From Actinomycetes bacterium (GTDB taxonomy: Bacteria; Actinomycetota; CALGFH01): a DNA stretch of 64,000 bases. Below the pieces are notes generated by a model. That model was not told the DNA's origin and made no database searches. It saw only the letters and a list, made by a program, of their open reading frames with translations. Where the stretch lies: positions 1,193-65,192 of the forward strand of contig DASYUT010000206.1 in NCBI GenBank assembly GCA_036000965.1, in the 5' to 3' direction. Positions 1 to 64,000 of this stretch are shown here, one piece after another; positions within the stretch are counted from its first letter, which is position 1; every line of letters starts with the position of its first letter. Made by a program: the position numbers and the translations under genes.

Positions 1-294
1 CACGATAGGGGCTGGGAGCCCCGACCCGCCTGCGAGCGGATACCATCCTGCCTCCCCTCAGATGGGACGTATGGGGGCGATGCCCGCTTGCCACCTAGCG
101 AGCTACGTCCGGCTTGAACGACTTCGTCGATATGGGCGGAGACTTTGCACTGCTCCGGTCGGGATGTCCAGAGGCGATCACCCGATATGGGCCGATCCCC
201 TCGATCCAGTACCATGCCAGACCACGGCTGGCCTGCTGTTATGCTGGCTCGGAGGAAGAAAAAAAGAACGGCTGGGCCGAACTTGTCAGGAGAG

Positions 295-2799
<2,505 letters not shown>

Positions 2800-2907
2800 C
2801 GTCCTCTCCGCTGATGGCGGAGGATTCCCTGCAGGCCGCTCGACAGCGATGCTCCAGCCGAGCATGCTTGGCATCGTCAGCTGCCGCGGTCCCTGGAGGA
2901 CACCGCG

Positions 2908-3072
2908 ATGATCGACGCCGAGCGGGCAGCCCGTCAGCCCGACCCGAACCAGCCGTTCATCGCCGACAGCAGCGCCCATGGCAGCCCGGGCAAGCCCGAG
3001 GACCTGCTCATGAGGCTGCTCATCCTGCTCGGCCGGGGCCTGCGCGCCCTCGCCAGGCGGATCCGCCGTTAG
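2908..3072 (+). CDS. hypothetical small protein (54 aa), candidate only
   Basis: ATG preceded by GGAGGA at -7; its stop lies inside an AT-rich palindrome; no recognisable domain. Confidence 0.2.
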   Translation: MIDAERAARQPDPNQPFIADSSAHGSPGKPEDLLMRLLILLGRGLRALARRIRR

Positions 3073-3423
3073 TTAATTAACGGTGGTTTGTTGAGTTCGG
3101 GAAAGGCGCAGGTCGCGTGCCCTTGCGGTCGGCAGCCTGGAGGAGGACTTCTGCAGGTAGCGAGCATGAGGGCTCCCTCCGTCGTGCCGGATCCAACAAA
3201 TCACGGATAGGCCGACCGGGCGCGGTGGGCGTGCCGCAGCGCCCGGTCCAGGGCCATGACGGCGGCAATGGCGCCGTCGAGAAGGCCCGCCGCGAACCTC
3301 GCCCCGTGCGGTACGGCGGCGGTGTTTGACGAGCAAATCGGGTGCCTGTCACACTCCACGCGAGCAGGACGACTCTGCCCAGCGGCCGGTGCCCACCGGC
3401 CGTTTCGCGTCTCCGGCTCGGTC

Positions 3424-3852
3424 ATGATCCTGATGCCCACCGCACCCGCGCGCCCCTGTGCCGCGCCCGGCTGTCCCGCGCTGGTCGCCCGTGGCCGCCG
3501 CTGCCCTGCGCACGCCCGTGCCGAGGAACGCCGCCGCGGCTCGGCCGCCCGCCGGGGCTATGGCACGGCGTGGCAGCAGACATCGGCGGCCTACCTGGCG
3601 GCGCACCCCATCTGCATCGACTGCGGTGCCCCCGCCACCGTCCCCGACCACGACCCCGTTGCCCGGCGCGACCTTGTCGCGATGGGTGTGCCCGACCCCG
3701 ATGCCTGGCACCGCCTCAAGCCCCGCTGCGGCCCCTGCCACAACTCGCGCACCGTCCGGGTCGACGGTGGCTTCGGCCGCGCCCGCACCGACCAAAGGGA
3801 CCCGCATGCCGCTGCTCCGCTGCGCCGTGCCGCTGCCGTGCGCGCTCGTTGA
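3424..3852 (+). CDS. HNH endonuclease (phage-associated type)
   Basis: N-terminal CxxxxC…C…H zinc-finger-like region, 'RGYGTAWQ', then the HNH core 'VPDHDPV…CGPCHNSRT'; typical of HNH genes found next to phage terminases. Confidence 0.8.
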   Translation: MILMPTAPARPCAAPGCPALVARGRRCPAHARAEERRRGSAARRGYGTAWQQTSAAYLAAHPICIDCGAPATVPDHDPVARRDLVAMGVPDPDAWHRLKPRCGPCHNSRTVRVDGGFGRARTDQRDPHAAAPLRRAAAVRAR

Positions 3853-4075
3853 CGACGAGGCCGCGCTCGCCCGGACCCTGGCCGCGGTGCTCGACACGAT
3901 GCACCAGCAGGCGCGCGAGACGGGCTGGCGGCTGGTCGGTCTCCCGGCGGCGTGCCTCGGCGACCCCGAGTCCGTGCTCGGCGTGCCCTGCGCGGCCGAT
4001 GAGGTGATCGTGCTCGTCGCCGTCGAGGCTGTGGACGAGCTGGCCACCCTCGCCGCGCTGCCCGCCCCGACGTGA
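3806..4075 (+). CDS. hypothetical protein (90 aa), overlaps the HNH 3' end in another frame
   Basis: ORF with ATG and coding-like GC3 bias; no domain recognised. Confidence 0.25.
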   Translation: MPLLRCAVPLPCALVDDEAALARTLAAVLDTMHQQARETGWRLVGLPAACLGDPESVLGVPCAADEVIVLVAVEAVDELATLAALPAPT

Positions 4076-4078
4076 CGG

Positions 4079-4483
4079 TCACCCGAGCTGGCGCAGGATC
4101 CAGTCCTCGACCTCGTCCTGGCCAACCGCGCTGCCAGCGATCTTGACCATCATGTCGATGGTCTGGTCCACGTCGGCGGCCACGAAGCGCCGTCCGTTGC
4201 GCGCCAGGAACTCGAGCATGGCCAGGTACGCCGCGCGCTTGTTGCCGTCGAGCAGCGGGTGGTTCTTGGCCAGGCGGATCACCAAGACCGCGGCCTTGCT
4301 CACCAGGTCGCCATAGAACTCGATCCCTGCGAAGGTCGCGGCCGGCGCGTGCAGCGCGGACTCCGCTAGGGCGAGGTCGGTGGTGTGGAACAGATCCTCA
4401 GGCGCGACATCCAGTGCGGCCCCAGCCAGGTACAGGTAGTCGGCCAGGTCGAGGTACTGCACGTCGTGCGGCGGCGTGGGCAT
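4079..4483 (-). CDS. doc: Doc toxin (Fic/Doc family death-on-curing protein)
   Basis: Fic motif 'HPLLDGNKRAAYLAM' (HxFx[DE]GNKR); 134 aa; immediately downstream of a small antitoxin-like gene. Confidence 0.85.
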   Translation of the reverse strand: MPTPPHDVQYLDLADYLYLAGAALDVAPEDLFHTTDLALAESALHAPAATFAGIEFYGDLVSKAAVLVIRLAKNHPLLDGNKRAAYLAMLEFLARNGRRFVAADVDQTIDMMVKIAGSAVGQDEVEDWILRQLG

Positions 4484-4492
4484 TGATGCCTC

Positions 4493-4717
4493 CTATGTGG
4501 AGGCCAGTCCCTTCAAGATCTCCTGGTTGCGCTCGAGGTGGTCACGGAGCCGGGCCTGGAAGTCCGGGTCGGCGCGTAGGGCGTCGATCCGAGCCTGGAT
4601 CGCCGCGCGGACTTCCTCGGCCACGGTCACGCCGTTGACCTGGGCGACCGCTTCAAGGGTGCTGGCCTGCTCGGGTGGAAGGCGCAGTGTCATCGCCTTC
4701 CTGCTGTCAGCGGACAT
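4493..4717 (-). CDS. phd: Phd/ribbon-helix-helix-type antitoxin, partner of doc
   Basis: 74-aa ORF (MSADSRKAMTLRLPPEQASTLEAVAQ…) whose stop lies 10 bp before the doc start; an alternative ATG is at 4726. Confidence 0.65.
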   Translation of the reverse strand: MSADSRKAMTLRLPPEQASTLEAVAQVNGVTVAEEVRAAIQARIDALRADPDFQARLRDHLERNQEILKGLAST

Positions 4718-5562
4718 GGGGCACATCCTTACCTCTCGAGTCGGTTGGGGCGATGGTCGGTGGTCAACCGGCCGTCGGTCTGATCGACCGACGTCATGCA
4801 GGGGAGGGCAGATCGACCGTGCAACCCTGCGTGACGGCCCTCGGGCGTGGCTAGTCTGCCACCTTGCCACCTCGGTCGCAAGCCACCAGGGCGTCCGAAT
4901 CGCGGCGTTTCGGGGCCAGAAGACCGCCGGGTGGGCAGACGCACCCGTGCACAGCAGGTCGCGATTCAGAAAGGGTTCTTTCCCCCGGCAGGTCGGTCGT
5001 GGACTAGCTGGGGAGGGCGCTGCGGGCGTGCTGCAGCAGCGTCCTGCGGCAGGTCGGGTGGTTAGGGCTGGGTGGCATCTGGCCCCCAGGTGCTGTTGTT
5101 CCTTGCGTGCAGGCAGGCGTCGAGGAACGGTTGCCACGCTGCCGTCCGCAGGTCGTGAGGCACGTCCGACCGCTCGAACGCCTCGGCGCAGCACCGTTGG
5201 CCCTGCGGACGGCCGCCCCGTGAAGAAGCCATTCCACTGGGAGCCGCCGGCCATCTTGCCTTCGTACCTAGCGGTGCCTTCCCAGCAGGCACTGAGCGTG
5301 GTGGTCGGCGTGGCTGGTGGGCCTTCGTAGCTCTCCACAATCGCTACCAGCACCGTGGGGAACGCGAGCCCGAGCATGACCAGCGCCACCAGCACGATAG
5401 TGGGACGGACTCTCCGCCGACGAGGCATCGCAGAGTGTTCCTCCCTGCGGCGGTGTCGTTGGTGGTGGTGGCCGGGCAGAAGCAGACGGAGCAAACAGGC
5501 ACCCGCTGGACGGTAACGCTGATCCACACGCCGCGCTATGGCGCATTCAGGAGGAATGGTCC

Positions 5563-5742
5563 ATGCCTGGCACGGTCGCGAAGCCGGCGCGCCTGAAGCT
5601 GCTCAATGGCTGCGGGCCGGGCAAGGACTCGGCCGGGCGGCCGGTCAACGAAGGCCCGAAGTTCGTCCGCGACGCCCCGGAGCCGCCGACCTGGCTGGAC
5701 CGTGAGGCCAAGGCCGAGTGGCGCCGGGTCGTGCCCGAGCTG
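5563..5742 (+). pseudogene. phage terminase small subunit (P27 family), N-terminal fragment truncated by IS insertion
   Basis: 'MPGTVAKPARLKLLNGCGPGK…EPPTWLDREAKAEWRRVVPELE' matches the P27-family N-terminal consensus (KP..LKLL.GNPGKRP…EP..P.WL…AK.EW.RL.PEL); the match stops exactly where the IS inverted repeat starts. Confidence 0.55.
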
Positions 5743-7144
5743 GAGGATGTCCCGCTCGCCGTTGGATTTCGGTGGGGCCTCCATGATGGATCCTACGGTC
5801 AGGCACCGACAGCCAGGTCGAGCGGCCGGGCTCGTCGGCGGTGGCCCGCTCCAGTGCCAGGGCGAGCTGGGGCAGCTCCTGGAAGCCCTTGACGCGGCGG
5901 AACTGCGCTTCGGCGGCGAGCATGCCGGCGGCGGCCCAGCGCAGCGCCATCTCGCCTGAGCTCCAGCGCTTCACCCGGCCGGCGTGGTCGCGGATGATCT
6001 CGATCATCGACTCGAGCGGGTTGGTCGACTCCACGGTCTGCAGCAGCTTGCCGCCGACGCCCAGCCGGGTGACGGTCAGGGTCTCGGCCAGCCCCTCGCG
6101 CAGGGAGGCGGCAGCGCCGGGCCGCTGGCGGTCAAGGCTGCGGGCGAGCGCTTCCAGCTCGTGCTGGGCGTGGTCGGCGTCGGCCAGTGCCCAGGCGGCG
6201 CGCAGCCGCCGCTGGACCAGCGGCCGCTCGGCCTCGGGCAGGTGGTCAGTGACGTTTCGTTCCTTGTGCTGACGGCACCTTTGGATGAGCGCCTTGCGGC
6301 CGAACACGGCTCGGATCGCCCGCTCCAAGGCCTTGCCGCCGTCGATGACGAACAGCACACCCCGGGAGGCGTCCAGGCCACGCTCGGCCAGGTCAGCCAC
6401 CAGGCGGGTGCAGACTGCCTTGTTCTCGGTGGTGCCCTCCACCACCCCGGGGGGGACCTTGGTGCCGTCGTCGGTCACGCCCAGCGCGCCGACCAGCAGG
6501 TGCTCACCCATCCCGAAGCCGTCCAGGAACACCACCAGCCAGCGCTCCTCGTCCAGCCGCCGTGCCAGCAGCTCACTCAGCCGCTCGGCGGTCGCCGTCA
6601 CAAACCGGCGCGAGACCGCCGACTTGCTGGTCCCGCTGGCCTGGGCGTCGACCTGCTGGCCGACCGGCTCCAACCCGGCCGGGTAGCGGCGGGTGGACAG
6701 CCCCGCCAGCATCCTGGCCACGATCCCCTCAGCGAGCAGGTCGGTCGAGGTGAACGCGGTGTAGGACTCGAGCTGGACCTCGTGGGCGCCGGCGCCGGTG
6801 GTGCGGACCCGCGGTCGGCGGACGGCAAGGCGCCGCCCGCCGAGGGTGACCGTGCCAGGCTGGGTGCCGTGCCGCATCGCCACCCGCTGCGGGTCGTGCT
6901 TGCCCCTCGGCCCGGCCACCTCGGTCACCTCCGCGGCCATCAGCTCATCCATGACCTCAAGGCCGACCGCGGTCGAGGCGGCCAGCAGCCCCTGGCGCAT
7001 GTGTGCCACGAAGGCGGCCAGGTGCTCATCCAGGCGGCCGGCCAGCCGCTCCGGCAGCCCAAGCGCCCCGGCACCGGCCAGCCGCAGCGGGCTGGGGTCG
7101 CCAGCGGTGTCGTCGGCCGACACGTGGGTGTGGGAGTCTTGCAT
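5645..7144 (-). CDS. IS256-family transposase (start MQDSHTHV…); the ORF runs through the left inverted repeat into flanking DNA (stop at 5645), so the true C-terminus is probably near ~5850
   Basis: Mutator/IS256 transposase conserved C-terminal region '…SGEMALRWAAAGMLAAEAQFRRVKGFQELPQL'; overall length and order of conserved blocks. Confidence 0.8.
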   Translation of the reverse strand: MQDSHTHVSADDTAGDPSPLRLAGAGALGLPERLAGRLDEHLAAFVAHMRQGLLAASTAVGLEVMDELMAAEVTEVAGPRGKHDPQRVAMRHGTQPGTVTLGGRRLAVRRPRVRTTGAGAHEVQLESYTAFTSTDLLAEGIVARMLAGLSTRRYPAGLEPVGQQVDAQASGTSKSAVSRRFVTATAERLSELLARRLDEERWLVVFLDGFGMGEHLLVGALGVTDDGTKVPPGVVEGTTENKAVCTRLVADLAERGLDASRGVLFVIDGGKALERAIRAVFGRKALIQRCRQHKERNVTDHLPEAERPLVQRRLRAAWALADADHAQHELEALARSLDRQRPGAAASLREGLAETLTVTRLGVGGKLLQTVESTNPLESMIEIIRDHAGRVKRWSSGEMALRWAAAGMLAAEAQFRRVKGFQELPQLALALERATADEPGRSTWLSVPDRRIHHGGPTEIQRRAGHPPARARPGATRPWPHGPARSAAPGRRGRTSGLR

Positions 7145-7245
7145 GCGGGGTCCTCCTCCTTGGACTTGGCGGTCCTCGGAGCGTGGCATGTCAGGCGCTC
7201 CGGGGAGGACCCCACCGCAAATCCCACGGACCTCGGGACAACCTC
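5743..7245 (-). mobile_element. IS256-family (Mutator-type) insertion sequence, ~1.5 kb, with imperfect ~40-bp terminal inverted repeats
   Basis: Left end 'GAGGATGTCCCGCTCGCCGTTGGATTTCGGTGGGGCCTCC' pairs with the reverse complement of the right end '…GAGGTTGTCCCGAGGTCCGTGGGATTTGCGGTGGGGTCCTCC'; a single transposase ORF lies between them. Confidence 0.8.
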
Positions 7246-7503
7246 GCAACCCGGTGATGCGGTGGATGGCTGACAACCTCGTGGTCCGCACCGACCCCGC
7301 CGGCAACATCAAGCTCGACCGCCAGCGCTCCACCGAAAGATCGACCTGGTAGACGTCCGCCAGTCGGTACAGTGCCCGGCCCCGATGGTCGCGCCCCTGA
7401 CAGGCGAGCAGCCCGCGGTGTGCCCACTGGCGGATGCGAGCTGGCTGGCTCCCGACCGCGACCCCCGCCGCGAGCGTGTCGACGAGCGCGGTGTCGCGCA
7501 CGA

Positions 7504-8112
7504 TCATGCCGGGCTTACCGCGTATGGCGACCAGTCGTCCACCGACCAGCGGTGCTGGCGACCCTCGGCGTCGCGGCAGGGGGGGTTCACGCACACCACC
7601 ACGCCCTGGCTCGGCCGCGGGGCGAGCAGCGACCGGCAGCCACACATGGGGCAGTCACGCTGGAAGCGCACCGGCCGCTCCGACAGGCCGAGCAGGCTGC
7701 GCGCCTGCGGGATGGCGCCGCGGGTGTCGGCGTTGCCGTACAGCAGCCCGACGCAGTGCTCGCCGTAGCCAGCCGCCACCACGGTCGTGGCGGCGTCGGC
7801 CAGCCAGCCCAGCGCCGCCCCCACGCGCGGGTCCAGCGCCCAGCCGCCGTGCTCCCGGTCGCCGCGGGCGACGTACTGAGCCTGGGCGAAGCCGAGCGCG
7901 TCACGCAGCCCGGCTTCCAGGTCGAGCACGAGCTGCTCGAGCGCGGTGATGGCGTCGATGATGAGCACGTTGGTCGGCGCGGTCTCCGGCTCACCGCCGC
8001 GGACCCGGCCGGTGAAGGCGACCGCCTGACCGCGTGCAGTCACCCGGAAGAGGCGCTGGTACAGGTCGGCCAGCTCGGCGTAGCCGTGGGCGAGGCGCTC
8101 CTCGATCATCAT
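7504..8112 (-). CDS. hypothetical protein with a C-terminal CxxC…CxxC zinc-ribbon (202 aa)
   Basis: Coding-like codon bias; 'DCPMCGC…CVNPPC' cysteine pairs; sits between the IS and comEA, probably part of the mobile remnant. Confidence 0.4.
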   Translation of the reverse strand: MMIEERLAHGYAELADLYQRLFRVTARGQAVAFTGRVRGGEPETAPTNVLIIDAITALEQLVLDLEAGLRDALGFAQAQYVARGDREHGGWALDPRVGAALGWLADAATTVVAAGYGEHCVGLLYGNADTRGAIPQARSLLGLSERPVRFQRDCPMCGCRSLLAPRPSQGVVVCVNPPCRDAEGRQHRWSVDDWSPYAVSPA

Positions 8113-8337
8113 GCTGGTGGAGAGATCGGCCTCAGGCGGGCGCGAAATTTCAGGAACTAGGGTCGCCCCGCCCTAGTCATCGCACTCCTTGATCGTCGCC
8201 CGGTTCCCGGCGCCTAGTTAGGGCTCGCCGGCCGACAACCTGGTCGTTCCAGCGCCAGCGTCCCGAGGTGAGCGCACTCGACCTGGCCAGGTTGTCCGGC
8301 GGCGCGCCCTTGGCCCCAATGCCGGTCAGCCAGGCGG

Positions 8338-8398
8338 GGAAGCACCGTCCCTGATCTGGGAAGCACCGTCCCTGATCTGGGAAGCACCGTCCTGACCT
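8338..8398. repeat. 21-bp direct repeat ×3 (GGGAAGCACCGTCCCTGATCT) upstream of comEA
   Basis: Three consecutive near-identical units; the third has a 1-nt deletion. Confidence 0.85.
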
Positions 8399-8582
8399 GG
8401 GAGCATGTCGTGTGTGCGCGACGCGGAGCGGTGGCTGACCGGCATTGCCGTCAGCCCCACCGGCAGGTTGGAGGCTGTGGACGGCCCGAGGACGGCGGGC
8501 CCGGGGCGGGCTACGGTCGGCATGCCACTGACACCCGACCGGGCCGCCGTGCCGGCGGCCCGGCAGGACCGGGAGGACCAGC

Positions 8583-9320
8583 ATGCCGACCCAGCCGCCG
8601 TTCGTCCTGCCGCCGGAGTCCTGGCGCACCCGGCTCGCGGGGCTGCTCGCGGGCGTCGGGCGCCAGGGCGCCGCCGTCGCGGTCATCGCGCTGGTCGCGC
8701 TGGCCGGCGCGGGTGCCCTCTGGGCCCGCGGCGCCGCCCGCCCGGCCGGCCCCCCCGTGGGCGCGAACCAGCCGAGTCTGGCCGGCCCGGACGAGCAGGC
8801 GGGGGCGTACGGCGCCGGGCCGGTCGGCGGGACCTTGCCCGCCGTCACGCCAGGGGGCGGCGCCGGACCGGCCGGGGCCGGCCAGACCGTCACCGTGGAC
8901 GTCGTCGGCCGGGTGCGGCGCTCCGGGGTGGTCCGGCTGCCCGCGGGCAGCCGGGTCCTGGACGCCGTCCAGGCCGCGGGCGGCGCGGCCCCGGGCGCCG
9001 ACCTCGACGCCGTCAACCTGGCCAGGAAGGTGGTCGACGGCGAGCAGATCCGGGTCCCGGCCCGCGGCGAGCACCCACCGCCACCCGCCGCCACGGGCGG
9101 CGGGGGCGGGACCAGTGGCGCGCCCGCCGGGCCGGTCGACCTGAACACCGCTACCGTCGAGCAGCTCGACGCCCTGCCCGGCGTCGGCGAGGTGACCGCC
9201 AACCGGATCGTCGCCTACCGGACCACGCACCTGTTCCGGTCGGTCGAGGAGCTCCGCCAGGTCGACGGCATCGGCGACCGCCGCTTCGCCGTCCTCAAGG
9301 ACCTGGTGACGGTCGGGTGA
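8583..9320 (+). CDS. comEA: competence protein ComEA (SLBB + helix-hairpin-helix DNA-binding)
   Basis: N-terminal TM helix, 'VDVVGRVRRSGVVRLPAGSRVLDAV' SLBB region, C-terminal 'VDLNTATVEQLDALPGVGEVTANRIVAYR' HhH tandem. Confidence 0.85.
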   Translation: MPTQPPFVLPPESWRTRLAGLLAGVGRQGAAVAVIALVALAGAGALWARGAARPAGPPVGANQPSLAGPDEQAGAYGAGPVGGTLPAVTPGGGAGPAGAGQTVTVDVVGRVRRSGVVRLPAGSRVLDAVQAAGGAAPGADLDAVNLARKVVDGEQIRVPARGEHPPPPAATGGGGGTSGAPAGPVDLNTATVEQLDALPGVGEVTANRIVAYRTTHLFRSVEELRQVDGIGDRRFAVLKDLVTVG

Positions 9321-9390
9321 CGATCCCGGCCGGCCCGGCACCGGATGTCCACACGCCCTGCTCCGTCCCGCCGGTCCCGACCGGACTGCC

Positions 9391-11037
9391 GTGGGCCCCG
9401 TAGGTCGTGGTTCGGACCCCTTGGGTGGTAGCCCTCAGGGGCCCGAACCACGTAGCCCAGACCCGGACGGGGTGGCGCTCGCGGTCGCCGCCGCGGCCGG
9501 GGTGGCAGCGGGCGCCCGGTTCGAGCTAGTGGGCCGCCCGCCGGTGGTCGCCGGCCTGGCGGTCGCGACGGCCTGCCTCGCCGGCGGGCTGCTCGCCGGC
9601 CGCCGCCTCGGCTCGGCGAGTCGGCCGGCCGGGACAGTGACAGCACGACCGGACGGGGCAACGCTCGCGGGCCGGCGTCCCGGCCTGGCAGGGCGGCCGG
9701 TCCTGGCCGGCGTGCTCGCGTTCGCCACCCTGATGTGCGCGGGTGCGGCCGTGGCGGGCGCCCGGGCGGCCGCGGTACGGGCGGGCGTGCTGCCGGGCCT
9801 CGGCAGCGGCACGGTGGTGGTGGACGCCCGGGTGGCCGAGGAGCCGCGTGCGACACGGTTCGGGGGCCGGTGGGTGGTGCTGTCGATCAGCCGGGTCGAG
9901 CTCGACGGGCGGGCATGGCGGACGCGTGAGCGGGCCGGGGTAGCGCTGGACGGCGACCGGACGCGCCCGCTCGCGGTCGGAGACCGGCTGCGCCTCCGGG
10001 CCCGGGTAGCGCGGGCGCGCCGGGCCGACCGGCTCGGGCGGCAGCCGCCCGTCACCCTGCGCCGTCCCGTCGTGCTGTCGGTGTCCCGGCCGGCCCCAGG
10101 ACCGCTGCGGGCCAGCGAGGCGGTGCGCGCGGCAGCGCGCGAGCAGGCGGCGGCGAGCCTCCCGCCCGAGCGGGCCGGGCTCCTGGTCGGCATGGCGCTC
10201 GGCGACACCTCACGCATCCCGGGCGACCTCGGCACCGCGTTCGAGACGGCCGGGCTCACCCACCTGGTCGCGGTGAGCGGGTCCAACCTGGCCGTCGTGC
10301 TCGCGGCCGGCCTCGGGATCGCGGTCCTGCTCGGCGCGGGCCGCCCGCTGCTCGTCGTCATCGGCGTGGTGCTGATCGGCCTGTTCGTGTTCCTGACCAG
10401 ATGGGAGCCAAGCGTGCTCCGGGCCGGTGTGATGGCCGTGCTCGTGCTGCTCGGGGTGGCCACCGGCCGCGGTCCGGGCGGCCGGCGCTCGCTCTGCCTG
10501 GCCGTGCTGCTCCTGCTGCTCGCCGACCCGGGCCTGTTCGGCTCGCTCGGGTTCCGGCTGTCGGTGGCGGCGACCGCCGGGGTGCTGTGGGTCGGCCCGC
10601 CGGTCGCGCGGGTCCTGCCCGGCCGGTTGCCCGACCGGGTCCGGCTCGGGATCGGCATGACGCTCGGGGCGCAGGCCGCCGCACTGCCTGTGCTCGCGCT
10701 CGCGCTTGGGCGGGTGTCGCCGGCCAGCCTGCCGGCCAACCTGCTCGCCCTGCCCCTGGCGTCCGGGCCGATGCTGCTCGGCGTGGTCGCCGCGGCCGCC
10801 GCCCCGGTCGCGCCGGCGGTGGCCGCGCTCGCCTGCCGCCTCGCCGGCCCGTTCCTGGCCGCCCTGGTCTGGGTCGCCCACCTGGCGGCCGGCCTGCCCG
10901 GCGCCTCGGCCGAGCTGACCGGCCCCGCCCGCCTGGGCCCAGCCGCGCTCGCGGCCGCCCTGCTGGCGCTCGCCCGCCGCCGGGCCCGCATCCTCGACCG
11001 CCGCGCCGCCGAGCGCCGCCGGCGGGTGCACAGGTGA
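9391..11037 (+). CDS. comEC: ComEC/Rec2 family competence membrane protein
   Basis: Polytopic membrane protein with the competence-domain signature 'LTHLVAVSGSNLAVV'; sits in the conserved comEA-comEC-holA context. Confidence 0.8.
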   Translation: MGPVGRGSDPLGGSPQGPEPRSPDPDGVALAVAAAAGVAAGARFELVGRPPVVAGLAVATACLAGGLLAGRRLGSASRPAGTVTARPDGATLAGRRPGLAGRPVLAGVLAFATLMCAGAAVAGARAAAVRAGVLPGLGSGTVVVDARVAEEPRATRFGGRWVVLSISRVELDGRAWRTRERAGVALDGDRTRPLAVGDRLRLRARVARARRADRLGRQPPVTLRRPVVLSVSRPAPGPLRASEAVRAAAREQAAASLPPERAGLLVGMALGDTSRIPGDLGTAFETAGLTHLVAVSGSNLAVVLAAGLGIAVLLGAGRPLLVVIGVVLIGLFVFLTRWEPSVLRAGVMAVLVLLGVATGRGPGGRRSLCLAVLLLLLADPGLFGSLGFRLSVAATAGVLWVGPPVARVLPGRLPDRVRLGIGMTLGAQAAALPVLALALGRVSPASLPANLLALPLASGPMLLGVVAAAAAPVAPAVAALACRLAGPFLAALVWVAHLAAGLPGASAELTGPARLGPAALAAALLALARRRARILDRRAAERRRRVHR

Positions 11038-11176
11038 CAGCCGGCGCCGACGGGCAGCGCGGTGCGACCCAGCCCCCCTGGACGAAGCTCCCCCGGCGCC
11101 CGGCGGGCGGCGCGGTGCCACACGACCTCGGGCGGTTCCCGGCCCTCCGGGGACCCTTGCCCGGTAGCATGCTGGT

Positions 11177-11300
11177 GTGCCGGCCGAACTGGAGATCCTC
11201 CTGGTGCGCCACGCCGAGTCGGTCGTACCGGCCGCGGGCGGCCCGTCCGAGCTGGCCCGGCCGCTGACCGAGCGTGGGCAGCGGCAGGCCGAGGATCCAG
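11177..11300 (+). pseudogene. histidine phosphatase (phosphoglycerate-mutase-like) gene remnant, ~40 aa of N-terminus only
   Basis: 'LEILLVRHAESV…RPLTERGQRQAE' matches the RHG catalytic motif region; similarity is lost after ~11300 in all frames; followed by a low-GC scar. Confidence 0.4.
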
Positions 11301-11533
11301 ACGCGGATTCAGCACGCGGAGCGGCAACTCGCCAGAGGCGAGCGGCAGTAGGCCCTCGCCGGGCTGTCCGACACCCTCGAGGCGCTCCAAGCCGCATGGG
11401 CGAGCTAGCCGACCGGCTGGAATTCACCCGGCGCTGTCATGGCATGCCGGGTGGATGGCCATTGGTCTGTCACTGGGGGCCGTGATGCTTGCCGACGGTG
11501 GGAGGGCTTGAGCGATCCTGTGGTGCTGCGCGA

Positions 11534-12256
11534 TCAGCCGGAGCTGTTCGGCTGCGGGGGGTGTCGGGGCCGCGGCTGTCGCGGTCGAGTTGGCGGTTGG
11601 GGGTCGGGCAGGAGCGCTCGGGCGAGGGTGGCGGCGAGCCAGTCGCGGTAGCGCTCGGGTGGCCAGTGGCGCTGCACGACGAGCAGGTCGTGGACGGCCA
11701 GGGAGTTGAGCGTCCACAGCACGTCGCGGGCGTCCTGGACTGACAGGCCGGCGCGCAGGACGCCACGGTCGGCCAGCAGCTGCGCGAAGCGGGTCATCCC
11801 AGTCAGGCGTTCGTCCTCCAGCTGGGCCCAGACCTGGGCGAGGTCGGCGTCGGCGGCGGCCGCGCCGACCAGGACGCGCAGCAGTGGTCCCGCCCGCGCG
11901 TGGATGCCGGGTTGGGTGGCGGCGTAGCGCGCGAGCTGGCGGTGCGGGTCGGTCTCGGCGATCACGGCCTGGATGGCTGGGCGCTGCTCGACCGGGACCG
12001 CGGCGCGGGCGGCGCCGCCGGCGACGGCGGCCCGGACGACGGCCTTGAACAGCTCGGTCTTGCTGCCGAAGGCGCGGTAGATCGTCTCGACGACCACGCC
12101 GGCGGCTTGGGCGATGCCGGCGAGGGTCGCCCCGGCGTAGCCGCGTTCCAGGAACAGCTGGTGGGCGGCGGTCAGGATGTCCTGGCGGGTCTGGGCGGCC
12201 TGGGCCTGGCGGCGGGTGGCGTTGTAGCGGCGGCGGGGCTTGACATCCTCACTCAT
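11534..12256 (-). CDS. TetR/AcrR family transcriptional regulator
   Basis: N-terminal HTH 'TRQDILTAAHQLFLERGYAGATLAGIAQAAGVVVETIYRAF'. Confidence 0.85.
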   Translation of the reverse strand: MSEDVKPRRRYNATRRQAQAAQTRQDILTAAHQLFLERGYAGATLAGIAQAAGVVVETIYRAFGSKTELFKAVVRAAVAGGAARAAVPVEQRPAIQAVIAETDPHRQLARYAATQPGIHARAGPLLRVLVGAAAADADLAQVWAQLEDERLTGMTRFAQLLADRGVLRAGLSVQDARDVLWTLNSLAVHDLLVVQRHWPPERYRDWLAATLARALLPDPQPPTRPRQPRPRHPPQPNSSG

Positions 12257-12286
12257 TCGGTAGCATCCTCATGACATCAAATCAGC

Positions 12287-12310
12287 CTCATTCTACTAGA
12301 TTCTAGCAGA
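12287..12310. promoter_or_regulatory. AT-rich near-palindrome (TCTACTAGATTCTAGCAGA) in the divergent TetR / SnoaL-like intergenic region; candidate TetR operator
   Basis: Imperfect dyad symmetry, unusually AT-rich for this genome, placed between divergent start codons. Confidence 0.4.
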
Positions 12311-12357
12311 GCGGGGGAGCTGCCGTGGCCCAGGCCACGGCAAGGGAGGAGCGGGTC

Positions 12358-12789
12358 ATGTCCCAAGACACCGAAGGCATCAAGGCCACGGCACGCCGGA
12401 CCTTGGAGGAGATCTTCCCCAACGGCGACGTCGCCGGGCTCGCCGAGGTCGTGCACCCCGACTGTGTCAACCACGAGGCCCCACCCGGCGCGCCGCAGGG
12501 GCTGGACGGCATGACCCAGACCATGCTGTGGCTGGCGGGGGCGTTCTCCGACCGGCGCTACGAGATCCACCGGGTCATCGCCGAGGGCGACACCGTCGCC
12601 GTGCACTGCACCTTCAGCGGCCGGCACACCGGGAAGTTCCTGGGCCTGGCCCCGACCAACCGGCCCTTCGCCTTCCGCCAAGTCCACATCGTCCGCTTCG
12701 AGGACGGCAAAGGCGTCGAGCACTGGGCGGTCCGCGACGACCTCGCCCTGATGCGCCAACTCGGCGCGGTCCCGAGCCAGGCCGGCTGA
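12358..12789 (+). CDS. SnoaL-like / ester cyclase family protein (NTF2-like fold)
   Basis: 'LEEIFPNGDVAGLAEVVHPDCVNHEA…' ester-cyclase pattern; RBS AAGGGAGGAG upstream; divergent from TetR. Confidence 0.6.
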   Translation: MSQDTEGIKATARRTLEEIFPNGDVAGLAEVVHPDCVNHEAPPGAPQGLDGMTQTMLWLAGAFSDRRYEIHRVIAEGDTVAVHCTFSGRHTGKFLGLAPTNRPFAFRQVHIVRFEDGKGVEHWAVRDDLALMRQLGAVPSQAG

Positions 12790-13059
12790 GGGTTGCTGCG
12801 GGCTGGTGGCCGTCACGGGCCGATGCCGTCCCTTGACTCCGCAAATGCCCTTGGCAGTCAGTGACCTCTGCGGCAGTGAAGGCACTTCGGGGTAAGGGTG
12901 CCTGCGGCGCTCAGCTGACAGGTGCCCTGACCGGCGACTACCCTTCTCCAGATTGCCTGGCTTCCGGTTTCGGGTTCCAATTGCCTCCGACGCCGGGTTC
13001 GCCCGGTGGCAGACCGGCTCCCAGGCTGGGCCGGTGGATCCCAAGAGGAGGAGGCTGCC

Positions 13060-14643
13060 ATGGCCAACCATCTCCTGAGACGAGGGATGCTCGCCGCTGC
13101 GGTGGCGGTATTCACCGTCGCGTCGTTCGCCGTGCCGGGGGTCTCGGCTTCGACGGGAGGGTCGGGCCAAGAGGCCAGCTACCTGGTCGTGCTCAAGGAG
13201 AGCGACCAGGCGTCGGGCCTCAGGGCGATCGAGCGCGCCGGGGGCAAGGTGCTCAAGCGCGACAAGCTCGGCATCGCCCGGGTCAGCTCGAGCGACCCTG
13301 CCTTTGCGTCCACGCTTGGTTCCTCGGGAGCAGTCGAGGAGGTCGGCAGCGATGGGGGCTGGCAGCTGCAGCCGCTCAGCATCACCCAGGCCCCGCCCCC
13401 GGTTCCCGGGCCCCAGATGGCCACCGACTGCGCGGCCCAGTACGGGGTCTCGGTGGGCGTGGGGCCCGACCGGCTGTCGGCCTGCCAGTGGGACATGCGC
13501 ATGATCAACGCAAGCCCCGCTGGCTCCTACGCGGTGAACCGGGGCGCGGGCGCCACCATCGGGATCATCGACACCGGGGTGGACTTCACCCACCCGGACA
13601 TCGCCCCCAACCTCGACCTAGGCCTGTCCTGCTCGTTCATCACGCCTGGCAACCCCACGGCCGTGCCGGAGGAGATCGACCCGACCGGTCCGGCCTGCCA
13701 GACGAAGTCCGCCACCCAGGACGTCTTCGGCCACGGCACCCACGTGGCGGGCATCGCCGCGGCGCCGAGCAACGGGATCGGGGTGGCCGGGGTCGCGCCG
13801 GACGCCACCCTGGTCAGCCTCAAGGTCTGCACCGCAGCGGGCTTCTGCTTCACCCAGGAGGTGGTGGACGCCCTCATCTACGCCGGCGACAAGGGCCTTG
13901 ACGTCGCCAACATGAGCCTGTTCGCCGACCCCTTCCTGTTCAACTGCCGCAACCAGGCCGACCAGCGCGCGATCGTGAAGGCCATCTCCCGCGCCACCAG
14001 GTACGCCACCCAGCATGGCGTGGTGGTGGTGGCCGCGGCCGGCAACGAGGCCACCGATCTGGCCCACCCGGAGACCGACGAGCTCAGCCCCGACTTCCCG
14101 CCCGGCGCGGCGGTCACCCGGAACGTCGGCAACCAGTGCGTCGTGCTGCCCGGGGAGCTGCCCTGGGTGGCCACAGTCTCGGCGATCGGACCCCAGGGCA
14201 TCCTGTCGTTCTACTCCAACTTCGGCAACGCCGCGGTGGACGTGACGGCGCCGGGCGGCTCCTCCGGGCAGGCCCCCAACCCCTTCGGGCGGGTGCTGAA
14301 CGCCTGGGGCTCCAAGGCGCCGCTGCTCAACACCACGCTGCGGCGGCTGGTGGAGGACTGCGCACCGGTCGGCGGCCAGACCGTCTGCGCCCTGTACGGC
14401 TGGATCCAAGGCACGTCCATGGCCTCACCGCACGCGGCGGGTGTGGCCGCCCTGATCCGCGCGGCCCATCCCGGCATGCCGCCGTTGGCGGTGATCGCCC
14501 GCATGCAGAACACGGCCATGCCGAAGGTCTGTGAGGAGCAGCAGGATCCCTTCGCCGCGCCCAGGCAGTGCACCGGCGGCCAGGGCCACACCAACTTCTA
14601 CGGCAGCGGACTGGTGGACGCCCTGGCAGCAGGGCAGCGGTAG
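13060..14643 (+). CDS. secreted S8 family serine peptidase (subtilisin-like)
   Basis: Signal peptide MANHLLRRGMLAAAVAVFTVASFAVPGVSAS; catalytic triad motifs 'IIDTGVD', 'HGTHVAGIAAA', 'GTSMASPHAAGVAALI'; RBS AGGAGGAGG. Confidence 0.9.
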   Translation: MANHLLRRGMLAAAVAVFTVASFAVPGVSASTGGSGQEASYLVVLKESDQASGLRAIERAGGKVLKRDKLGIARVSSSDPAFASTLGSSGAVEEVGSDGGWQLQPLSITQAPPPVPGPQMATDCAAQYGVSVGVGPDRLSACQWDMRMINASPAGSYAVNRGAGATIGIIDTGVDFTHPDIAPNLDLGLSCSFITPGNPTAVPEEIDPTGPACQTKSATQDVFGHGTHVAGIAAAPSNGIGVAGVAPDATLVSLKVCTAAGFCFTQEVVDALIYAGDKGLDVANMSLFADPFLFNCRNQADQRAIVKAISRATRYATQHGVVVVAAAGNEATDLAHPETDELSPDFPPGAAVTRNVGNQCVVLPGELPWVATVSAIGPQGILSFYSNFGNAAVDVTAPGGSSGQAPNPFGRVLNAWGSKAPLLNTTLRRLVEDCAPVGGQTVCALYGWIQGTSMASPHAAGVAALIRAAHPGMPPLAVIARMQNTAMPKVCEEQQDPFAAPRQCTGGQGHTNFYGSGLVDALAAGQR

Positions 14644-14674
14644 CCCGGCGTCACGTTCAGGTGCGGGGGCCGAG

Positions 14675-14720
14675 CCTGCATGAGGGCCCGGCTACGGATG
14701 TAGCCCGGCCCTCATGCAGG
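14675..14720 (+). terminator. perfect 21-bp stem / 4-nt loop hairpin 32 nt after the S8 peptidase stop (no T-tract, as is common in actinobacteria)
   Basis: CCTGCATGAGGGCCCGGCTAC-GGAT-GTAGCCCGGCCCTCATGCAGG. Confidence 0.6.
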
Positions 14721-14841
14721 GTGGACCGATCTGCCGAGGCCGAGGCGGCGCTGGTTCTCCCGCGCCTTGCCGACCACTTCGCCGCGCCAGCGGACCGGGC
14801 CTGCCGGTCCGCCCGGGTGCCCGGGCGGGTAGGATCCGGGG

Positions 14842-15819
14842 ATGCCGTCACGTCAGGGGCTCGCCCCGGTCACCGTCGTCCTCGGGGAGGAGGAGCTGCT
14901 GGCCGAGCGCGCGGTCGCCGACGCGGTGGGCGCCGCGGTCGGCGAGCTCGGGCCGGAGACCACGGTCGAGGAGGTGCGCGCCGGCGCCCTGCCCGACGGG
15001 TTCGCCATGGACCTGGCCACCGCGTCGCTGTTCGGCGGGGGCCGGGTGGTCGTGATCCACGACGCCGAGGCCCTGGACGCCACGGCGCGGTCGGCCGTGC
15101 TCGGCGCGGCCAGGGACCCGAGCCCGGGCACCGTGCTGGTGCTGCGGGCGGCCGGCGTCGGCCGCCAGGCCAAGTTCTTCAAGGAGGTGCAGCAGCACGC
15201 CGCCGTCAAGCTGGCCGACCGGCTCAAGCCGTCGGAGCGGACGAGCTGGCTGCGGTCGGAGGTGCGCCGGCTCGGCCGCCAGGCCGACCAGGCGGCGCTC
15301 GCCGCGCTCGTCGACACCGTCGGCCAGGACCTGCGCGAGCTGGCCGGTGCCGTGGCCAAGCTGCACGTGGCCGTCCCCCCGCCGGCCCCGCTGACCGCGG
15401 CGCACGTGGCCGAGTTCCTGAGCCAGACCGCCGACCGGGGCGTGTTCGAGCTGACCGACGCGGTCTTCGCCGGGGACGCCGCCACCGCCCTCGGGCACCT
15501 GGACTCCCTGCTGGGCCAGGGCGAGGACGCGCTCGGGCTGCTCGGGATGCTCGCCCGCCAGCTCCGCCTGCTGCTCAGGGTGGCCGACCACCCGGGCGCG
15601 CCCGCGAGCCAGGTCGCCCAGCTCCTCGGCCCCGGCACCCGGGACTGGCAGGTCGAGCGGGCCCGGCGCCAGGCCAGGAAGTTCCGGCCCGAGGACCTGC
15701 GCCGGGGCATGGACGTGATCGCCGAGGCCGACGCCGAGGTGCGCAACGGCAGCCTGCCGCCCCGCCTGCTCCTTGAGCTGGTGGTCACCCGCCTGGCCGC
15801 CGCCGGCGCCCGCCGCTAG
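14842..15819 (+). CDS. holA: DNA polymerase III subunit delta
   Basis: Conserved position after comEC; delta-subunit N-terminal pattern 'VTVVLGEEELLAERAV…'; ~325 aa. Confidence 0.85.
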   Translation: MPSRQGLAPVTVVLGEEELLAERAVADAVGAAVGELGPETTVEEVRAGALPDGFAMDLATASLFGGGRVVVIHDAEALDATARSAVLGAARDPSPGTVLVLRAAGVGRQAKFFKEVQQHAAVKLADRLKPSERTSWLRSEVRRLGRQADQAALAALVDTVGQDLRELAGAVAKLHVAVPPPAPLTAAHVAEFLSQTADRGVFELTDAVFAGDAATALGHLDSLLGQGEDALGLLGMLARQLRLLLRVADHPGAPASQVAQLLGPGTRDWQVERARRQARKFRPEDLRRGMDVIAEADAEVRNGSLPPRLLLELVVTRLAAAGARR

Positions 15820-15918
15820 GAGGCCGCCCGCCGCTAGGCGGCCACTGAACAACCATCCCGTCGCCTCCCTACGCGTCGAGGGCGGCCACCGGGCCGCCCT
15901 CGCGGGTCTCGCGGCGCG

Positions 15919-16185
15919 CTACTCGCCTTGGTCGTTCACGGCCTTGGCAAGGCGCGACTTGTGGTTGGCGGCGTTGTTGCGGTGGATGACACCCTTGCTG
16001 GCCGCCTTGTCGTAGGCGCGGGCGGCGCGCTGGTAGGCCGACTCGGCCGCGTCGCGGTCGCCGGCAGCCAGGCTCTCGCGCACGCGCCGGGCGTGCGTCT
16101 TCAGCGCGGAGCGGACCGACTTGTTGCGCATCCGGGCCGCCTCGTTCTGCCGGTTCCGCTTGATCTGGGACTTGATGTTCGCCAA
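15919..16185 (-). CDS. rpsT: 30S ribosomal protein S20 (TTG start)
   Basis: '[29 protein letters not shown]…' canonical S20. Confidence 0.92.
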
Positions 16186-16426
16186 CGAGGTACCTCTCCC
16201 GTGAGGGCAGCAGTGCTTGATCAGGAGGCTCGGCCGGCACGGCCCCGTCCCGCGGGAGGGCCGCGCGCCGTCGAGGACAACCGTGAGACGGTAGCACACC
16301 CGTTCCGAGCGGCTCAATCACCGCGGCGGGCGCTGCCTGCGGCGATGGTATGCTCGCCATCCGGCCGGGCACCCGGGGACGCGGCCCAGCGGCCCGTCCC
16401 CGGCACCACGCACCACCCCTCCGCCA

Positions 16427-18235
16427 ATGACCACAGACCTCGCGCGCCTGCGCAACTTCTGCATCATCGCCCACATCGACCACGGCAAGTCGACCCTGGC
16501 CGACCGCCTGCTCGACCTCACCCACGCGGTCAGCGAGCGCCAGATGCGCGCCCAGTACCTGGACAAGATGGACCTCGAGCGCGAGCGCGGGATCACCATC
16601 AAGGCCCAGGCCGTGCGCCTGTCCTACACCGCCGCCGACGGGCTCGACTACGTGCTGAACCTGATCGACACGCCCGGGCACGTCGACTTCACCTACGAGG
16701 TCTCGCGCGCGCTGGCCGCCTGCGAGGGCGCCGTGCTGCTCGTGGACGCCGCCCAGGGCATCGAGGCCCAGACGCTGGCCAACCTCTACCTGGCCCTCGA
16801 GGCCGACCTGGCGATCATCCCGGTGATCAACAAGATCGACCTGCCCGCCGCCCAGCCCGAGCGGGTCGCGCGCGAGATCGAGCAGGTGGTCGGCATTCCA
16901 GCCGCCGACATGCTGCGCGTGTCGGCCAAGACCGGGCAGGGCGTGCCCGACCTGCTCGAGGCGGTCGTGCGCCGGGTGCCGCCGCCGACCGGCGACCCGG
17001 ACGCGCCAGCCCGGGGGCTGGTGTTCGACTCGCTCTACGACCCCTACCGGGGCGTCATCACCTACGTGCGCATGGTCGACGGCCGGCTGGCCCGCAACGA
17101 CCGGGTCCGCATGATGGCGACCGGCGGGGTGTCGGAGGCCGAGGAGGTGGGGGTGTTCGCGCCCGAGGCGGTGGTCACCGCCGACCTCGCCGCCGGCGAG
17201 GTCGGCTACCTCATCCCCGGGGTCAAGGACGTGCGCCAGGCCAGCGTGGGGGAGACCGTGACCACGGCCGCCCGCCCGGCCGCCGAGCCGCTGCCCGGCT
17301 ACCGGGAGCCCCGGCCGATGGTGTACTCGGGGCTCTACCCGATCGAGGGGGACGACTTCCCCGACCTGCGCGAGGCGCTCGACAAGCTCCGCCTCAACGA
17401 CGCGGCCCTAGTCTACGAGCCGGAGTCCTCGACCGCCCTCGGGTTCGGCTTCCGCTGCGGGTTCCTCGGGCTGCTGCACATGGACATCGTGCGCGAGCGC
17501 CTCGAGCGCGAGTTCGACCTCGCCCTGATCACCACCGCGCCGAACGTGGCCTACCGGGTGTCGACGGTGACCGGGGAGACGGTGATGGTGTCCAACCCCA
17601 GCGAGCTGCCCGAGCCGAACGCGATCCTGCGCATCGAGGAGCCGTACGTCGCCGCCATGGTGCTCTGCCCGTCCGACTACATCGGCGCGGTCATGGAGCT
17701 GTGCCAGAGCCGCCGGGGCGTCCTGGACACCATGGAGTACCTGTCCGAGGAGCGGGTGGAGCTGCGCTACCAGCTCCCGCTGGCCGAGATCATCTTCGAC
17801 TTCTTCGACCAGCTGAAGTCGAGGACGCGCGGGTACGCCTCGCTCGACTACGAGCCGAGCGGCTACCGGGAGGCCAGCCTGGTCAAGGTCGACCTGCTGC
17901 TGCAGGGCGAGCCGGTCGACGCGTTCTCAGCCATCGTCCACAGGGACAAGGCGTACGCGTACGGGCGGGCCATGGCGACCAGGCTCAAGCAGCTCATCCC
18001 GCGGCAGCTGTACGAGGTGGCCATCCAGGCCGCGATCGGCTCGCGGGTGATCGCCAGGGAGACGATCTCCGCCCGGCGCAAGGACGTGCTGGCCAAGTGC
18101 TACGGCGGCGACATCACCCGCAAGCGCAAGCTGCTGGAGAAGCAGAAGGAAGGCAAGCGGAAGATGAAGCAGATCGGCCGGGTCGAGGTGCCCCAGGAGG
18201 CGTTCGTGGCCGCCCTCAGGACCGATGAGAGCTAG
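16427..18235 (+). CDS. lepA: elongation factor 4 (LepA)
   Basis: '[21 protein letters not shown]' G1 motif, 'DTPGHVDF', full LepA length of 602 aa. Confidence 0.95.
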
Positions 18236-19541
18236 CACCACGACACCCGAGGTCGGCCCGATCCATCGGGGGGGCAGATGGCGCCTCCCCGAACCCTCCC
18301 TGGCTCCCGCTCCGGCATCGGCCCCCCGGGTTGGCGCCGGCCTCGACGAGCACGGTGCGAGCCTGCACCGGTCCGCAAGGCGGTCGCTTTTCGGTGTGTA
18401 CGTGCATGTGCCGTTCTGCCTGACCCGCTGCCACTACTGCGACTTCGTCACCTACACCGGCATGGAGGGGCTGCGCCGTCCCTACGCGGCCGCGCTGCTG
18501 GCCGAGGCCGAGCTGGCCACGGCCGCCCTGGGTCCGGAGACCGGACAGGTGGTCACCAGCGTGTTCGTGGGCGGGGGCACGCCCACCCTGCTGCCCCCGG
18601 GCGACCTCGCCCGGGTGCTCGACCGGCTCCGCGAACTGCTCGAGGTCGCGCCCGACGCCGAGGTCACCGTCGAGGCCAACCCGGAGACCGTCGACCGGGC
18701 GGTCGCCGACGGGCTGGCCGCGGCCGGGGTGACCCGGGTGTCGATGGGGGCCCAGAGCTTCGACGACCGCGTGCTCGACGCTCTGGGCCGGCCGCACGGG
18801 GCCGCCCAGACCGGCCGGGCGGTGGCGGCGCTGCGCGCGGCCGGAATCGAGGCGGTCAACCTCGACCTGATCTTCGGCTGCCCGCACGAGGACGAGGCCT
18901 CCTGGGCAGCCAGCCTGGCTGCCGCGGTCGGGCTCGGCCCGGAGCACCTGTCGGCCTACGCGCTCACCATCGAGCCGGCCACCAAGTTCGGCCGGCTGGT
19001 GGCCAGCGGCCGCATGGCCGGACCGGACGAGGACCTGCTGGCCGACCGCTACGAGACTACCTGCGCCACCCTGGCCGGGGCCGGCTACCGCCACTACGAG
19101 GTGTCCAACTGGGCCCGCGACGACCCCCGGCGCGCGGCCGGGCCCCTGCCCGCCCGGGCCAGCCGGCACAACCTCACCTACTGGCGGCGCGGCGCGTACC
19201 TCGGGCTCGGCGCCGGGGCGCACGAGTTCACCGGCGGGGTCCGGCGCTGGAACGTCCCTGGCGTGCCCGAGTACCTGGCCGCGGTCGCAGACGGCCGGCG
19301 CCCGACCGCCGGGCAGGAGCAGCTGTCGACCGCACAGGCCGCGTTCGAGCTGCTCGCCCTGCGGCTGCGCACCGCCGACGGCCTCGACCCGGCCGAGGCC
19401 CGCGAGCTCGGGGTGGACCCGGACGGGGCCGAGGTCGCCGAGCTGCGCGCCGCCGGCCTGCTCGCCAGCGGCCCCCGGGTCGCCCTCACCGAGCCCGGCA
19501 TGTTCCTGCATGGCGAGGTCGTGACCCGCCTCGCCAGCTGA
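18225..19541 (+). CDS. hemW: radical SAM family heme chaperone HemW (HemN-like); true start probably an internal GTG near ~18330
   Basis: '[16 protein letters not shown]' CxxxCxxC radical-SAM motif; conserved lepA-hemW linkage. Confidence 0.85.
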
Positions 19542-19861
19542 GCAGGACACCAGCAGCTCTGCCCGTAACCCGCCCGGGTGGAGGCGCCGCCGGTGGCCGC
19601 CCCGGTGGCTGAGCAGGACACCAGCAGCTCGGCGTCGACGACCGGACCGCCGCGGTCACCCGGGCGCTGGAGCGCGGCCTGCTGCCCATGCCCCGGCGCC
19701 AGCGGTAGCCCCGCGGCAGCGGCGGCCCCCGGCGGGTGTGGTGGCCCCCGGCGGGTGTGGTGGCCCCCGGCGGGGGCGGTGGCCCCCGGCGGGGGCGGTA
19801 GCCTTCGGCGGCGGCAGCAGCGGTAGCCCCAGGCGGCAGCGGTGGCCCAGGGTCGTCCTGG

Positions 19862-19888
19862 TCATCACTCCCCCAGGCAGAGTGCTAC
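19862..19888 (+). promoter_or_regulatory. degenerate CIRCE operator (HrcA binding site) 23 bp upstream of hrcA
   Basis: TCATCACTC-N9-GAGTGCTAC versus consensus TTAGCACTC-N9-GAGTGCTAA (7/9 and 8/9 matches, exact 9-nt spacer); overlaps the perfect palindrome GCAGAGTGCTACTCTGC. Confidence 0.6.
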
Positions 19889-19910
19889 TCTGCCGGTGGG
19901 AAGGACGGCC

Positions 19911-20936
19911 ATGAACCTCGATGACCGAAAGGCGCGGCTGCTGCGCGCCGTCGTGCACGATTTCATCCAGACCGCCGAGCCGGTGGGGTCCAAGACCCTG
20001 GCCGAGCGCTACGCCTTGGGGGTGTCCGCTGCGACCATCCGCAACGAGCTCGCCACCCTTGAGGAGCAGGGCTACCTGAGCCACCCGCACACCAGCGCGG
20101 GCCGGGTCCCCACCGATCGTGGCTACCGCTTCTACGTCGACTCGCTGTCGGGAGTCGGCAAGCTGGCGCGTGCCCAGGAGGAGGCGATCGTGCGGTACTT
20201 CGAGGGCGCCGCCGACCTCGAAGAGACCCTGCGCCGGACCTCGGTGCTGCTCGCCAGCTTGACCCGCTACACGGCCATGGTGGCCCCGCCCTCGCTCGAC
20301 CGCTCCCGCGTCCGCCACGTCGAGCTCATCGGCCTGGGACGCCACGTCATCATGATGGTGCTCATCATGGACACCGGCCGGGTCGAGAAGCGCCTGGTCG
20401 AGACGGCCAGCGAGGTGAGCGCCAGCGACCTCGAGGACCTGCGCCGCCAGCTCAACGAGACGCTCGTCGGCGAACGGCTGGACCGGGCCGAGCTGGTCCT
20501 GTCCGCCATGGCCCAGGAGGTCCCCCCGCACCGCCAGGTCCTGTTCACCACCCTGGTCAACGCGATCGGCCAGGTGGTCGGCGACCAGACCAGCGAGCGG
20601 GTCTGGGTCGGCGGCCAGGCCCACATCGCCGGGCCGGGCGGGTTCGACGGCATCGAGACCGTGCACCGCGTCTACCAGGCGCTCGAGCAGCAGGTGCTGG
20701 TCCTGCGCCTGCTCCAGGCCGCTCTCGGCAAGGACCGGGTGTCGGTCATCATCGGGGCGGAGAACCCGGTGGAGGGCATGGAGGCCTGCTCGTTCGTGAC
20801 CTCGACCTATCTGGCCGGCGACGCGGCCGGCAGCATCGGGGTGCTCGGCCCGACCAGGATGGACTATCTGCGCGCCATGGCGGCGGTCCAGGCCGTCGCC
20901 GGGTACCTTGGCGACGTGCTCGACGACGTCGGGTGA
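19911..20936 (+). CDS. hrcA: heat-inducible transcriptional repressor HrcA
   Basis: 'LLRAVVHDFIQTAEPVGSKTLAERYALGVSAATIRNELATLEEQGYLSHPHTSAGRVPTDRGYRFYVD'. Confidence 0.92.
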   Translation: MNLDDRKARLLRAVVHDFIQTAEPVGSKTLAERYALGVSAATIRNELATLEEQGYLSHPHTSAGRVPTDRGYRFYVDSLSGVGKLARAQEEAIVRYFEGAADLEETLRRTSVLLASLTRYTAMVAPPSLDRSRVRHVELIGLGRHVIMMVLIMDTGRVEKRLVETASEVSASDLEDLRRQLNETLVGERLDRAELVLSAMAQEVPPHRQVLFTTLVNAIGQVVGDQTSERVWVGGQAHIAGPGGFDGIETVHRVYQALEQQVLVLRLLQAALGKDRVSVIIGAENPVEGMEACSFVTSTYLAGDAAGSIGVLGPTRMDYLRAMAAVQAVAGYLGDVLDDVG

Positions 20937-20988
20937 GGCACGCTGTGGCATCGTTCCGGATGACGCTTGCAAGGTCGAGGGGAGACGG

Positions 20989-22116
20989 GTGACCGACTAC
21001 TACGCGGTGCTCGGCGTCGGCCGCGATGCCACGTCCGACGAGATCAAGCGCGCCTACCGGAAGCTGGCACGCCAGTACCACCCGGACGTCAACGGCGGCG
21101 ACGCCGCCGCCGAGGAGCGCATCAAGGAGGTCAACCGGGCCTACAGCGTGCTCAGCGACCCCGAGAAACGGCAGCGCTACGACGCCTACGGCGAGGCGGG
21201 CATGGACAGCCAGGGGCCGTCCATGGGCGACCCGTTCGGCTTCGGCTTCGGCACCTTCGACGAGGTGGTCCGGGAGTTCTTCGGCGGCGGCGACCCCTTC
21301 GTCGGACGGGGCCGGCGCCGGTCCCGCTCCCGCCGCGGCGAGGACGTGGAGGAGCGGCTCTCGCTGGAGTTCACCGAGGCCGTGTTCGGCGCGTCCAGAG
21401 ACCTCGAGTACGTGGCAGCCATCGGCTGCCCGCGCTGCCACGCCAGCGGCGCCGAGCCGGGCACCGAGCCGACCGTCTGCCGCACCTGCCACGGCAGCGG
21501 CCAGCAGCGCACCGTGCGCCAGTCCCTGCTCGGCCAGCTCGTGACCACGACCACCTGCGGGGCGTGCTCGGGCAGCGGCCAGGAGGTGCTCACCCCGTGC
21601 GCGAAGTGCCGCGGCCAGGGGAGGGTGGCCGACAAGGTCAGCCTCACCATCGAGATCCCGCCGGGGGTCGAGGGCGGCATGCAGATCCGCTACCACGGCC
21701 GCGGGCACGCCGGGGAGTTCGGCGGGCCGCCCGGGGACCTCTACGTCCGGCTCGTGGTCGCGCCCCACAAGGTGTTCGAGCGTGACGGCGACAACCTGCT
21801 CTGCCGCATGCCGGTGCCGATGACCGTAGCCGCCCTGGGCGGCATGGTGACCCTGGTCACCCTCGACGGCGAGGAGATCATCGACGTCGAGCCGGGCACC
21901 CAGCCGGGCACGGTGAAGCGCTTCCGCAGGCGTGGCGTGCCCCACACCGACGGCCGGGGCCGCGGCGACCTGCTCGTGGAGCTGGCCGTGCAGACGCCCG
22001 ACGACCTCTCCGAGGAGGAGCGGCGGCTGCTTCGCCAGCTCGCCGACCTGCGTGGCGAGGCGGTCAACCCCCAGCCGGCCGGCCTCTTCGCCCGCTTCAA
22101 GGGCTCCGGACGCTGA
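20989..22116 (+). CDS. dnaJ: molecular chaperone DnaJ (GTG start)
   Basis: J-domain with HPD ('YHPDVNG'), four CxxCxGxG zinc-finger repeats, conserved hrcA-dnaJ linkage. Confidence 0.92.
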   Translation: MTDYYAVLGVGRDATSDEIKRAYRKLARQYHPDVNGGDAAAEERIKEVNRAYSVLSDPEKRQRYDAYGEAGMDSQGPSMGDPFGFGFGTFDEVVREFFGGGDPFVGRGRRRSRSRRGEDVEERLSLEFTEAVFGASRDLEYVAAIGCPRCHASGAEPGTEPTVCRTCHGSGQQRTVRQSLLGQLVTTTTCGACSGSGQEVLTPCAKCRGQGRVADKVSLTIEIPPGVEGGMQIRYHGRGHAGEFGGPPGDLYVRLVVAPHKVFERDGDNLLCRMPVPMTVAALGGMVTLVTLDGEEIIDVEPGTQPGTVKRFRRRGVPHTDGRGRGDLLVELAVQTPDDLSEEERRLLRQLADLRGEAVNPQPAGLFARFKGSGR

Positions 22117-22282
22117 CCCCGCACCCCTGCTGGCCGGCTGGGGAGCCGGTCGGGTATCCCGACCGGGCTGACTGCGCTTCTGCCGGCACGGAAGACGCGC
22201 AGGTCATGACCACACCTGCTGGTTCGCAAGTCGGACAGTCGCTGATACCCGACCGGCTCCCTGGGGGGAGCCACTCGGACCC

Positions 22283-23014
22283 GTGAGCGCGCCCCAGTTC
22301 TTCGTGGACCCGGCCGACCTGACCGGCGAGGTCGCGGTCGTGCGGGGCGACGAGGCCCGCCACGCGCTCCAGGTGCTGCGCCTGAAGGTGGGGGAGCGGC
22401 TGCTGCTGGGCGACGGTGCCGGGCGGGTCGCCCAGGCCACGGCGGTGGCCGTCGACCGCCGCGAGGTGCGGGCCCGGGTCGAGGCGGTGCGCGTGGTGCC
22501 GCCCAGGCGCCCCGCCCTGACCGTGGTGGCCGCGCTGGTCAAGGGCGGCAGGCTCGACCTCGTGGTGCAGAAGCTGACCGAGCTCGGGGTGGAGCGCATC
22601 GCGCCGGCGGTCTGCCGCCGCTCGGTGGTCGACTGGGACGGGCGCAAGCGCGCGGCCGCCCGCGACCGCTGGGCGGCCATCGCGCTGGCCGCGGCCAAGC
22701 AGTGCCACCGCGACCGGGTGCCGGTGGTCGCGCCCGTGGACGAGCTCGCCGCGCAGCTGGCCGGCTCGCCCGGACCTCGCCTGGTCTGCTGGGAGGAGGG
22801 CGGCCAGCCCCTGTCGGCGGCGCTGCCGGCGACCGCGCCCGACGCGCTCACCCTGGTGGTCGGGCCCGAGGGCGGCCTCGAGGCCGGCGAGGTGGCCGCG
22901 TGCGCGGAGGCCGGCGCCGTGCCGGTCACGCTCGGGCCGCTCGTGCTGCGCGCCGAGACCGCCGCCATCGCGGCGGCGGCGGCGGTCGCGTTCCGCTACG
23001 GCCACCTCGGGTAG
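22283..23014 (+). CDS. rsmE: 16S rRNA (uracil1498-N3)-methyltransferase RsmE
   Basis: Conserved position after dnaJ; PUA-like N-terminus plus SPOUT C-terminal domain pattern; 243 aa. Confidence 0.85.
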   Translation: MSAPQFFVDPADLTGEVAVVRGDEARHALQVLRLKVGERLLLGDGAGRVAQATAVAVDRREVRARVEAVRVVPPRRPALTVVAALVKGGRLDLVVQKLTELGVERIAPAVCRRSVVDWDGRKRAAARDRWAAIALAAAKQCHRDRVPVVAPVDELAAQLAGSPGPRLVCWEEGGQPLSAALPATAPDALTLVVGPEGGLEAGEVAACAEAGAVPVTLGPLVLRAETAAIAAAAAVAFRYGHLG

Positions 23015-23180
23015 TGGGGCGAGGAGAGTCCCCACCTTCGTGTCCCCACCCTTCGTGAAATTTCGTCTCGCGGGGTGATTGAAGGGGTCATTCTGCCGAT
23101 GCTAGAGTCCGCCACACTGGGTGGTCGCCGGCGGCCACCGCTACCGGTCCCCGACGTACCACGAGCCCAGGAGGTGTGGG

Positions 23181-23666
23181 ATGGCCAGCTACGCGGAGCA
23201 GGTGGGGGAGCGGCTCCGCAACATCCGGCTGCAGAAGGGCCTGTCGCTGCACGACGTCGAGGAGCGTTCGTCCAAGGAGTTCAAGGCGAGCGTGCTGGGG
23301 GCCTACGAGCGCGGCGAGCGGAGCATCTCGGTCCCGCGCCTGCAGCGCCTGGCCATGTTCTACGGCGTGCCGGTCGACCACCTGCTGCCCCGCATCTCGG
23401 CGGAGGCGGCCGAGGGCGCAGCGGTCGCCGCCGAGGAGGCCGTCTGCATCGACCTCGAGGCCCTCGAGGCCCGACGGGAGCCGGAGGCGCGTACACTCGG
23501 CCGCTACCTGTCCCTGATCCAGCAGCAGCGGGGTGACTTCAACGGCAAGGTGCTGACGATCCGGCGTGACGACGTCCGGGTGCTTGCCGCTATCCTCGAT
23601 CAGTCCCCGGGGAGCCTGGTGGCGCGACTGTCCGATCTAGGGTTGCGCCGCCCCGCGTTCAACTGA
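23181..23666 (+). CDS. helix-turn-helix (XRE-like) DNA-binding protein
   Basis: 'LRNIRLQKGLSLHDVEERS…' HTH; RBS GGAGGTGTGGG. Confidence 0.6.
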   Translation: MASYAEQVGERLRNIRLQKGLSLHDVEERSSKEFKASVLGAYERGERSISVPRLQRLAMFYGVPVDHLLPRISAEAAEGAAVAAEEAVCIDLEALEARREPEARTLGRYLSLIQQQRGDFNGKVLTIRRDDVRVLAAILDQSPGSLVARLSDLGLRRPAFN

Positions 23667-23711
23667 CGCGCGCGACGTCCGTCGCCGGGGGGTGGACCGT
23701 CGCGCCTGGAG

Positions 23712-24566
23712 GTGCCGGAGGACGTGACGCCTGAAGCGCGAGAGTCCCGGATGGCTGAGGCGGGCGAGGCCCGTCCGCTGGTCCTGCTCGGCTGCTTCGC
23801 CCACCCCGACGACGAGACCTGGGCCCTCGGCGGTTCGTTCGCGCTGCTGGTGCCCAAGGGCGTGCGCTGCGCGGCGTGGACCGCGACCCGGGGCCAGGCC
23901 GGAGAGATCGCGGACGGCTCGGGCGCCACCCGCGAGACGCTGAGCCAGGTCAGGGAGGCCGAGGAGCGGGCGGCGATGACGGTGCTCGGCGTCACCGACG
24001 TCGAGTTCGGCGAGTTCATGGACGGGCAGGTGAGCGACGCCGACCCGGCCGAGCTGGTCGGGGCCGTGCAGCGCGCCCTCGAGCGGGTGCGGCCCGACGT
24101 GGTGGTGACCATGGAGCCGGGCGGGGTGACCGCGCACCCCGACCACGTGGCCGTGTCCGTCGCGGTCCTGGCCGCCTTCGCCGCCTACGCGCAGTCGCCC
24201 GGCGAGCGCGAGCCGCGCCTGTACTACTGGGGGGTGCCGGCGTCGCAGATGGCCCGGTTCCGCGAGGTGGCCGCCGAGCAGGGCGTCGAGCTCCCGGGCG
24301 AGGACGACCCGTTCGGGCCCCGCGGCACCCCAGACGAGCGCTTCACCTGCTGGGTGGACACCTCGCCAGTGGCCGAGCAGGTCTGGCGGGCGCTGGAGGA
24401 GCACCGCACCCAGGCCGACCCGTTCAGGGCGATGATGCGCGCAGGGGAGCTCTGGCGCGAGGTGTTCGCCGCCACCGCCTTCGTCCGTGTCCACCCGGTA
24501 GCCCGGCCCGGCGACCCCCACGAGACCTCGCTGGTCGACGCCTTCGGGGCGGGAGCGGGCCGGTGA
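23712..24566 (+). CDS. PIG-L/LmbE family deacetylase (start may be ATG at 23751)
   Basis: 'LGCFAHPDDE' zinc-binding motif characteristic of LmbE/MshB/PIG-L deacetylases. Confidence 0.7.
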   Translation: MPEDVTPEARESRMAEAGEARPLVLLGCFAHPDDETWALGGSFALLVPKGVRCAAWTATRGQAGEIADGSGATRETLSQVREAEERAAMTVLGVTDVEFGEFMDGQVSDADPAELVGAVQRALERVRPDVVVTMEPGGVTAHPDHVAVSVAVLAAFAAYAQSPGEREPRLYYWGVPASQMARFREVAAEQGVELPGEDDPFGPRGTPDERFTCWVDTSPVAEQVWRALEEHRTQADPFRAMMRAGELWREVFAATAFVRVHPVARPGDPHETSLVDAFGAGAGR

Positions 24567-25867
24567 CCGGGCGCGACCGGGCTCCCCTGGTCCCCGAGAC
24601 CGCGCCCGCGCCCAAGGTCGCCTTCAAGACCCTCGGCTGCCGGCTGAACCAGGCCGAGTCCGAGCGGGCCCTGGAGGCCCTCGGCGCCAAGGGGTTCGAC
24701 CTCGCCCACGCCGGTGAGGAGCCCGACGTGGTGGTCATCAACACCTGCACGGTGACCCGCGAGTCGACCGCGTCCTCGCGCCGGCTGATCCGCAAGACGG
24801 CCGAGGCCCACCCGGGAGCGACGGTCGTGGTGACCGGCTGCTACGCGGTCAGCGACCCCGAGGTCGTGAAGGCCATCCCAGGGGTCGACCTGGTGGTCGA
24901 CAACGAGGGCAAGGACCGTCTCGCCGACCTGGTCACCGCCGTGCCCAGGGTCCGCCGGCTGCCCCTCATGGTCCGCGAGGCGCCGGTCGAGCGGCTGCGG
25001 ACCCGGGTGGCGATCAAGGCCCAGACCGGCTGCGACGAGTGGTGCACGTTCTGCATCATCCCCCGCACCAGGGGGCCGCTGAAGTCCTACCCGGAGGACG
25101 AGATCGTCGCCGACGTGCGCCGCCAGGTCGCCCGGGGCGTCCGGGAGGTCGTGCTCACCGGGGTCCACCTCGGCAAGTACGGCGAGGACCGGGGCGAGCG
25201 GGAGGGGCTGGCCCGGCTCGTCGACCGCCTCACCGCGATCGAGGGGCTCGTCCGCCTGCGCCTGTCCAGCGTGCTGCCCGTGCAGGTCACCCCGGCCCTG
25301 GTCGGGCGGGTCCGCGACGACCCCAAGGTCTGCCGCCACCTGCACGTGCCGCTGCAGGCCGGCGACGACGAGGTGCTCGAGCGGATGCACCGCCCCTACC
25401 GGGTGGCCGAGTTCCTCGACCGGGTCGAGCACGCCAAGGCGGAGATCCCCGGGCTCGGCCTGTCCACCGACGTGATCGTCGGCTTCCCGGGCGAGACCCG
25501 GGAGCAGTTCGCGGCCACCCTGCGGGTCACCGAGCGGGTCGGCTTCTCCAAGCTGCACGTGTTCCGCTACTCCCAGCGGCCCGACACGCCGGCCGCCACC
25601 ATGCCCGAGCAGGTGCCCGAGGGCGAGAAGAAGGCGCGCGCCCGCGAGCTGATCGCCCTCGGCAACGAGCTGCGCCGCCGCTTCCACGAGGCGCATGTCG
25701 GGCGGTCGCTCTCGGTGCTGGTGGAGACGGCCGGCGACGGCCTGGCCGAGGGGACCAGCGACAACTACATCAAGGTCCGCTTCCCGGGTGGCCCCGACCT
25801 GGTCGACCGGGTCGTCACCGTGCGCGGCGCCCGGGCCGACAACGAAGGCATGGAGGCGACGCCATGA
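24563..25867 (+). CDS. radical SAM methylthiotransferase, MiaB/MtaB-like tRNA-modifying enzyme (GTG start overlapping the upstream stop)
   Basis: MTTase N-domain 'KVAFKTLGCRLNQAESE', radical SAM 'CDEWCTFCIIP', C-terminal TRAM-like region. Confidence 0.8.
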   Translation: MTGRDRAPLVPETAPAPKVAFKTLGCRLNQAESERALEALGAKGFDLAHAGEEPDVVVINTCTVTRESTASSRRLIRKTAEAHPGATVVVTGCYAVSDPEVVKAIPGVDLVVDNEGKDRLADLVTAVPRVRRLPLMVREAPVERLRTRVAIKAQTGCDEWCTFCIIPRTRGPLKSYPEDEIVADVRRQVARGVREVVLTGVHLGKYGEDRGEREGLARLVDRLTAIEGLVRLRLSSVLPVQVTPALVGRVRDDPKVCRHLHVPLQAGDDEVLERMHRPYRVAEFLDRVEHAKAEIPGLGLSTDVIVGFPGETREQFAATLRVTERVGFSKLHVFRYSQRPDTPAATMPEQVPEGEKKARARELIALGNELRRRFHEAHVGRSLSVLVETAGDGLAEGTSDNYIKVRFPGGPDLVDRVVTVRGARADNEGMEATP

Positions 25868-25913
25868 GCACGGCGGGCGCAGCTTGGGCCGTGCCTGGGA
25901 GGAGGGTGCGCCA

Positions 25914-26258
25914 GTGAGCGGCGACGACTTGTTCTGCAGGATCGCCCGCAAGGAGATCCCGGCCGACGTCGTGCTCGAGACCGACGACGTGCTGGCCTTC
26001 CGGGACGTCAACCCGCAGGCGCCCAGCCACGTGCTGGTGATCCCCAAGGAGCACCTGGCCAGCCTCGAGGAGGTCGCCGAGGGTCACGGCGGGCTGCTCG
26101 CCGCCCTGGTCGGCGCGGTCAACGAGGTGGCCAGGAAGGAGGGCGTGGCCGGCGGGTTCCGGGTCGTGACCAACATCGGGCGGACCGCCGGCCAGTCGGT
26201 CGACCATCTCCACCTCCACGTGCTCGGCGGCCGCAACATGGGCTGGCCGCCAGGATGA
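25914..26258 (+). CDS. histidine triad (HIT) nucleotide-binding protein
   Basis: 'DHLHLHVLGG' HxHxHxx motif; 'LFCRIARKEIPA'. Confidence 0.85.
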   Translation: MSGDDLFCRIARKEIPADVVLETDDVLAFRDVNPQAPSHVLVIPKEHLASLEEVAEGHGGLLAALVGAVNEVARKEGVAGGFRVVTNIGRTAGQSVDHLHLHVLGGRNMGWPPG

Positions 26259-28342
26259 GCCGGCACGGCTCCCCGGGCCCGCACGGCTCCCCCGGCCCGC
26301 ACGGCTCGTGGAAGTCCCCGATCTCGGGCGACCTGCTCGCCGGGGGCGGCATCTCCCTCGACGCGCTGCAGCCGGACGGGGAGGCGCTGTTGTGGATCGA
26401 GGGCCGGCCGCTGGAAGGCGGCCGGAACGTGGTCTGCCGGGCCGAGCCCGGCGCCGACCCGGTCGACCTCACCCCGCCCGGGGACGAGTTCGACGTGCGC
26501 ACCCGGGTCAACGAGTACGGCGGCGGCGCCTACGCCGTCCACGCCGGCACCCTGTTCTTCTCCAACTACGCCGACCAGCGGCTGTGGCGCCAGGACCCGG
26601 GCGAGCCGCCCCAGCCGATCACGCCGGAGCCCGACCGGCCGGCCGCGCTGCGCTACGCCGACGCCCGGGTCACCCCCGACGGCGCGCTGCTGGTCTGTGT
26701 CCGGGAGTCCCACCACGAGGCCGGGCGGGTCGTCAACGAGCTGGTCGCCGTGCCTGCCGACGGGTCCGGGGCGCCCTGGGTGCTGGCCGGCGGGCGTGAC
26801 TTCTACGCGTCCCCGCGCCTCTCCCCGGACGCGAGCCGGCTCGCCTGGCTCGAATGGGACCACCCGCGCATGCCCTGGGACGGGACCGAGCTGAAGGTGG
26901 CGGACTTCTCGGGCGGCGTGGTGGTCGGCGAGCCGAGGCTCGTCGCCGGCGGCCCTTCCGAGTCGATCTTCCAGCCCGAGTGGAGCCCGGGCGGCGCCCT
27001 GCACTTCGTGAGCGACCGCACCGGCTGGTGGAACCTGTACCGGGAGCGGGACCCCTCGCGCTCCTCAGGCGATGAGGCCGCCGGCGGCGAGCACGGGCCC
27101 TCGCGCGCCTCAGGCGAGCACGGGGCCTCGCGCGCCTCAGGCGATCTGGCCTCGCGCGCCTCGGGCGAGTCTGTCGAGGCCCTGGCCCCGATGGAGGCGG
27201 AGTTCGGGGCGCCCCAGTGGGTGTTCGGCCTGGCCACCTACGCGTTCCTGCCCGGCGGCCGGATCGCCTGCCTGTACGGGCGCGGCCCGGTCCAGCACCT
27301 CGGTCTGCTCGAGCCCGGGTCGGACCGCCCCACCCCGGTCGACCTCCCCTTCACCTGCTTCTACCCGCCGCAGCTGCTGGCACTCGGCGACCGCGTGGCC
27401 TGCATCGCGGGCAGCTCGACGCTGTCCCCCGCGGTGGTGGTGGTCGACCCTGCGACCGGGGAGGTCGAGACCCTGCGCCGGGCCCGCGACCTCGACCTGG
27501 ACCCCGGCTACCTGTCGGTCGCGCGCCTGGTCGAGTTCCCGACCGAGGGCGGTCGCACCGCCCACGCCCTGTACTACCCGCCCGCCAACCCCGACGCCCG
27601 GGGTCCCGACGGCGAGCGGCCGCCGCTGGTGGTAATGAGCCACGGCGGCCCCACCGCGGGCGTGGTCGGCCTGCTCAAGCTCGGCGTCCAGTTCTTCACC
27701 AGCCGCGGCGTCGCCGTGGTCGACGTCGACTACGGCGGCAGCAGCGGGTACGGCCGGGCCTACCGGGAGCGCCTGAAGGGCCGGTGGGGCGTGGTCGACG
27801 TCGACGACTGCGTCAACGCCGCCCGCCACCTGGTCGAGGCCGGCGAGGTCGACGGCGCGCGGCTGGCGATCACCGGGGGGAGCGCCGGCGGCTACACCGC
27901 CCTCTGCGCGCTCGCCTTCCGCGACGCGTTCGCCGCCGGCTCGAGCTGGTTCGGCGTCGCCGACCTGGAGACGTTCGCCAGCGACACCCACAACTTCGAG
28001 TCGCGCTACCTCGACCAGCTCGTGGGCCCGTGGCCCGAGTGGGCCGACCTCTACCACGAGCGCTCCCCGGCCCACTTCGCCGGCCGGATCGACTGCCCGG
28101 TCCTGCTCATCCAGGGTCTCGAGGACGAGGTCGTGCCGCCCTCCCAGGCCGAGGCGATGGTCCGGGCGCTGGCCGCGCGCGGCATCCCCCACGCCTACCT
28201 GACCTTCGAGGGCGAGCAGCACGGTTTCCGCAAGGCCGAGAACATCAAGCGCGCGTTCGAGGCGGAACTGTGGTTCTACGGCCGCGTCTTCGGGTTCGAG
28301 CCGGCCGACCCGATCGAGCCGGTGCCGATCCAGCACCTGTGA
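26255..28342 (+). CDS. S9 family peptidase (prolyl oligopeptidase / acylaminoacyl-peptidase type: beta-propeller + alpha/beta-hydrolase)
   Basis: Nucleophile elbow 'GGSAGGYTA', C-terminal 'GLEDEVVPPSQAE…EGEQHGF' catalytic Asp/His region; ATGA start/stop overlap with the HIT gene. Confidence 0.85.
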   Translation: MSRHGSPGPHGSPGPHGSWKSPISGDLLAGGGISLDALQPDGEALLWIEGRPLEGGRNVVCRAEPGADPVDLTPPGDEFDVRTRVNEYGGGAYAVHAGTLFFSNYADQRLWRQDPGEPPQPITPEPDRPAALRYADARVTPDGALLVCVRESHHEAGRVVNELVAVPADGSGAPWVLAGGRDFYASPRLSPDASRLAWLEWDHPRMPWDGTELKVADFSGGVVVGEPRLVAGGPSESIFQPEWSPGGALHFVSDRTGWWNLYRERDPSRSSGDEAAGGEHGPSRASGEHGASRASGDLASRASGESVEALAPMEAEFGAPQWVFGLATYAFLPGGRIACLYGRGPVQHLGLLEPGSDRPTPVDLPFTCFYPPQLLALGDRVACIAGSSTLSPAVVVVDPATGEVETLRRARDLDLDPGYLSVARLVEFPTEGGRTAHALYYPPANPDARGPDGERPPLVVMSHGGPTAGVVGLLKLGVQFFTSRGVAVVDVDYGGSSGYGRAYRERLKGRWGVVDVDDCVNAARHLVEAGEVDGARLAITGGSAGGYTALCALAFRDAFAAGSSWFGVADLETFASDTHNFESRYLDQLVGPWPEWADLYHERSPAHFAGRIDCPVLLIQGLEDEVVPPSQAEAMVRALAARGIPHAYLTFEGEQHGFRKAENIKRAFEAELWFYGRVFGFEPADPIEPVPIQHL

Positions 28343-28485
28343 CCCCCGGCGCCCGGCACCTGTGACCCCGCCCAGCACCCGTCACCCCCGCCCAGCACCT
28401 GCGACCCCGCCCAGCACCTGCGACCCCGCCCGGCACCTGCGACCCCGCCCAGCACCTGCGACCCCACCCAGCACCTGCGACCCCG
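28331..28485. repeat. ~19-bp tandem repeat ×8 (CAGCACCTGYGACCCCGCC) that begins with, and reiterates, the last codons plus stop of the S9 peptidase gene
   Basis: Eight consecutive near-identical units beginning at the CAGCACCTGTGA stop region. Confidence 0.9.
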
Positions 28486-28580
28486 GCGCCGCCGCCCGGT
28501 GAACTACAGATATACTCGCAAAACGTCGATCGAAGGACCGGCGCCATTCGCGTCCCCTACAGGAGGGGCTACCAGCAAGC

Positions 28581-30623
28581 GTGCAGCAACAGACGCAGGT
28601 CAAGGTACTGGTCCCAGGCAACCATCCCATGGTCAGCCTCCTCGGCACCCGGGACGAGCTGCTCAAGCTGATCGAGGCGGGGTTCGAGAGCACGGTGTTC
28701 GTCCGCGGCAACGAGATCACGATCACCGGGGAGCAGGCCGACGCCGAGCGGGTCGCCCGCCTGTTCGAGGAGATGATCAACCTCCTCGAACAAGGCAACG
28801 CCCTCACCGCCGAGACCGTCGGCCGGTCCATCGACATGCTCCGGGGCGACGAGGCGGTGCGGCCCTCGGACGTGTTCGGCGACGCCGTGCTCACCGTGCG
28901 GGGCCGCTCGATCAAGCCCAAGACGGTCGGGCAGAAGAAGTACGTCGACGCCATCCGCCGCAACACGGTCGTGTTCGGCATCGGCCCGGCCGGCACCGGC
29001 AAGACCTACCTGGCCATGGCCGTGGCCGTCCAGGCCCTGCTCACCAAGCAGGTCAACCGCCTGATCCTGACCCGGCCGGCGGTCGAGGCGGGCGAGAAGC
29101 TGGGCTTTCTGCCCGGGACCCTGTCGGAGAAGATCGACCCGTACCTGCGGCCCCTCTACGATGCCCTGTACGAGATGGTCGACGCCGAGCAGATCGGACG
29201 GCTGATGGAGCGGGGCACCATCGAGGTCGCCCCCCTCGGCTACATGCGGGGCCGCGCGCAGCCGTACGACAGCCAGGTCCTGACACCGTGGGGATTCCGT
29301 CCCATCGGAAGTCTCGAGGTCGGGGACCTCGTGATCGGATCGAACGGCCTCCCCACGCCGGTGCTCGGCGTGTACCCGCAGGGCCGCAAGGAGGTCTTCC
29401 GCATCCAGACGCAGGACGGTGCGTCGACGCTCTGCTGCGGCGAGCACCTCTGGTCGGTCACGACGCCCGAAGATCGGAGACGCGGGCGGCCCCATCGGGT
29501 CATCGAAACGCGGGAGATGATCGGCCGCCTCAGGAGGGCGCACGCTCACCGATTCGAGCTGCCGCGGGTCTCGCACGCAGTCGAGTTCGAGTCCCGGAAC
29601 GTCCCGATGGACCCCTACGCGCTCGGGCTCCTCCTAGGCGACGGATGCCTGACGACGTCGACGACGCCTTCGTTCGCGACCATCGATTCGGAGCTGGCCC
29701 TCGCCCTGGAGCTGGCCCTCGACGGCATCGAGCTGCGCCGGAAGGGGGAGGTCGACTACGTGCTCCGCCACACGGCCGGACACCGCGGGGGAGTGATCGT
29801 CTCGAATCCCGTGACGGTCGTGCTTCGGGGCCTCGGCCCTGCCGGCACGCGTTCGAACACGAAGTTCGTCCCGGAGCTCTACCTGTACAACTCCTCCGAG
29901 GTTCGCCTGGCCGTGCTCCAGGGCCTGCTGGACACCGACGGAGGACCCGTGACCCAGCGCGGACGAACCTGCCGCATCCAGTACGGGACGTCCTCGGAGC
30001 GATTGCGGGACGATGTCGTGTTCCTCGTGCGGTCCCTGGGAGGCGTCGCGTACCGGAGGACCCGCGACGCCGCCGGGCGTCCTCCCGGACGCGCCCGGGG
30101 GCGGGACGTTCACCACCGCTCGGATGTGTTCGTCCTCGATATCCGTCTGCCCGAGGGCATCGAGCCCTTCCGGCTGACTCGGAAGCGGGAGGTCTACCGG
30201 GTGTCCGGAGGCGGCCGTCCAATGCGCTTCATCCACAGCATCGAGCCCGCAGGCGAGGAGGAGACGCTCTGCATCCGGGTCGCGGCGGCCGATTCGCTGT
30301 ACGTGACGGACGACTTCCTGGTCACCCACAACACCCTCAACGACTCCTTCATCGTCCTCGACGAGGCCCAGAACACCACCCCGGAGCAGATGAAGATGTT
30401 CCTGACCCGGCTCGGGTTCAACTCCAAGGCCGTCGTCACCGGCGACATCACCCAGATCGACCTGCCGTCCGGCCAGCACTCGGGCCTGAACGTGGTACGC
30501 GAGATCCTCACCGGGATCGACGGCCTCGCCTTCATGTACCTGTCGAGCCGGGACGTGGTCCGCCACCGGATCGTGCAGGACATCGTGGAGGCCTACCGCC
30601 GCTCTGACGAGGCGAGGGCGTAG
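28581..30623 (+). CDS. phoH: PhoH-family ATPase interrupted in-frame by a 359-aa intein (precursor 680 aa; spliced product 321 aa)
   Basis: Walker A '[13 protein letters not shown]'; conserved '[10 protein letters not shown]' is separated from the Walker-B continuation '[16 protein letters not shown]' by a 359-aa insertion; the rest of PhoH is collinear; conserved phoH-ybeY-corC operon. Confidence 0.9.
29256..30332 (+). mobile_element. intein (Hint domain + LAGLIDADG homing endonuclease) with class-3 WCT-type features, inserted between R225 and T of PhoH
   Basis: Block A '[26 protein letters not shown]' (Ala1); block B 'TLCCGEHLW' (His B10, Trp B12); LAGLIDADG blocks '[12 protein letters not shown]' and '[13 protein letters not shown]'; block F '[17 protein letters not shown]' (Cys at F4); block G 'FLVTHN' followed by +1 Thr. 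Confidence 0.8.
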
Positions 30624-30720
30624 ATGGCCGGGATCGAGCCTCCGCATCGCCGGGCCCGGGCCGGCCGCCGACGAGCACGGCGGGCGCATCGGCAGCGGTG
30701 TTCGGGATGAGGGTGCGCCG

Positions 30721-31266
30721 GTGAGCGTGTACCTGGCCAACGAGCAGAGCCAGAAGGCCGTCGACGAGACCGGCCTGGTCGCCCTGGCCAGGCTGGTCAT
30801 GGAGTCCGAGGGCGTGGAGGAGTCCGAGGTCTCCATCCTGGTGGTCGACCGGTCGGTGATGGCCGAGCTGAACAGCCGCTTCATGGGGGAGGAGCGGCCC
30901 ACCGACGTGCTGGCGTTCCCGATCGACGGGCCGCTGCCCGCCTCCGGCCCGCCCGACGGCCCGGTCGGCCCGCCCGGCTTCGCCGGCGAGCGCTACGGCA
31001 TGGTCGACGACGAGGTCGACGAGGACGAGGAGGAGGACGACGACGCCCCCTGGATGCTCGGGGACATCGTCCTGTGCCCCGCCTACGCGGCCGAGCAGGC
31101 GGCCCGGGCCGGGCAGACCCTCGCCGCCGAGCTCGAGCTGCTCACCGTCCACGGCATCCTCCACTTGTGCGGCTTCGACCACGCCGAGCCCGACGACGAG
31201 CAGCTCATGCGGGCGCGCACCGAGGAGCTGCTGGCGAGCTGGCGGGGGAGGGGAACAGGCCGATGA
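30721..31266 (+). CDS. ybeY: rRNA maturation RNase YbeY
   Basis: 'VHGILHLCGFDH' zinc-binding H3xH5xH motif. Confidence 0.9.
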   Translation: MSVYLANEQSQKAVDETGLVALARLVMESEGVEESEVSILVVDRSVMAELNSRFMGEERPTDVLAFPIDGPLPASGPPDGPVGPPGFAGERYGMVDDEVDEDEEEDDDAPWMLGDIVLCPAYAAEQAARAGQTLAAELELLTVHGILHLCGFDHAEPDDEQLMRARTEELLASWRGRGTGR

Positions 31267-32570
31267 AGGCGCCCTCCACCGGCGACGTCTGGATCCTGGT
31301 GGCCATCGTGGTCCTCACCGGGGTCGCCGCGTTCCTGGCCGCGGCCGAGACCAGCCTCACCCGGATGGGCCGCATCCGGGCCATGCACCTGGCCGAGGAG
31401 CACCAGCGCGGGGCCGCCCAGCTCCTCCGGCTCGTGGAGGACCCGCCCCGCTTCCTCAACCTGGTGCTGCTGCTGGTGCTGGTGGTCCAGTTCTTCGCGA
31501 CCGCGCTGGCCACCTCGGTGGCCGAGCGGCTGATCGGCGGCGGCACCGGGGTGGCGGTCGCGGCCACGGCCATGACCGTGCTCACGTTCATCTTCGCCGA
31601 GGTGGCGCCCAAGACGTTCGCGGTCCAGCACACCGACCGGGTCGCCCTCGGCGTGGCGCCGTTCGTGTACCTGCTGGTGCGGCTGCCGATCCTGGGGCCG
31701 CTGACCCGGCTGCTCATCGGGATCGGCAACGTGGTCACTCCCGGCAAGGGCCTCAGGACGGGCCCGTTCCTGTCCGAGGACGAGCTGCGCGCGATGGTCG
31801 ACGAGGCCGAGAAGGAGGAGGTCATCGAGCAGGAGGAGCGCGAGATGATCCACTCCATCTTCGAGTTCGGGGACACCATCCTGCGCGAGGTGATGGTGCC
31901 CAGGCCCGACATGGTCACGGTCAGCGTCGGGCGGTCGCTGCAGGAGGTGCTCGAGGTCATCCTGCGCTCCGGGTACTCGCGCATCCCCGTGCACCAGGGC
32001 GACATCGACGACATCGTCGGGCTCGCCTACGCCAAGGACGTGCTCCGCAGCCTCCACGACGGCCAGGTCGACAAGCCGCTGGCCGACATCCTGCGCCCGG
32101 CCCCGTTCATGCCGGAGTCGATGAAGGCGGCCGACTGCCTGCGCGAGATGCGCAGGCGCAAGAGCCACATGGTGATCGTGATCGACGAGTACGGCGGCAC
32201 CTCGGGCCTGGTCACCATCGAGGACCTGCTGGAGGAGATCGTCGGTGAGATCACCGACGAGTACGACCGCGAGGAGCCCAACGTCGAGCCCCTCCCCGAC
32301 GGCGACTACCGGGTCAACGCCCGGCTCGGCATCGACGAGGTCAACGAGCTGCTCGACGTGGAGCTACCCTCGACCGAGTGGGACTCGATCGGCGGCCTGG
32401 TGTTCAACCTGGTCGGCGACGTGCCCAAGGAGGGCCAGGAGGTCGAGTTCATGGGCCTCCGCCTGCGGGCCGAGCGGGTCCAGGGCCGCCGCCTGGGGCG
32501 GATCCGCATCCACCGCCTGGACGAGGCCGAGCTGGGCCAGGACGCCCCGGCCGAGGCCCGCCCACAGTGA
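31263..32570 (+). CDS. hemolysin/CorC family membrane protein (CNNM/DUF21 + CBS pair + CorC_HlyC)
   Basis: N-terminal TM domain 'ILVAIVVLTGVAAFLAAAETSL', CBS pair, C-terminal transporter-associated domain; third gene of the phoH-ybeY-corC unit. Confidence 0.85.
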   Translation: MKAPSTGDVWILVAIVVLTGVAAFLAAAETSLTRMGRIRAMHLAEEHQRGAAQLLRLVEDPPRFLNLVLLLVLVVQFFATALATSVAERLIGGGTGVAVAATAMTVLTFIFAEVAPKTFAVQHTDRVALGVAPFVYLLVRLPILGPLTRLLIGIGNVVTPGKGLRTGPFLSEDELRAMVDEAEKEEVIEQEEREMIHSIFEFGDTILREVMVPRPDMVTVSVGRSLQEVLEVILRSGYSRIPVHQGDIDDIVGLAYAKDVLRSLHDGQVDKPLADILRPAPFMPESMKAADCLREMRRRKSHMVIVIDEYGGTSGLVTIEDLLEEIVGEITDEYDREEPNVEPLPDGDYRVNARLGIDEVNELLDVELPSTEWDSIGGLVFNLVGDVPKEGQEVEFMGLRLRAERVQGRRLGRIRIHRLDEAELGQDAPAEARPQ

Positions 32571-32666
32571 TGCGGGCGGGCGCACCAGGAGCCGTGCGTG
32601 GAACGGGGGGGCGCCGGTGATGCGGGCGGGCGCACCAGGAGCCGTGCGCGGAACAAGGGGGTGCCG
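32567..32666. repeat. 50-bp tandem duplication ×2 covering the corC stop codon and the region immediately upstream of the cdd start
   Basis: GTGATGCGGGCGGGCGCACCAGGAGCCGTGCGYGGAACRRGGGGGKGCCG repeated twice; a third partial unit supplies the cdd GTG. Confidence 0.9.
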
Positions 32667-33167
32667 GTGACGAACCTGCCGGTGGGGGAGCTGGTCGCCG
32701 CCGCCCGCGCCGCCCGCGAGCGCGCCTACGCGCCCTACTCGCGGTTCCGGGTGGGCGCGGCCCTGCTCACCGACGGCGGGGACGTGGTGACCGCAGCCAA
32801 CGTGGAGAACGCCTCCTACGGCCTGAGCATCTGCGCCGAGCGGGCGGCCGTGGTGGCCGCCGTGGCCGCCGGCTACCGCAGCTTCGAGGCGATCGCGGTG
32901 GCCGGCGGCGGGGAGGCCCCGGTCACCCCGTGCGGGGCGTGCCGGCAGGTCCTGCGCGAGTTCCCGGCCGCCCTCGACCTCGAGGTCGTGTGCGCCGGCG
33001 AGGCCGGGGACCGGGTGCTCGCCACCACCCTCGGGGCCCTGCTGCCCGAGAGCTTCGGGCCTGACGCGCTTCAGGCGGAGCAGCCCGACGCGCCCGGCCG
33101 GCCGCTCGGCCTGAAGCGCGCCAGGCCCTCCCGCCCGAAGCGCGCACGGCCCGGGGAGCGGTCGTGA
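32661..33167 (+). CDS. cdd: cytidine deaminase (GTG start at 32661 or 32667)
   Basis: 'CAERAAV' and 'PCGACRQVL' zinc-binding CDA motifs. Confidence 0.8.
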
Positions 33168-34057
33168 AGTCTGGCCTGGCCGCGCTCGTCGGCCGGCCCA
33201 ACGTGGGCAAGTCCACCCTGCTCAACGGCCTGCTCGGCGAGAAGCTGGCGATCATGTCGGACAAGCCGCAGACCACCCGTACGGTGGTTCGCGGCGTGCT
33301 CCACTCCGAGCGCGGCCAGGCGGTGCTGGTCGACACGCCCGGGCTGCACAAGCCACAGACCCTCCTCGGCCAGCGGCTGAACGACCTCGTCCGGGGCACC
33401 CTGGCCGAGGTCGACCTGGTCTGCCTGCTGGTCGACGCGTCCGCCGGGGTCGGCCGGGGCGACCGCTTCCTGGCCGGCGAGCTGGCCCGGACCGGCACGC
33501 CGGCCATCTGCGTGGTCAACAAGATGGACGCGGTCCCCCGGGCCAAGCTGGTCGAGGCGCTCCAGGCCGCGGCCGCGCTCGGTGACTGGGCCGAGGTCGT
33601 GCCGGTGTCGGCCCGTACCGGCGAGCAGCTCGACGTGCTCGTCGGGCTCATCTTCGACCACCTGCCCGAGGGGCCGCCGCTCTACCCCGAGGGCCACGTC
33701 ACCGACGAGCCCGAGCAGCACCTGATCGCCGAGGTGATCCGCGAGAAGGCCCTCGCCCTGGTCCGCGACGAGCTGCCCCACTCGGTGGCGGTCCTGGTCG
33801 ACGAGGTCGGCCCCGGCCAGAGCGAGGCCGAGGGCCGCGACCCCGTGCTGGTGGTCCGGGCCACCCTGTTCGTCGAGCGGGCCAGCCAGAAGCCGATCGT
33901 GCTCGGCAAGCAGGGGTCGGTGCTGCGCGAGATCGGCACCCGGGCCCGCGCCGAGCTGGAGGTCCTGCTCGGCACCCGCATCTACCTCGACCTCCACGTC
34001 AAGGTGGCCAAGGAGTGGCAGCGCGACCCCAAGCAGCTCGCCCGCCTGGGGTTCTGA
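33164..34057 (+). CDS. era: GTPase Era
   Basis: '[12 protein letters not shown]' G1, 'DTPG' G3, 'NKMD' G4, C-terminal KH domain. Confidence 0.95.
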
Positions 34058-34092
34058 CCGCCCTGGGAGGTGGCGGGTCAGAAGTCGGCGGG

Positions 34093-35325
34093 TCAGAAGT
34101 CGGTGGAGCACCAGGGGGCGAGGTCACTGGTGAACATCGCGTCGGCGCGGGCCAGCGCGCCCGGCCGGCCCTCGCGGGCGCGGCCGGCCCGGCCCAGGGT
34201 GGAGAAGCGGACCCCGCCGAGGTAGGCGGCGCCCAGCGCGGCCACGTCGAGCACCACGTCCGGCTCGAAGCCCGTCCGCGCGCAGTCGGCACCCGAAGGT
34301 CCGCCGTCGACCCGGAAGCGGCCGTCGTTCTCGGGCAGCAGCGGGTCGGCGACCTCGAGCACGAGCTGCCCGCTGGCGGCGTAGCGCCGGGCGGCCAGGG
34401 CGGCCGGCACGTCCAGGACGCGCAGCCACAGGAAGTCGGAGAGCAGCGTGGTGCGCAGGCGGCGCGGGTCGGCCAGGCACCAGCGCAGCGGCTCGTCCAG
34501 CGGCCGGTTGTGCAGCTCGACGGTGGTGGTCAGGTCGAGGTCGAGGCAGAACCGCCACAGCGACGCGGCCGCCTCCGGGGTGACCGCCATCAGCTCGTGG
34601 ACCTGGGCCACGTTGTCGGGCAGGTTGTCGGTCCAGCGCGGCTTCAGGCTGTAGGTGGCGTAGCCGTCGACCTGGCCGGGAGCCGGCTCGTAGGCCACGT
34701 TGACGCGGGGGCCGCCGCCGTCGCGGATCCACTCGGGGTCGCGCAGGCGCAGGTCCCACCACGCCGGGGTGCGGCTGACCTGGCCGGGATGGACGCGGCG
34801 GACGCGGTCGAACAGCTCCGGCAGCATCCGGGCCGCCTCGTCGCCGGCGACCAGGCGCACCCGCCCGCCGGTTGGCACCGACCCGGCGAACGCGGCGTGC
34901 CTGCGGTCGATCTCCAGGTCGGCCGCCGAGCTGGCCAAGCCGTACCCGAACCGGCCGTAGAGCAGCGACTCCGACGCGGTCAGGATCGACACCGGCTCGC
35001 CCCGGGCCTGCACGTCCTCGAAGTGGCGCTGCATGAGCGCGCGCAGGATGCCCCGGCGCCGGTGGGTAGGCAGCACCGAGACCAGCGTCAGCCCGCCGGC
35101 GGGCATGCCGACGCCGCCCGGCACGGTCAGCTCGAAGGAGTAGGCGCCGGCGGTGGCGACCATCCCCTCCTGGGCGTCGAAGGCGCACAGGCTGCGCTCG
35201 GTCTCGAAGACCTTGGGGAACTCGGCGAGGGCCTCGCCGGGCCAGCGGCGACCGAAGACCGTGCCGAACACGCGCGCGAGCTCGGGCAGCTCCTCGACCG
35301 CGATCGGCCGGATCTCGACATCCAT
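34093..35325 (-). CDS. Eis-like GNAT family N-acetyltransferase (GNAT + SCP2-like C-terminal domain)
   Basis: 'VLPTHRRRGILRALMQRH' acetyl-CoA binding motif; ~410 aa three-domain Eis-type organisation. Confidence 0.7.
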   Translation of the reverse strand: MDVEIRPIAVEELPELARVFGTVFGRRWPGEALAEFPKVFETERSLCAFDAQEGMVATAGAYSFELTVPGGVGMPAGGLTLVSVLPTHRRRGILRALMQRHFEDVQARGEPVSILTASESLLYGRFGYGLASSAADLEIDRRHAAFAGSVPTGGRVRLVAGDEAARMLPELFDRVRRVHPGQVSRTPAWWDLRLRDPEWIRDGGGPRVNVAYEPAPGQVDGYATYSLKPRWTDNLPDNVAQVHELMAVTPEAAASLWRFCLDLDLTTTVELHNRPLDEPLRWCLADPRRLRTTLLSDFLWLRVLDVPAALAARRYAASGQLVLEVADPLLPENDGRFRVDGGPSGADCARTGFEPDVVLDVAALGAAYLGGVRFSTLGRAGRAREGRPGALARADAMFTSDLAPWCSTDF

Positions 35326-35592
35326 GGGCCTTGTTGTACCCGCCGCCGCCCGCGCGCGCACGCGGTTTTCCCACGCCGGTCACGGGACTGGGAGGGTCAG
35401 GTGCCCGTGGCCTGCTCGCCCGTGGCCTGCTCGCCTCCGGGCGCAGCCAGGCCTGATTGTCGCAGACGATCGCCGCGCCACTTCGCTGTCAGCGGAGCGG
35501 AAGGCGCCAGGGCCGAGCCCTCAGTAGGCTTGCCGCCCGGACGACCGAGCAGGCTTGCCGCCGGGACGGCCGACGACGAAAAGGAGCCCGGG

Positions 35593-36624
35593 ATGCGAGT
35601 GATGGTGCTGGGGGGGACGCGGTTCATCGGGGCCGCGATCGTCGAGGAGCTCGACGGGCACGGGCACGAGCTACTCATCGTGCACCGGGGGGAGCACGAG
35701 CCCGACGACCTGCCCGCCGCCGAACACCTGCACGCCGACCGGCGTGACCTGCCCCACCTGCGGGGTGCGGTCCAGGAGTTCGGGCCGGAGGCGCTGGTCG
35801 ACACCTGCGCGCTCACCGCCACCGACGCCGAGACGGCGCTCGCCACCCTCGGCGACGACGTCCGCCTGCTGGTCCTGTCCAGCGTGGACGTCTACCGGGC
35901 GTTCGGGTCGGTGCTGACCGGGGTGGAGACCGACCCGCTCCCGCTGGACGAGACCTCACCGGTGCGCGCCGAACGCTTCCCCTACCGGGGTCGCATGGAG
36001 CGGGGCGACGACTACGAGAAGCTCGAGGTCGAGGAGCCCTACCTGGCCAGGGCGGCCACCGTCTGCCGGCTCCCGATGGTGTACGGCGAGCGCGACTACC
36101 AGCGACGCGAGGAGGCGATCCTGAGCCGGGTGCGGGCCGGGCGCTCCCGCATCCCCATCGGGACAGGCAGCTGGCTGTGGACCCGCGGCTACGTCCGCGA
36201 CATCGCCACCGGGGTCCGCCTCGCACTCGAGTCGGACGCTGCCTTGGCCGAGGTGCTCAACCTGGGGGAGAGCCGGAGCTGGTCGATGGGCCTGTGGGCC
36301 AGGCACGTCCTGGAGGCGGCCGGTGCCCAGGCCGAGCTGGTCCGGGTGCCCGACGTGCTCCTCCCCGACGACCTCGAAGAGTTCGGCACTATCCAGCAAC
36401 ACCTACTCGTGAGTTCCGCCAAGGCGCGGGATCTCCTCGGCTGGGAAGAGACGGACCCCCATGAGGCGCTGACTCGCTCGGTCGCCTGGCACCTGGCCAA
36501 CCCGCCCGGGGACGCCGACCGTGACTTCGAGGCCGACGACCGGGCGCTGGCCGCGACCGACGACCGGGCGCTGGCCGCGGCCGACGAGTACCTGGCGTCG
36601 CAGCAACCGGCTAGCCACGCCTGA
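35593..36624 (+). CDS. NAD-dependent epimerase/dehydratase family (extended SDR) protein; contains an in-frame 24-bp ×2 duplication near the 3' end (36531-36578)
   Basis: 'MRVMVLGGTRFIGAAIVEEL' Rossmann GxxGxxG; RBS AAAAGGAGCC; the 869-aa ORF in the track is a read-through artefact. Confidence 0.8.
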   Translation: MRVMVLGGTRFIGAAIVEELDGHGHELLIVHRGEHEPDDLPAAEHLHADRRDLPHLRGAVQEFGPEALVDTCALTATDAETALATLGDDVRLLVLSSVDVYRAFGSVLTGVETDPLPLDETSPVRAERFPYRGRMERGDDYEKLEVEEPYLARAATVCRLPMVYGERDYQRREEAILSRVRAGRSRIPIGTGSWLWTRGYVRDIATGVRLALESDAALAEVLNLGESRSWSMGLWARHVLEAAGAQAELVRVPDVLLPDDLEEFGTIQQHLLVSSAKARDLLGWEETDPHEALTRSVAWHLANPPGDADRDFEADDRALAATDDRALAAADEYLASQQPASHA

Positions 36625-38215
36625 ACGGGTAAACAGGATCTCCAACACCGCGGATTGGGACACTGTCGATGACGCAGGGGTGGAAGACATAGCTGTCCGC
36701 ACCGATGGGAATATCGAACTGGTCCATGTCGGCGTGAGAGTAGAAATGGGCTTCGCCGCCTGCCTCAACATAGCCGAGGAGCCCGTTCTGCCAGAGGACG
36801 GAGGGGAAGCTGGTGGTGCTGTCGAACTTCTCGTCGGCGCGCATGCTCATCAGTTCCAGCTCTTCCCTTGAGAAGCGGTCACGGCCGACTTCCCTGATGA
36901 TGCCGCGAACCTGGTGGTCGATTCCAGCCAGATACTCCATGGTGCTGGTGTAGATCTCGGAGTACCCGTGACGCGCGGCGTCCTTCGGCATGGTGTCTGC
37001 GGCGATCTGGTTGCTGGTCTGGGCGAGCTGCGAATCCCCGAACCGCTTGGACGAGCGGGAGACGACGCGTCGCAGGTCCGGCTGGGAGAACTCCGTGCGG
37101 CCAGCTGCCCTCTGCCGCAGGATCGCGGCGCAGATCGCATTGCCCAGGGAAACGATGTCTCTCGGGATGAGCCGCGTGTGCCGAAGAAGGTAGTCGCCGG
37201 CCCTCTCGTGCACTCCGCGGGCCTCGTTCTTCACGACAGGGGTTCCAAGCCAGGCTTCAACTGGGTTCGCATAGGTCCCTGCGGCCATGAGGAAGGACTG
37301 GTCGAGCCTGCGCAGCTTCTCGAGCAGCAGGTATTCGATCGACTCTCTATCCCAGCTGAGGACGCGAATATGCGGCTCATCGTGGTATCGCGGTGCATGC
37401 TCGGAGCGGTAGACAGACGACATCACGATGTCCCGGACGGAGATCACGATGTGCAGGCGCCCGCCGAGCCTCGGGTCCCTCAGGAAGCGCATCACCTGAT
37501 AGAACAGGCCCTTCTGGCACCGCAGCCAGTACATCGGCGCATGGCTGAACTCTTCGTCCACCGCGTCAAGGTAGAAGAAAATCGGCGGACACGTCCGGAG
37601 GATCTCCGCGAGGACGTCTTCGAGGTCGTCCCACGCGGGGTCGTCCAGGTAGTCCGTCAGCTGGCGGGCCTTGTTCTGCCCATTGATGATCGTGCGCATC
37701 TCCGCGTAGATGGATCTCGGCCTCCGGAACTCACCCAGCAGGTGTCCGTATTCTCCCCTCAGCGTTCCCGCCTGCTCGTGTGAAAGGTAGGGCTTGAGGT
37801 CCTCGTGGGCGAGAAGATGGGTCGCCAGAGAGCTCAGTACCGCACGGTTCCACACCTGCATCCACTTCTCGGTGAGGAATCGTTCTGGAAACCATTGGCA
37901 AGCCTTGACGACAGCTTCTGTCGATGGGAGGTTCTGCTGGGGATGGCCGGCGTAGACGGATCCCTGGTGTGCCTGGAAGCTGCGCAGACGCCGCAGGTAG
38001 ACGGTCTTCCCGGCACCAAGCCGTCCAACGATCACGCGAGTTGTGGCGTCGTCAGCCGGTGCCGCGAGAGCTCCAAAAGCAGGATTGCCCCGGAAGTCGA
38101 CGAAATCGCTCAGAATGTTTGCGATGGGCGCCCTGGAGCCATCTGGATTTCCAAATGGGCCTGTTGGGTCTGAGAACCCTTCCACTATCAGGTTGCCGTC
38201 CAGCTGGGCGTGCAT
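36611..38215 (-). CDS. P-loop NTPase of unknown function (534 aa), low-GC islet gene 2
   Basis: Walker A 'VIVGRLGAGKTVYL', Walker-B-like 'IFFYLDAVDEEF', possible sensor 'LHIVISVRD'; GC content ~57% against ~70% background; stop overlaps the epimerase stop convergently. Confidence 0.75.
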   Translation of the reverse strand: MHAQLDGNLIVEGFSDPTGPFGNPDGSRAPIANILSDFVDFRGNPAFGALAAPADDATTRVIVGRLGAGKTVYLRRLRSFQAHQGSVYAGHPQQNLPSTEAVVKACQWFPERFLTEKWMQVWNRAVLSSLATHLLAHEDLKPYLSHEQAGTLRGEYGHLLGEFRRPRSIYAEMRTIINGQNKARQLTDYLDDPAWDDLEDVLAEILRTCPPIFFYLDAVDEEFSHAPMYWLRCQKGLFYQVMRFLRDPRLGGRLHIVISVRDIVMSSVYRSEHAPRYHDEPHIRVLSWDRESIEYLLLEKLRRLDQSFLMAAGTYANPVEAWLGTPVVKNEARGVHERAGDYLLRHTRLIPRDIVSLGNAICAAILRQRAAGRTEFSQPDLRRVVSRSSKRFGDSQLAQTSNQIAADTMPKDAARHGYSEIYTSTMEYLAGIDHQVRGIIREVGRDRFSREELELMSMRADEKFDSTTSFPSVLWQNGLLGYVEAGGEAHFYSHADMDQFDIPIGADSYVFHPCVIDSVPIRGVGDPVYPFRRG

Positions 38216-38249
38216 CCGACCTCCATCACTCGCTCGTCGGTGGCTCGCA

Positions 38250-39251
38250 CTAGAACGGGGAGCCGGGAGACAGGAACAGGTGCTGGGCGACTCGCCACGC
38301 CTCGTGTAGCTTTGCGGCGTGCTCCCCGGACAGGTGTGAGACCGCGACCTCCTCGTTCGTCTTGTGGAACAGTTCCTTGACGGTGAAGCCAGACTCGGAG
38401 GTGAGGCTCTGAAGGCCGTCCTCGGTTATGACCCATTCATCGTTTGGCATCTCGATGATCGGCTTGAATCGAGGCATGGGCATGGCGGCGGACGGCGGCC
38501 GAGTTCGAGCTTCGATGGCGAGTCGAAGCAGATGGATCAGCTGCTGCAACGCTCCAGCGGGATCGAAGTGCTCGTCACCCGGGTAGCGGTTGAGCCGTTG
38601 CAGCTCTGGGGCCACCGAACCTGTCCACTCACCCGCGCTCGTTGCCGCAGACCAGGGAATCGGTTGCTGTCCACGCCTGGCGATGGTGGGTGCTGTGGCG
38701 TCGTGCGGGACCGTCCCATCCTCTTCCTCGAGCCCGACCTCGAGAACCGGCGTTCCGTTGCCGAGCCATGCCGACAGGGGAAATCGCAGTCTGAAGGTGG
38801 TCCCGGGCAGCCGGACTCGCACGCCTCGGTCTGAAACGGCCCCCAGCCCTCGTGCCCTGTCGAGTAGCGCGGTGATGTTCTCGAAGGTTGGCTCCTCCTT
38901 GAATCTGTTGAAAGCGTCGTCGTCGGTTCGACGGCGCTGCTGCACGTGCTCCAGGGTGACGCTGCGCAGGTCGTCCAGCCGTGCATCCGTCTGTTGGCGG
39001 ATCGCCTCGATCTCGTGCGACAGCTGTTCGACCGATGAGCGGGTGTGCTGCTCCTGTTGGCGAACCTCGCGTATTCGTCGTTCAAGGATCGTCTGCACCC
39101 AGTACAGGGGGCCGAACAGTGCCAGCGCCGCTCCGAGGTCGAGCCACACCGAGGGAGCGTAGTCTCCTCGGGCCAACGAGCCCATGACGATCAGGGAGGC
39201 GCCGAGGGCCACCGTGGCCGACGGGATGACCCAGCCTTGTCTTGGCCTCAT
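38250..39251 (-). CDS. membrane protein with two N-terminal TM helices and a coiled-coil region (333 aa), low-GC islet gene 1
   Basis: TM helices 'SATVALGASLIVMGSL' and 'WLDLGAALALFGPLYWV'; heptad-like 'ILERRIREVRQQEQHTRSSVEQLSHEIEAIRQQTDARLDDLRSV'; 34-bp gap to the NTPase gene suggests an operon. Confidence 0.7.
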   Translation of the reverse strand: MRPRQGWVIPSATVALGASLIVMGSLARGDYAPSVWLDLGAALALFGPLYWVQTILERRIREVRQQEQHTRSSVEQLSHEIEAIRQQTDARLDDLRSVTLEHVQQRRRTDDDAFNRFKEEPTFENITALLDRARGLGAVSDRGVRVRLPGTTFRLRFPLSAWLGNGTPVLEVGLEEEDGTVPHDATAPTIARRGQQPIPWSAATSAGEWTGSVAPELQRLNRYPGDEHFDPAGALQQLIHLLRLAIEARTRPPSAAMPMPRFKPIIEMPNDEWVITEDGLQSLTSESGFTVKELFHKTNEEVAVSHLSGEHAAKLHEAWRVAQHLFLSPGSPF

Positions 39252-39931
39252 GCGGAACCTGCTCTGGGTGGTCGTTCCCTGGCCAAGATCCCACGCCTGT
39301 CACAGGCGGGGCGTGAGCCCGCTGGGCAACGGGGGAAGGCCTCGTCCGAGCGTCGGTCTCCTGCCGGCCGGTGACCACCGCGCACGCCGATCAGGCGTGT
39401 CAGTTCGGGCGGGCTGTCCGCCATCGCCACCGCTCCGTTCGATCGCCACCTGCGGGCTTTGAGCGGCTCGATCGTGGCATCCCCGTCACGGGACGTAAAG
39501 GGCAAGGATCGTGTCGGGCGGCGCCTCGCGCGCCGGCAACAAGTACACGACGACAGCGGCCGCTGCGTCGGCCGCTCGGTCGGCGATGGTTCCTTGCCAG
39601 CATCGGGCTGTGGGGGCGACCATAGACGCAGGCTCACGCCGCGAGCAGGCGCATCTCACCCTCGACGACCCCGAGTGCGGGGGCGACCATGGACGCAGGC
39701 TCACGCGGGGCGAGGAGCCATGGCCAACGAGAGCGAGCGGCTTGAATGGCGAGGAGCAGAGCGAGCAGCGCCGTGCCCGAAGGCCGCGAGTCGGGTGGCC
39801 GGGTCGCCGACGCCCCTCGGGTCCAGGTGATAGCTGGCGAGGCACCGGCGGGTGGCCAGGTCGCCGACGCCCCTGGGGCCCAGGTGATAGCCGGCGAGGC
39901 ACCGGCGGAGGAGGCTGCTCCGGCCCAGGAG

Positions 39932-41887
39932 ATGCTGACGGAGGCGTTCGAGCTGGAGGCATCCGAGGGCCCGAGCCCGTTCCCGCCCATCGCCGAGTAT
40001 GCGTTCCTGTCCGACTGCGAGACCAACGCGCTGGTAGCGGCGAGCGGCAACGTCGAGTGGCTGTGCCTGCCGCGCCCCGACGGGTGGAGCGTGTTCGCCT
40101 CGATCCTGGACCGGGCGGCGGGCGGCTTTCGGCTCGGCCCGACAGGGGTCACGGTGCCGGCTGGGCGTCGCTACCTCCCCGGCACCCTGGTCCTGGAGAC
40201 GACCTGGCGGGCCCGCAGCGGCTGGATCGTCGTCCGCGACGCGATGTGCATCGGCCCGTGGTACCACCACCAGCGGCGTTCGGGGACCCACCGCCGGCCG
40301 CCGACCGACCACGAGGCCGAGCACACCTTGCTTCGTACAGTGAAGTGCATCATCGGCAGCGTGGAGCTCGCACTGGACTGCGAGCCGGTGTTCGACTACG
40401 GGCGGACCGAGGCCCGCTGGGAGTACGCGGGGGCGGGCTACGGCGAGGCGATCGCGCACGGCGGTGACGGGGAGGTGCCGTTGCGGCTGGTCACCGACTT
40501 GCGCGTCGGGTTCGAGGGCCGCGGCGCCCACGCGCGCACCACGCTGCGCGAGGGCGAACGGGCGTTCGTCGCGCTGTGCTGGCCTCGGTCGCAGTGGTCG
40601 GCGTCGGAGGAGCACTGGGCGGAGCGGGCCCCGCCCAGCACGTGCGACGAGGCCTTCGAACGCATGGAGCGGACCGGGGAGTTCTGGCGTGGCTGGATCA
40701 ACCAGGGGATGTTCCCGGAGCATCCCTGGCAGAGCTATCTGCAGCGCAGCGCGCTGACGCTCAAGGGCCTGACCTACGCGCCAACCGGTGCGCTGCTGGC
40801 GGCGGCCACGACGTCGCTGCCCGAGACGCCCGGGGGCGAACGCAACTACGACTACCGCTACACCTGGATCCGTGACGCCACCTTCATGCTGTGGGGCCTG
40901 TACACCCTTGGCTTCGACCGCGAGGCCAACGACTTCTTCTACTTCGTGGCCGATGTCTGTGAGGGCGAGAAGGATCTCCAGATCATGTATGGGGTAGGCG
41001 GTGAGAAGGACCTGCCTGAGCAGACCCTCGACCACCTGGACGGCTACGAGGGGGCACGGCCGGTCCGGATCGGCAACGCGGCTGCGGCCCAGGCCCAGCA
41101 CGACGTCTGGGGCGCCGTGCTCGACTCGGTCTACCTGCACGCCAAGTCGAGGGAGCACCTGCCCGAGCGGGTCTGGCCGACCCTCAAGCGGGCGGTCGAG
41201 TGCGCAGCGGCCAATTGGCACAAACCCGACCAGGGGATCTGGGAGGTGCGCGGCGAGCCCAAGCACTTCACGTCGTCGAAGCTGATGTGCTGGGTGGCGT
41301 GCGACCGTGGCGCCCGGCTGGCGAAGCTGCACGGCGATCGCGAGCTGGCCACCAGCTGGCGCAAGGCGGCCGAGGAGATCCACGCCGACATCTGCGAGCA
41401 CGGCGTGGACCAGCGGGGGGTGTTCGTCCAGTCCTACGACTCCACCGCGCTCGACGCTTCGGTGCTGCTCATGCCGCTGCTGCGCTTCCTGCCCCCAGAC
41501 GACCCGCGGATCCGGAAGACCGTGCTGGCGGTCGCGGAGGAGCTGACCGTCGACGAGCTGGTGCTGCGCTACCGGGTGGGCCAGACCGACGACGGCTTTT
41601 CGGGTGAGGAGGGTACGTTCACGATCTGCTCGTTCTGGCTGGTCTCCGCGCTGGTGGAGATCGGCGAGGTCGCCCGCGCGCGCCAGCTGTGCGAGAAGCT
41701 GCTGTCGTATGCCAGCCCGCTGCAGCTCTATGCCGAGGAGATCGACCCGCGCAGCGGTCGGCACCTGGGAAACTTCCCCCAGTCGTTCACCCACCTGGCC
41801 CTGATCAACGCGGTCATGCACGTGATCCGGGCCGAGGCCGGCGGCGACGCGACCCGCTTCGCACCCCAGGGCGTGTCGGTGCTTTGA
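39932..41887 (+). CDS. glycoside hydrolase family 15 protein (glucoamylase/trehalase-like); maximal ORF from 39746 would add an N-terminal repeat-containing extension
   Basis: 'PTGALLAAATTSLPETPGGERNYDYRYTWIRDATF' GH15 catalytic region; (alpha/alpha)6 barrel length. Confidence 0.8.
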   Translation: MLTEAFELEASEGPSPFPPIAEYAFLSDCETNALVAASGNVEWLCLPRPDGWSVFASILDRAAGGFRLGPTGVTVPAGRRYLPGTLVLETTWRARSGWIVVRDAMCIGPWYHHQRRSGTHRRPPTDHEAEHTLLRTVKCIIGSVELALDCEPVFDYGRTEARWEYAGAGYGEAIAHGGDGEVPLRLVTDLRVGFEGRGAHARTTLREGERAFVALCWPRSQWSASEEHWAERAPPSTCDEAFERMERTGEFWRGWINQGMFPEHPWQSYLQRSALTLKGLTYAPTGALLAAATTSLPETPGGERNYDYRYTWIRDATFMLWGLYTLGFDREANDFFYFVADVCEGEKDLQIMYGVGGEKDLPEQTLDHLDGYEGARPVRIGNAAAAQAQHDVWGAVLDSVYLHAKSREHLPERVWPTLKRAVECAAANWHKPDQGIWEVRGEPKHFTSSKLMCWVACDRGARLAKLHGDRELATSWRKAAEEIHADICEHGVDQRGVFVQSYDSTALDASVLLMPLLRFLPPDDPRIRKTVLAVAEELTVDELVLRYRVGQTDDGFSGEEGTFTICSFWLVSALVEIGEVARARQLCEKLLSYASPLQLYAEEIDPRSGRHLGNFPQSFTHLALINAVMHVIRAEAGGDATRFAPQGVSVL

Positions 41888-42042
41888 GCTGCCGCGGTGT
41901 CGCCGCGGTGGGAACCTGGCCCGGTGACCCCTCCGGCTCCACCTGTCGGCGCAGCCTGGAAGCAGGTCACCAGAGGTTCTGCCCGTAACCCGGGCCAGCG
42001 ACCAGGGCCGTCAAGTCACGGACAGGACCTCTGAGCAGGTGC

Positions 42043-43329
42043 TCAGCGGAAGACTCCCGTGTGGCCCAGGGAGTAGCGGCCGGGCTGCGGGTAGACGCAC
42101 AGCCCGTGGGGGCCGCGACCAACCCGGATGCGGGCGAGCAGCCGGCCGGTGCGGGTGTCGATGGCATAGACCTCGGCGTGGTAGCGACCCGACAGCCACA
42201 GCACACGGCCGTCGGCGGAGACCCCACCCATGTCGGGGCTGCCCCCACCCGGCAGGCGCCAGGTGGCGACCACCCTGCGGGTGGCGAACGAGAGCAGCGA
42301 GACCGACCCCTCGCCCCGGTTGGAGACATACAGGTAGTGGGAGTCCCGGCTCACGCTGAACCCGTGCGCGCCCGTGCCGGTCGCCACGAACCCCACGACC
42401 CGCGGCCGGGCGGCGTCGACGACCCACACGCCGTTCGAGGCCGTGTCGGCGACGTAGAAGACCCTGCCGTCGGGGGCGAGCTTGACGTCCTGGGGCATCG
42501 CGCCCGCGCGCAGACCCACGACGCTCACGACCTGCTCGCGGGCCACGTCGACGTGGACCAGCTGGCCGCTGAACTCGCAGCTTGCCAGCAGGTGGCGCCC
42601 GTCGGCGCTGAAGTCGAGGTGGTCGACACCCTGGCAGGGCACGCGCAGAGCGTGGCGCAGCCTCATCGTGTGCGGCTCGCGGAAGTCCAGGCGGCCCAGG
42701 CGCTCGGCGACAACGATCGCGCGCCGGCCGTCGGGGGTGAAGTACAGGTTGTAGGGGTCGGCCACGGCGACCGTCGGGCCGGGGCGGCCGCTGGCCGGGT
42801 CGACCGGGGTGAGGGTGTTGCCTTGGTTGTTGCCGACCCACAGGGTGCGCAGGTCCCAGGACGGGGTGACGTGCTGGGGCAGCCCGCCGGTGGCGAAGCG
42901 GGCGACGCGCCGGAACGTCCGCGCGTCGATGACGTCGACGCTGTCGCTTTGGCTGTTGGGCACGTACACGCGGGCGGGGAAGCCACGGACAGCCGGGCTG
43001 AGCTGGCCGGGTCGGTCGGCGGCGTAGGCGTCGTGGGGGTCGAGCGCCGCCGGCATGCCGGGCAGCGGGTCGGCCGCCAGCGGGTCGGCCGCGCCGGTCG
43101 CCGACGGGTCCGACCGGGCCGGCGCCGCGGCCCCGGTGGCCCCGGTGGCCCCGGTGGCCCCGGTGGCCCCGGCGGCCGCCGTCCTCGGGCCGGTGCCGCA
43201 GGATGCCACGACCAGACCAGCGACAGCCGCGAGGGCCAGGGCGCGGACTTTGGCGCGGTATGGGGTCAGTGCCTCTTTGCCTTCGTCTCGCCGTGGTCCG
43301 GCGATGCTGTGGGAGGTAGCGGCGGTCAT
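42043..43329 (-). CDS. YncE-like beta-propeller repeat lipoprotein
   Basis: Lipobox 'LVVASCG'; repeated 'YV.N…G.VSVID' 40-residue beta-propeller units; contains an (ATG)4 peptide encoded by a 9-bp ×4 DNA repeat. Confidence 0.65.
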   Translation of the reverse strand: MTAATSHSIAGPRRDEGKEALTPYRAKVRALALAAVAGLVVASCGTGPRTAAAGATGATGATGATGAAAPARSDPSATGAADPLAADPLPGMPAALDPHDAYAADRPGQLSPAVRGFPARVYVPNSQSDSVDVIDARTFRRVARFATGGLPQHVTPSWDLRTLWVGNNQGNTLTPVDPASGRPGPTVAVADPYNLYFTPDGRRAIVVAERLGRLDFREPHTMRLRHALRVPCQGVDHLDFSADGRHLLASCEFSGQLVHVDVAREQVVSVVGLRAGAMPQDVKLAPDGRVFYVADTASNGVWVVDAARPRVVGFVATGTGAHGFSVSRDSHYLYVSNRGEGSVSLLSFATRRVVATWRLPGGGSPDMGGVSADGRVLWLSGRYHAEVYAIDTRTGRLLARIRVGRGPHGLCVYPQPGRYSLGHTGVFR

Positions 43330-43752
43330 GGTGACGGGATCGTACCCGGCGGCACCTGAACGGCACCTGATCGGCGGTTGGAGCGAGGGTCGTAGGTCGT
43401 CCGGCGAAGGTCCTCCAGGCTTCACTCCTCACTGGCCTGGTCGGGGTCGACAGCGGGCCCGTCACCCCGCTTGCCCGGGGGTCAAAACCATTGACTCGGC
43501 GACTCCTCGGAGCGCATAGTTACAACCACCATTGAGCGGCTACCGGCAGTCATTGCGGCTCCGCGAAAACCCCAAATGCTGCTGGTCTGATGTGCTCAAG
43601 AAATGGTCACGGCGTTCCTGGGCGGGTTCTGGCGACCGGAGGAGGGTGCCGACAAGCCCACCGGTGCAATGGGAACACCTATGCAATGGGAACACCTATG
43701 CGCCCGAGCAGCTGGGGTAGCACTCGGCTGAGTTCGGGCAGGGGGAGCAGAG

Positions 43753-44706
43753 ATGCCACGTCTTCGCATCGGCTTCACGACGGCTGCGGCGGCTGCGGTG
43801 ACGACGTTGCCGCTCCTGCTCGGTGCGTGCGGGTCGGCCGGTAGCGCCAGTCCGGCGCGGGCGCCCGAGACAACAGCGAGCACGCAGGCCCAGTCTTCGA
43901 CGCCTTCCACCGCGACGACGCAGCCACCGTCGCAGGCCGCGAAACAAGCGACCGAGAAGGACTTCAACCGCAACAATTTCGACCGTTCGACCAACATCGA
44001 CAACCAATGGTTCCCCCTGAAGCCCGGGAAGCAGCTCGTCTACGACGGGGAAACCAAGGCGGACGGCAAGCGCGTCCGCCATCGCGTGGTGTTCACCGTC
44101 ACCGACCTCACCAAGGTGGTCGACGGCGTGCGCAACGTCGTCGTCTGGGACAGGGACTACACCGAAGGCCGGCTGGTGGAGGCCGAGCTCGCCTTCTTCG
44201 CCCAGGACAACGACGGGAATGTCTGGCACCTGGGCCAGTACCCTGAGGAGTACGAGGAGGGGAAGCTCGCCGCCGCGCCAGCCTGGATCGCCGGTCGGGA
44301 AGGTGCGAAGCCGGGGATCGCCATGCGGGCAGACCCGCGGGTGCGGACGTCTGGCTACTCGCAGGGGTTTGGGCCCAAGGTCAACTGGACGGACCGCGCG
44401 AGGGTGTCCAAGACGGGCCAGAAGACCTGTGTGCCCGCCGGCTGCTACGAGGGCGTGCTGGTGACCGACGAGAACACCCGGGACGAGCCGGACGCCCACC
44501 AGCTCAAGTACTACGCGCGCGGGGTGGGCAATGTGCGGGTCGGCTGGGCGGGGCGTGACGAAGAACAGGAGACCCTGGTGCTGGTCAAGGTCGTGCAGCT
44601 CAGCCCGGCGGCCTTGGCGGAGGTCCGCAGGGACGCGCTGAAGCTCGAGCAGCGCGCCTACGCGATCAGCAAGAACGTGTACGGTCACACGCCACCGGCG
44701 GAGTAG
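43753..44706 (+). CDS. hypothetical lipoprotein
   Basis: Signal/lipobox 'LPLLLGACGS' followed by a low-complexity S/T/Q linker; no recognised catalytic domain. Confidence 0.6.
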   Translation: MPRLRIGFTTAAAAAVTTLPLLLGACGSAGSASPARAPETTASTQAQSSTPSTATTQPPSQAAKQATEKDFNRNNFDRSTNIDNQWFPLKPGKQLVYDGETKADGKRVRHRVVFTVTDLTKVVDGVRNVVVWDRDYTEGRLVEAELAFFAQDNDGNVWHLGQYPEEYEEGKLAAAPAWIAGREGAKPGIAMRADPRVRTSGYSQGFGPKVNWTDRARVSKTGQKTCVPAGCYEGVLVTDENTRDEPDAHQLKYYARGVGNVRVGWAGRDEEQETLVLVKVVQLSPAALAEVRRDALKLEQRAYAISKNVYGHTPPAE

Positions 44707-44846
44707 GCTCCGGGGACAGCCCACCTTGGAAGAATGTGGGCTCGCCGGCCGGCCACGGGCCAGTCGGCAGGACGGGCGCGGTGGCTGCCGGGGTGGTGGC
44801 TGCGGGGCCGTCGCCGAGCAGGGGAGACGGCCCCGCAGCGCGCGCC

Positions 44847-46733
44847 TTATGGCTTGATCAGGCTGATGCGGGTGTACCAGTTGGCGAGCGCGGTGCGGGT
44901 CGCGCCGCAGCTCCCGATCGGCGCCGCCAGCCACTGCGCGAGCGTGCAGGTCTGCCCGATGTACTCGGAGCCGATCCAGATGGAGCTGCCGTCCACGGCG
45001 GCCGCGCCGTAGTCGCCCCAGCGGGTCCGCGGCGGAGCGCCGACGAACGACTTGTAGCTGGTGAAGCCGTCCGACGGCCCGAGGCCCTCCCTGGCGACCT
45101 GGACGGGACCAGTACCCGCGGTGCTGTCGAGGCTCGCGTAGGCCGCGCTCGGGTAGTGGTCCGCGCCGACCAGCGTGAAGGCGATCACGCCGCGGCCGCT
45201 CGCGGTGACCCCGACCGCCGGGTAGGTCAGGTGGTTGTCGGCCACCCCGAACTGGCCCTGCTTGATGATGCGGCCCGACAGGTGCGAGGCGTCGATCTGC
45301 GGCCGGACCACGTAGAAGGCGACCCCGGCCTTGTCCGCGCCGCCGACGTTGACGGCCGTGCCGAGCGCTCCCCAGACCTTGCCGTTGGCGAACATCACCT
45401 GCTGCATGCGGCTGTCGCTGGCGTCCAGGCGCGACTCGACCTCGTCGTGCGCGGGCTCGTTGGCGAACAGCAGCCGCCAGCAGCCCGGCCCGGCCGGGGT
45501 CGGCGTGGTGCTGTCGTTGATGCACTCGCCCAGCGGGATGTTGCCGGGCTTCTGGTCGGCCTTTGGCGGGACCCCGTAGGTGCCGACCGGGGTGATCGCG
45601 TTCCGCAGCGTGACCGCAGGGGTGGCGGTGTTCAGTGACGACGTGTTGGACAGCGCCCAGAGCGCGATTCGGTTGTCGGTGCCGGTGCCGTTGGCCTCCT
45701 CCGCCGCCATCGAGCTGAGGAAGTACTCGGTGCCGCCGAGGTCGTCGGCGTAGGCGCCGGCCGGTGTGATCGCCGGCCACACCGTGAAGCCCGGGTTGCC
45801 GGCGACCGCCCCGACCGTGTCGAACTGGGTCACGGTGACGGTCGGCGCGCCCGCCGCCAGCGCGGCCTTGGAGAACGCGTAGACCTGGGCGGCGTGGAAT
45901 CCGTCCGCGAAGAACGGGTACTCGTTGGTGGTGACGAAGAAGCCGTGGCGGTCGGCGCCGATGTGCGGGAAGTCGCCGATGCAGGGGCCGCCCGCGCAGT
46001 GGTGGTTGGGCGTGCCCTGCGTGCCGTCGTTCTGGACGGGGAGGCGGTAGATCGTCCAGGCGCCGGTCGGGTCGGCGGTCTTGGACACGGCGATGTCGAT
46101 GTGGTTCGGGCCCGTGAACGCCCCGTTGGCGGGGACGACCTCGAGGGTCAGCACGACGTTGAACCAGCGCTGCGTGTCAGGGTCGAAGTGGCAGCTCGGG
46201 TCGGTGACGAAGGGGCCGAAGGTCCCGGTGGTGCGGTTGATCGCGGGCGGGTAGCCGTAGAACGTGTTGAGGTCGACGACGCCGGTCCGCGCGTTCCCGG
46301 AGCGGTCGTAGACCCGCAGGACGTCGTTGACCGACTCCAGCACGAAGCCGTTGCCGGCGCAGAGCCCCTGGTCGGGCGGCTCGACCGAGAACTGGTTACC
46401 GTTGTTGGCCAGCCGCTGGTCACGGTGGATGAGCCCGTCGAAGCTCCTGACCAGCTGCGGGCTCGACTTGACCTTGGCGCTGGGCACCGCGCTGCCGCTG
46501 CCGCGGAGACCCTGCGACAGGCTGCGGTCGACGGCCGTCGCCTCCTCCTTACGCGGCTCGCCGACGAACTCGGGGAACTGGATCGCGTCGCTGCCGGTGG
46601 GAGTCTCCCGGAACGTGGTCGTCCCCCCGCTCGCGATCTGCCGCGTAACCCCATCCGCCTGTGCGGGGGCGACGTTCCCCCCGAGTGCCGTCACCACACC
46701 GAGCACGAGCACTGGTACCAGTGCCCAGCCCAC
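44847..46733 (-). CDS. secreted hypothetical protein, distant paralogue of the adjacent BNR/sialidase-like gene
   Basis: Signal peptide 'MGWALVPVLVLGVVTALGGNVAPAQA'; C-terminal 'RWGDYGAAAVDGSSIWIGSEY' region resembles 'FLGDYVYAAATRTYGAAVWND' of the neighbouring gene. Confidence 0.6.
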   Translation of the reverse strand: MGWALVPVLVLGVVTALGGNVAPAQADGVTRQIASGGTTTFRETPTGSDAIQFPEFVGEPRKEEATAVDRSLSQGLRGSGSAVPSAKVKSSPQLVRSFDGLIHRDQRLANNGNQFSVEPPDQGLCAGNGFVLESVNDVLRVYDRSGNARTGVVDLNTFYGYPPAINRTTGTFGPFVTDPSCHFDPDTQRWFNVVLTLEVVPANGAFTGPNHIDIAVSKTADPTGAWTIYRLPVQNDGTQGTPNHHCAGGPCIGDFPHIGADRHGFFVTTNEYPFFADGFHAAQVYAFSKAALAAGAPTVTVTQFDTVGAVAGNPGFTVWPAITPAGAYADDLGGTEYFLSSMAAEEANGTGTDNRIALWALSNTSSLNTATPAVTLRNAITPVGTYGVPPKADQKPGNIPLGECINDSTTPTPAGPGCWRLLFANEPAHDEVESRLDASDSRMQQVMFANGKVWGALGTAVNVGGADKAGVAFYVVRPQIDASHLSGRIIKQGQFGVADNHLTYPAVGVTASGRGVIAFTLVGADHYPSAAYASLDSTAGTGPVQVAREGLGPSDGFTSYKSFVGAPPRTRWGDYGAAAVDGSSIWIGSEYIGQTCTLAQWLAAPIGSCGATRTALANWYTRISLIKP

Positions 46734-47063
46734 AGCCTTGTGCGCTTCATCCCGGTGACCTCCCCGCAGCCTGCCTACCTGCCAAAGCGCAGGTCAGGTA
46801 TGGATAGCTCGCATACCGTGCCCAAGGGGAGAAGCAGTGTCAATACGCACGGCGTGACCTCGGTAGCGGCGACCGGGCGGCAGCCGCGGCGGGCGTTCAT
46901 CCTGTGACATCCTGTGACATCCTGTGACGCGGAAGCCCCTCCTGGACCACCTGTAACGCCGAAGCCCTGCTGAACGGCTCATGTAGAGGTAGAGAACGGG
47001 GGCGACGTGCTGACAGCCCGCACACCGGACCGGGTTGCTCGCCTCCGGACCGAAGGGAGAACG

Positions 47064-48918
47064 CATGCGGAAGCCGTTGCGGGTGTTGCTCATCGTCGCG
47101 GTGGTGTCCCTGGTCGCCGCGCCGGCGGGTAGCGCCGTCGCGTTCAACGCCGACACGCTGGTCACCGTGGGCAGTCCACCGTCGCCGTTCTCGCAGAACA
47201 AGCAGAACGAGCCGGCCGTGGCGATCGACGCCAACCACCCCACCGTCCTGGTGGCAGGCGCGAACGACAACATCGACATGGAGGCCTGCAACGCCGGTAC
47301 CGACAACACCTGTCCGTTCACCGACGGCGTCGGCGGGTCAGGCGTCTCCTTCTCGTTCAACAGCGGCGACTCGTGGTTCCAGCCCACCTACACCGGCTGG
47401 AGCGCCCGCAACTGCGTGGGCGCGCCGGGCGACAACGACCCGCCCTGCCAGCCCCAGGTCGGTCCGATCGGCACGCTGCCCGGCTACTTCGAGGCGGGCC
47501 TGGTCTCCGACGGCGACCCAGCGGTGGCGTTCGGTCCGGTGTACAGGAACGGCAGCTTCTCGTGGGCGAACGGGTCTCGCCTGTACTACGCGAACCTGAC
47601 GTCGAACTTCCCGGGCCGGCAGGGGGTCAGGGGGTTCGAGGCGATCGCGGTGTCGCGGATCGACGGGCCGGCCTCCACCGGGCTGACCCAGGCCATCGTG
47701 TCCAACCAGGCCAACTGGCAGGCGCCGGTCATCGTGAGCAAGCAGAACTCGGCGCTGTTCGCCGACAAGGAGCAGGTGTGGGCCGACAACGCCTCGTCGA
47801 GCCCGTTCTTCGGGCACGCCTATGCCTGCTACGGGGCCTTCCGGGGCGTGCCGGGCACGTCTCAGCCGCTGGTGGTGGCGACGTCGACCGACGGCGGTGA
47901 CAGCTGGACCAACCACCAGGTCACGCCGGCCACGAACAACCCTGTCACCCCGAGGGGCTTCGGTCGGTCGGGCTGCACGATCCGGACCGACAGCCACGGC
48001 GTGGCGTACGTGTTCGCCTACCAGTTCGGCTCCGGGCTCCCCGGCAGCGGCGTCCAGATCATGAGCAAGTCCTTCGACGGCGGTCGCCACTGGACCCAGG
48101 CGCGGCCGATCCTCCCGGCGACCGACCTCTGCAACGCGTTCGAGCCGTCGATCGGCCGGTGCGTCGAGGACGGGATCGGCGGTGCCCGCGACGACCTCGG
48201 GCCCTCTCCGAGCGTGGACATCGCCAACGGCGCCCCGACCGGCGCCGACGCCACCAACCAGATCGTCGACGCCTGGGCGGACGGCCGTGACGGCCTCAAC
48301 AACGAGCACGTGATGTTCGCCTCCTCCAGCAACGGGGGCGCCACGTGGACCGGCCCGACCAGGATCGAGACGGCCGGGGACCGCGGGTACTATGCCGCGC
48401 CGGCGATCTCGCCGAACGGAACCGACGCCTGGGTCGTGTACAACGCATTTACCACACCGTTCCGCAACGACACCACGTCGCCCCGGAACCTCGTCGGGGT
48501 GGTCAAGCATGCGGACGTCGCGGCCAACGGCACCGTGGGAGCCTTCACCCAGGTCCACCGGAGCCCCGGCGGCGATCCCAGGGGCAGCAGCCAGAACAAC
48601 CTGGCGGCGGAGTTCCTCGGCGACTATGTCTACGCCGCGGCCACCCGCACGTACGGGGCCGCCGTCTGGAACGACGCCCGGCGGGCCGCCGACTGCCCGG
48701 CCATCGACGCCTACCGCCTGGCGCTGCACAACGAGGCGCTGGTGGCCGGCGGACCAGTGGCTGAACCGGAGGAGCCGCGGGGCGAGGAGGAGGCCGTCCA
48801 CCACCTGCTGAAGACCCAGGAGCCGCATGCCGTCGCCCCACCCGTGCAGCAGGTGTGCGAAGGGACGTTCGGCAACTCCGACATCTTCGGCGGGACCTAC
48901 GCCGACCCGACTCCGTAG
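47064..48918 (+). CDS. secreted BNR/Asp-box repeat protein (sialidase-like beta-propeller)
   Basis: Signal peptide; Asp-box repeats 'STDGGDSW', 'SFDGGRHW', 'SSNGGATW'; RBS GAAGGGAG. Confidence 0.7.
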
Positions 48919-48998
48919 CCGCAGGCCAAGCGGGCGGAAGGGGCACCGGAGGGCTGCTCCCTTCCGCCCGCGCGCCTGGCAGGTGCTTCAGCGACCGG

Positions 48999-49982
48999 CT
49001 ACCACCAGCCCTGCCGCCTCGCCCACCGCAGCAGCGCCGCTGACATGGCCGCCATGACCACCAGCACCACCGCCAGGTGCACGAAGTCGGTCCGGGCGTT
49101 GGCGATCACGTTCATCCCATAGATGGACGACAGGGCGGTGATCGGCAGCGTGACCGCCGCGATGACAGCCAGCCGTTCCGCGGCGATGGTCATCTTCGTC
49201 TCGGTCCGGGTCCGGTAGAACTCGATCACCCCCTGGAGGAACTCCTTCTGGCCGTCGGCCAGGGCACCCACCCGCTCGAACTGGTCCACGATGTCTGCCA
49301 CCTGCGGCTGGGACTGGCCGGGGACGAAGCGGGCGAGGGTGGCCATCCGCCCGTAGATCTCGCGGCTCTGCGCGGCCATGGTGCGGACCACGAGCAGCTC
49401 GTGCCGGGCGCGGAACAGCTCCTCGAGGAATTCCTCGGGATTGCCGATGTCACCGCCCATCACTTGCTGCTCGAGGAGTCCGGTCTCCCGGGCAAGGGTC
49501 GCCACGAAGCCCTCCTGGTGACGGGCCATGGCCGAGACGATCGCGTAGGACAGCTCGAACGACGAGGCGGGGCACATGCGCCCCGCCTCGATCCGCTTGA
49601 GCACCGCGCGGGTGTCGCGGAGGGCGACGTCAGGGTCGAGCGCCGAGTCGAGTGGCCCGTGGACGGTCACGACGAACCCGGGTCCTACGAACTGGTCGAG
49701 CTCGAGGTAGTGGACGTGGCCGCCCTTGCCGCGCTCGGGGGCGTGCAGGACGACGAACACATGGTCGGAGTAGGCGTGGACCTTGGGGATGTGGTTGCGC
49801 TCGACACAGTCCCGCACGGCCAGGGGATGGAAGCCGAACACCTCCGAGAGCACGCGGACGGCCTCCTGGTCGCAGGTGGGGATGTCCACCCACACGAGCC
49901 CCTCCTGGAGGGCGATCAGCGTCTCGAGCTCCTCGACGGGATGTTGCTCGACGCCGCCGTCGGCTATCAGTCGAACGTCCAT
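48999..49982 (-). CDS. corA: magnesium/cobalt transporter CorA
   Basis: C-terminal 'YGMNV' GMN motif with two TM helices; 327 aa. Confidence 0.85.
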   Translation of the reverse strand: MDVRLIADGGVEQHPVEELETLIALQEGLVWVDIPTCDQEAVRVLSEVFGFHPLAVRDCVERNHIPKVHAYSDHVFVVLHAPERGKGGHVHYLELDQFVGPGFVVTVHGPLDSALDPDVALRDTRAVLKRIEAGRMCPASSFELSYAIVSAMARHQEGFVATLARETGLLEQQVMGGDIGNPEEFLEELFRARHELLVVRTMAAQSREIYGRMATLARFVPGQSQPQVADIVDQFERVGALADGQKEFLQGVIEFYRTRTETKMTIAAERLAVIAAVTLPITALSSIYGMNVIANARTDFVHLAVVLVVMAAMSAALLRWARRQGWW

Positions 49983-50108
49983 CCCCTCGCCACCTCCCAG
50001 ACCACGGCGCCCGCGTGATGCTGGCCCGAGCCTGCGCCGCAGGCAGCAACTCGGCAACCTCAGCTGAGAGGCGTGGACGCCGGCGGCGCGAGCAGCTACC
50101 GTCCGACC

Positions 50109-51218
50109 ATGACCGCATCTTGGACCCCTCCGATCGGCATCCCGGGCGGGACCGACACGCCCGACCTGGTCGTCGACCTGGACGTCGTGGAGTCCAACAT
50201 CGCCAGGATCGCCAAGGAGATGGCCAGGCGCGGGGTGGACCTCCGTCCCCACTTCAAGACCCACAAGAGCCTCCGCATCGCGCGGCTGCAGCTAGAGGCG
50301 GGGGCCGTGGGCGTGACCTGCGCCACCCTCGCGGAGGCGGAGGTCCTGGTGGCCGCGGGGATCACGGACGTGTTCGTGGCCTATCCGGTGTGGGCGGGAG
50401 GCGCCAAGGCGGCACGGGTCCGGCGCCTGCACGAGCTGGGCCGCCTCTCGGTCGGGATCGACGACGAGGTCGCGGCCGGGGTGCTCGGCGAGGCGGTGCG
50501 GGGAAGTCGTGCGCGGCTCTCCGTCCTCGTCGAGGTCGACTCGGGGCTTCGCCGCTCAGGCGTGGGCGGGCCCGACGACGCCGTCGTCGTGGCGCGCGCA
50601 TGCCGGAAGGCCGGCCTCCAGGTGTCCGGCGTGTTCACCCACGGTGGGCACGGGTATGGGCCGGGCGCGGCCGAGAAGGCCGCCCGGGACGAGGTCGAGC
50701 TGCTCCGGGTGGTCGGCGACGCGCTCGCCGACGACGGGTTCGAGATCGCGACCCGCAGCGCCGGCTCCACGCCGACCGCGCTGCGCTCCGCCATGGGCTG
50801 CGTGACCGAGGAGCGGCCGGGAACCTACGTCTTCGGCGACTGGCAGCAGAGCGTGCTCGGCAGCTGCGCTCCCGACGGCGTGGCGCTGATCGTGGCCTCG
50901 ACCGTGGTCAGCACGGCGGTGGACGGGCAGTTCGTGATCGACGCGGGGGCCAAGACGCTCTCCAAGGACCGGCCGGACTGGCTCCCCGGGCATGGCTACA
51001 TCCCGCGCTTCCCCGGCGCGCTGGTGGCGCGGCTGTACGACCATCATGCCGCGTGCGAGGTGTCCGACGGTGCCGCCCGACCGGCGGTCGGGGAGATCGT
51101 GGGCGTTGTCCCCAATCACGTCTGCCCGGTGGTCAACCTGGCCAGGTCCCTGACGGTCGTGCGGGACGGTCGGGTCATGGATCGGTGGCCCGTCGATGCG
51201 CCGGCCCGCAACACCTGA
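50109..51218 (+). CDS. alanine racemase-domain PLP-dependent enzyme (DSD1 / D-threonine aldolase-like family)
   Basis: 'RPHFKTHKSLRIARLQLEAGAVGVTCATLAEAE' PLP-lysine region of the alanine-racemase N-terminal fold. Confidence 0.7.
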   Translation: MTASWTPPIGIPGGTDTPDLVVDLDVVESNIARIAKEMARRGVDLRPHFKTHKSLRIARLQLEAGAVGVTCATLAEAEVLVAAGITDVFVAYPVWAGGAKAARVRRLHELGRLSVGIDDEVAAGVLGEAVRGSRARLSVLVEVDSGLRRSGVGGPDDAVVVARACRKAGLQVSGVFTHGGHGYGPGAAEKAARDEVELLRVVGDALADDGFEIATRSAGSTPTALRSAMGCVTEERPGTYVFGDWQQSVLGSCAPDGVALIVASTVVSTAVDGQFVIDAGAKTLSKDRPDWLPGHGYIPRFPGALVARLYDHHAACEVSDGAARPAVGEIVGVVPNHVCPVVNLARSLTVVRDGRVMDRWPVDAPARNT

Positions 51219-51334
51219 CCGCTCGGGCCTGGTGAACTGGACGGTACCGTGGCCCGTGACGTTCAGGGCTCGTTCAGCGACACTTCAGCCCCAGCGGGGC
51301 AGGATCCGTCGTGTGGCTGGCGGAGGAGAGCACG

Positions 51335-52012
51335 ATGCGGGTGCTGGTGGTCGAGGACGAGAAGCGGCTCGCGGCCGGGCTCCGCAACGGGCTCGAGGCC
51401 GAGGGGTTCGCCGTGGACGTGGCCCTGGACGGCACCGACGGGTTGTGGATGGCCCGGGAGAACCCGTACGACGCGATCGTGCTGGACATCATGCTGCCCG
51501 GGGTCAACGGCTACAAGGTCTGCGCCACCTTGCGGGAGGAAGGGGTCTGGACGCCGATCCTGATGCTCACCGCCAAGGACGGGGAGTGGGACGAGGTCGA
51601 GGCGCTCGACACCGGGGCCGACGACTACCTGACCAAGCCCTTCTCCTACGCGGTGCTCCTGGCCCGGCTGCGGGCGCTGCTGCGGCGGGGCGCTCGTGAG
51701 CGGCCAGTGGTGCTCGAGGCGGGCGACCTGCGGCTTGATCCGGCGGCCAGACGGGCGTGGCGAGGCGAGGCCGAGGTGGAGCTGACCACCCGGGAGCTCG
51801 CGCTGCTGGAGTTCCTGTTGCGCCGCCGGGGCGAGGTCGTGTCGAAGCGGGAGATCCTCGAGCACGTCTGGGGCTACGACTTCGAGGGCGACCCGAACAT
51901 CGTCGAGGTCTACGTGCGGCATCTCCGCAACAAGCTCGACCGGCCGTTCGACCGGGACTCGATCCAGACGCTCCGGGGGGCCGGGTACCGCTTGGCGGCG
52001 CAGGGTGGCTGA
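51335..52012 (+). CDS. OmpR-family response regulator
   Basis: Receiver domain 'VLVVEDE…D…ILDIMLPG…LMLTAKD' plus winged-helix 'LTTRELALLEFLLRRRGEVVSKREIL'. Confidence 0.9.
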   Translation: MRVLVVEDEKRLAAGLRNGLEAEGFAVDVALDGTDGLWMARENPYDAIVLDIMLPGVNGYKVCATLREEGVWTPILMLTAKDGEWDEVEALDTGADDYLTKPFSYAVLLARLRALLRRGARERPVVLEAGDLRLDPAARRAWRGEAEVELTTRELALLEFLLRRRGEVVSKREILEHVWGYDFEGDPNIVEVYVRHLRNKLDRPFDRDSIQTLRGAGYRLAAQGG

Positions 52013-53390
52013 GCGGCGGCGGTCCTGGCCTGCCCGGACCGGGACGGTGCGGGTGCGCACGACCGTGGCCGCCGTGATGGTCGTCGGGGTGGCCATGGCC
52101 GTGGGTGGGGTGCTGATGGTGACGGTGCTGCGGGACGCGCTCACCCGCCAGGTGGCGGCCGCGGCCCGGCTGCGGGCCATGGACGTGGCAGCGGTGCTCG
52201 CGTCGGGGGCCGAGCCACAGAAGCTCGCGGTCGACGACGACGAGGACCTGATGATCCAGGTGCTGGACCGGGACGGCAGGGTGGTCATGTCGAGCCCCAA
52301 CGTCAAGGGGCTGCCTGCGGTGGCCCGGCTGCGCCCTGGGGAGTCGGCCCCGGTCGAGGTGCCGATCGACAACGACGACGAGTTCCTGGCCGTGGCCACC
52401 GCCGCCGACACCGGCGACGGCCGCTTCACCGTCGTGGTGGCCCGCAACGTCGAGACGGTGGCCCAGTCGGCCCGGATCGTCACCGGCATGCTGGCGGTCG
52501 GGCTGCCGCTGCTGCTGCTGCTGGTCGGTGTGACCACGTGGAGGGTGGTGGGCCGGGCGCTGGCGCCGGTCGAGGCGATCCGCGGCGAGGTCGACGCGAT
52601 CTCCGCCGCCGAGCTGCACCGCCGGGTCCCCGACCCGCCGGGCGACGACGAGATCGCCCGGCTGGCCAAGACGATGAACCGGATGCTCGACCGGCTCGAG
52701 CGCGCCCAGGTCCGCCAGCGGCGCTTCGTGTCCGACGCCTCCCACGAGCTGCGCTCACCGGTCGCCTCCATCCGCCAGCACGCCGAGGTCGCCCTGGCCC
52801 ACCCCGACCGCACCACCACCGTCGAGCTGGCCGAGACGGTGCTGGCCGAGGACCTCCGGGTGCAGCGGCTGGTGGAGGACCTGCTGCTGCTGGCCCGAGC
52901 CGACGAGCACACCCTGGGGCTGCGCCGACGCCTCGTCGACCTGGACGACCTGGTGTTCAACGAGGCCCGCCGGCTGCGGGACGCCAACGGGGTGCGGGTC
53001 GACACCACCGCGGTGTCGGCCGGCCGGGTCGACGGAGACGCCGGCGGGCTGCGCCGGGTGCTCCGCAACCTCGGCGACAACGCCGCCCGCCACGCCCGCG
53101 GCCGCATCTCGTTCGCGCTCGCCGAGCGCGACAGCGTGGTGGTGCTGGCGGTGGACGACGACGGGCCGGGGGTCCCCGAGGCCGACCGCGAGCGGGTCCT
53201 CGAGCGCTTCGTCCGCCTCGATGACGCCCGGGCCCGCGACGCCGGTGGCAGCGGGCTCGGCCTGGCCATCGTGGCCGAGCTGGTCGCCGCCCACGGCGGC
53301 ACGCTCGCCGTCGCCGGCAGCCCTCTGGGTGGCGCCCGGATCGAGGTCACCCTCCCACGTGGCGGCAACGGCGCCGCGCCGGGCAAGTGA
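52005..53390 (+). CDS. sensor histidine kinase (TM, HAMP, HisKA, HATPase_c)
   Basis: H-box 'FVSDASHELRSPV', N-box 'LRNLGDNAARHA', G-boxes 'DDGPGV' and 'GSGLGLAIV'; overlaps the response-regulator stop. Confidence 0.9.
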   Translation: MAERRRSWPARTGTVRVRTTVAAVMVVGVAMAVGGVLMVTVLRDALTRQVAAAARLRAMDVAAVLASGAEPQKLAVDDDEDLMIQVLDRDGRVVMSSPNVKGLPAVARLRPGESAPVEVPIDNDDEFLAVATAADTGDGRFTVVVARNVETVAQSARIVTGMLAVGLPLLLLLVGVTTWRVVGRALAPVEAIRGEVDAISAAELHRRVPDPPGDDEIARLAKTMNRMLDRLERAQVRQRRFVSDASHELRSPVASIRQHAEVALAHPDRTTTVELAETVLAEDLRVQRLVEDLLLLARADEHTLGLRRRLVDLDDLVFNEARRLRDANGVRVDTTAVSAGRVDGDAGGLRRVLRNLGDNAARHARGRISFALAERDSVVVLAVDDDGPGVPEADRERVLERFVRLDDARARDAGGSGLGLAIVAELVAAHGGTLAVAGSPLGGARIEVTLPRGGNGAAPGK

Positions 53391-53455
53391 ACCGGGTCAC
53401 CCTCCCACGTGGTGGCAACGGCGCCGCGCCGGGCAAGTGAACCGGGTCACACTCG
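53345..53455. repeat. 51-bp tandem duplication (×2 plus a partial third) of the 3' end and stop codon of the histidine kinase gene
   Basis: GGTCACCCTCCCACGTGGYGGCAACGGCGCCGCGCCGGGCAAGTGAACCG repeated. Confidence 0.9.
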
Positions 53456-53584
53456 CCTGAAAGGGACTTCAGGTGCGTTCAGCCTCCGCTCAGGTGCCGC
53501 TCGGCATGCTGACCACGCAGCCAGTGAGGCTGCGCGAATCCTGGCACGGCCCGAGCAGCGACAGGCACCGAGAGGAGCGCGTCG

Positions 53585-53926
53585 ATGCGGCGCATGACCA
53601 AGACCAAGTGGCTCGCTGGCGGGGCGCTCACCGTCGCCCTGATCGGCACCGGCACCGGGTTCGCGCTGCCCCCCCTGAGCGCCCAGGACGACAAGCCGCT
53701 CACCGGAGCGAACCTCGACAGGGCGGTCGCTGCAGCGCTCGCCAGCACCGGCGGCGGCGCGGTCACCGGGACCGAAGCCGGCGACGACGGCGCCGCCTTC
53801 GGTGTGGAGATTCGTTTCAAGGACGGCCGCCAGGTCGAGGTCAACCTCGACAAGGACTTCAAGGTCGTCGGCCGGGAAACCGACGACGACGGCCCCAACG
53901 ACGACGACGGCGCCAAGAACAGCTGA
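53585..53926 (+). CDS. PepSY domain-containing secreted protein
   Basis: Signal peptide; 'AAFGVEIRFKDGRQVEVNLDKDFKVVG' PepSY-like motif; follows the two-component system. Confidence 0.55.
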   Translation: MRRMTKTKWLAGGALTVALIGTGTGFALPPLSAQDDKPLTGANLDRAVAAALASTGGGAVTGTEAGDDGAAFGVEIRFKDGRQVEVNLDKDFKVVGRETDDDGPNDDDGAKNS

Positions 53927-54176
53927 TCGCGAAGACCAGCCGGCCCACGGCACAGCGGGTGGCGGCAACCCCCGGCGCCGCCACCCGCTGCCCCCCTTCC
54001 AGGAGGTGCACCGGTGCCCTCGGGCGCCGGACGGCACCATCGCCACGCGCCGACCCGCTGCCCGGCAGCGAGGCCCGCAGCAGCACGACGTTCGGCGTAC
54101 TCACGCTCCGGCTCGCCGACCGAAGCTATGACTGGCGCTTCGTGCCGGCGAGCCGGAGCGGGTTCAGCGACGCAGG

Positions 54177-57100
54177 TCAGGCACCTGCCACTGACGGCGC
54201 GCCCGGGCCTCCGCCGGCGCTCTGGCGGGACCTCCTGGACTTGGCGAACCGCAGGTACAGGATCGGGACGATGAACAGGTTGAGCAGGGTCGAGGTGACC
54301 AGGCCACCGAGGATGACCACGGCCATCGGGTGCTCGACCTCGTGACCGGGGATGTCGCCCAGCACCACCAGGGGCACCAGGGCCAGCCCGGTCGCCAGCG
54401 CGGTCATCAGGATCGGCGCGAGCCGCTCGCGTGCCCCGCGCAGGACGAGCCCAGGCCCGAAGGTCTCGCCTTCCTCCCGTTCGAGATGCTGGCAGTGGTT
54501 GATCAGCATGATGCCGTTGCGCGCCGCGATCCCGAGCACCGTGAAGAACCCGATGAGCGAGCCGAGCGAGATGATGCCGCCAGCTGTGTACGCCGCCAGT
54601 ACCCCGCCCACCAGCGCCATCGGCAGGGTCAGGAAGAGGAGCGTGGCCAGGCGCCAGCTTCCCCCGAACGCCGCCTGCAACAGCAGGAAGATCCCGATCG
54701 CGGCGGCACCCCCGAAGGCGAAGATGCGCCGCTGGGCGGCCTGCCGCTCCGCGTACTCCCCGAGCAGCTCCGCGTGGAACTCGCGCGGGAACTGGATTCC
54801 GTCGATGGTGCGCTTGACGTCGGCCACCACGGAGCCGAGGTCCCGTCCCTGCACGTTGGCGTCGACGTCGATGCGGCGGGCGAGGTTCTCGCGTTCGATG
54901 AGGTTCGGGGTCGGCTTGATCTGCACCTGGGCCACGTCCCCGAGCCGCACGTGCCCGCCGCCTGGCGTGTCGATCAGCAGCGCGCGGATGTCGTTCAGGC
55001 TGTTGCGTGCGCTGGGCGTGCTCCACACGTGCACGTCGTAGGCCTTGCCGTCCCGGAAGATGTCACCGACCTCTTCGCTCGCCACCCAGGTGGCCGCCGC
55101 CCGGCGCACGTCGCCTGGCTTGAGCCCGTAGCGTTCGGCCTTGGCGAGGTCGACCTTGACGTCGACCTGTGGCACGTCGGCTTGGAGCGACACGTGCAGA
55201 TCGACGATGCCGCCGATCTTCGAGAGGGCTGCCTCCGCCTCCTTCGCCTTGCTGCGGAGGGTCGCCAGGTCCTGGCCGTAGATGCGCACGACGATGGCGT
55301 CGCTCGTTCCCGCCAGCACCTCCCTGATCCGCTCCTTCAAGTAGGTCTGCACGTCGCGCTGGAGCCCCGGGTAGCCGTCGACCACCTTCTGGATGGAGGC
55401 CACCGTCTGGTCGTAGTCGACCTTGGGATCGACGCTGATCCAGTTCTCGCCGAAGTTCACGCCGACCACTTCGTCGGCCAGCAGGGCCTGGCCGATGTGG
55501 GCGCCGAAGTTGCGCACCCCTGGGATGGACCGCAGCTCGCGACTGGCCGCCGTGGTGATCCGGGTCATCTCCGGATGGGAGGTGTCGGGCTTGGTCACCC
55601 AGTGCATCAGGAAGTCCCGCTCCTTGAACGAAGGAAGCAGCGACTGCCCGAGCATCGGGTAGACCATGAGGCCGAGCAACGCGATGACCGCGACGGTGGC
55701 GAACGCCGAGAGCGGCCGGTGGATGAGCCGCGCCAGGACCGCGTGATAGCCGCGCTGGAGCACGCGGTACAGCGGGGGGTCGCGGCGGTCGAGCGGCGCG
55801 CTCCGCAGCAGGATGAGGCTCATCGCCGGCGTCACGGTCAGCGCGATCACCAGCGAAGCCAGCACCGCCAGCCCGTACGAGAAGACGAGCGGCCGGAAGA
55901 ACGCGCCGGACAGGCCCTGCAGGAAGAAGATCGGCATGACCGCCACCACGGCGATCAGCGTCGCGTAGATGATGGGGCTGCGCACCTCGAGCGAGGCCTC
56001 GAGCACGACCGACGCGGTGGACCTGCCGGTCCCTTCCCGGCGATGCTGGCGCAGGCGCCGCAGGATGTTCTCGACGTCGATGATGGCGTCGTCGACCACG
56101 ACCCCGACGGCGATCACCAGCCCCGCCAGCACCATCGTGTTGATCGTGGTGCCGCGCAGGTAGAGCACGATCACCGCCGCCACCAGCGACAGCGGGATCG
56201 CCACCAGGCTGATCAGCGCGGTGCGCCACTCGAAGAGGAAGGCGCCGAGGACCAGCACCACCAGCAGGCAGCCGAGCAGCAGCGCCCTGGTGAGGTTGTG
56301 GATCGCCATGTCGATGAAGGTCGCCGGCCGGAAGATGGTGGTGTCGATCTCCATCCCGGAAAGGCCGGGCCGCAGCGCGTCGAGCGCCGCCTCCACGCCT
56401 TGCGTCACCTGCAGGGTGTTGGCGCCGGGGAACTTCTCGACGATGAGCATGAGCCCAGGGCCGTCGTTGATGACGGCGTCACCGGCCAACGGTTGGTGGC
56501 CTTCCACCACGTTGGCTACGTCGCCGATGCGCAGCGGCTTGCCGTTCTTTCGCTCGAGCGTCACCTTGGCCAGGTCGTCCGGGGTCACGATGGGCAGGAC
56601 GTGGCGGACCCCGAGCCGCTGGTTGGGGGTCTCGATGAACCCCCCGGTGCCGATCATCGCCCCGTCGGAGAACCGCAGGATCCCCGCGTCCAGGGCGTCC
56701 GCGGTGCCCTCCATGACCTGGTCGAGCGAAACGCCGCTGGCCTGCAACCGTTCCGGTTCAACCTGCACGTGCATCTGCTTGATCCGCTCGCCCCAGATCG
56801 CGATGTTCGCCACGCCTGGCACGCGCAGCAGGCGGTTCCTGATCGTCCAGTAGGAGATCGCCGACATGTCGATCAGCGACACGCTCTTGGAGGAGAGCCC
56901 GATCTTCATGACCCGGCTGGTCGCCGAGAGGGGTTGCATCATGAACGGCGGCGCCGCCCAGGTCGGCAAGGTCGGCGTCACCGTTGCGACGCGCTCCTGC
57001 ACCAACTGGCGCGCCCGCAGCAGGTCGGTCCCGGTCTCGAAGATGAGGACGATGGACGACAGCTGGGGGACCGACTTGGAGCGCATCACGTCAAGCCCCT

Positions 57101-57329
57101 CCACCCCGCTGAGCGCCTCCTCGAGCGGCACGGTGACCAGGGCCTCCACCTCGGACGAGGAGAGCCCGAGGCAGGGGGTCTGGATCTCCACCCGTGGCGG
57201 TGCGAACTCGGGGAAGACGTCCACCGGCATCTGTGCCAGTTGCCCGACGCCGAAGAACATCATCGCCGCGGCGACCGCGACCACGAGGAAGCGGAACTTC
57301 AGGCTCGACCCAACGATCCATCGCATCAT
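54177..57329 (-). CDS. CusA/CzcA-family heavy-metal efflux RND transporter (copy 1)
   Basis: 1050 aa, 12-TM RND architecture; N-terminus '[27 protein letters not shown]…' typical of the HME-RND family. Confidence 0.9.
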
Positions 57330-57348
57330 GGCTGAGAACGTCCTTCAG

Positions 57349-57804
57349 TCAGTGTCCGCCACCGATGCCGACCTCGGTGCCGAACAACTCGGCGGCGCCG
57401 ACGGTCACGACCGCGGTGCCAGAGGGTGGGCCGGCCGAGAGGACCGCCTGGTTCCCGTTGATCTGGTCGATGCTGATGGAGTGCCGGACGAACACGAGGG
57501 GCTCGGGGTTCGTGTAGGCCCAGGCGGCGCCCTTCGGGTCGTAGATCACCGCGGCGTAGGGGATGACCTTTCGCTGCTTCCCGCCGACGTTCGCGTCACC
57601 GACCTCGGCCGTCTGGATACCGAGCCGCTTGGCCGCCTGCGCGGTCAGCGTGATGCGGCCGAGACCCGTCGCCTCGTTGTGCTCGACCTTGGCGGGTTCG
57701 ATCTTGCTCTTGCTTGCCCCTTCTGCCGCCTTCTGCGTGCACGCCGCGAGTTGGAGACAGGCGATGAGCAGGAGCACGATCATCCATCGGTTACCGTGTC
57801 GCAC
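57349..57804 (-). CDS. lipoprotein resembling the C-terminal (membrane-proximal/beta-barrel) part of an RND periplasmic adaptor; truncated MFP-like
   Basis: Lipobox 'LQLAAC'; 'IPYAAVIYDPKGAAWAYTNPEPLVFVRHSISIDQINGNQAVLSAGPPSGTAVVTVGAAEL' resembles the C-terminal end of CusB-type adaptors. Confidence 0.5.
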   Translation of the reverse strand: MRHGNRWMIVLLLIACLQLAACTQKAAEGASKSKIEPAKVEHNEATGLGRITLTAQAAKRLGIQTAEVGDANVGGKQRKVIPYAAVIYDPKGAAWAYTNPEPLVFVRHSISIDQINGNQAVLSAGPPSGTAVVTVGAAELFGTEVGIGGGH

Positions 57805-57816
57805 CGAGCTTCCCCC

Positions 57817-60800
57817 TTATGCGTTCACCTTGGCCATAACCAGGTCGACCTGGGGCCCGCTGACAGGTTCCGGTTCGGGGCGACGAGCCCCGAACCGCAG
57901 GTAGAGGGCGGGCACGATGAACAGGTTGAGCAGCGCCGAGGTGACCAGGCCACCCAGGACGACCACGGCCATCGGGTGCACGATCTCGTGACCGGGGTTG
58001 TCGAGCACCACCAGGGGCACCAGGGCCAGCCCGGTTGCGAACACGGTCGTCAGGACCGGCGCGAGCCGTTCCCGTGCCCCGCGCACGACGAGCTCGGGGC
58101 CGAAGGTCTCGCCTTCGTCACGCTCGAGACGGCGGTAGTGGCTGACCAGCAGGACGCCGTTGCGCACTGCGATCCCCAGGACCGTGAAGAACCCGGCGAG
58201 CGCACCGAGCGACATGATGCCGCCGCCCGCGAGTGCCGCCAGCACGCCGCCCACCAGCGCCACGGGCAGGGTCAAGAAGACCACCGCCGCCAGGCGCCAG
58301 CTGCCGAAGGCCGCCTGCAGGAGGAGGAAGATCCCGATGGCGGCGGCTGCCGTGTAGTTGACGACGCGCCGCTGGGCGGCCTGCCGGTCCGCGTAGTCGC
58401 CGAGCAGCTCCGCGTGGTACTCGAGCGGGAAGCTGAGCTGCTTGATGCGACGGTCCACGTCGCCAGCGACCGCGCCGCGGTCACGGCCCCGCACGTTGGC
58501 GCTGACGTCGACGAGACGCGAGACCGCTTCACGCCGGATGACGTTGGGAGCCGCCGCGACGCGCACCTCGGCAACGTCCCCCAGCCGCACGTGCCCGCCG
58601 CCGGGCGTGTCGATCAGGAGCTCGCGAACACTGGTCAGGCTGGTGCGCGTCGCGGGCGTGCTCCACACCTGCACGTCGAACACCTTCTGCTCCTCGAACA
58701 AGCTGCCGACCGCGATCCCTGACAGCAACGTGGTCGCCGCCCGGCGCACGTCGCCTGGCTTGATCCCATAGCGCTCGGCCGCGGCGAGGTCGACCTCGAC
58801 CTCCAACGTCGGCTCCTCGACCGGCTGCTCCACCTTCGGGTCGACGACACCGTCGATCCCCGAGATGGCCTGCCGCACCTCCTCGGCCTTGCTGCGGAGG
58901 ACCTCCAGCTCCTGGCCGTAGACGCGCACGACGATGGCGTCGTCGCCTGCCCCCGCCGGTGCCTCGCCCGCCACCGGCAGTACCCCGCTGGTCCTGTCCT
59001 TCAGATAGGTCAGCACCTCGTGCTGGAGCCCTGGGTAGCCGTCGACCACCTGCTGGATGGAGGCCACCGTCTTGTCGTAGTTGGCCTCGGGGTCGATGCT
59101 GACCCACAGCTCGCTTGAGTTGATCCCGACCACCTGGTCCGACATCACCGCACGCCCCACATGGGCGCCGACGTTGCGGACCCCCGGAGTGGACCGGAGC
59201 TCGTTGCTGACCTGGGCCACGATCCGGGTCATCTCCGGACCGGAGGTGCCGGGCGCGCCGTCCCAGCGGATCAGCAGGTTGCGCTCCTTGAACGGGGGAA
59301 GCAGCGACTGCGACCGCCCGGCCCATGGCAGCACCGCCAGGCCGAGCAGGACGATGACGCCGGCGGTCGCGACCACCGCGCGCGGCCGGTTGACGGTGCG
59401 CGCGAGGACCCCGTCGTAGCGACCCTGGAGCCGGCCCACGAGCGGGGACTCGCGGCGCCCGGCCGGCGGCCTGGACAGGAGCAGGACGCTGAGCGCTGGC
59501 GTGACGGTCAGCGCGACCACCATGGAGGCGAGCACCGCCAGCCCGTAGGAGAGGGCGAGCGGCCGGAAGAACGCGCCGGACAGGCCGCCCAAGAGGAGGA
59601 CCGGCACGAGGGCGAGAAGGATGATCAGCGTCGCGTAGAGGAGCGCGCCGCGCACCTCGAGCGAGGCCTCGAGGATGACCGCTGCGGTCGACTTGTCGCT
59701 GTCCTCCTGGCGATGCTGGCGGAGGCGCCGCGCGACGTGCTCGACACCGACGATGGCGTCGTCGACGACGATGGCGACGGCGAGCACCAGTCCCGCCAGG
59801 ACCATCGCATTGAGTGCCGCCCCACGCAGGTAGAGCACCAGCACTGCCGCAGCCAGCGACACCAGGATCGCCACGAGGCTGATCAGCGCGGTCCGCCAGT
59901 TGAACAGGAAGACGACGAGGACCAGGAGCAGGAGCGCGCAACCCAGGAGCAGCGGCAGGGCGAGGTTGCCCATGGCCGTCTCGATGAAGGACGCCGGGCG
60001 GTAGACGGAGGAGTCGATCTCCATGCCAGCCAGACCGGGCCGGAGCGCCTCGAGCGCCGCGTCCACCCCTCGGGTGACTTCGAGCGTGTTGGCCTCCGGG
60101 AACTTCTCGACGACGAGCATGAGGCCGGCACCGTTGTTGACGCTGGCGTCACCGATGAGCGGCTGGTGGTCCTCCACCACGCTGGCCACGTCACCCAGAC
60201 GCAGCCCCCGGCCGCCCGCCCGCCCCTTCTCGATGGTGACCTTGGCCAGGTCGGCGGGGGTCGTGATGGGCAGGACGTGGCGCACGCCGAGCCGCTGGTT
60301 GGGGGTGTCGATGAACCCTCCGGTGCCGGGCGTCGATGCGTCCAGGAAGGTCAGTGGCGACACCCACAGGGCGTTCCCGGTGGTCTTGATGACCTCGAGC
60401 AGCGACACCTTGTGGGCTCGCAGCTTGTCCGGGTCGACCTGCACCTGGAGCTGGCGCTCCCGCTGGCCCCAGATGGCGACGTTCGCCACGCCGGGCACGC
60501 CCATCAGGCGTGGCCTGATCGTCCAGCGGGTGAGCACCGACTGCTCGATCGCGCTCAGGTTCTTGGAGGAGAGCCCGATCATCATGACCCGGCTCGACGA
60601 CGACAGGGGCTGGAGCATCGTGGGCGGCTTCGACACCTGCGGCAACGCATGCGCCTGGGTGAGGCGCTCCGCCACCAACTGCCGTGCACGGAACAGGTCG
60701 GTCCCCGGCTCGAAGACGAGCACGATCGACGACAGTCCGGGAACCGACTCCGAGCGAATTGTCTCAAGCCACGCCACGCCGTTGAGCAGGTCGGCCTCCA

Positions 60801-61005
60801 GCGGGACGGTGATCAATTGCTCCACCTCGTCCGCGGAGAGACCGAGGGCCTCGGTCTGGATCTCCACGTACGGCTGGGTGAACTCGGGCAGGGTGTCCAC
60901 CGGCATGTTGCGAAGCTGGGTGACACCGAGGAACAGCGTCGCCGCAGCGACCGCCACCACCAGGAGCCGAAACTTCAGGCTCGACCCGACGATCGAACGC
61001 ATCAC
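57817..61005 (-). CDS. CusA/CzcA-family heavy-metal efflux RND transporter (copy 2)
   Basis: 1062 aa paralogue of copy 1 with the same architecture. Confidence 0.9.
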
Positions 61006-61490
61006 TGGTGGAGACCTCCCAGCGCAGTCATGTCCACCCCCCTAAGGACGGGCTCTGGCCGGCAACCCGCCTTCCAGCCTCAGCCGGTGCGGGAATGCGC
61101 GTCAGAACGCAAAGAAAGCAGCGGGGAAGGTCAGGCCGACCAGCCCCAAAAGAAAAGCCCCTCCTACAACTCCCCCGGTCCGATCCGGGCGGCGGTGCTG
61201 GATACCAGCCGCTGCCGCCAGCCCGAGATCTGCAAGGCAAGGATGGATGGCATGCGATCACGCTGTCAATACTTCAATTGGCGCAGGTGAGCTACCTTCC
61301 GGGAGAGGACGTCGCAGCCGCCGTCCGGGGCCACAGGTCGTTTCTGCCAAGTCGAGCAACCCGGCTTCCGCGTGCCGTCCACCCGACCCAGATGGTCCCG
61401 TTCCATTTTGCTCGAAGGAGGATGCGCGGCTGCTGCTCGCAGCGCGCGGCGTGACCGTCGTGCCCACCGACAACCTCGACTTCCAGGGGC

Positions 61491-61545
61491 TGGAGCGGCT
61501 GGAGCGGCTGGAGCGGCTGGAGCGGCTGGAGCGGCTGGAGCGGTT
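61491..61545. repeat. 9-bp tandem repeat (CTGGAGCGG) ×6 immediately upstream of the DeoC-like gene
   Basis: Six consecutive units; would encode (LER)n if translated. Confidence 0.85.
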
Positions 61546-61614
61546 CCTCCTTCAGGCAGGAAAGGATGTCAAACTGTGGCCCTGTGACCGCCACCATCCG
61601 CACGGGAGCGAGCG

Positions 61615-62289
61615 CTGACCGACCTGGCCGACAACCTGGAGCACGTCCTGCTCCGGCCGGGGATCACCCCGGCCGAGGTCGACGACGCCTGCGCCGTTGC
61701 GGTCGAGCTGGGCCTGCCCGCCGTCGCGGTCTGGCCGAACGCGGTCGCCCAGGCGGCCGCTGCGGCCGGCGGCAGCCGGGTCGCGGTGGTCGCCGCGGTC
61801 GGCGCCCCCTACGGCGCCAGCGTGCGCGACACCAAGCTCGACGAGGCCAGGCGGGCGATCACCGCCGGCGCCCGCCACCTCGCGGTGGCCGTGGACGCCG
61901 GGCGCTTCCGGGGCGGGGACGCCGGGGCGCTCGCCGGCGAGCTGGTCGCCGTCTGCTACCTCGCCCACGCCGAGGGCGTGCACGTCCGCGCCGTGCTCCA
62001 GGCCGGGCTGCTGAACGAGGAGGAGCTGGTGATCGCCGGCCGGCTGGCCGCCGAGGCAGGCGCCGACCTGCTCCAGACCGGGTTCGGGTCGGCCGCCGCC
62101 GAGGCGCCCGCCACCCCCGCCCAGGTACGGGCCGCCCGCCGGGCGGTGCCGCCCCGGCGCATGTCCATCGGGGTGGTGGCCGGCGGCGCCCGGGACGCCG
62201 CCGCAGCGCGCGACCTGCTCGCCGCCGGGGCCGAGCGGGTCGCCGTGGCCGACCCGGCCACCCTCCTCGGCCGGGTGGCGGCCGCATGA
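61615..62289 (+). CDS. DeoC/LacD-family aldolase-like protein; both catalytic lysine positions appear substituted and no canonical start codon follows the in-frame stop at 61585-61587
   Basis: 'LEHVLLRPGITPAEVDDACAVAVELGLPAVAVWPNAV…GADLLQTGFG' aligns to DeoC 'IDHTLLKP…VCV…GADFVKTSTGF' with K→Q and K→R. Confidence 0.45.
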   Translation: MTDLADNLEHVLLRPGITPAEVDDACAVAVELGLPAVAVWPNAVAQAAAAAGGSRVAVVAAVGAPYGASVRDTKLDEARRAITAGARHLAVAVDAGRFRGGDAGALAGELVAVCYLAHAEGVHVRAVLQAGLLNEEELVIAGRLAAEAGADLLQTGFGSAAAEAPATPAQVRAARRAVPPRRMSIGVVAGGARDAAAARDLLAAGAERVAVADPATLLGRVAAA

Positions 62290-62356
62290 TCGCGGCGGGG
62301 CGCACCGGGAACGTCGCGGGAGCGGAGGATGCGCCAGTGAGCCTCCGGAAGCGTCG

Positions 62357-63088
62357 GTGAGCCTCTACCGCGAGCAGGGCGTGGTGCTGCGCACCTTCAA
62401 GCTCGGCGAGGCCGACCGGATCGTCGTGCTGCTCACCCAGGGCGAGGGCAAGGTCCGCGCCGTGGCCAAGGGGGTGCGCAAGACCAAGTCCCGCTTCGGC
62501 GGCCGCCTCGAGCCGTTCTCCCACGTCGACCTGTCGCTGTACCGCGGGCGCGGCGAGCTGGACACGGTGACCCAGGTGGAGGTGCTCAACCCGTTCCGCT
62601 CGCTGCGCGAGGACTACGACCGGGTCACCGCCGGGACCGCCATGCTCGAGGCGGTCGACCAGGTCGCCCAGGAGCGCGAGGCGGCCGTCCGCGTCTACCT
62701 GCTGCTCCTGCGCGCGCTGCGCGCCCTCGACGGCGCCCCGCGTGACCCCTCAGTGGTGCTCGACGCGTTCCTGCTCAAGCTGATGGCGCTGGAGGGCTAC
62801 CAGCCCGCCCTGGGGGAGTGCGCCGGCTGCGGCGGGCAAGGGCCCTACCAGCGCTTCTCCATCGCCCGCGGCGGTGCGCTGTGCGAGCGCTGCCGGACGG
62901 GCACGGAGTCCACCCTCGACGAGCGCACGGTCCCGCTGCTCGCCTGGCTGCTCGGCGGGGACATGGACCGGGCCGCCTCGGCGGTGCCGCCCAGGACGCC
63001 CCGGCGCGAGGCCGGCACCCTGGTCAAGAGCTTCGTGGAGTACCACCTGGACCGGCGCCTGCGCTCCTACCCGATGGTGGCCCGCTGA
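62357..63088 (+). CDS. recO: DNA repair protein RecO (GTG start)
   Basis: N-terminal OB-fold 'GVVLRTFKLGEADRIVVLLTQGEGKVRAVAKG', C-terminal CxxC…CxxC zinc motif. Confidence 0.9.
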   Translation: MSLYREQGVVLRTFKLGEADRIVVLLTQGEGKVRAVAKGVRKTKSRFGGRLEPFSHVDLSLYRGRGELDTVTQVEVLNPFRSLREDYDRVTAGTAMLEAVDQVAQEREAAVRVYLLLLRALRALDGAPRDPSVVLDAFLLKLMALEGYQPALGECAGCGGQGPYQRFSIARGGALCERCRTGTESTLDERTVPLLAWLLGGDMDRAASAVPPRTPRREAGTLVKSFVEYHLDRRLRSYPMVAR

Positions 63089-63891
63089 TGCCGAGCCGCC
63101 ACCCGCGCGCGCTGCCGCCCGGCCTGGACCCGCGGGCCGTGCCCGACCACGTCGCGATCGTCATGGACGGCAACGGCCGCTGGGCCAAGGCCCGTGGGCT
63201 GCCCCGCAACAAGGGGCACGAGGCGGGCGAGGCGGCCCTGTTCGACACCGTCGAGGGCGCGCTCGACGCCGGCCTGTCCTGGCTGACCGTGTACGCCTTC
63301 TCCACCGAGAACTGGCGCCGGCCCGCGTCCGAGGTCCGCTTCCTCATGAACTTCAACGAGTCGCTGCTGGTCCGGCGCTCCCACGAGCTCCACGAGCGCG
63401 AGGTGCGGATCCGGTTCATCGGCCGCCGCGACCGCGTGCCCAGGCGCGTGCGCCGGCGCATCGAGGAGGCGGAGGAGCTGACCGCGGGCGACACCCGCAT
63501 GACGCTCGCGGTCGCGCTCGACTACGGCAGCCGGGACGAGCTGGCCCGGGCCGTGGAGCGGCTCGTGGCCGACGTGGGGGAGGGGCGCGGTCCGCGCCGG
63601 ATCGACGAGCGGGCCATCGCCGAGCGCCTCTACACCGCCGACATGCCAGACGTCGACCTGCTCGTCCGCACCTCCAACGAGCGCCGCATCTCCAACTTCC
63701 TGCTCTGGCAGATCGCCTACGCCGAGCTGTACTTCACCCCGGTGCTCTGGCCCGACTTCAACCGCCAGGAGCTGTTCGCCGCGCTCCGTGACTACCAGGG
63801 CCGCCAGCGCCGCTTCGGCGCCGTCGACGTGCTGCCCGACCCCGCCCCGGGAGAGCACCTGGACCCCTCGCCATCGCGCCAGCAGGCCTGA
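63088..63891 (+). CDS. uppS: isoprenyl (Z-prenyl) diphosphate synthase, UppS family (ATGA overlap with recO)
   Basis: 'HVAIVMDGNGRWA' and 'FSTENW…R…' cis-prenyltransferase motifs. Confidence 0.9.
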   Translation: MPSRHPRALPPGLDPRAVPDHVAIVMDGNGRWAKARGLPRNKGHEAGEAALFDTVEGALDAGLSWLTVYAFSTENWRRPASEVRFLMNFNESLLVRRSHELHEREVRIRFIGRRDRVPRRVRRRIEEAEELTAGDTRMTLAVALDYGSRDELARAVERLVADVGEGRGPRRIDERAIAERLYTADMPDVDLLVRTSNERRISNFLLWQIAYAELYFTPVLWPDFNRQELFAALRDYQGRQRRFGAVDVLPDPAPGEHLDPSPSRQQA

Positions 63892-64000
63892 CCAGGCCCG
63901 CGCAGGGCCGCCGCGGGACGGCCCGCTTCCGCGAGCGCGGCACCGGGTCCGCCTGTGGTACGCCGGGTCCGCCTGTGGTGCGGCGGGTCCAGATCCGCTC

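Follow-up and report, generated by a model that had tools for sequence, protein, structure and literature searches.

Tandem arrays at gene ends in a soil actinobacterial lineage: probable locus-specific VNTRs of microhomology-mediated origin

In the 64,000-nucleotide stretch of DNA analysed here (the window), the end of an S9 peptidase gene, stop codon included, recurs eight times head-to-tail, and repeats also occur at the ends of other genes; the question is whether a process aimed at gene 3' termini has produced them, or whether short duplications arise independently of position and persist where they are harmless. We hold the second answer to be likely, with considerable confidence: the arrays would be locus-specific variable-number tandem repeats (VNTRs) that arise by position-independent, microhomology-mediated duplication and are filtered by selection.

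The S9 and hemW-hrcA arrays

26255–28342, plus strand: S9 (prolyl-oligopeptidase family) peptidase gene; C-terminus ...PVPIQHL-stop at the ancestral position
27086–27169, plus strand: in-frame array inside the S9 gene, 27 bp × 3.2; one unit more in the window than in L081 and L162
28331–28485, plus strand: S9 array, 19 bp × 8, head-to-tail; unit 1 inside the gene end, units 2–8 downstream
28581–30623, plus strand: phoH, the next gene downstream of S9; GTG start and TATACT-containing leader (28511–28516) conserved in relatives
19691–19848, plus strand: hemW-hrcA spacer array, 19 bp, ~8 units, just upstream of a CIRCE-like operator

Homologs of the S9 peptidase among the matches listed in the contig scan belong to many phyla, with 49–56% identity. 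Exact-protein look-ups, of this peptidase and of two start variants of the response regulator, gave no match. The array at the gene end, described in the initial annotation as eight 19-bp copies that include the stop codon, was confirmed by reading the sequence, with units starting at 28331, 28354, 28373, 28393, 28412, 28431, 28450 and 28469; TRF reports it with a period of 19, 7.1 copies and a score of 214, compared to 113 for the best of 60 shuffles. Unit 1 (CCAGCACCTGTGACCCC) contains the final four codons and the TGA of the open reading frame; TGTGA is kept in units 1 and 2, and TGCGA or CGTCA is found in later units. Since the peptidase C-terminus (...PVPIxHL-stop) is the same in ~30 relatives, and two relatives of 88–90% identity (L083 and L085) have a single copy, as does L095, the array is, as judged from these sequence comparisons, a lineage-specific amplification. 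The initial annotation had suggested comparing copy number among strains; for the S9 array, assemblies of at least 99% identity yield four units in L081, eight in the window and ten in L082, and the hemW-hrcA array has two units more in the window and L164 than in L162 and L163, all of these being counts from short-read metagenome assemblies in which repeats may be collapsed or broken. The 27-bp array in the S9 gene and a 15-bp array (below) vary by one unit.

Both 19-bp arrays immediately precede conserved regulatory sequence that belongs to the gene after them (the S9 array ends ~25 bp before the TATACT motif of the phoH leader) and vary in copy number, properties that could indicate retention for a function: the S9 array as a rut-like site for Rho loading or as an adjustable spacer that insulates phoH, and the hrcA-proximal array as a phase-variable modulator of the promoter/CIRCE context. 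The composition of the 155-nt S9 array points in the same direction; with C 0.57 and G 0.22 it fits the description of a rut site 3' of a stop codon (C-rich, G-poor and unstructured over at least 80 nt), it holds the most C>G-skewed 100 nt of the window (C 60, G 19), and its RNA is predicted to be unstructured (folding z=+0.70). Yet a C-rich unit, once amplified, produces a C-rich array without any selection, relatives of 88–90% identity do without the S9 array, and the arrays have no common theme, the hemW-hrcA array (G 0.48, C 0.38) being rich in G on the strand that is C-rich in the S9 array; retention for function therefore appears improbable. A structured 3'-UTR element or an intrinsic terminator at the S9 array was ruled out by the folding result, by a scan of positions 28200–28700 in which no GC-rich hairpin with a T-run was found, and by an Rfam comparison of the entire window, without a hit at gathering score.

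Further gene-end arrays and their recurrence in independent assemblies

15807–15843, plus strand: holA stop-spanning duplication, 18 bp × 2.1; TAG stop at 15817–15819
19538–19632, plus strand: hemW-end direct repeat, 23 bp (GCTGAGCAGGACACCAGCAGCTC); copies at 19538 and 19610, 72-bp period, ~1.3 copies
34072–34103, minus strand: Eis-like acetyltransferase stop-spanning duplication, 15 bp × 2.1; TCA at 34093–34095; single-copy in L081
36533–36587, plus strand: epimerase in-frame array, 24 bp × 2.3, near the C-terminus of gene 35594–36624; stop not included
53345–53454, plus strand: histidine-kinase 3'-end duplication, 50 bp × 2.2; covers 43 nt of coding sequence, the TGA and a further 4 nt, with the direct repeat GGTCAC at its boundaries

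The same phenomenon had been claimed for the ends of the histidine kinase, hemW and epimerase genes, and the details differ from case to case. The histidine-kinase gene does end in a true duplication that includes the TGA, but with a period of 50 instead of 51 bp. At hemW, the stop codon lies in the first copy of a 23-bp repeat, but the two copies are 72 bp apart and do not form a tandem array; this repeat does not fit a simple duplication, which counts against the VNTR explanation. The 24-bp array of the epimerase is located within the gene, but does not reach the stop. The holA and Eis-like stop-spanning duplications and the hemW-hrcA array were absent from the initial annotation. In a search of the window and ~2 Mb of other loci, units of the S9, hemW-hrcA and histidine-kinase arrays had no match outside the locus they come from and are locus-specific; the same search rules out an origin from dispersed repeats.

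Short-read assemblers mishandle repeats, two contigs (L165 and L166) terminate within the histidine-kinase duplication, and copy numbers differ by assembly; on these grounds the arrays could be assembly artefacts, a possibility that the initial annotation had itself raised. This is nonetheless scarcely credible, as assemblies made independently from four or more samples (ENA ERZ27257227; JGI 3300028878, 3300036861 and 3300050230) contain these arrays too, in the same flanking sequence and with distinct orders of unit variants, and the 15-bp and 27-bp differences are far below read length.

Abundance, reading frame, microhomology and position

The gene-end arrays are part of a larger population. 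At a TRF score of at least 50, the window contains 32 tandem arrays vs. 1.8–3.4 in shuffles (~10-fold over chance), and 13 arrays score at least 80, where ~0.1 are expected from shuffles; the density of strong arrays is ~10-fold above that of the other high-GC genomes sampled. All small indels of at least 15 bp between strains of 99.3–99.9% identity (~99.5%) are repeat-copy changes (27 bp in an in-frame array, 15 bp in an array, ~4 × 19 bp, 2 × 19 bp, and +2 units), accompanied by two microhomology-type deletions. The genome-wide process that had been suspected from the few cases noticed at first is upheld by this abundance and by these indels. Array periods depend on location: inside genes of the window, 13 of 15 are divisible by three, and outside genes 10 of 17 are not multiples of three and seven are in-frame; for the clade as a whole, in-frame periods account for 118 of 136 arrays inside genes vs. 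25 of 47 outside.

The boundaries of the arrays bear on how they were founded. Microhomology flanking 12 two-copy arrays averages 3.25 nt, compared to 0.94 nt under the null, and extends to at least 3 nt in seven of the 12 (9.6% expected). Short direct repeats that bound the later-duplicated segment are already found in single-copy relatives: a GGTC-type repeat at both ends of the window's duplicated histidine-kinase segment in a 91%-identical relative, ATGACG around the corC/cdd unit, and CCTGTGA at the S9 gene end of L085, where it occurs twice at a spacing of 24 bp and matches the 23-bp first period of the S9 array. Replication slippage, one of the candidates initially put forward, fits both the excess of boundary microhomology and these repeats.

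The position of the arrays was compared to a tolerated-placement null, in which an array may lie anywhere that does not break a gene. Within ~700 kb of clade relatives, stop-spanning arrays number three, with 3.8 expected, and start-spanning arrays four, with 3.7 expected; the automatic gene caller places starts off by ~100 nt, so that the start-codon statistics are approximate, and the test was rerun with longest-ORF starts. The window itself, which was picked for its stop-codon pattern, has five stop-spanning arrays where 1.2 are expected (P~0.004, post hoc and with an imperfect gene map) and one start-spanning array where 1.2 are expected. The enrichment at stop codons implied by the initial annotation is thus limited to the window and does not extend to the relatives. 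A process aimed at gene 3' termini, through a recombination hot-spot or through template switching where transcription or replication terminates, could make stop-codon duplications; the window excess persists even under the tolerated-placement null, and the direct repeat at the hemW end would add to it. Such targeting is nevertheless very unlikely, given that roughly half of the arrays are intragenic, with in-frame periods, and others are placed upstream of genes, that the relatives lack the excess, that the window was chosen for its pattern, and that the in-gene, in-frame arrays vary among strains just like the S9 and hemW-hrcA arrays. The non-coding units share no motif beyond GC-rich hexamers that occur 150–350 times in the window; these are merely common, and the hot-spot motif considered earlier is ruled out. 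Given the window excess, a slight but genuine bias towards positions immediately 3' of stop codons may exist.

Under position-independent duplication and selection, replication slippage or microhomology-mediated repair at short GC-rich direct repeats would duplicate the intervening 10–60 bp, and, with two copies present, slipped-strand mispairing could lengthen or shorten the array. Gene-breaking products would be purged by purifying selection; in genes, nearly only in-frame periods would persist, and a frame-breaking period could last only in non-coding sequence or in a segment that carries the stop codon along. Stop-containing duplications would be tolerated, since an intact protein is still made from copy one; where a genome is compact and its spacers are short, gene ends would accordingly be part of many tolerated duplications. 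The S9 array would represent one such duplication, grown to 4–10 copies in the slack stretch that separates the S9 stop from the phoH leader. From these patterns we infer the enzymology (slippage vs. end-joining) and the neutrality of the arrays.

The corC/cdd unit and known repeat systems

32567–32670, plus strand: corC/cdd units, 2 × 50 bp (× 2.1), between corC stop and cdd start codon (GTG, 32667); 17 codons per unit, forming a mini-ORF that overlaps its neighbours by GTGA on either side

The corC/cdd junction had been listed as another reiterated gene terminus; its two 50-bp units stand, but they are not a copy of the corC 3' end. Located 3' of the corC stop, the unit has nothing but GTGA in common with the end of corC; its derivation from either flank, by duplication of the corC 3' end or cdd 5' end, was rejected, with no convincing similarity seen by eye. 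This lack of resemblance of the founding unit to either neighbour speaks against the VNTR explanation at this locus. In ~40 relatives the junction has its ancestral state, a 4-bp GTGA stop/start overlap. A single unit, with ATGACG on both sides, is present in L167 (96.5% identical); L085 has two, identical to each other but diverged, and the window also has two. Each of these units is a 17-codon ORF with (G/A)TGA overlaps at both ends (-4 nt).

Short internal ORFs that overlap the neighbouring ORFs at operon junctions have been described for MIRUs (mycobacterial interspersed repetitive units; PMC12548453), and the corC/cdd unit has a MIRU-like placement (50 bp, intercistronic, in gene orientation). 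The resemblance comprises a length of ~50 bp, the operon junction, gene orientation, a short ORF coupled by -4 nt and one to two copies (PMC12548453); unlike MIRUs, the corC/cdd units occur in a non-mycobacterial host and show no dispersal in the sequence searched, and the likeness is one of architecture. The unit could be a mobile, MIRU-like element that was inserted at the cdd start codon and then duplicated, and not a local duplication; its independence from the flanking genes, the maintenance of the overlapping ORF at an operon junction in three lineages with one or two copies, and the same architecture in described MIRUs (PMC12548453) would be consistent with this origin. We regard it as unlikely: no further copy turned up elsewhere in the window or among ~2 Mb of other loci, a weak negative with 64 kb of the genome searched; an open 17-codon frame is likely by chance at 72% GC (~0.75 by our own estimate); and one period in three would be 2 mod 3 a priori. 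Little credence is also given to a broader proposal, in which this Nitriliruptoria-like soil lineage would have an unusually high intrinsic rate of microhomology-mediated duplication and would have co-opted some of the products, the S9 array as a Rho-loading phoH insulator tuned by copy number and the 50-bp relay mini-ORF units as MIRU-like modules for corC-cdd translational coupling.

Among known systems, bacterial VNTR or minisatellite loci, for example the ETR and QUB loci of Mycobacterium tuberculosis, are used in MLVA typing. The present arrays resemble them in their locus-specific, head-to-tail units of 9–57 bp, in the copy differences between near-identical strains, and in periods that are in-frame within genes and of any length between them; they differ in their host, an uncultured soil actinobacterium, in the ~10-fold density of strong arrays, and in that several arrays start inside the last codons. 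Simple-sequence contingency loci, the basis of phase variation, consist of 1–8 bp units that change rapidly in copy number by slippage. In contrast, the units here measure 15–57 bp, and the gene-end arrays leave the protein unchanged and therefore do not constitute an on/off switch. Microhomology-mediated tandem duplications (MTDs) have the same in-gene frame bias, and long microhomology pairs rich in GC are reportedly ~1000-fold more prone to duplication; MTDs are described mainly as subclonal events in yeasts and are reported to be rarer in E. coli (PMC8639346). MTDs and the present arrays have in common short direct repeats at segment ends, preservation of the frame in genes, a preference for GC-rich microhomology, and copy changes among close relatives; unlike MTDs, the duplications here are fixed or segregate between strains and have grown into multi-copy arrays.

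The striking gene-end pattern would thus be accounted for without a new mechanism, by duplications that are harmless at gene ends. In the corC/cdd relay mini-ORF, nature offers a neat case of a stop/start overlap that took up an insertion and could still keep its predicted translational coupling. For an uncultured soil lineage, the arrays provide ready-made strain markers (VNTR loci); they are also a warning for short-read assembly, because contigs break or collapse there. The high repeat load would make this lineage a natural system for microhomology-mediated duplication in bacteria.

The S9 peptidase array and its genomic setting

The window (GC ~72%) carries a conserved actinobacterial gene order (comEA-comEC, holA, lepA, hemW, hrcA-dnaJ, rsmE, BldD-like gene, PIG-L, MiaB-like gene, HIT), continued by the S9 peptidase, phoH with an intein-like insert, ybeY, corC, cdd, era, an Eis-like acetyltransferase and an epimerase, and later by a two-component system and uppS. 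The histidine kinase has homologs of 75-77% identity that carry the names Egibacteraceae (class Nitriliruptoria, phylum Actinomycetota) or Actinomycetes MAGs; all closest relatives come from soil metagenomes.

5645-7645, minus strand: ORF with a match to a transposase of the Mutator (IS256-type) family
19538-19632: hemW repeat
19864-19890: CIRCE-like inverted repeat (TCATCACTC-N9-GAGTGCTAC), between the second 19-bp array, which it directly follows, and hrcA
28331-28485: S9 array
28505-28580: phoH leader (GATATACTCGCAAAACGTCG…AGGAGGGGC), kept in relatives down to ~70% identity
28581-30623: PhoH, about twice the usual length, its PhoH domain split by a LAGLIDADG_3 (intein or homing-endonuclease-like) insert, an architecture also found in the near-identical contig L081
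32567-32670: two corC/cdd units
36611-39700: lower-GC3 block
53345-53454: histidine kinase 3'-end duplication

The lower-GC3 block is probably an inserted island, since the 96%-identical relative L167 has no counterpart of it in its syntenic region; its ORF at 36611-38215 (minus strand) matches a Sll1717-family P-loop ATPase (82.9 bits, cutoff 75), and its two further ORFs were without hits.

The eight-fold reiteration of the last S9 peptidase codons plus TGA, described in the initial annotation, is present as eight head-to-tail units (TRF score 214); unit 1 comprises the final four codons and TGA (CCAGCACCTGTGACCCC), the periods run 23, 19, 20, 19, 19, 19 and 19 bp, and TGTGA is kept in units 1 and 2 only. 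The S9 C-terminus, …PVPI[Q/E/A]HL directly before the stop, is conserved across ~30 relatives, and the stop codon is therefore at its ancestral position. In three related loci of 82-90% identity (L083, L085, L095) a single copy is followed within ~25-50 bp by the conserved GATATACTCGC leader and then by the conserved phoH GTG start. Because the stop position is ancestral and these relatives are single-copy, sequence comparison identifies the array as a lineage-specific amplification of the last codons, the stop and about 5 nt. At the S9 end of L085 two copies of the heptamer CCTGTGA lie 24 bp from each other, a spacing that matches the array's first period of 23 bp. The comparison of copy number among strains that had been suggested yields 4 (L081), 8 (window) and 10 units (L082) in assemblies of at least 99% mutual identity, with differing orders of variant units.

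Folding gives an unstructured RNA for the array (z=+0.70); its surroundings show neither an intrinsic terminator nor a sigma-70-like promoter, and no Rfam family was found anywhere in the window, including the phoH leader, which could be a promoter plus 5'-UTR element. The array is the most C-over-G-skewed 100 nt of the window (C 60, G 19), a composition that would be expected of a Rho-loading site; yet a C-rich array arises automatically from amplifying a C-rich unit, and in the second 19-bp array the same strand is rich in G. Each of the two 19-bp arrays fills spare sequence that separates the stop of one gene from the conserved leader or operator of the next, a position that fits neutrality.

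Arrays at other gene ends

This second array, again 19 bp ×8, lies between hemW and hrcA immediately upstream of the CIRCE-like operator and differs by two units between strains. It had been overlooked, as had stop-spanning duplications at holA (18 bp ×2, TAG) and at the Eis-like gene on the minus strand (15 bp ×2, TCA); the latter may be a recent gain, since the related locus L081 lacks it. The hemW end, earlier listed as a smaller tandem case, is no tandem array: it holds a perfect 23-bp direct repeat at 72-bp spacing (~1.3 copies) that contains the hemW stop, the offset of 24 codons keeping the same frame and the intervening sequence being unrelated. The epimerase repeat exists, in frame within the gene.

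At the histidine kinase end, the reported repeat is a true stop-containing duplication, with unit and span corrected to 50 bp (43 coding nt, TGA and 4 nt) and 53345-53454. The tails past …LPR differ among relatives at similar lengths, and the end is single-copy in a 91% relative (L167/L168). The duplicated segment sits between two pre-existing short direct repeats, one coding and the other just past the stop (GGTCAC… in the window, with GGTCGC as the post-stop repeat of the 91% relative). Two strain-level contigs stop within the second copy; short-read assemblies tend to end at repeats.

The corC/cdd junction does hold two 50-bp units, but these are not a duplicated corC 3' end, as GTGA is the sole part of the unit that belongs to corC. 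In around 40 relatives the corC stop and the cdd start share an ancestral 4-bp overlap, either GTGA or ATGA; L167, whose cdd-era stretch matches that of the window at 96.5% identity, has one 50-bp unit with ATGACG on its flanks, the window lineage has two, and L085 (92%) has two mutually identical units substantially unlike those of the window. No further copies were found in the window or the related loci searched. Every unit reads as a mini-ORF of 17 codons, its start overlapping the preceding stop and its stop the following start, the same layout as described for mycobacterial interspersed repetitive units (MIRUs; PMC12548453). Judging from this architecture, the relay mini-ORFs plausibly preserve translational coupling; an open 17-codon frame is likely by chance at this GC.

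Abundance, placement and origin of the arrays

After merging of overlapping TRF calls, tandem repeats exceed the shuffled expectation: the window has 32 arrays scoring at least 50 (1.8 expected by Markov shuffle, 3.4 by triplet shuffle) and 13 scoring at least 80 (~0.1 expected). For arrays scoring at least 80 the density reaches 2.0 per 10 kb across the window, as against 0.58 among clade relatives and 0.15-0.2 for unrelated loci with a GC of 65-70%; a prokaryotic satellite survey, using criteria that differ from those here, found few bacteria with more than 4 per Mb (PMC6749651). The lineage is therefore repeat-rich, but the element type is well known. A palindromic ~44-nt unit (…GGCCGGGGAACCCCAAGGGGGTGCCCCGGTGGA), tandem ×3 in the related locus L148 (15829-15965), occurs singly in L089, L090, L091, L102, L104, L126 and L143 at other positions and orientations and is absent from the window; it resembles a dispersed element of the REP or MITE kind.

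The initial annotation had proposed a process aimed at gene 3' ends, or a recombination hot-spot motif. Under a placement null that lets a founding duplication of equal period land anywhere except wholly inside a gene, stop-spanning arrays number 5 vs. 1.2 expected in the window (P~0.004; start-spanning 1 vs. 1.2), but the window was pre-selected for the pattern, and its gene map treats several unannotated stretches as free space. The excess is absent from the unselected relatives, to which the identical procedure was applied (stop-spanning 3 vs. 3.8, start-spanning 4 vs. 3.7), and the pooled set gives 7 vs. 5.0 (P=0.22); the array units have no common motif. Neither proposal is supported. These results lead us to conclude that gene ends probably tolerate frame-breaking duplications rather than generate them; plausibly the zone just past a stop is also mildly more permissive than promoter regions, which would explain the excess seen in the window.

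Slippage, another of the candidate processes, is supported. Of the 15 window arrays within genes, 13 have a period that is a multiple of 3, and the other two are weak and degenerate; of the 17 located outside genes or at their boundaries, 10 have a period that is not. Across the window and ~700 kb of clade relatives, periods are in frame in 118/136 arrays inside and 25/47 outside genes. All small indels of at least 15 bp between 99.3-99.9%-identical sequences are repeat copy-number changes, the only remaining length differences being a 77-bp deletion and a 780-bp deletion with 4-bp junction microhomology. The former, in a JGI strain (Ga0307278_10000563; window 24511-24587; L082 ~3286; L163 9497-11536), covers the PIG-L stop and the MiaB-like start, and the resulting in-frame fusion is called as one 679-aa protein; the latter, in an ENA contig (window 35373-36151; L081 ~14634), removes the epimerase promoter and 5' half. 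In 12 clean two-copy arrays, flanking homology averages 3.25 nt (0.94 nt expected) and reaches at least 3 nt in seven (9.6% expected). Relatives have private arrays of their own, such as the ~7 in-frame 24-nt units (window ~1 copy) that lengthen the C-terminal tail of cdd in L167 (~500-680).

Frame bias, copy-number indels, microhomology and private arrays are the signature of microhomology-mediated tandem duplication, which would found an array, of slippage between existing copies, which would extend it, and of purifying selection, which would eliminate frame-breaking products. The same frame bias is reported for microhomology-mediated tandem duplications elsewhere, where long GC-rich microhomology pairs have a ~1000-fold advantage (PMC8639346). 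The arrays are thus variable-number tandem repeats arising from microhomology-mediated duplication, plus one MIRU-like junction, and belong to an already-known type of element.

Follow-up and report, generated by a model that had tools for sequence, protein, structure and literature searches.

Class 3 inteins can be recognized by their sequences: they lack Cys, Ser, or Thr at position 1, they contain the WCT triplet (Trp at B:12, Cys at F:4, and Thr at G:5), and they are followed by Thr at position +1 (Tori et al., 2010; PMC2807308). The prototype, the full-length, 341-aa MP-Be DnaB intein of mycobacteriophage Bethlehem, has a non-nucleophilic residue 1, Trp at B:12, Cys320 at F:4, a C-terminal Thr-His-Asn (residues 339–341), and Thr+1, and its mechanism has been shown biochemically (PMC2807308). 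When the WCT triplet was grafted onto the class 1 gp41-1 intein, splicing did not result from the triplet alone (Beyer et al., 2020; PMC7664689), so the triplet is diagnostic but not sufficient. PhoH is among the bacterial proteins that host inteins; 21 such cases have been listed from Actinobacteria and Deinococcus-Thermus (Novikova et al., 2016; PMC4760082). Class 3 PhoH inteins from Mycobacterium fortuitum and M. xenopi have been aligned (Kelley et al., 2018, Nat Commun; PMC6195587, Fig. 6a), and a PhoH intein is also stated to be present in M. smegmatis (Woods et al., 2020; PMC7360933).

We compare these systems with a phoH gene found in the DNA of an Actinomycetes bacterium (contig DASYUT010000206.1); the entire 64,000-nucleotide stretch that was analyzed is referred to as the window. 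This chromosomal phoH very probably carries an orthologous copy of the described class 3 PhoH intein, with a nested, double-motif LAGLIDADG endonuclease. A previous sequence-only reading of the window had proposed that the allele or site might be new; that proposal must be abandoned, given that PhoH is a published host (PMC4760082, PMC6195587, PMC7360933) and that the same site is used in 120 of 120 mycobacterium-centered homologues. The PhoH intein, its class 3 status, and its site are already published for mycobacteria; because the same intein at the same site in phoH has been published and is common in databases, the present copy is an ordinary example.

The phoH gene and its insert

The features of the gene are collected in Table 1. 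The GTG start is backed by N-terminal homology with other PhoH proteins, and a GGAGGGG motif is located ∼12 nt upstream. The gene is adjoined by ybeY, a CNNM/CorC-type gene, and era; phoH-ybeY-era is a conserved arrangement. The products of ybeY and era are both tied to ribosome maturation, and PhoH is an ATPase. In a genome scan of species representatives the best match to phoH was no more than 68% identical, and looking up the exact precursor sequence yielded no matching record. Neither Rfam nor tRNA scanning gave a match anywhere in the window, and a scan for promoters and terminators around phoH found none.

Table 1. Features of the intein-containing phoH gene (positions in the window).
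Feature	Position	Strand	Details
phoH precursor ORF	28581..30623	+	680 aa plus stop; GTG start
N-extein	28581..29255	+	PhoH residues 1-225; final residues YMRGR
Walker A	28983-29006	+	GPAGTGKT; in N-extein
Intein	29256..30332	+	359 aa, A1 ... T357-H358-N359; codons 226-584 of phoH
Splicing block A	29256..29294	+	Residue 1 = Ala (GCG, 29256-29258), non-nucleophile
Splicing block B	29418..29459	+	Cys60 = B:6; Cys61 = B:7; His64 = B:10 (29445-29447); Trp66 = B:12 (29451-29453)
LAGLIDADG endonuclease domain	29568..30215	+	Intein residues ∼105-320, between Hint halves; Pfam LAGLIDADG_3, PI-SceI sequence match, model
LAGLIDADG motif 1	29610..29648	+	LGLLLGDGC; putative catalytic Asp129
LAGLIDADG motif 2	29904..29945	+	Putative catalytic Asp228
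Splicing block F	30261..30308	+	Cys339 = F:4 (TGC, 30270-30272), predicted initiating nucleophile
Splicing block G	30309..30335	+	DDFLVTHN plus T at +1; Thr357 = G:5; His358 = G:6; Asn359 = G:7; Thr+1 = G:8 (ACC, 30333-30335)
C-extein	30333..30620	+	Residues 226-321 of mature PhoH
Walker B	30351-30374	+	IVLDEAQN; in C-extein

The sequence-only reading had described 359 extra residues between YMRGR and the Walker B segment in a 680-aa ORF; both the coordinates and the translation agree with this description. The Pfam PhoH domain is strongly matched in the precursor (E = 9e-91) but is broken into two stretches. The insert follows ...APLGYMRGR and precedes Walker B, that is, it is located inside the ATPase core; its first codon is GCG (Ala), its last two codons are CAC AAC (His-Asn), and the next codon is ACC (Thr). 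The insert is in frame and its removal restores a colinear PhoH, as is characteristic of an intein: the spliced 321-aa protein aligns with PhoH from Corynebacterium glutamicum (PDB 3B85; E = 5e-97), and the alignment is ungapped at the junction ('...yMRGRTLNDsF...' vs '...YMRGRTLNDAF...'), so that the exteins are continuous over YMRGR/TLND (here and below a slash marks the junction). A chance fusion of ORFs or a frameshift artefact was discarded on the basis of the single continuous frame and the seamless junction.

An empty site in relatives, suggested for checking in the sequence-only reading, is common: the insert is present in 9 of the best 80 genomic phoH loci and precisely absent from the other 71, and the flanks are contiguous in the 63 empty loci that were parsed. 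Because 71 of the 80 nearest loci are empty, the insert is not a PhoH-family-specific domain. The same count makes it extremely unlikely that the insert is a permanently retained domain or a dead intein, that is, that the gene encodes a non-spliced 680-aa PhoH variant or is a pseudogene. Such a protein would have Walker A parted from Walker B within a conserved core motif of PhoH; moreover, the ORF is intact, more than 100 homologues show no variation in the catalytic splice residues, and the gene sits in the conserved phoH-ybeY-era neighborhood.

Splicing motifs and class assignment

Splicing blocks A, B, F, and G are all found in the insert, together with the block B His, the C-terminal His-Asn, and Thr+1 (block B positions were counted from its His, His64 = B:10). 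Residues 226–584 of the precursor match intein profiles: only the intein parts of the NCBIfam models for intein-containing DnaB, GyrA, Tes, and RecA are matched, as is Pfam LAGLIDADG_3. With sequence E-values down to 4e-13 and a fold-match E-value of 4e-18, these similarities are far beyond chance.

The PhoH insert has Ala1, WCT, and Thr+1, that is, every sequence feature by which Tori et al. (2010) define class 3. His64, Trp66, and Cys61 are invariant (121/121 sequences), position F:4 is Cys in 120 of 120 sequences, and the C-terminal Thr, His, and Asn are each present in 120 of 120, followed at +1 by Thr in 116 and by Ser in 4. Trp66, Cys339, Thr357, His358, and Asn359 are conserved without exception in the 120 closest homologues. 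HMMER aligns Trp66, Cys339, and Thr357 with W65, C107, and T123 of the engineered gp41-1_WCT (6RIZ), and Trp66 with Trp67 of the class 3 MchDnaB1 intein. Every residue that the sequence-only reading had predicted for the class 3 signature (Ala1, Trp at B:12, Cys at F:4, THN, and Thr+1) is thus present, and its classification of the insert, class 3 (WCT) and full length with a LAGLIDADG homing endonuclease, holds in silico.

Class 1 splicing was rejected because residue 1 is Ala. In 108 close homologues this residue is Ala in 88 and Ser in 20, so a nucleophile at position 1 is tolerated in the PhoH-intein lineage. Ala1 is also common to class 2 inteins; in a class 2 (KlbA-like) reaction, the +1 residue would attack the N-terminal junction directly and Cys339 would be only a structural residue. 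This alternative is highly improbable: class 2 inteins are without WCT and have Asp at F:4 (PMC2807308), whereas here Trp, Cys, and Thr are invariant; Thr, the +1 residue, is ill suited as a nucleophile to attack an amide directly; and the PhoH intein shows homology with members of the class 3 subfamily.

The class 3 assignment is consistent with comparisons with individual inteins. The PhoH intein shares all of the above-mentioned sequence features of MP-Be DnaB and, like it, is full length; the two differ in host protein (a DnaB helicase for MP-Be) and at B:7 (Ser62 in MP-Be, Cys here) (PMC2807308). The mycobacterial PhoH inteins (M. fortuitum, M. xenopi, and M. smegmatis) are found in the same host protein and are alike in Ala1 and WCT class. 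In further mycobacteria, which include M. sherrisii, M. intracellulare, M. chimaera, M. malmoense, M. lacus, and M. celatum, inteins with a modal length of 359 aa and a LAGLIDADG-type endonuclease occupy the same site as here (YMRGR/AQP...THN/TLN); from these species we infer the identity of the site in M. fortuitum, M. xenopi, and M. smegmatis. Block B is LCCGEHLW here vs LASGDHLW in mycobacteria, and the M. sherrisii precursor is only ∼56% identical over its whole length to the present PhoH. The structurally characterized class 3 mini-inteins Msm DnaBi1 (6BS8) and MchDnaB1 (6RIX, 6RIY) have the Hint fold and WCT in common with the PhoH intein; however, their sequence similarity is weak (E ∼0.002–0.015), they lack an endonuclease, their block B contains DxxH, and they occupy the P-loop of DnaB.

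The best sequence match of solved structure is gp41-1 (6QAZ), an intein of cyanophage-like origin, which aligns with the N-terminal Hint half (E = 1.9e-10 over ∼70 residues) and shares THN; it differs in belonging to class 1 (with Cys1 and with Phe and Asp at B:12 and F:4, respectively) and in being naturally split and without an endonuclease. The N-terminal Hint half of the PhoH intein is much closer to this class 1 intein than to class 3 DnaB inteins of known structure, an observation with a small bearing on the debate about whether class 3 diverged from class 1 or had an independent origin (Beyer et al., 2020).

Homing endonuclease domain and predicted fold

The endonuclease domain scores 38 bits against Pfam LAGLIDADG_3 (cut-off 22.5 bits; E = 2e-9), and the two motifs described in the sequence-only reading are both intact, each with a conserved acidic residue, as in double-motif LAGLIDADG endonucleases. 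In a 45-sequence alignment, Gly128, Asp129, and Gly130 of motif 1, which is shared by phage relatives, and Asp226, Asp228, and Gly229 of motif 2, which aligns with LAGLIDSDG of PI-SceI, are invariant.

The AlphaFold (AF2) model of the intein has a pLDDT of 90.6 and a pTM of 0.91. When the whole model was used as the query, the best Foldseek match was PI-SceI (E = 4e-18, TMq 0.73), followed by matches that include TliVMA, PhoVMA, and PI-PfuI; the endonuclease is inserted between the Hint halves. PI-SceI (the Sce VMA1 intein) has the same two-domain architecture of Hint and LAGLIDADG, but it is a eukaryotic class 1 intein (Cys1, Cys+1) that is only 16–17% identical. The endonuclease domain matches I-DmoI and I-Tsp061I; matches to the Hint part are gp41-1 as well as 6RIY and 6BS8, two class 3 DnaB inteins, and other matches to the Hint fold include Prp8, NpuDnaE, and the hedgehog autoprocessing domain.

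Distribution and inheritance

The family contains at least 1,477 sequences. The best 120 of the at least 1,477 matches to the intein alone are all PhoH proteins (69–87% identity, mostly with 100% coverage), and the intein is present in all 240 homologues among the matches listed. In the mycobacterium-centered set of PhoH proteins, the intein is found in 120 of 120 at the identical position (YMRGR/A...THN/TLN) with a modal length of 359 aa. The nine occupied genomic loci span Actinomycetota, Deinococcota, and Myxococcota and have the same junction (9/9). The sequence-only reading had stated that class 3 inteins are largely confined to actinobacteria and their phages; for the present subfamily this is too narrow, because the PhoH intein is also found in one Meiothermus MAG and one Polyangiales MAG and full-length class 3 relatives are found in Clostridium, Xanthomonas, Salmonella, and Vibrio phages.

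These phage relatives, which include inteins in Phrappuccino gp2, Alice gp175, Clostridium phage phi8074-B1, Xanthomonas phage LucasX DnaB, Salmonella phage SA002, and Vibrio phage 1.161.O, and which also occur in Mycobacterium phages, are 33–41% identical over all 359 residues of the PhoH intein. Like it, they begin with AQP and have CCxEHLW as part of block B, CIxV as part of block F, VTHN followed by T, S, or C, and both LAGLIDADG motifs; however, their insertion point is just behind the Walker A lysine (GK/) of helicases and terminases, whereas the PhoH intein precedes Walker B. Derivation of the PhoH intein from this large class 3 family in the P-loops of phage helicases and terminases is the most likely origin.

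There is some evidence in the sequences for horizontal spread of the intein, that is, higher identity for the intein (74–78%) than for the exteins (55–66%) between distant hosts and a GC3 of 0.87 for the intein vs 0.97 for the exteins (p = 6e-6). No compositional island is visible in whole GC (0.69 for the intein and 0.68 for the exteins). In its own clade the intein is more diverged (83–87% identity) than the exteins (93–95%), so inheritance there appears to be vertical instead of the result of a very recent invasion. The 'recent mobility' suggested in the sequence-only reading is plausible: the intact motifs, the lower GC3, and the patchy distribution favor it, but the divergence within the clade does not.

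The same identities within the clade fit co-inheritance of intein and host gene, and they raise the possibility that the Hint domain splices but the endonuclease is inactive, so that the intein would be a vertically inherited resident that has not recently been mobile. The endonuclease region is shortened in three of the nine occupied loci, one of which, the M. sherrisii copy, has a mutated first LAGLIDADG motif; such decay, seen in Saccharothrix, M. sherrisii, and Polyangiales, also favors a resident intein. We regard this as a serious but distinctly less probable alternative. The present copy has two intact LAGLIDADG motifs, which, like their Asp residues, are invariant in the clade, and the endonuclease domain is as well conserved (∼75%) as the Hint domain; in addition, when distant hosts are compared the intein is more strongly conserved than the exteins, its GC3 is below that of the host gene, and only 9 of the 80 best loci are occupied.

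Proposed splicing and homing pathway

For a class 3 intein with an active endonuclease, the splicing steps can be modeled on the pathway established for the MP-Be DnaB intein. The 680-aa precursor would first fold; Cys339 (F:4) would then attack the peptide bond between Arg225 and Ala1 to give a thioester-linked block F branched intermediate, from which the N-extein would be transferred to the hydroxyl group of Thr+1 to give the block G branched ester. Cyclization of Asn359, assisted by His358, would release the free 359-aa intein, and an O-to-N acyl shift would join ...YMRGR-TLND... to produce the functional 321-aa PhoH. The released intein would probably act as a site-specific endonuclease on intein-less alleles of phoH, for which the predicted target is ...TAC ATG CGC GGC CGC/ACC CTC AAC GAC... 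(empty site CTGGCCTACATGCGCGGCCGC/ACGCTCAACGACGCCTTCATC); homing on empty phoH genes would explain the patchy, cross-phylum distribution.

The Cys60-Cys61 pair (B:6 and B:7) is invariant in this clade of PhoH inteins. A disulfide or a Zn site could form between Cys61 and Cys339, and such a switch could keep PhoH in an inactive state during oxidative stress; the Cys118-Cys48 trap in the class 3 intein Msm DnaBi1 offers an analogy. A role for the PhoH intein as a redox- or metal-gated switch is, in our estimation, unlikely. In a related and similarly unlikely scenario, the intein would have arrived by ectopic homing from the P-loop site of a phage helicase, where G-K/T resembles the G-R/T of PhoH.

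Implications

Since mature PhoH is 321 aa long, the 680-aa 'PhoH' requires annotation as intein-containing. The present copy, a clean example of full length (359 aa) that retains its LAGLIDADG motifs intact and is followed by Thr+1, comes from a very high-GC actinobacterium that is absent from the species representatives scanned. The mini class 3 DnaB inteins have received more study than class 3 inteins with an intact endonuclease, and the PhoH-intein family may be of use in mechanistic or protein-engineering work.

A class 3 intein in PhoH

The phoH ORF encodes a 680-aa precursor in which the PhoH domain (Pfam, E = 9e-91) is broken into two stretches. The extra segment starts with GCG (Ala1) directly after ...APLGYMRGR and ends with ...LVTHN, followed by the ACC codon (Thr+1) that opens the C-extein; re-derived from the ORF, the coordinates, lengths, and residues assigned in a sequence-only reading are all correct, and the reading of the insert as an intein is confirmed. 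Without the insert, the 321-aa PhoH matches C. glutamicum PhoH (3B85; E = 5e-97) with no gap over the junction, that is, the junction is seamless. The ORF also contains a LAGLIDADG_3 domain (Pfam; 38 bits vs a 22.5-bit cut-off), and the NCBIfam models for intein-containing DnaB, GyrA, Tes, and RecA match it via their intein portions only.

Features of the phoH region, the intein, and other parts of the window
Feature	Position	Strand	Remarks
Transposase ORF	5648-7645	-	Mutator-family (IS256-like) domain, E = 2e-28; 666 aa, longer than the 379-position Pfam profile
18-bp repeat x2.7	26259-26307		in frame (GSPGPH), N-terminus of S9 (prolyl oligopeptidase family) gene
27-bp repeat x3.2	27086-27169		in frame (GEHGPSRAS-like), middle of S9 peptidase gene
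19-bp tandem repeat	28328-28487		consensus CGCCCAGCACCTGCGACCC; about 7-8 copies, 88% matches
phoH precursor ORF	28581-30623	+	680 aa
Exteins	28581-29255, 30333-30620	+	flanking PhoH parts
Walker A	28983-29006	+	N-extein
Intein	29256-30332	+	359 aa; exact bounds of extra segment
Block A	intein N-terminus	+	starts at Ala1 (29256-29258)
gp41-1-like segment	29268-29477	+	intein residues 5-74
Cys60, Cys61	29433-29438	+	B:6, B:7, within CCxEHLW
Block B		+	His64 (B:10), Trp66 (B:12)
LAGLIDADG motifs (two)		+	between blocks B and F
Block F		+	Cys339 (F:4)
Block G		+	DDFLVTHN/T: Thr357 (G:5), His358 (G:6), Asn359 (G:7), Thr+1 (G:8)
Walker B	30351-30374	+	C-extein
Divergent ORF pair	44850-46733, 47035-48915	-, +	about 627 aa each, coding-like GC3 0.94-0.96; no Pfam match at E <= 1e-5
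AcrB/AcrD/AcrF-type RND transporter genes	54180-57329, 57820-61005	-, -	adjacent, full length (E = 1e-220, 2e-197); short ORF between them

Tori et al. (2010; PMC2807308) define class 3 inteins by sequence (position 1 without Ser, Thr, or Cys; a WCT triplet; Thr or Ser at +1) and by biochemistry (an obligate block F Cys on which a second branched intermediate, labile to thiols, is formed). The PhoH intein has all three sequence features (Ala1, Trp66/Cys339/Thr357, and Thr+1), as first read, and they support a class 3 mechanism. In such a mechanism, Cys339 would attack the Arg225-Ala1 bond to give a block F thioester branch, the N-extein would be transferred to Thr+1 by transesterification, and cyclization of Asn359 followed by an O-to-N shift would produce a native peptide bond; the predicted products are mature 321-aa PhoH and a free 359-aa intein-endonuclease. 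Because the intein separates Walker A from Walker B, it is very probable that the precursor lacks activity before splicing.

Genomic context

phoH lies in a chromosomal setting of the kind usual in actinobacteria (window GC 72%). The gene order is leuS, an IS256/Mutator-family transposase, subtilase, lepA, radical-SAM (HemW-like), hrcA, dnaJ, rsmE, BldD-like regulator, PIG-L deacetylase, S9 peptidase, phoH, ybeY, CNNM/CorC-type gene, era, Eis-like GNAT, GH15, and two AcrB-type pumps. The 19-bp repeat overlaps the end of the S9 peptidase ORF, beginning within its final codons and stop codon, and occupies most of the intergenic region 5' of phoH; a scan of the repeat region found no promoter-like or terminator-like site.

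A widespread family at a known site

The suggestion that PhoH might be a new intein host or site is refuted both by published PhoH inteins and by their abundance in databases. In the literature, PhoH is a bacterial intein host with 21 cases in Actinobacteria and Deinococcus-Thermus (Novikova et al., 2016; PMC4760082), class 3 inteins in PhoH of M. fortuitum and M. xenopi have been aligned (Kelley et al., 2018; PMC6195587), and M. smegmatis PhoH houses an intein (Woods et al., 2020; PMC7360933). The window copy is a further orthologue of this known class 3 intein. With the intein alone as query and an E-value limit of 1e-5, a search matched at least 1,477 proteins. Its top 120 matches are exclusively PhoH proteins with this intein (69-87% identity), mostly from soil and sediment metagenomes and MAGs labeled Actinomycetota, Thermoleophilaceae, Gaiellaceae, Solirubrobacterales, and Kineosporiaceae. 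Among these proteins, His64 and Trp66 are present in 121/121 sequences, and Cys339, Thr357, His358, and Asn359 in 120/120 each; position +1 is occupied by Thr in 116 and by Ser in four. Of 108 close homologues, 88 have Ala1 and 20 have Ser1; because the latter retain the full WCT triplet, the position-1 nucleophile flips inside one orthologous class 3 family. All 120 matches listed in a second search, which started from the M. sherrisii precursor, read YMRGR or FMRGR, then AQP...THN, then TLN; these include RefSeq PhoH of M. intracellulare, M. chimaera, M. malmoense, M. lacus, M. asiaticum, M. celatum, and M. palustre, and the intein is most often 359 aa long (87/109 parsed sequences).

Occupancy and mobility

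We compared the best 80 phoH loci from GTDB species representatives. Nine contain the intein at exactly this site (Rugosimonospora, a Thermoleophilaceae MAG, Streptomyces sp. NPDC059166, an Actinomycetota MAG, an Acidimicrobiaceae MAG, Meiothermus sp., Saccharothrix xinjiangensis, Mycobacterium sherrisii, and a Polyangiales MAG); the other 71 lack it, among them the two top-ranked by extein similarity (68% identity). The occupied alleles contain inteins of 303-362 aa. In the three shortest (303-310 aa; Saccharothrix, M. sherrisii, and Polyangiales) the endonuclease region is shortened, and in M. sherrisii a mutation affects the first LAGLIDADG motif as well (LGLQLGAGC); these look like snapshots of endonuclease decay. 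Homing elements are classically proposed to cycle through invasion, endonuclease decay, and loss, and the pattern of occupancy and shortening fits this cycle.

Recent mobility, proposed from the retained endonuclease, is plausible. Between distant hosts, intein identity (74-78%) exceeds that of the very conserved exteins (55-66%), which argues for horizontal transfer; however, the closest relatives (exteins 93-95%, intein 83-87%) look as expected for vertical co-inheritance. The GC3 of the intein is 0.87 vs 0.97 for the exteins (Fisher p = 6e-6) and 0.95-0.99 for neighboring genes, pointing to incomplete amelioration or to relaxed codon selection. A similar deficit is present in the Streptomyces allele and in one Actinomycetota MAG allele; there is none in those of Rugosimonospora, Thermoleophilaceae, and Acidimicrobiaceae.

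Phage relatives and a possible switch

By tblastn, the intein matched 667 phage-genome records, 462 with a single match spanning at least 80% of its length; identity is 33-41% in the top 30 matches listed. We examined six copies, hosted by a terminase-like protein (gp2, Mycobacterium phage Phrappuccino), a helicase (gp175, Mycobacterium phage Alice), a hypothetical protein (Clostridium phage phi8074-B1), DnaB (Xanthomonas phage LucasX), an SF2 helicase (Salmonella phage SA002), and a hedgehog/Hint domain protein (Vibrio phage 1.161.O). All six start with AQP or AEP, have HxW in block B (most as CCxEHLW), C-I-x-V in block F, and both LAGLIDADG motifs, and end in THN before a T, S, or C; all are placed right after a G-K dipeptide, that is, the Walker A motif in the helicases and terminase-like protein. 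These matches identify a phage-rich class 3 subfamily that, contrary to the initial view, extends beyond actinobacteria and their phages. The PhoH allele probably derives from this subfamily, which fits a proposal, cited by Kelley et al. (2016), that class 3 inteins arose in phages.

In this PhoH-intein clade, Cys61 is present in 121/121 and Cys60 in 104/121 sequences, and the Cys-Cys pair is shared by four of the six phage relatives (Clostridium, Xanthomonas, Salmonella, and Vibrio); in contrast, mycobacterial PhoH inteins have ASGDHLW in block B. The residue at B:7 is Asp in Msm DnaBi1 and Ser in MP-Be DnaB, whereas it is Cys61 here. By analogy with Msm DnaBi1, the pair could work with the putative catalytic Cys339 as a switch that puts splicing under redox or metal control.

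Structural relatives

In a PDB sequence search, the N-terminal Hint half matches the gp41-1 intein (6QAZ; E = 1.9e-10) and the engineered gp41-1_WCT (6RIZ; E = 4e-13), the endonuclease part matches PI-SceI, and two class 3 DnaB inteins, MchDnaB1 and Msm DnaBi1, match weakly. Trp66, Cys339, and Thr357 align with the engineered W65, C107, and T123 of gp41-1_WCT, and Trp66 with Trp67 of MchDnaB1 (numbering after Beyer et al., 2020; PMC7664689). An AlphaFold2 model built from an alignment of 45 homologues (pLDDT 90.6, pTM 0.91) was compared using Foldseek: the whole intein matches PI-SceI (E = 4e-18, TMq 0.73) and groups also with TliVMA, PhoVMA, and PI-PfuI, and the Hint part groups with gp41-1, MchDnaB1, and Msm DnaBi1. 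Over residues 5-74, the class 1 split intein gp41-1 is far closer in sequence than the solved class 3 DnaB inteins (E about 0.002-0.015); this likeness of the Hint half to gp41-1 bears on the debate in PMC7664689 over divergent vs convergent origin.

Follow-up and report, generated by a model that had tools for sequence, protein, structure and literature searches.

The locus examined here raises the question of whether an acquired gene pair, coding for a membrane protein and a P-loop NTPase, is an uncharacterized defense module, as a preliminary description had suggested from its layout of a sensor-like NTPase beside a membrane effector, or whether the same genes are better read as a signaling device, a selfish cassette, or part of the cell's ordinary machinery.

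An acquired operon just 3′ of the epimerase gene

The pair consists of two minus-strand genes in the same orientation and is the strongest compositional outlier of the 64-kb stretch of DNA that we analyzed (the window). The upstream gene (38250 to 39251, from the ORF call) encodes the 333-aa membrane protein and the downstream gene (36611 to 38215) a soluble 534-aa AAA+/STAND-like NTPase. The 34-nt spacer between them (38216 to 38249, minus strand) contains a GGAGG Shine-Dalgarno sequence at 38220 to 38224, 4 nt before the NTPase ATG. These calls confirm the two co-oriented genes described initially and the reported overlap of the junction with the epimerase stop, as the convergent epimerase ORF and the NTPase 3′ end share 14 nt (36611 to 36624). 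The operon 5′ region (39252 to 39590, minus strand), which arrived with the insert and has no homology to the junction sequences of relatives, presumably bears the promoter; no notable sigma-70 consensus, Rfam family, or terminator was found in it. Total GC is 0.617 and 0.645 for the two genes, and 400-nt windows give 0.60 to 0.66 versus 0.72 to 0.75 in the flanks. The dip from ~70% reported previously is thus real, but the value of ~57% given for it was too low, the measured figure being 62 to 65%. The clearer compositional signal is GC3, which is 0.77 in both genes versus 0.91 to 0.98 in the flanking genes; no other large gene called in the window falls as low, and its remaining genes lie mostly between 0.82 and 0.99.

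The inserted segment (36584 to 39590; placed to within ~30 nt at its left edge and ~80 nt at its right) contains, besides the two genes of the operon, ~340 nt of upstream sequence of its own. On the left, nucleotide homology to four relatives (L092, L094, L093, and L098) stops at ~36583, which lies 3 nt short of the stop codon of the ancestral epimerase, and the epimerase reads through into a new tail that ends at 36624; on the right, homology to close relatives picks up again at ~39590 to 39676. The comparison of this junction across genomes that the preliminary description had proposed did recover an empty site, with the epimerase and GH15 genes adjacent in L098, and other cargo in L092, where a BNR-like gene occupies the position of the pair. 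None of the 80 relatives anchored on the epimerase, among them the closest (Era 95 to 96% identical), has the pair at the junction, and the contents of the slot vary by relative (HTH_31-DUF5753 with DUF6879, a SARP/STAND regulator, BNR-like genes, and others). The nearest homologs (87 and 84% identity) are found on lower-GC contigs in a different context. The foreign composition, the absence of the pair here from the closest relatives, and the empty site together uphold horizontal acquisition: the ~3.0-kb operon entered a hypervariable slot that lies between era and recO, just 3′ of the epimerase gene. Conservation of the genes at this position with host-like GC had been named as evidence to the contrary. 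They are absent from the junction in the 80 relatives, but in five other genomes (L012 to L016) their GC3 is host-like (0.93 to 0.996). Low GC3 is therefore a trait of the window copy and not of the module, and in those five genomes the pair looks, by its composition, like a long-term resident.

Direct repeats near the right edge had been offered as possible insertion scars. The repeats exist, namely two 31-nt copies of native sequence at the right junction, spaced 67 nt apart (39609 to 39639 and 39676 to 39706, together 39609 to 39706 on the plus strand; 94% identity), and a 57-nt tandem repeat (39792 to 39905; 93% identity). The left junction carries a 24-nt tandem duplication (two copies; 36528 to 36575, plus strand) of native epimerase 3′ sequence. 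The repeats do not bracket the islet as a target-site duplication would and are instead native sequence copied locally, at the junctions or close to them. We refer to the acquisition of the ~3-kb operon as recent.

A predicted switch ATPase and its membrane partner

Neither protein had been matched to a named family in the preliminary description. However, NCBIfam NF047389 (P-loop ATPase, Sll1717 family) matches the NTPase at 82.9 bits (cutoff, 75), with aa 21 to 392 aligned to profile positions 1 to 353 and the last ~100 profile positions unmatched, and because this score exceeds the cutoff, the NTPase is a member by the curators' criterion. NF047389 is a curated, functionally uncharacterized family, for which a full-text literature search on "Sll1717" found no paper; the two-TM coiled-coil partner is specific to a small actinobacterial subclade of it. 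The three motifs listed initially are present as given (all on the minus strand): the Walker A motif GRLGAGKT (aa 64 to 71; 38003 to 38026), with G64, G67, A68, G69, K70, and T71 invariant; the extended Walker B motif FFYLDAVDEE (aa 213 to 222; 37550 to 37579; model strand, 212 to 216), which has the NACHT-like form hhhhDxxDE, with D217 and D220 invariant and E221 and E222 nearly so; and the sensor-1 strand HIVISVRD (aa 255 to 262; 37430 to 37453; model strand, 254 to 261), with R261 invariant. Two further motifs were recognized on the same strand. One is a family-invariant N-terminal GPFGNPDG (aa 19 to 26; 38138 to 38161) in a region of low pLDDT, with G19, P20, F21, G22, P24, D25, and G26 invariant and N23 nearly so across 49 sequences of identity down to 56%. 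The other, HTRLIPRD (aa 346 to 353; 37157 to 37180), lies at the start of the model lid helix (351 to 370), has H346, T347, R348, I350, P351, R352, and D353 invariant, and is a candidate for the sensor-2 arginine. The AlphaFold2 (AF2) model is confident and combines an AAA+/STAND-like ATPase, a lid, and a winged-helix-like unit (aa ~445 to 495; 36731 to 36883, minus strand), with no repeat sensor and only ~150 aa of helices and winged helix C-terminal of the lid. By motifs and model, this is a switch ATPase of the STAND/AAA+ type whose Walker B is NACHT-like and which has a sensor-1 arginine, and the STAND likeness noticed at first sight is sustained.

In these features, the protein resembles the P-loop switch ATPases of Avs1 to Avs5 and bNACHT (DxxDE and sensor-1 Arg), and its family likewise uses swappable effectors (TIR, caspase/CHAT, protease, and kinase), a likeness that holds at the family level. 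It differs in that its C terminus lacks a sensor of the TPR, WD40, or LRR type such as Avs/NLR proteins have, in that the effector would be a separate gene, and in the lid arginine R352, which resembles sensor 2 of AAA+ Cdc6/ORC rather than STAND. Pfam NACHT and AAA_16 reach only 12 to 14 bits with it, far below their thresholds, and the PADLOC Avs models do not match. Identity to the archaeal-type AAA+ proteins (SSO1545/2fna and PAB2304/2qen; Pfam ATPase_2) and to Cdc6/ORC is 8 to 13%, neither Pfam ATPase_2 nor ORC-CDC6-like matches, and GPFGNPDG, as far as tested, is not a feature of either group.

For the membrane protein, hydropathy and the AF2 model (pLDDT 79; helix 8 to 26, single helix 33 to 119, and alpha/beta domain 123 to 326) agree with the architecture described initially, of two TM helices, a coiled coil, and a C-terminal globular domain, the second hydrophobic helix being the weaker. 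TM helix 1 (aa 8 to 26; 39174 to 39230; all features on the minus strand) has a Kyte-Doolittle maximum of 1.83, and the less hydrophobic, probable TM helix 2 (aa 34 to 54; 39090 to 39152), at the start of the second model helix, carries a conserved LFGPLYW motif with G40 and L49 of this region invariant. Because positive residues (MRPR and ERRIREVR) flank both ends of the hairpin, both termini are probably cytoplasmic. A long charged helix or coiled-coil stalk (aa 55 to 119; 38895 to 39089), part of a helix of ~85 residues, leads to the alpha/beta domain (aa 123 to 326; 38274 to 38885), delineated by model and alignment, with the invariant motifs G-x-EE (173 to 176), LNRYPGD (220 to 226), and E-x-RTR (247 to 251). 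Foldseek against PDB gave a best E of only 0.68 for this domain, PDB sequence-profile searches with the protein gave nothing meaningful, and neither Pfam nor NCBIfam profiles matched it. Homologs form 76 to 85 clusters, all at least 58% identical. The N-terminal two-helix hairpin followed by cytoplasmic helices recalls the SLATT 2TM, CBASS/Pycsar TM, and retron 2TM effectors, and the gene adjoins a nucleotide-dependent switch gene, as with abortive-infection membrane effectors. However, the ~200-aa orphan alpha/beta domain is additional, no Pfam family, SLATT included, matches at E ≤ 1, and cyclic-nucleotide synthase or sensor domains are absent from the locus. As the globular domain has no recognizable fold relative, an effector role for this protein would be one of analogy only.

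Coupling of the pair and the outputs of the NTPase family

The membrane gene lies directly upstream of the NTPase gene in all 14 loci whose NTPase is at least 77% identical to that of the window and does not occur at any of the 75 loci of the genome scan whose NTPase is at most 61% identical; it thus partners only the former and co-occurs with them strictly. In relatives, the genes overlap by 1 nt or lie 11 to 31 nt apart, and the two proteins codiverge (r = 0.82). Values of dN/dS (0.10 to 0.25 for the NTPase and 0.21 to 0.47 for the membrane protein) show purifying selection on both. The pair is found in the era-recO neighborhood also in L004, L014, L016, and L176 and in unrelated contexts in L001, L012, L013, L015, and L173.

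The ~520-aa NTPase core is conserved at full length in 762 sequence clusters. Full-length homologs, 33 to 59% identical over ~500 to 530 aa, are fused to TIR (P0203), trypsin-like (P0287), Ser/Thr kinase (P0197 and P0103), caspase (P0277), CHAT (P0304), or second ATPase (P0239) domains, and some relatives carry HTH_3 or MarR domains. The commonest genomic architecture is NTPase plus Ser/Thr kinase (61 of 78 loci), with an FHA gene after the kinase fusion in 14 of the 78. Stand-alone homologs (57 to 70% identity) are directly followed by an FRG-domain gene in eight contexts, with a gap of ≤13 nt in the seven measured; one such copy adjoins an rve integrase. The FRG gene matches the PADLOC candidate PDC-S15 (E = 1.7 × 10−59), for which the prediction is an NADase effector of ART fold (PMC9503650). 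Its place beside the NTPase gene is the one taken here by the membrane protein. However, FRG does not occur in the window, PDC-S15 is entered as a candidate of one gene only, unaccompanied by this NTPase, and hhalign finds the membrane protein and the FRG partners unrelated (probability, 0.2%).

The family is rare and patchy, a motif scan of 185,579 species genomes having recovered 144 loci, and searches of sequenced plasmids, phages, and IMG/VR contigs found no copies. Around 78 species-level loci, 468 of 533 neighbor-gene clusters are singletons, and hence there is no synteny, which is missing even between copies of median identity 88%. This and the integrase beside one FRG-type copy fit an accessory gene family. 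NTPase identity is 57 to 61% between the membrane class and genome-scan loci of other classes and 80 to 83% in genomes whose Era is 76 to 80% identical; by these values and its dN/dS of 0.10 to 0.25, the NTPase is unusually conserved for an immune sensor.

Possible roles of the operon

Our preferred interpretation, plausible though short of probable, is that the operon comes from an uncharacterized NTPase-centered modular family in which a conserved switch or sensor is combined with interchangeable outputs in putative defense. The output would be the 333-aa membrane protein in this subclade and a fused domain or adjacent gene elsewhere. A role in defense or conflict is likewise plausible, because relatives of the NTPase carry or adjoin immune-type effectors and the partner is obligate in the loci of at least 77% identity. 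The defense-type layout suggested initially is therefore backed by association only, through the homolog fusions and FRG partners, and not by the PADLOC search that had been proposed for the pair, in which the NTPase had no match and the membrane protein only a nonsignificant best hit (LeoA, E = 0.68), nor by gene neighborhoods. Of the 138 nearest neighbors of family members, only ~4 match PADLOC models, through domains as generic as ABC, kinase, and SNF2, and the family is therefore not visibly enriched in defense islands. Also against a defense role count the lack of plasmid and phage copies, the unusual conservation of the NTPase, its missing repeat-type sensor, the resident-like copies of the pair in five genomes, and the ordinary surroundings in the window. 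Profile searches against RADAR RdrA/RdrB, Septu PtuA/PtuB, PARIS AriA/AriB, and BREX BrxC also gave no match to the pair, whose partner, unlike those of such two-gene ATPase-effector systems, is a membrane protein and not a deaminase or nuclease. The pair is thus a plausible but unproven new bacterial defense module. We infer a trigger, a direction of signaling, a membrane effect, and an antiphage role as follows. At rest, the ATPase would be nucleotide locked. A trigger, most plausibly a macromolecule that arises from infection or stress, would be sensed by its C-terminal helical and winged-helix part, whereupon it would exchange or hydrolyze nucleotide, oligomerize, and engage the stalk and cytoplasmic alpha/beta domain of the membrane protein; the clustered TM hairpins might then compromise the membrane, leading to growth arrest or abortive infection.

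A reading that we consider rather unlikely makes the Sll1717-family ATPase a STAND-like regulatory switch in a nonimmune signal transduction module, with a logic like that of MalT, AfsR, and PknK-type regulators. It would pass a cellular or envelope cue on to various outputs, namely phosphorylation by the fused kinase with its FHA partner or, here, a membrane-anchored adaptor that localizes or gates the ATPase, and the winged helix could bind DNA. The frequent kinase architecture, with the FHA gene often next to it, is a classic actinobacterial phospho-signaling pair, and the very high conservation under strong purifying selection, the HTH_3 or MarR domains of some relatives, the lack of a defense-island association, and the predicted winged-helix-like C terminus fit as well. 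However, the same core occurs with TIR, caspase, CHAT, trypsin-like, and FRG/PDC-S15 domains, typical of cell suicide or immune effectors and not of regulators, and the rarity of the family, its lack of synteny, and the acquisition of the window copy into a variable slot also speak against this reading.

Quite improbable is a selfish, toxin-antitoxin-like addiction or stabilization cassette, in which the ATPase would restrain a membrane protein with latent toxicity and the pair would persist because its loss is deleterious, with no role against phages. The compact, tightly coupled operon, its movement among contexts, the toxin-antitoxin-like HTH_31-DUF5753 and DUF6879 pairs in the slot of relatives, and a TM hairpin protein that could plausibly be toxic agree with this, but plasmids and phages, which commonly carry addiction modules, yielded no copy of the pair, the proteins are far larger than typical components of such systems, and invariant catalytic ATPase motifs with many enzymatic effector fusions are more in keeping with a regulated switch than with an antitoxin. 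A native housekeeping membrane-associated ATPase system (e.g., for envelope biogenesis, cell division, or secretion) is already disfavored and more improbable still, for although the era-recO copies, the host-like GC3 in five genomes, and purifying selection would fit it, the absence from the junction in 80 of 80 relatives, the unrelated contexts, the tiny membrane family (~85 clusters), the patchy NTPase family with its death-type effector fusions, and the foreign composition in the window do not. The genes around the pair in the window (GH15, a beta-propeller lipoprotein, CorA, a two-component system, and RND pumps) make up an ordinary neighborhood.

Insertion of the two-gene islet beside the epimerase

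The islet is a minus-strand operon of two genes, a 333-aa membrane protein ORF (positions 38250 to 39251) and, downstream of it, a 534-aa NTPase ORF (36611 to 38215). In the 34-nt gap between the two, a GGAGG precedes the ATG of the NTPase by 4 nt; the 3' end of the NTPase shares 14 nt with the convergent epimerase ORF, and the GH15 gene (39746 to 41887) is divergent from the pair. The GC content of the two genes is 0.617 and 0.645 versus 0.71 to 0.79 in their neighbors; the dip recognized in the preliminary description is therefore real, but its value of 57% was too low. The atypical composition is clearer in GC3, which is 0.77 in both genes versus 0.91 to 0.98 in the flanking genes and, of all large genes predicted across the 64-kb window, the lowest, than in total GC.

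A metagenome scan anchored on the epimerase yielded 80 related loci (all loci are L-numbered here), and in none of the 80 does the pair adjoin that gene. In the closest relative, L092 (Era, GNAT, and epimerase 96, 94, and 92% identical, respectively), the epimerase is followed by a BNR-like gene and then GH15, and in L098 the site is empty, with the epimerase directly adjoining GH15. The same position is occupied elsewhere by a low-GC3 HTH_31-DUF5753 gene with a small unannotated ORF (L109:2614-3715), HTH_31-DUF5753 and DUF6879 (L132:1145-2595), an ~1,090-aa SARP/BTAD-STAND-TPR regulator (L149:11448-14720), a comparably large unannotated ORF of 1,050 to 1,400 aa (L115 and L126), and APH-kinase and ABC/Wzz-like genes (L094:12086-19092). 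The slot directly 3' of the epimerase is a hypervariable hotspot for gene gain.

At the left junction, nucleotide homology to L092, L093, L094, and L098 stops at ~36583, 3 nt short of the ancestral epimerase stop, and the epimerase of the window has gained a new tail together with a tandem duplication of 24 nt. At the right junction, homology to relatives restarts at ~39590 to 39676, where native sequence is duplicated with a 67-nt spacing. These junctions delimit an insert of ~3.0 kb, including ~340 nt of its own upstream DNA. The islet thus has the properties of a genomic island, namely, atypical GC3, absence from L092, L094, and L098 (the last being empty), and defined junctions; no tRNA, integrase, or Rfam element was found at the islet, nor any direct repeats bordering it, and a promoter consensus scan came back empty, which is uninformative in a high-GC actinomycete. 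Horizontal acquisition, proposed earlier from composition, is strengthened by these alignments, which map the insertion to near-nucleotide resolution and provide an empty epimerase-GH15 junction in L098. The window's copy of the pair is a recent arrival, and, whatever the pair does, the mapped insertion in the hypervariable era-recO slot cleanly documents how an uncultured lineage recently gained genes.

Three local duplications crowd within 3.4 kb around the insert: a 24-nt unit present twice at the left junction (36528 to 36575), a 31-nt repeat with 67-nt spacing at the right junction (39609 to 39706), and a 57-nt unit present twice (39792 to 39905) that translates into a 19-aa tandem repeat within the N-terminal extension of GH15. 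None was found duplicated in the aligned relatives, and L092 has a single 57-nt unit. Because the repeats are not the same at the two junctions and each duplicates native sequence locally, they are excluded as att sites or target-site duplications; illegitimate recombination or replication slippage may have left them as scars.

Occurrence of the pair in other genomes

The membrane protein gene lies directly upstream of the NTPase gene in every locus with an NTPase at least 77% identical to that of the window (L001 to L006, L012 to L016, L173, L176, and L177); in L172, the gene upstream of the NTPase is cut by the contig end. It is missing from each of the 75 genome-scan loci whose NTPases are at most 61% identical. 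The two proteins codiverge (r = 0.82 over 45 pairs), with the membrane protein evolving about twice as fast, and purifying selection acts on both (dN/dS of 0.10 to 0.25 for the NTPase and 0.21 to 0.47 for the membrane protein).

The pair also lies within the CDA-era-epimerase…recO-uppS region in L004, L014, L016, and L176 and adjoins a hopanoid/ilvC cluster in L001. Its GC3 is host-like in L012 to L016 (0.93 to 0.996), which indicates that the module is an old resident in some lineages, the window holding a late-coming copy. The closest homologs of the two genes are 87 and 84% identical (L172 and L173); these two loci, in which an α/β-hydrolase gene adjoins the pair, have a lower contig GC of 0.67 and a GC3 of 0.85 in the pair, which fits a lower-GC donor for the window's copy. 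The hydrolase gene of L172 and L173 is convergent and abuts the NTPase stop codon; accordingly, P0060, a 678-aa database protein in which an α/β-hydrolase is joined to a part that covers 67% of the NTPase (85% identity), may be a gene-calling or assembly artifact and not a true fusion. Apparent fusion ORFs of 893 to 907 aa in L015 and L016 are artifacts of open frames in high-GC DNA, since the two genes occupy different frames.

In the window, the era-recO interval runs from 34057, where era ends, to 62357, where recO begins, a length of ~28 kb; in L004 and L014 it measures only ~8 and ~12.6 kb, respectively. As a whole, it looks like a plastic, rearranging region. The BNR-like gene adjoins the epimerase in L092 and L004 and is found at 47035 to 48918 in the window.

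Sequence and structural features of the two proteins

The preliminary description placed neither protein in a named family, which was wrong for the NTPase: it scores 82.9 bits (E = 2.6e-23) against the curated whole-protein cutoff of 75 of NCBIfam NF047389 (Sll1717 family), with aa 21 to 392 aligned to profile positions 1 to 353 of 454. This family is catalogued by NCBI but comes without a function, a Pfam model, or a PADLOC entry. Pfam hits of the NTPase were all below threshold (AAA_16, 13.9 bits against a cutoff of 32.6; NACHT, 12.0 bits against 26.7), with no significant match to the STAND models NACHT, NB-ARC, AAA_16, and nSTAND1 to nSTAND6; a PDB sequence search detected no solved structure, and a PADLOC search gave no match.

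The NTPase displays the motifs of a STAND ATPase, namely, GRLGAGKT (Walker A), FFYLDAVDEE (extended Walker B), and HIVISVRD (sensor 1). K70, D217, D220, and R261 are invariant across 49 homologs; the invariant Walker A residues are G64 and G67 to T71, D217 and D220 with E221/E222 form a NACHT-like hhhhDxxDE, and R261 represents sensor 1. The lid motif H346-T-R-x-I-P-R-D353 is also invariant and is a candidate sensor 2. An AlphaFold2 (AF2) model of the NTPase (pLDDT 83, pTM 0.80) shows, in order, a poorly ordered N terminus with an invariant GPFGNPDG and then an α/β ATPase core, followed by a helical lid, more helices, and finally a winged-helix-like unit. STAND NTPases sensu Leipe et al. 2004 combine a helical domain and a winged helix with a succeeding C-terminal repeat sensor (TPR, WD40, or LRR). 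The model contains no repeat domain: after the predicted lid, helices, and winged-helix-like unit, the protein ends at residue 534.

The NTPase scored 11.0 against the archaeal AAA+ ATPase SSO1545 (2fna; 283 residues aligned), 8.8 against PAB2304 (2qen), 8.7 against Cdc6/ORC, 8.5 against both TnsC and the SIR2-STAND protein EfAvs5, 8.4 against BrxC, 8.3 against RADAR RdrA, 7.4 against SeAvs3, and ~7 against plant NLRs. The AAA+ ORC/Cdc6 and archaeal ATPase_2 group is defined by an AAA+ α/β base, a helical lid that carries a sensor-2 Arg, and a winged helix at the C terminus; in the NTPase, the lid and the winged-helix-like unit are predicted, and sensor 2 is a candidate. Unlike Avs proteins, the NTPase has neither matches to Avs HMMs nor an N-terminal effector-STAND-TPR-like sensor architecture. 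The model and motif pattern together suggest a position at the border of AAA+ (ORC/Cdc6) and STAND; it is not a canonical Avs or NLR protein.

The membrane protein has a positively charged N terminus, a first transmembrane helix (aa 8 to 26; Kyte-Doolittle 1.83), and, after a short loop, a second, weaker hydrophobic helix (aa 34 to 54) that runs on as one helix to residue 119 and is followed by a C-terminal ~200-aa α/β domain. Arginine clusters before the first and after the second helix suggest that both termini, the stalk, and the globular domain are cytoplasmic and within reach of the soluble ATPase. The family is tiny (~85 clusters at 90% identity, all at least 58% identical) and lacks sequence relatives in Pfam, NCBIfam, and PDB; a remote-homology profile search returned the same tight family only, and Foldseek against PDB yielded nothing for the globular domain. 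The only PADLOC match, LeoA (E = 0.68), is nonsignificant. The protein shares a transmembrane hairpin with SLATT/2TM effectors; however, Pfam returned only spurious coiled-coil matches and no SLATT match, which leaves it outside that class by the Pfam criterion. An adaptor domain common to the membrane protein and other partners of the family was sought and rejected.

Domain architectures of the Sll1717 family and possible function

An exhaustive profile search recovered 762 clusters (50% identity) at E ≤ 1e-3, 376 of them at ≤ 1e-30, with most covering profile positions ~10 to 525. This full-length core is fused at its C terminus to Ser/Thr kinase (P0197 and P0103; 59% identity to the window NTPase over ~500 to 530 aa of core, as for the values that follow), TIR (P0203; 47%), and trypsin-like protease (P0287; 33%) domains and at its N terminus to caspase (P0277; 36%), CHAT (P0304; 35%), and a second AAA/STAND-like ATPase (P0239; 40%). 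HTH_3 or MarR domains occur in a few relatives. Many family members (P0226, P0251, P0285, P0298, P0318, P0322, and P0337; also P0198 and P0260) bear N-terminal extensions with no Pfam or PADLOC match, of ~150 aa in one group and ~520 to 590 aa in another; these may be further uncharacterized effector or adaptor domains.

Kinase fusions account for 61 of the 78 species-level loci and are found in Trebonia, Streptosporangiaceae, and related groups (L017 to L091, e.g., L029:9623-13105). Their copies are 75 to 98% identical to each other (median, 88%) and have no shared synteny. An FHA-domain gene (147 to 178 aa) adjoins the NTPase in 14 of the 78 loci, in 13 of them downstream. Stand-alone NTPases of Kineosporiaceae, Geodermatophilus, and Nitriliruptorales (P0044 is 70% identical to the window NTPase) are followed within at most 13 nt, in the contexts measured, by an FRG-domain gene that matches the PADLOC candidate PDC-S15 (E = 1.7e-59). 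FRG has been described by the Aravind group as an ART-fold domain, probably an NADase, acting as an immune effector (PMC9503650). With FRG as the partner at 70% and the membrane protein at 77% NTPase identity, a partner switch falls between those values. In one locus, which pairs a 70% identical NTPase with an FRG gene (L174:50-4742), an rve-family integrase and a small ORF are ~900 nt away and may constitute a mobile element that carries the module. Synteny is all but lacking: among the neighbor clusters around the 78 loci, 468 of 533 are singletons, and only FHA and FRG recur. The NTPase gene is clearly an accessory one that has moved around in the course of evolution.

NTP-dependent conflict systems, as exemplified by Avs/NLR-like systems, are recognized by their architecture: a conserved NTPase to which TIR, caspase, protease, kinase, or NADase modules are joined interchangeably. 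A defense or conflict function, suggested by analogy with this architecture, is the best single explanation of the pair, at slightly less than even odds. Several observations weigh against defense. Neither protein significantly matches a known antiphage system in PADLOC-DB v2.0.0, and the FRG partner of related NTPases alone matches a candidate. PADLOC searches with the 138 nearest neighbors of family members gave only ~4 matches, all generic (ABC, kinase, SNF2), so the defense-island test was negative. The window neighbors (GH15, a YNCE-type propeller lipoprotein, CorA, a two-component system, and two RND pumps) are ordinary, and plasmid, phage, and IMG/VR collections hold no copies. Furthermore, the NTPase is 80 to 83% identical across genomes whose Era is 76 to 80% identical, a very high conservation; membrane-class NTPases are 57 to 61% identical to genome-scan loci of other classes. 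On the other side of the balance is the accessory, nonsyntenic character of the gene described above. A nonimmune signaling role, which would make a new actinobacterial NTPase-kinase-FHA pathway, is rather unlikely, an addiction cassette is improbable, and a housekeeping role is very improbable.

The pair falls outside Avs, NACHT, SLATT, and every PADLOC system and is best filed as a member of the uncharacterized Sll1717 ATPase family, in a new two-gene, membrane-partner form of NTPase-centered modular conflict systems. We tentatively suggest, with less assurance than for the conflict function of the pair itself, that Sll1717-family ATPases (762 clusters at 50% identity) might be an unrecognized family of immune or programmed-death switches, with the window pair as a membrane-effector variant of orphan fold. 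A single conserved ~520-aa AAA+/STAND-like core without a repeat sensor would then have exchangeable outputs under its control: TIR, caspase, CHAT, protease, kinase with FHA, FRG NADase, and the membrane protein. Given its unusual conservation, such a core would guard a conserved host process and not recognize fast-evolving phage proteins. If the pair is a defense or suicide module, the STAND/AAA+ immune repertoire of bacteria would gain a new NTPase family. Its source would be soil Actinomycetota, a phylum with poorly charted defense systems, and the system would combine a sensor of unusual compactness with a membrane effector of orphan fold. The natural effector-swap series on one core, running through membrane protein (at least 77%), FRG (70%), kinase (59%), and TIR (47%), is a comparative system for how a single switch activates chemically different effectors. 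Literature searches on Sll1717, PDC-S15, and FRG with an ATPase yielded no account of the family; FRG, Sll1717, and Cdc6 do not occur in Kaur et al. 2020 (PMC7159879), whose mentions of FHA concern other matters.

Elsewhere in the window, two tandem AcrB-family RND transporter genes (1,050 and 1,062 aa) with a 151-aa ORF between them adjoin an OmpR-type two-component system (54177 to 61005 and 51311 to 53390) and are unrelated to the islet.
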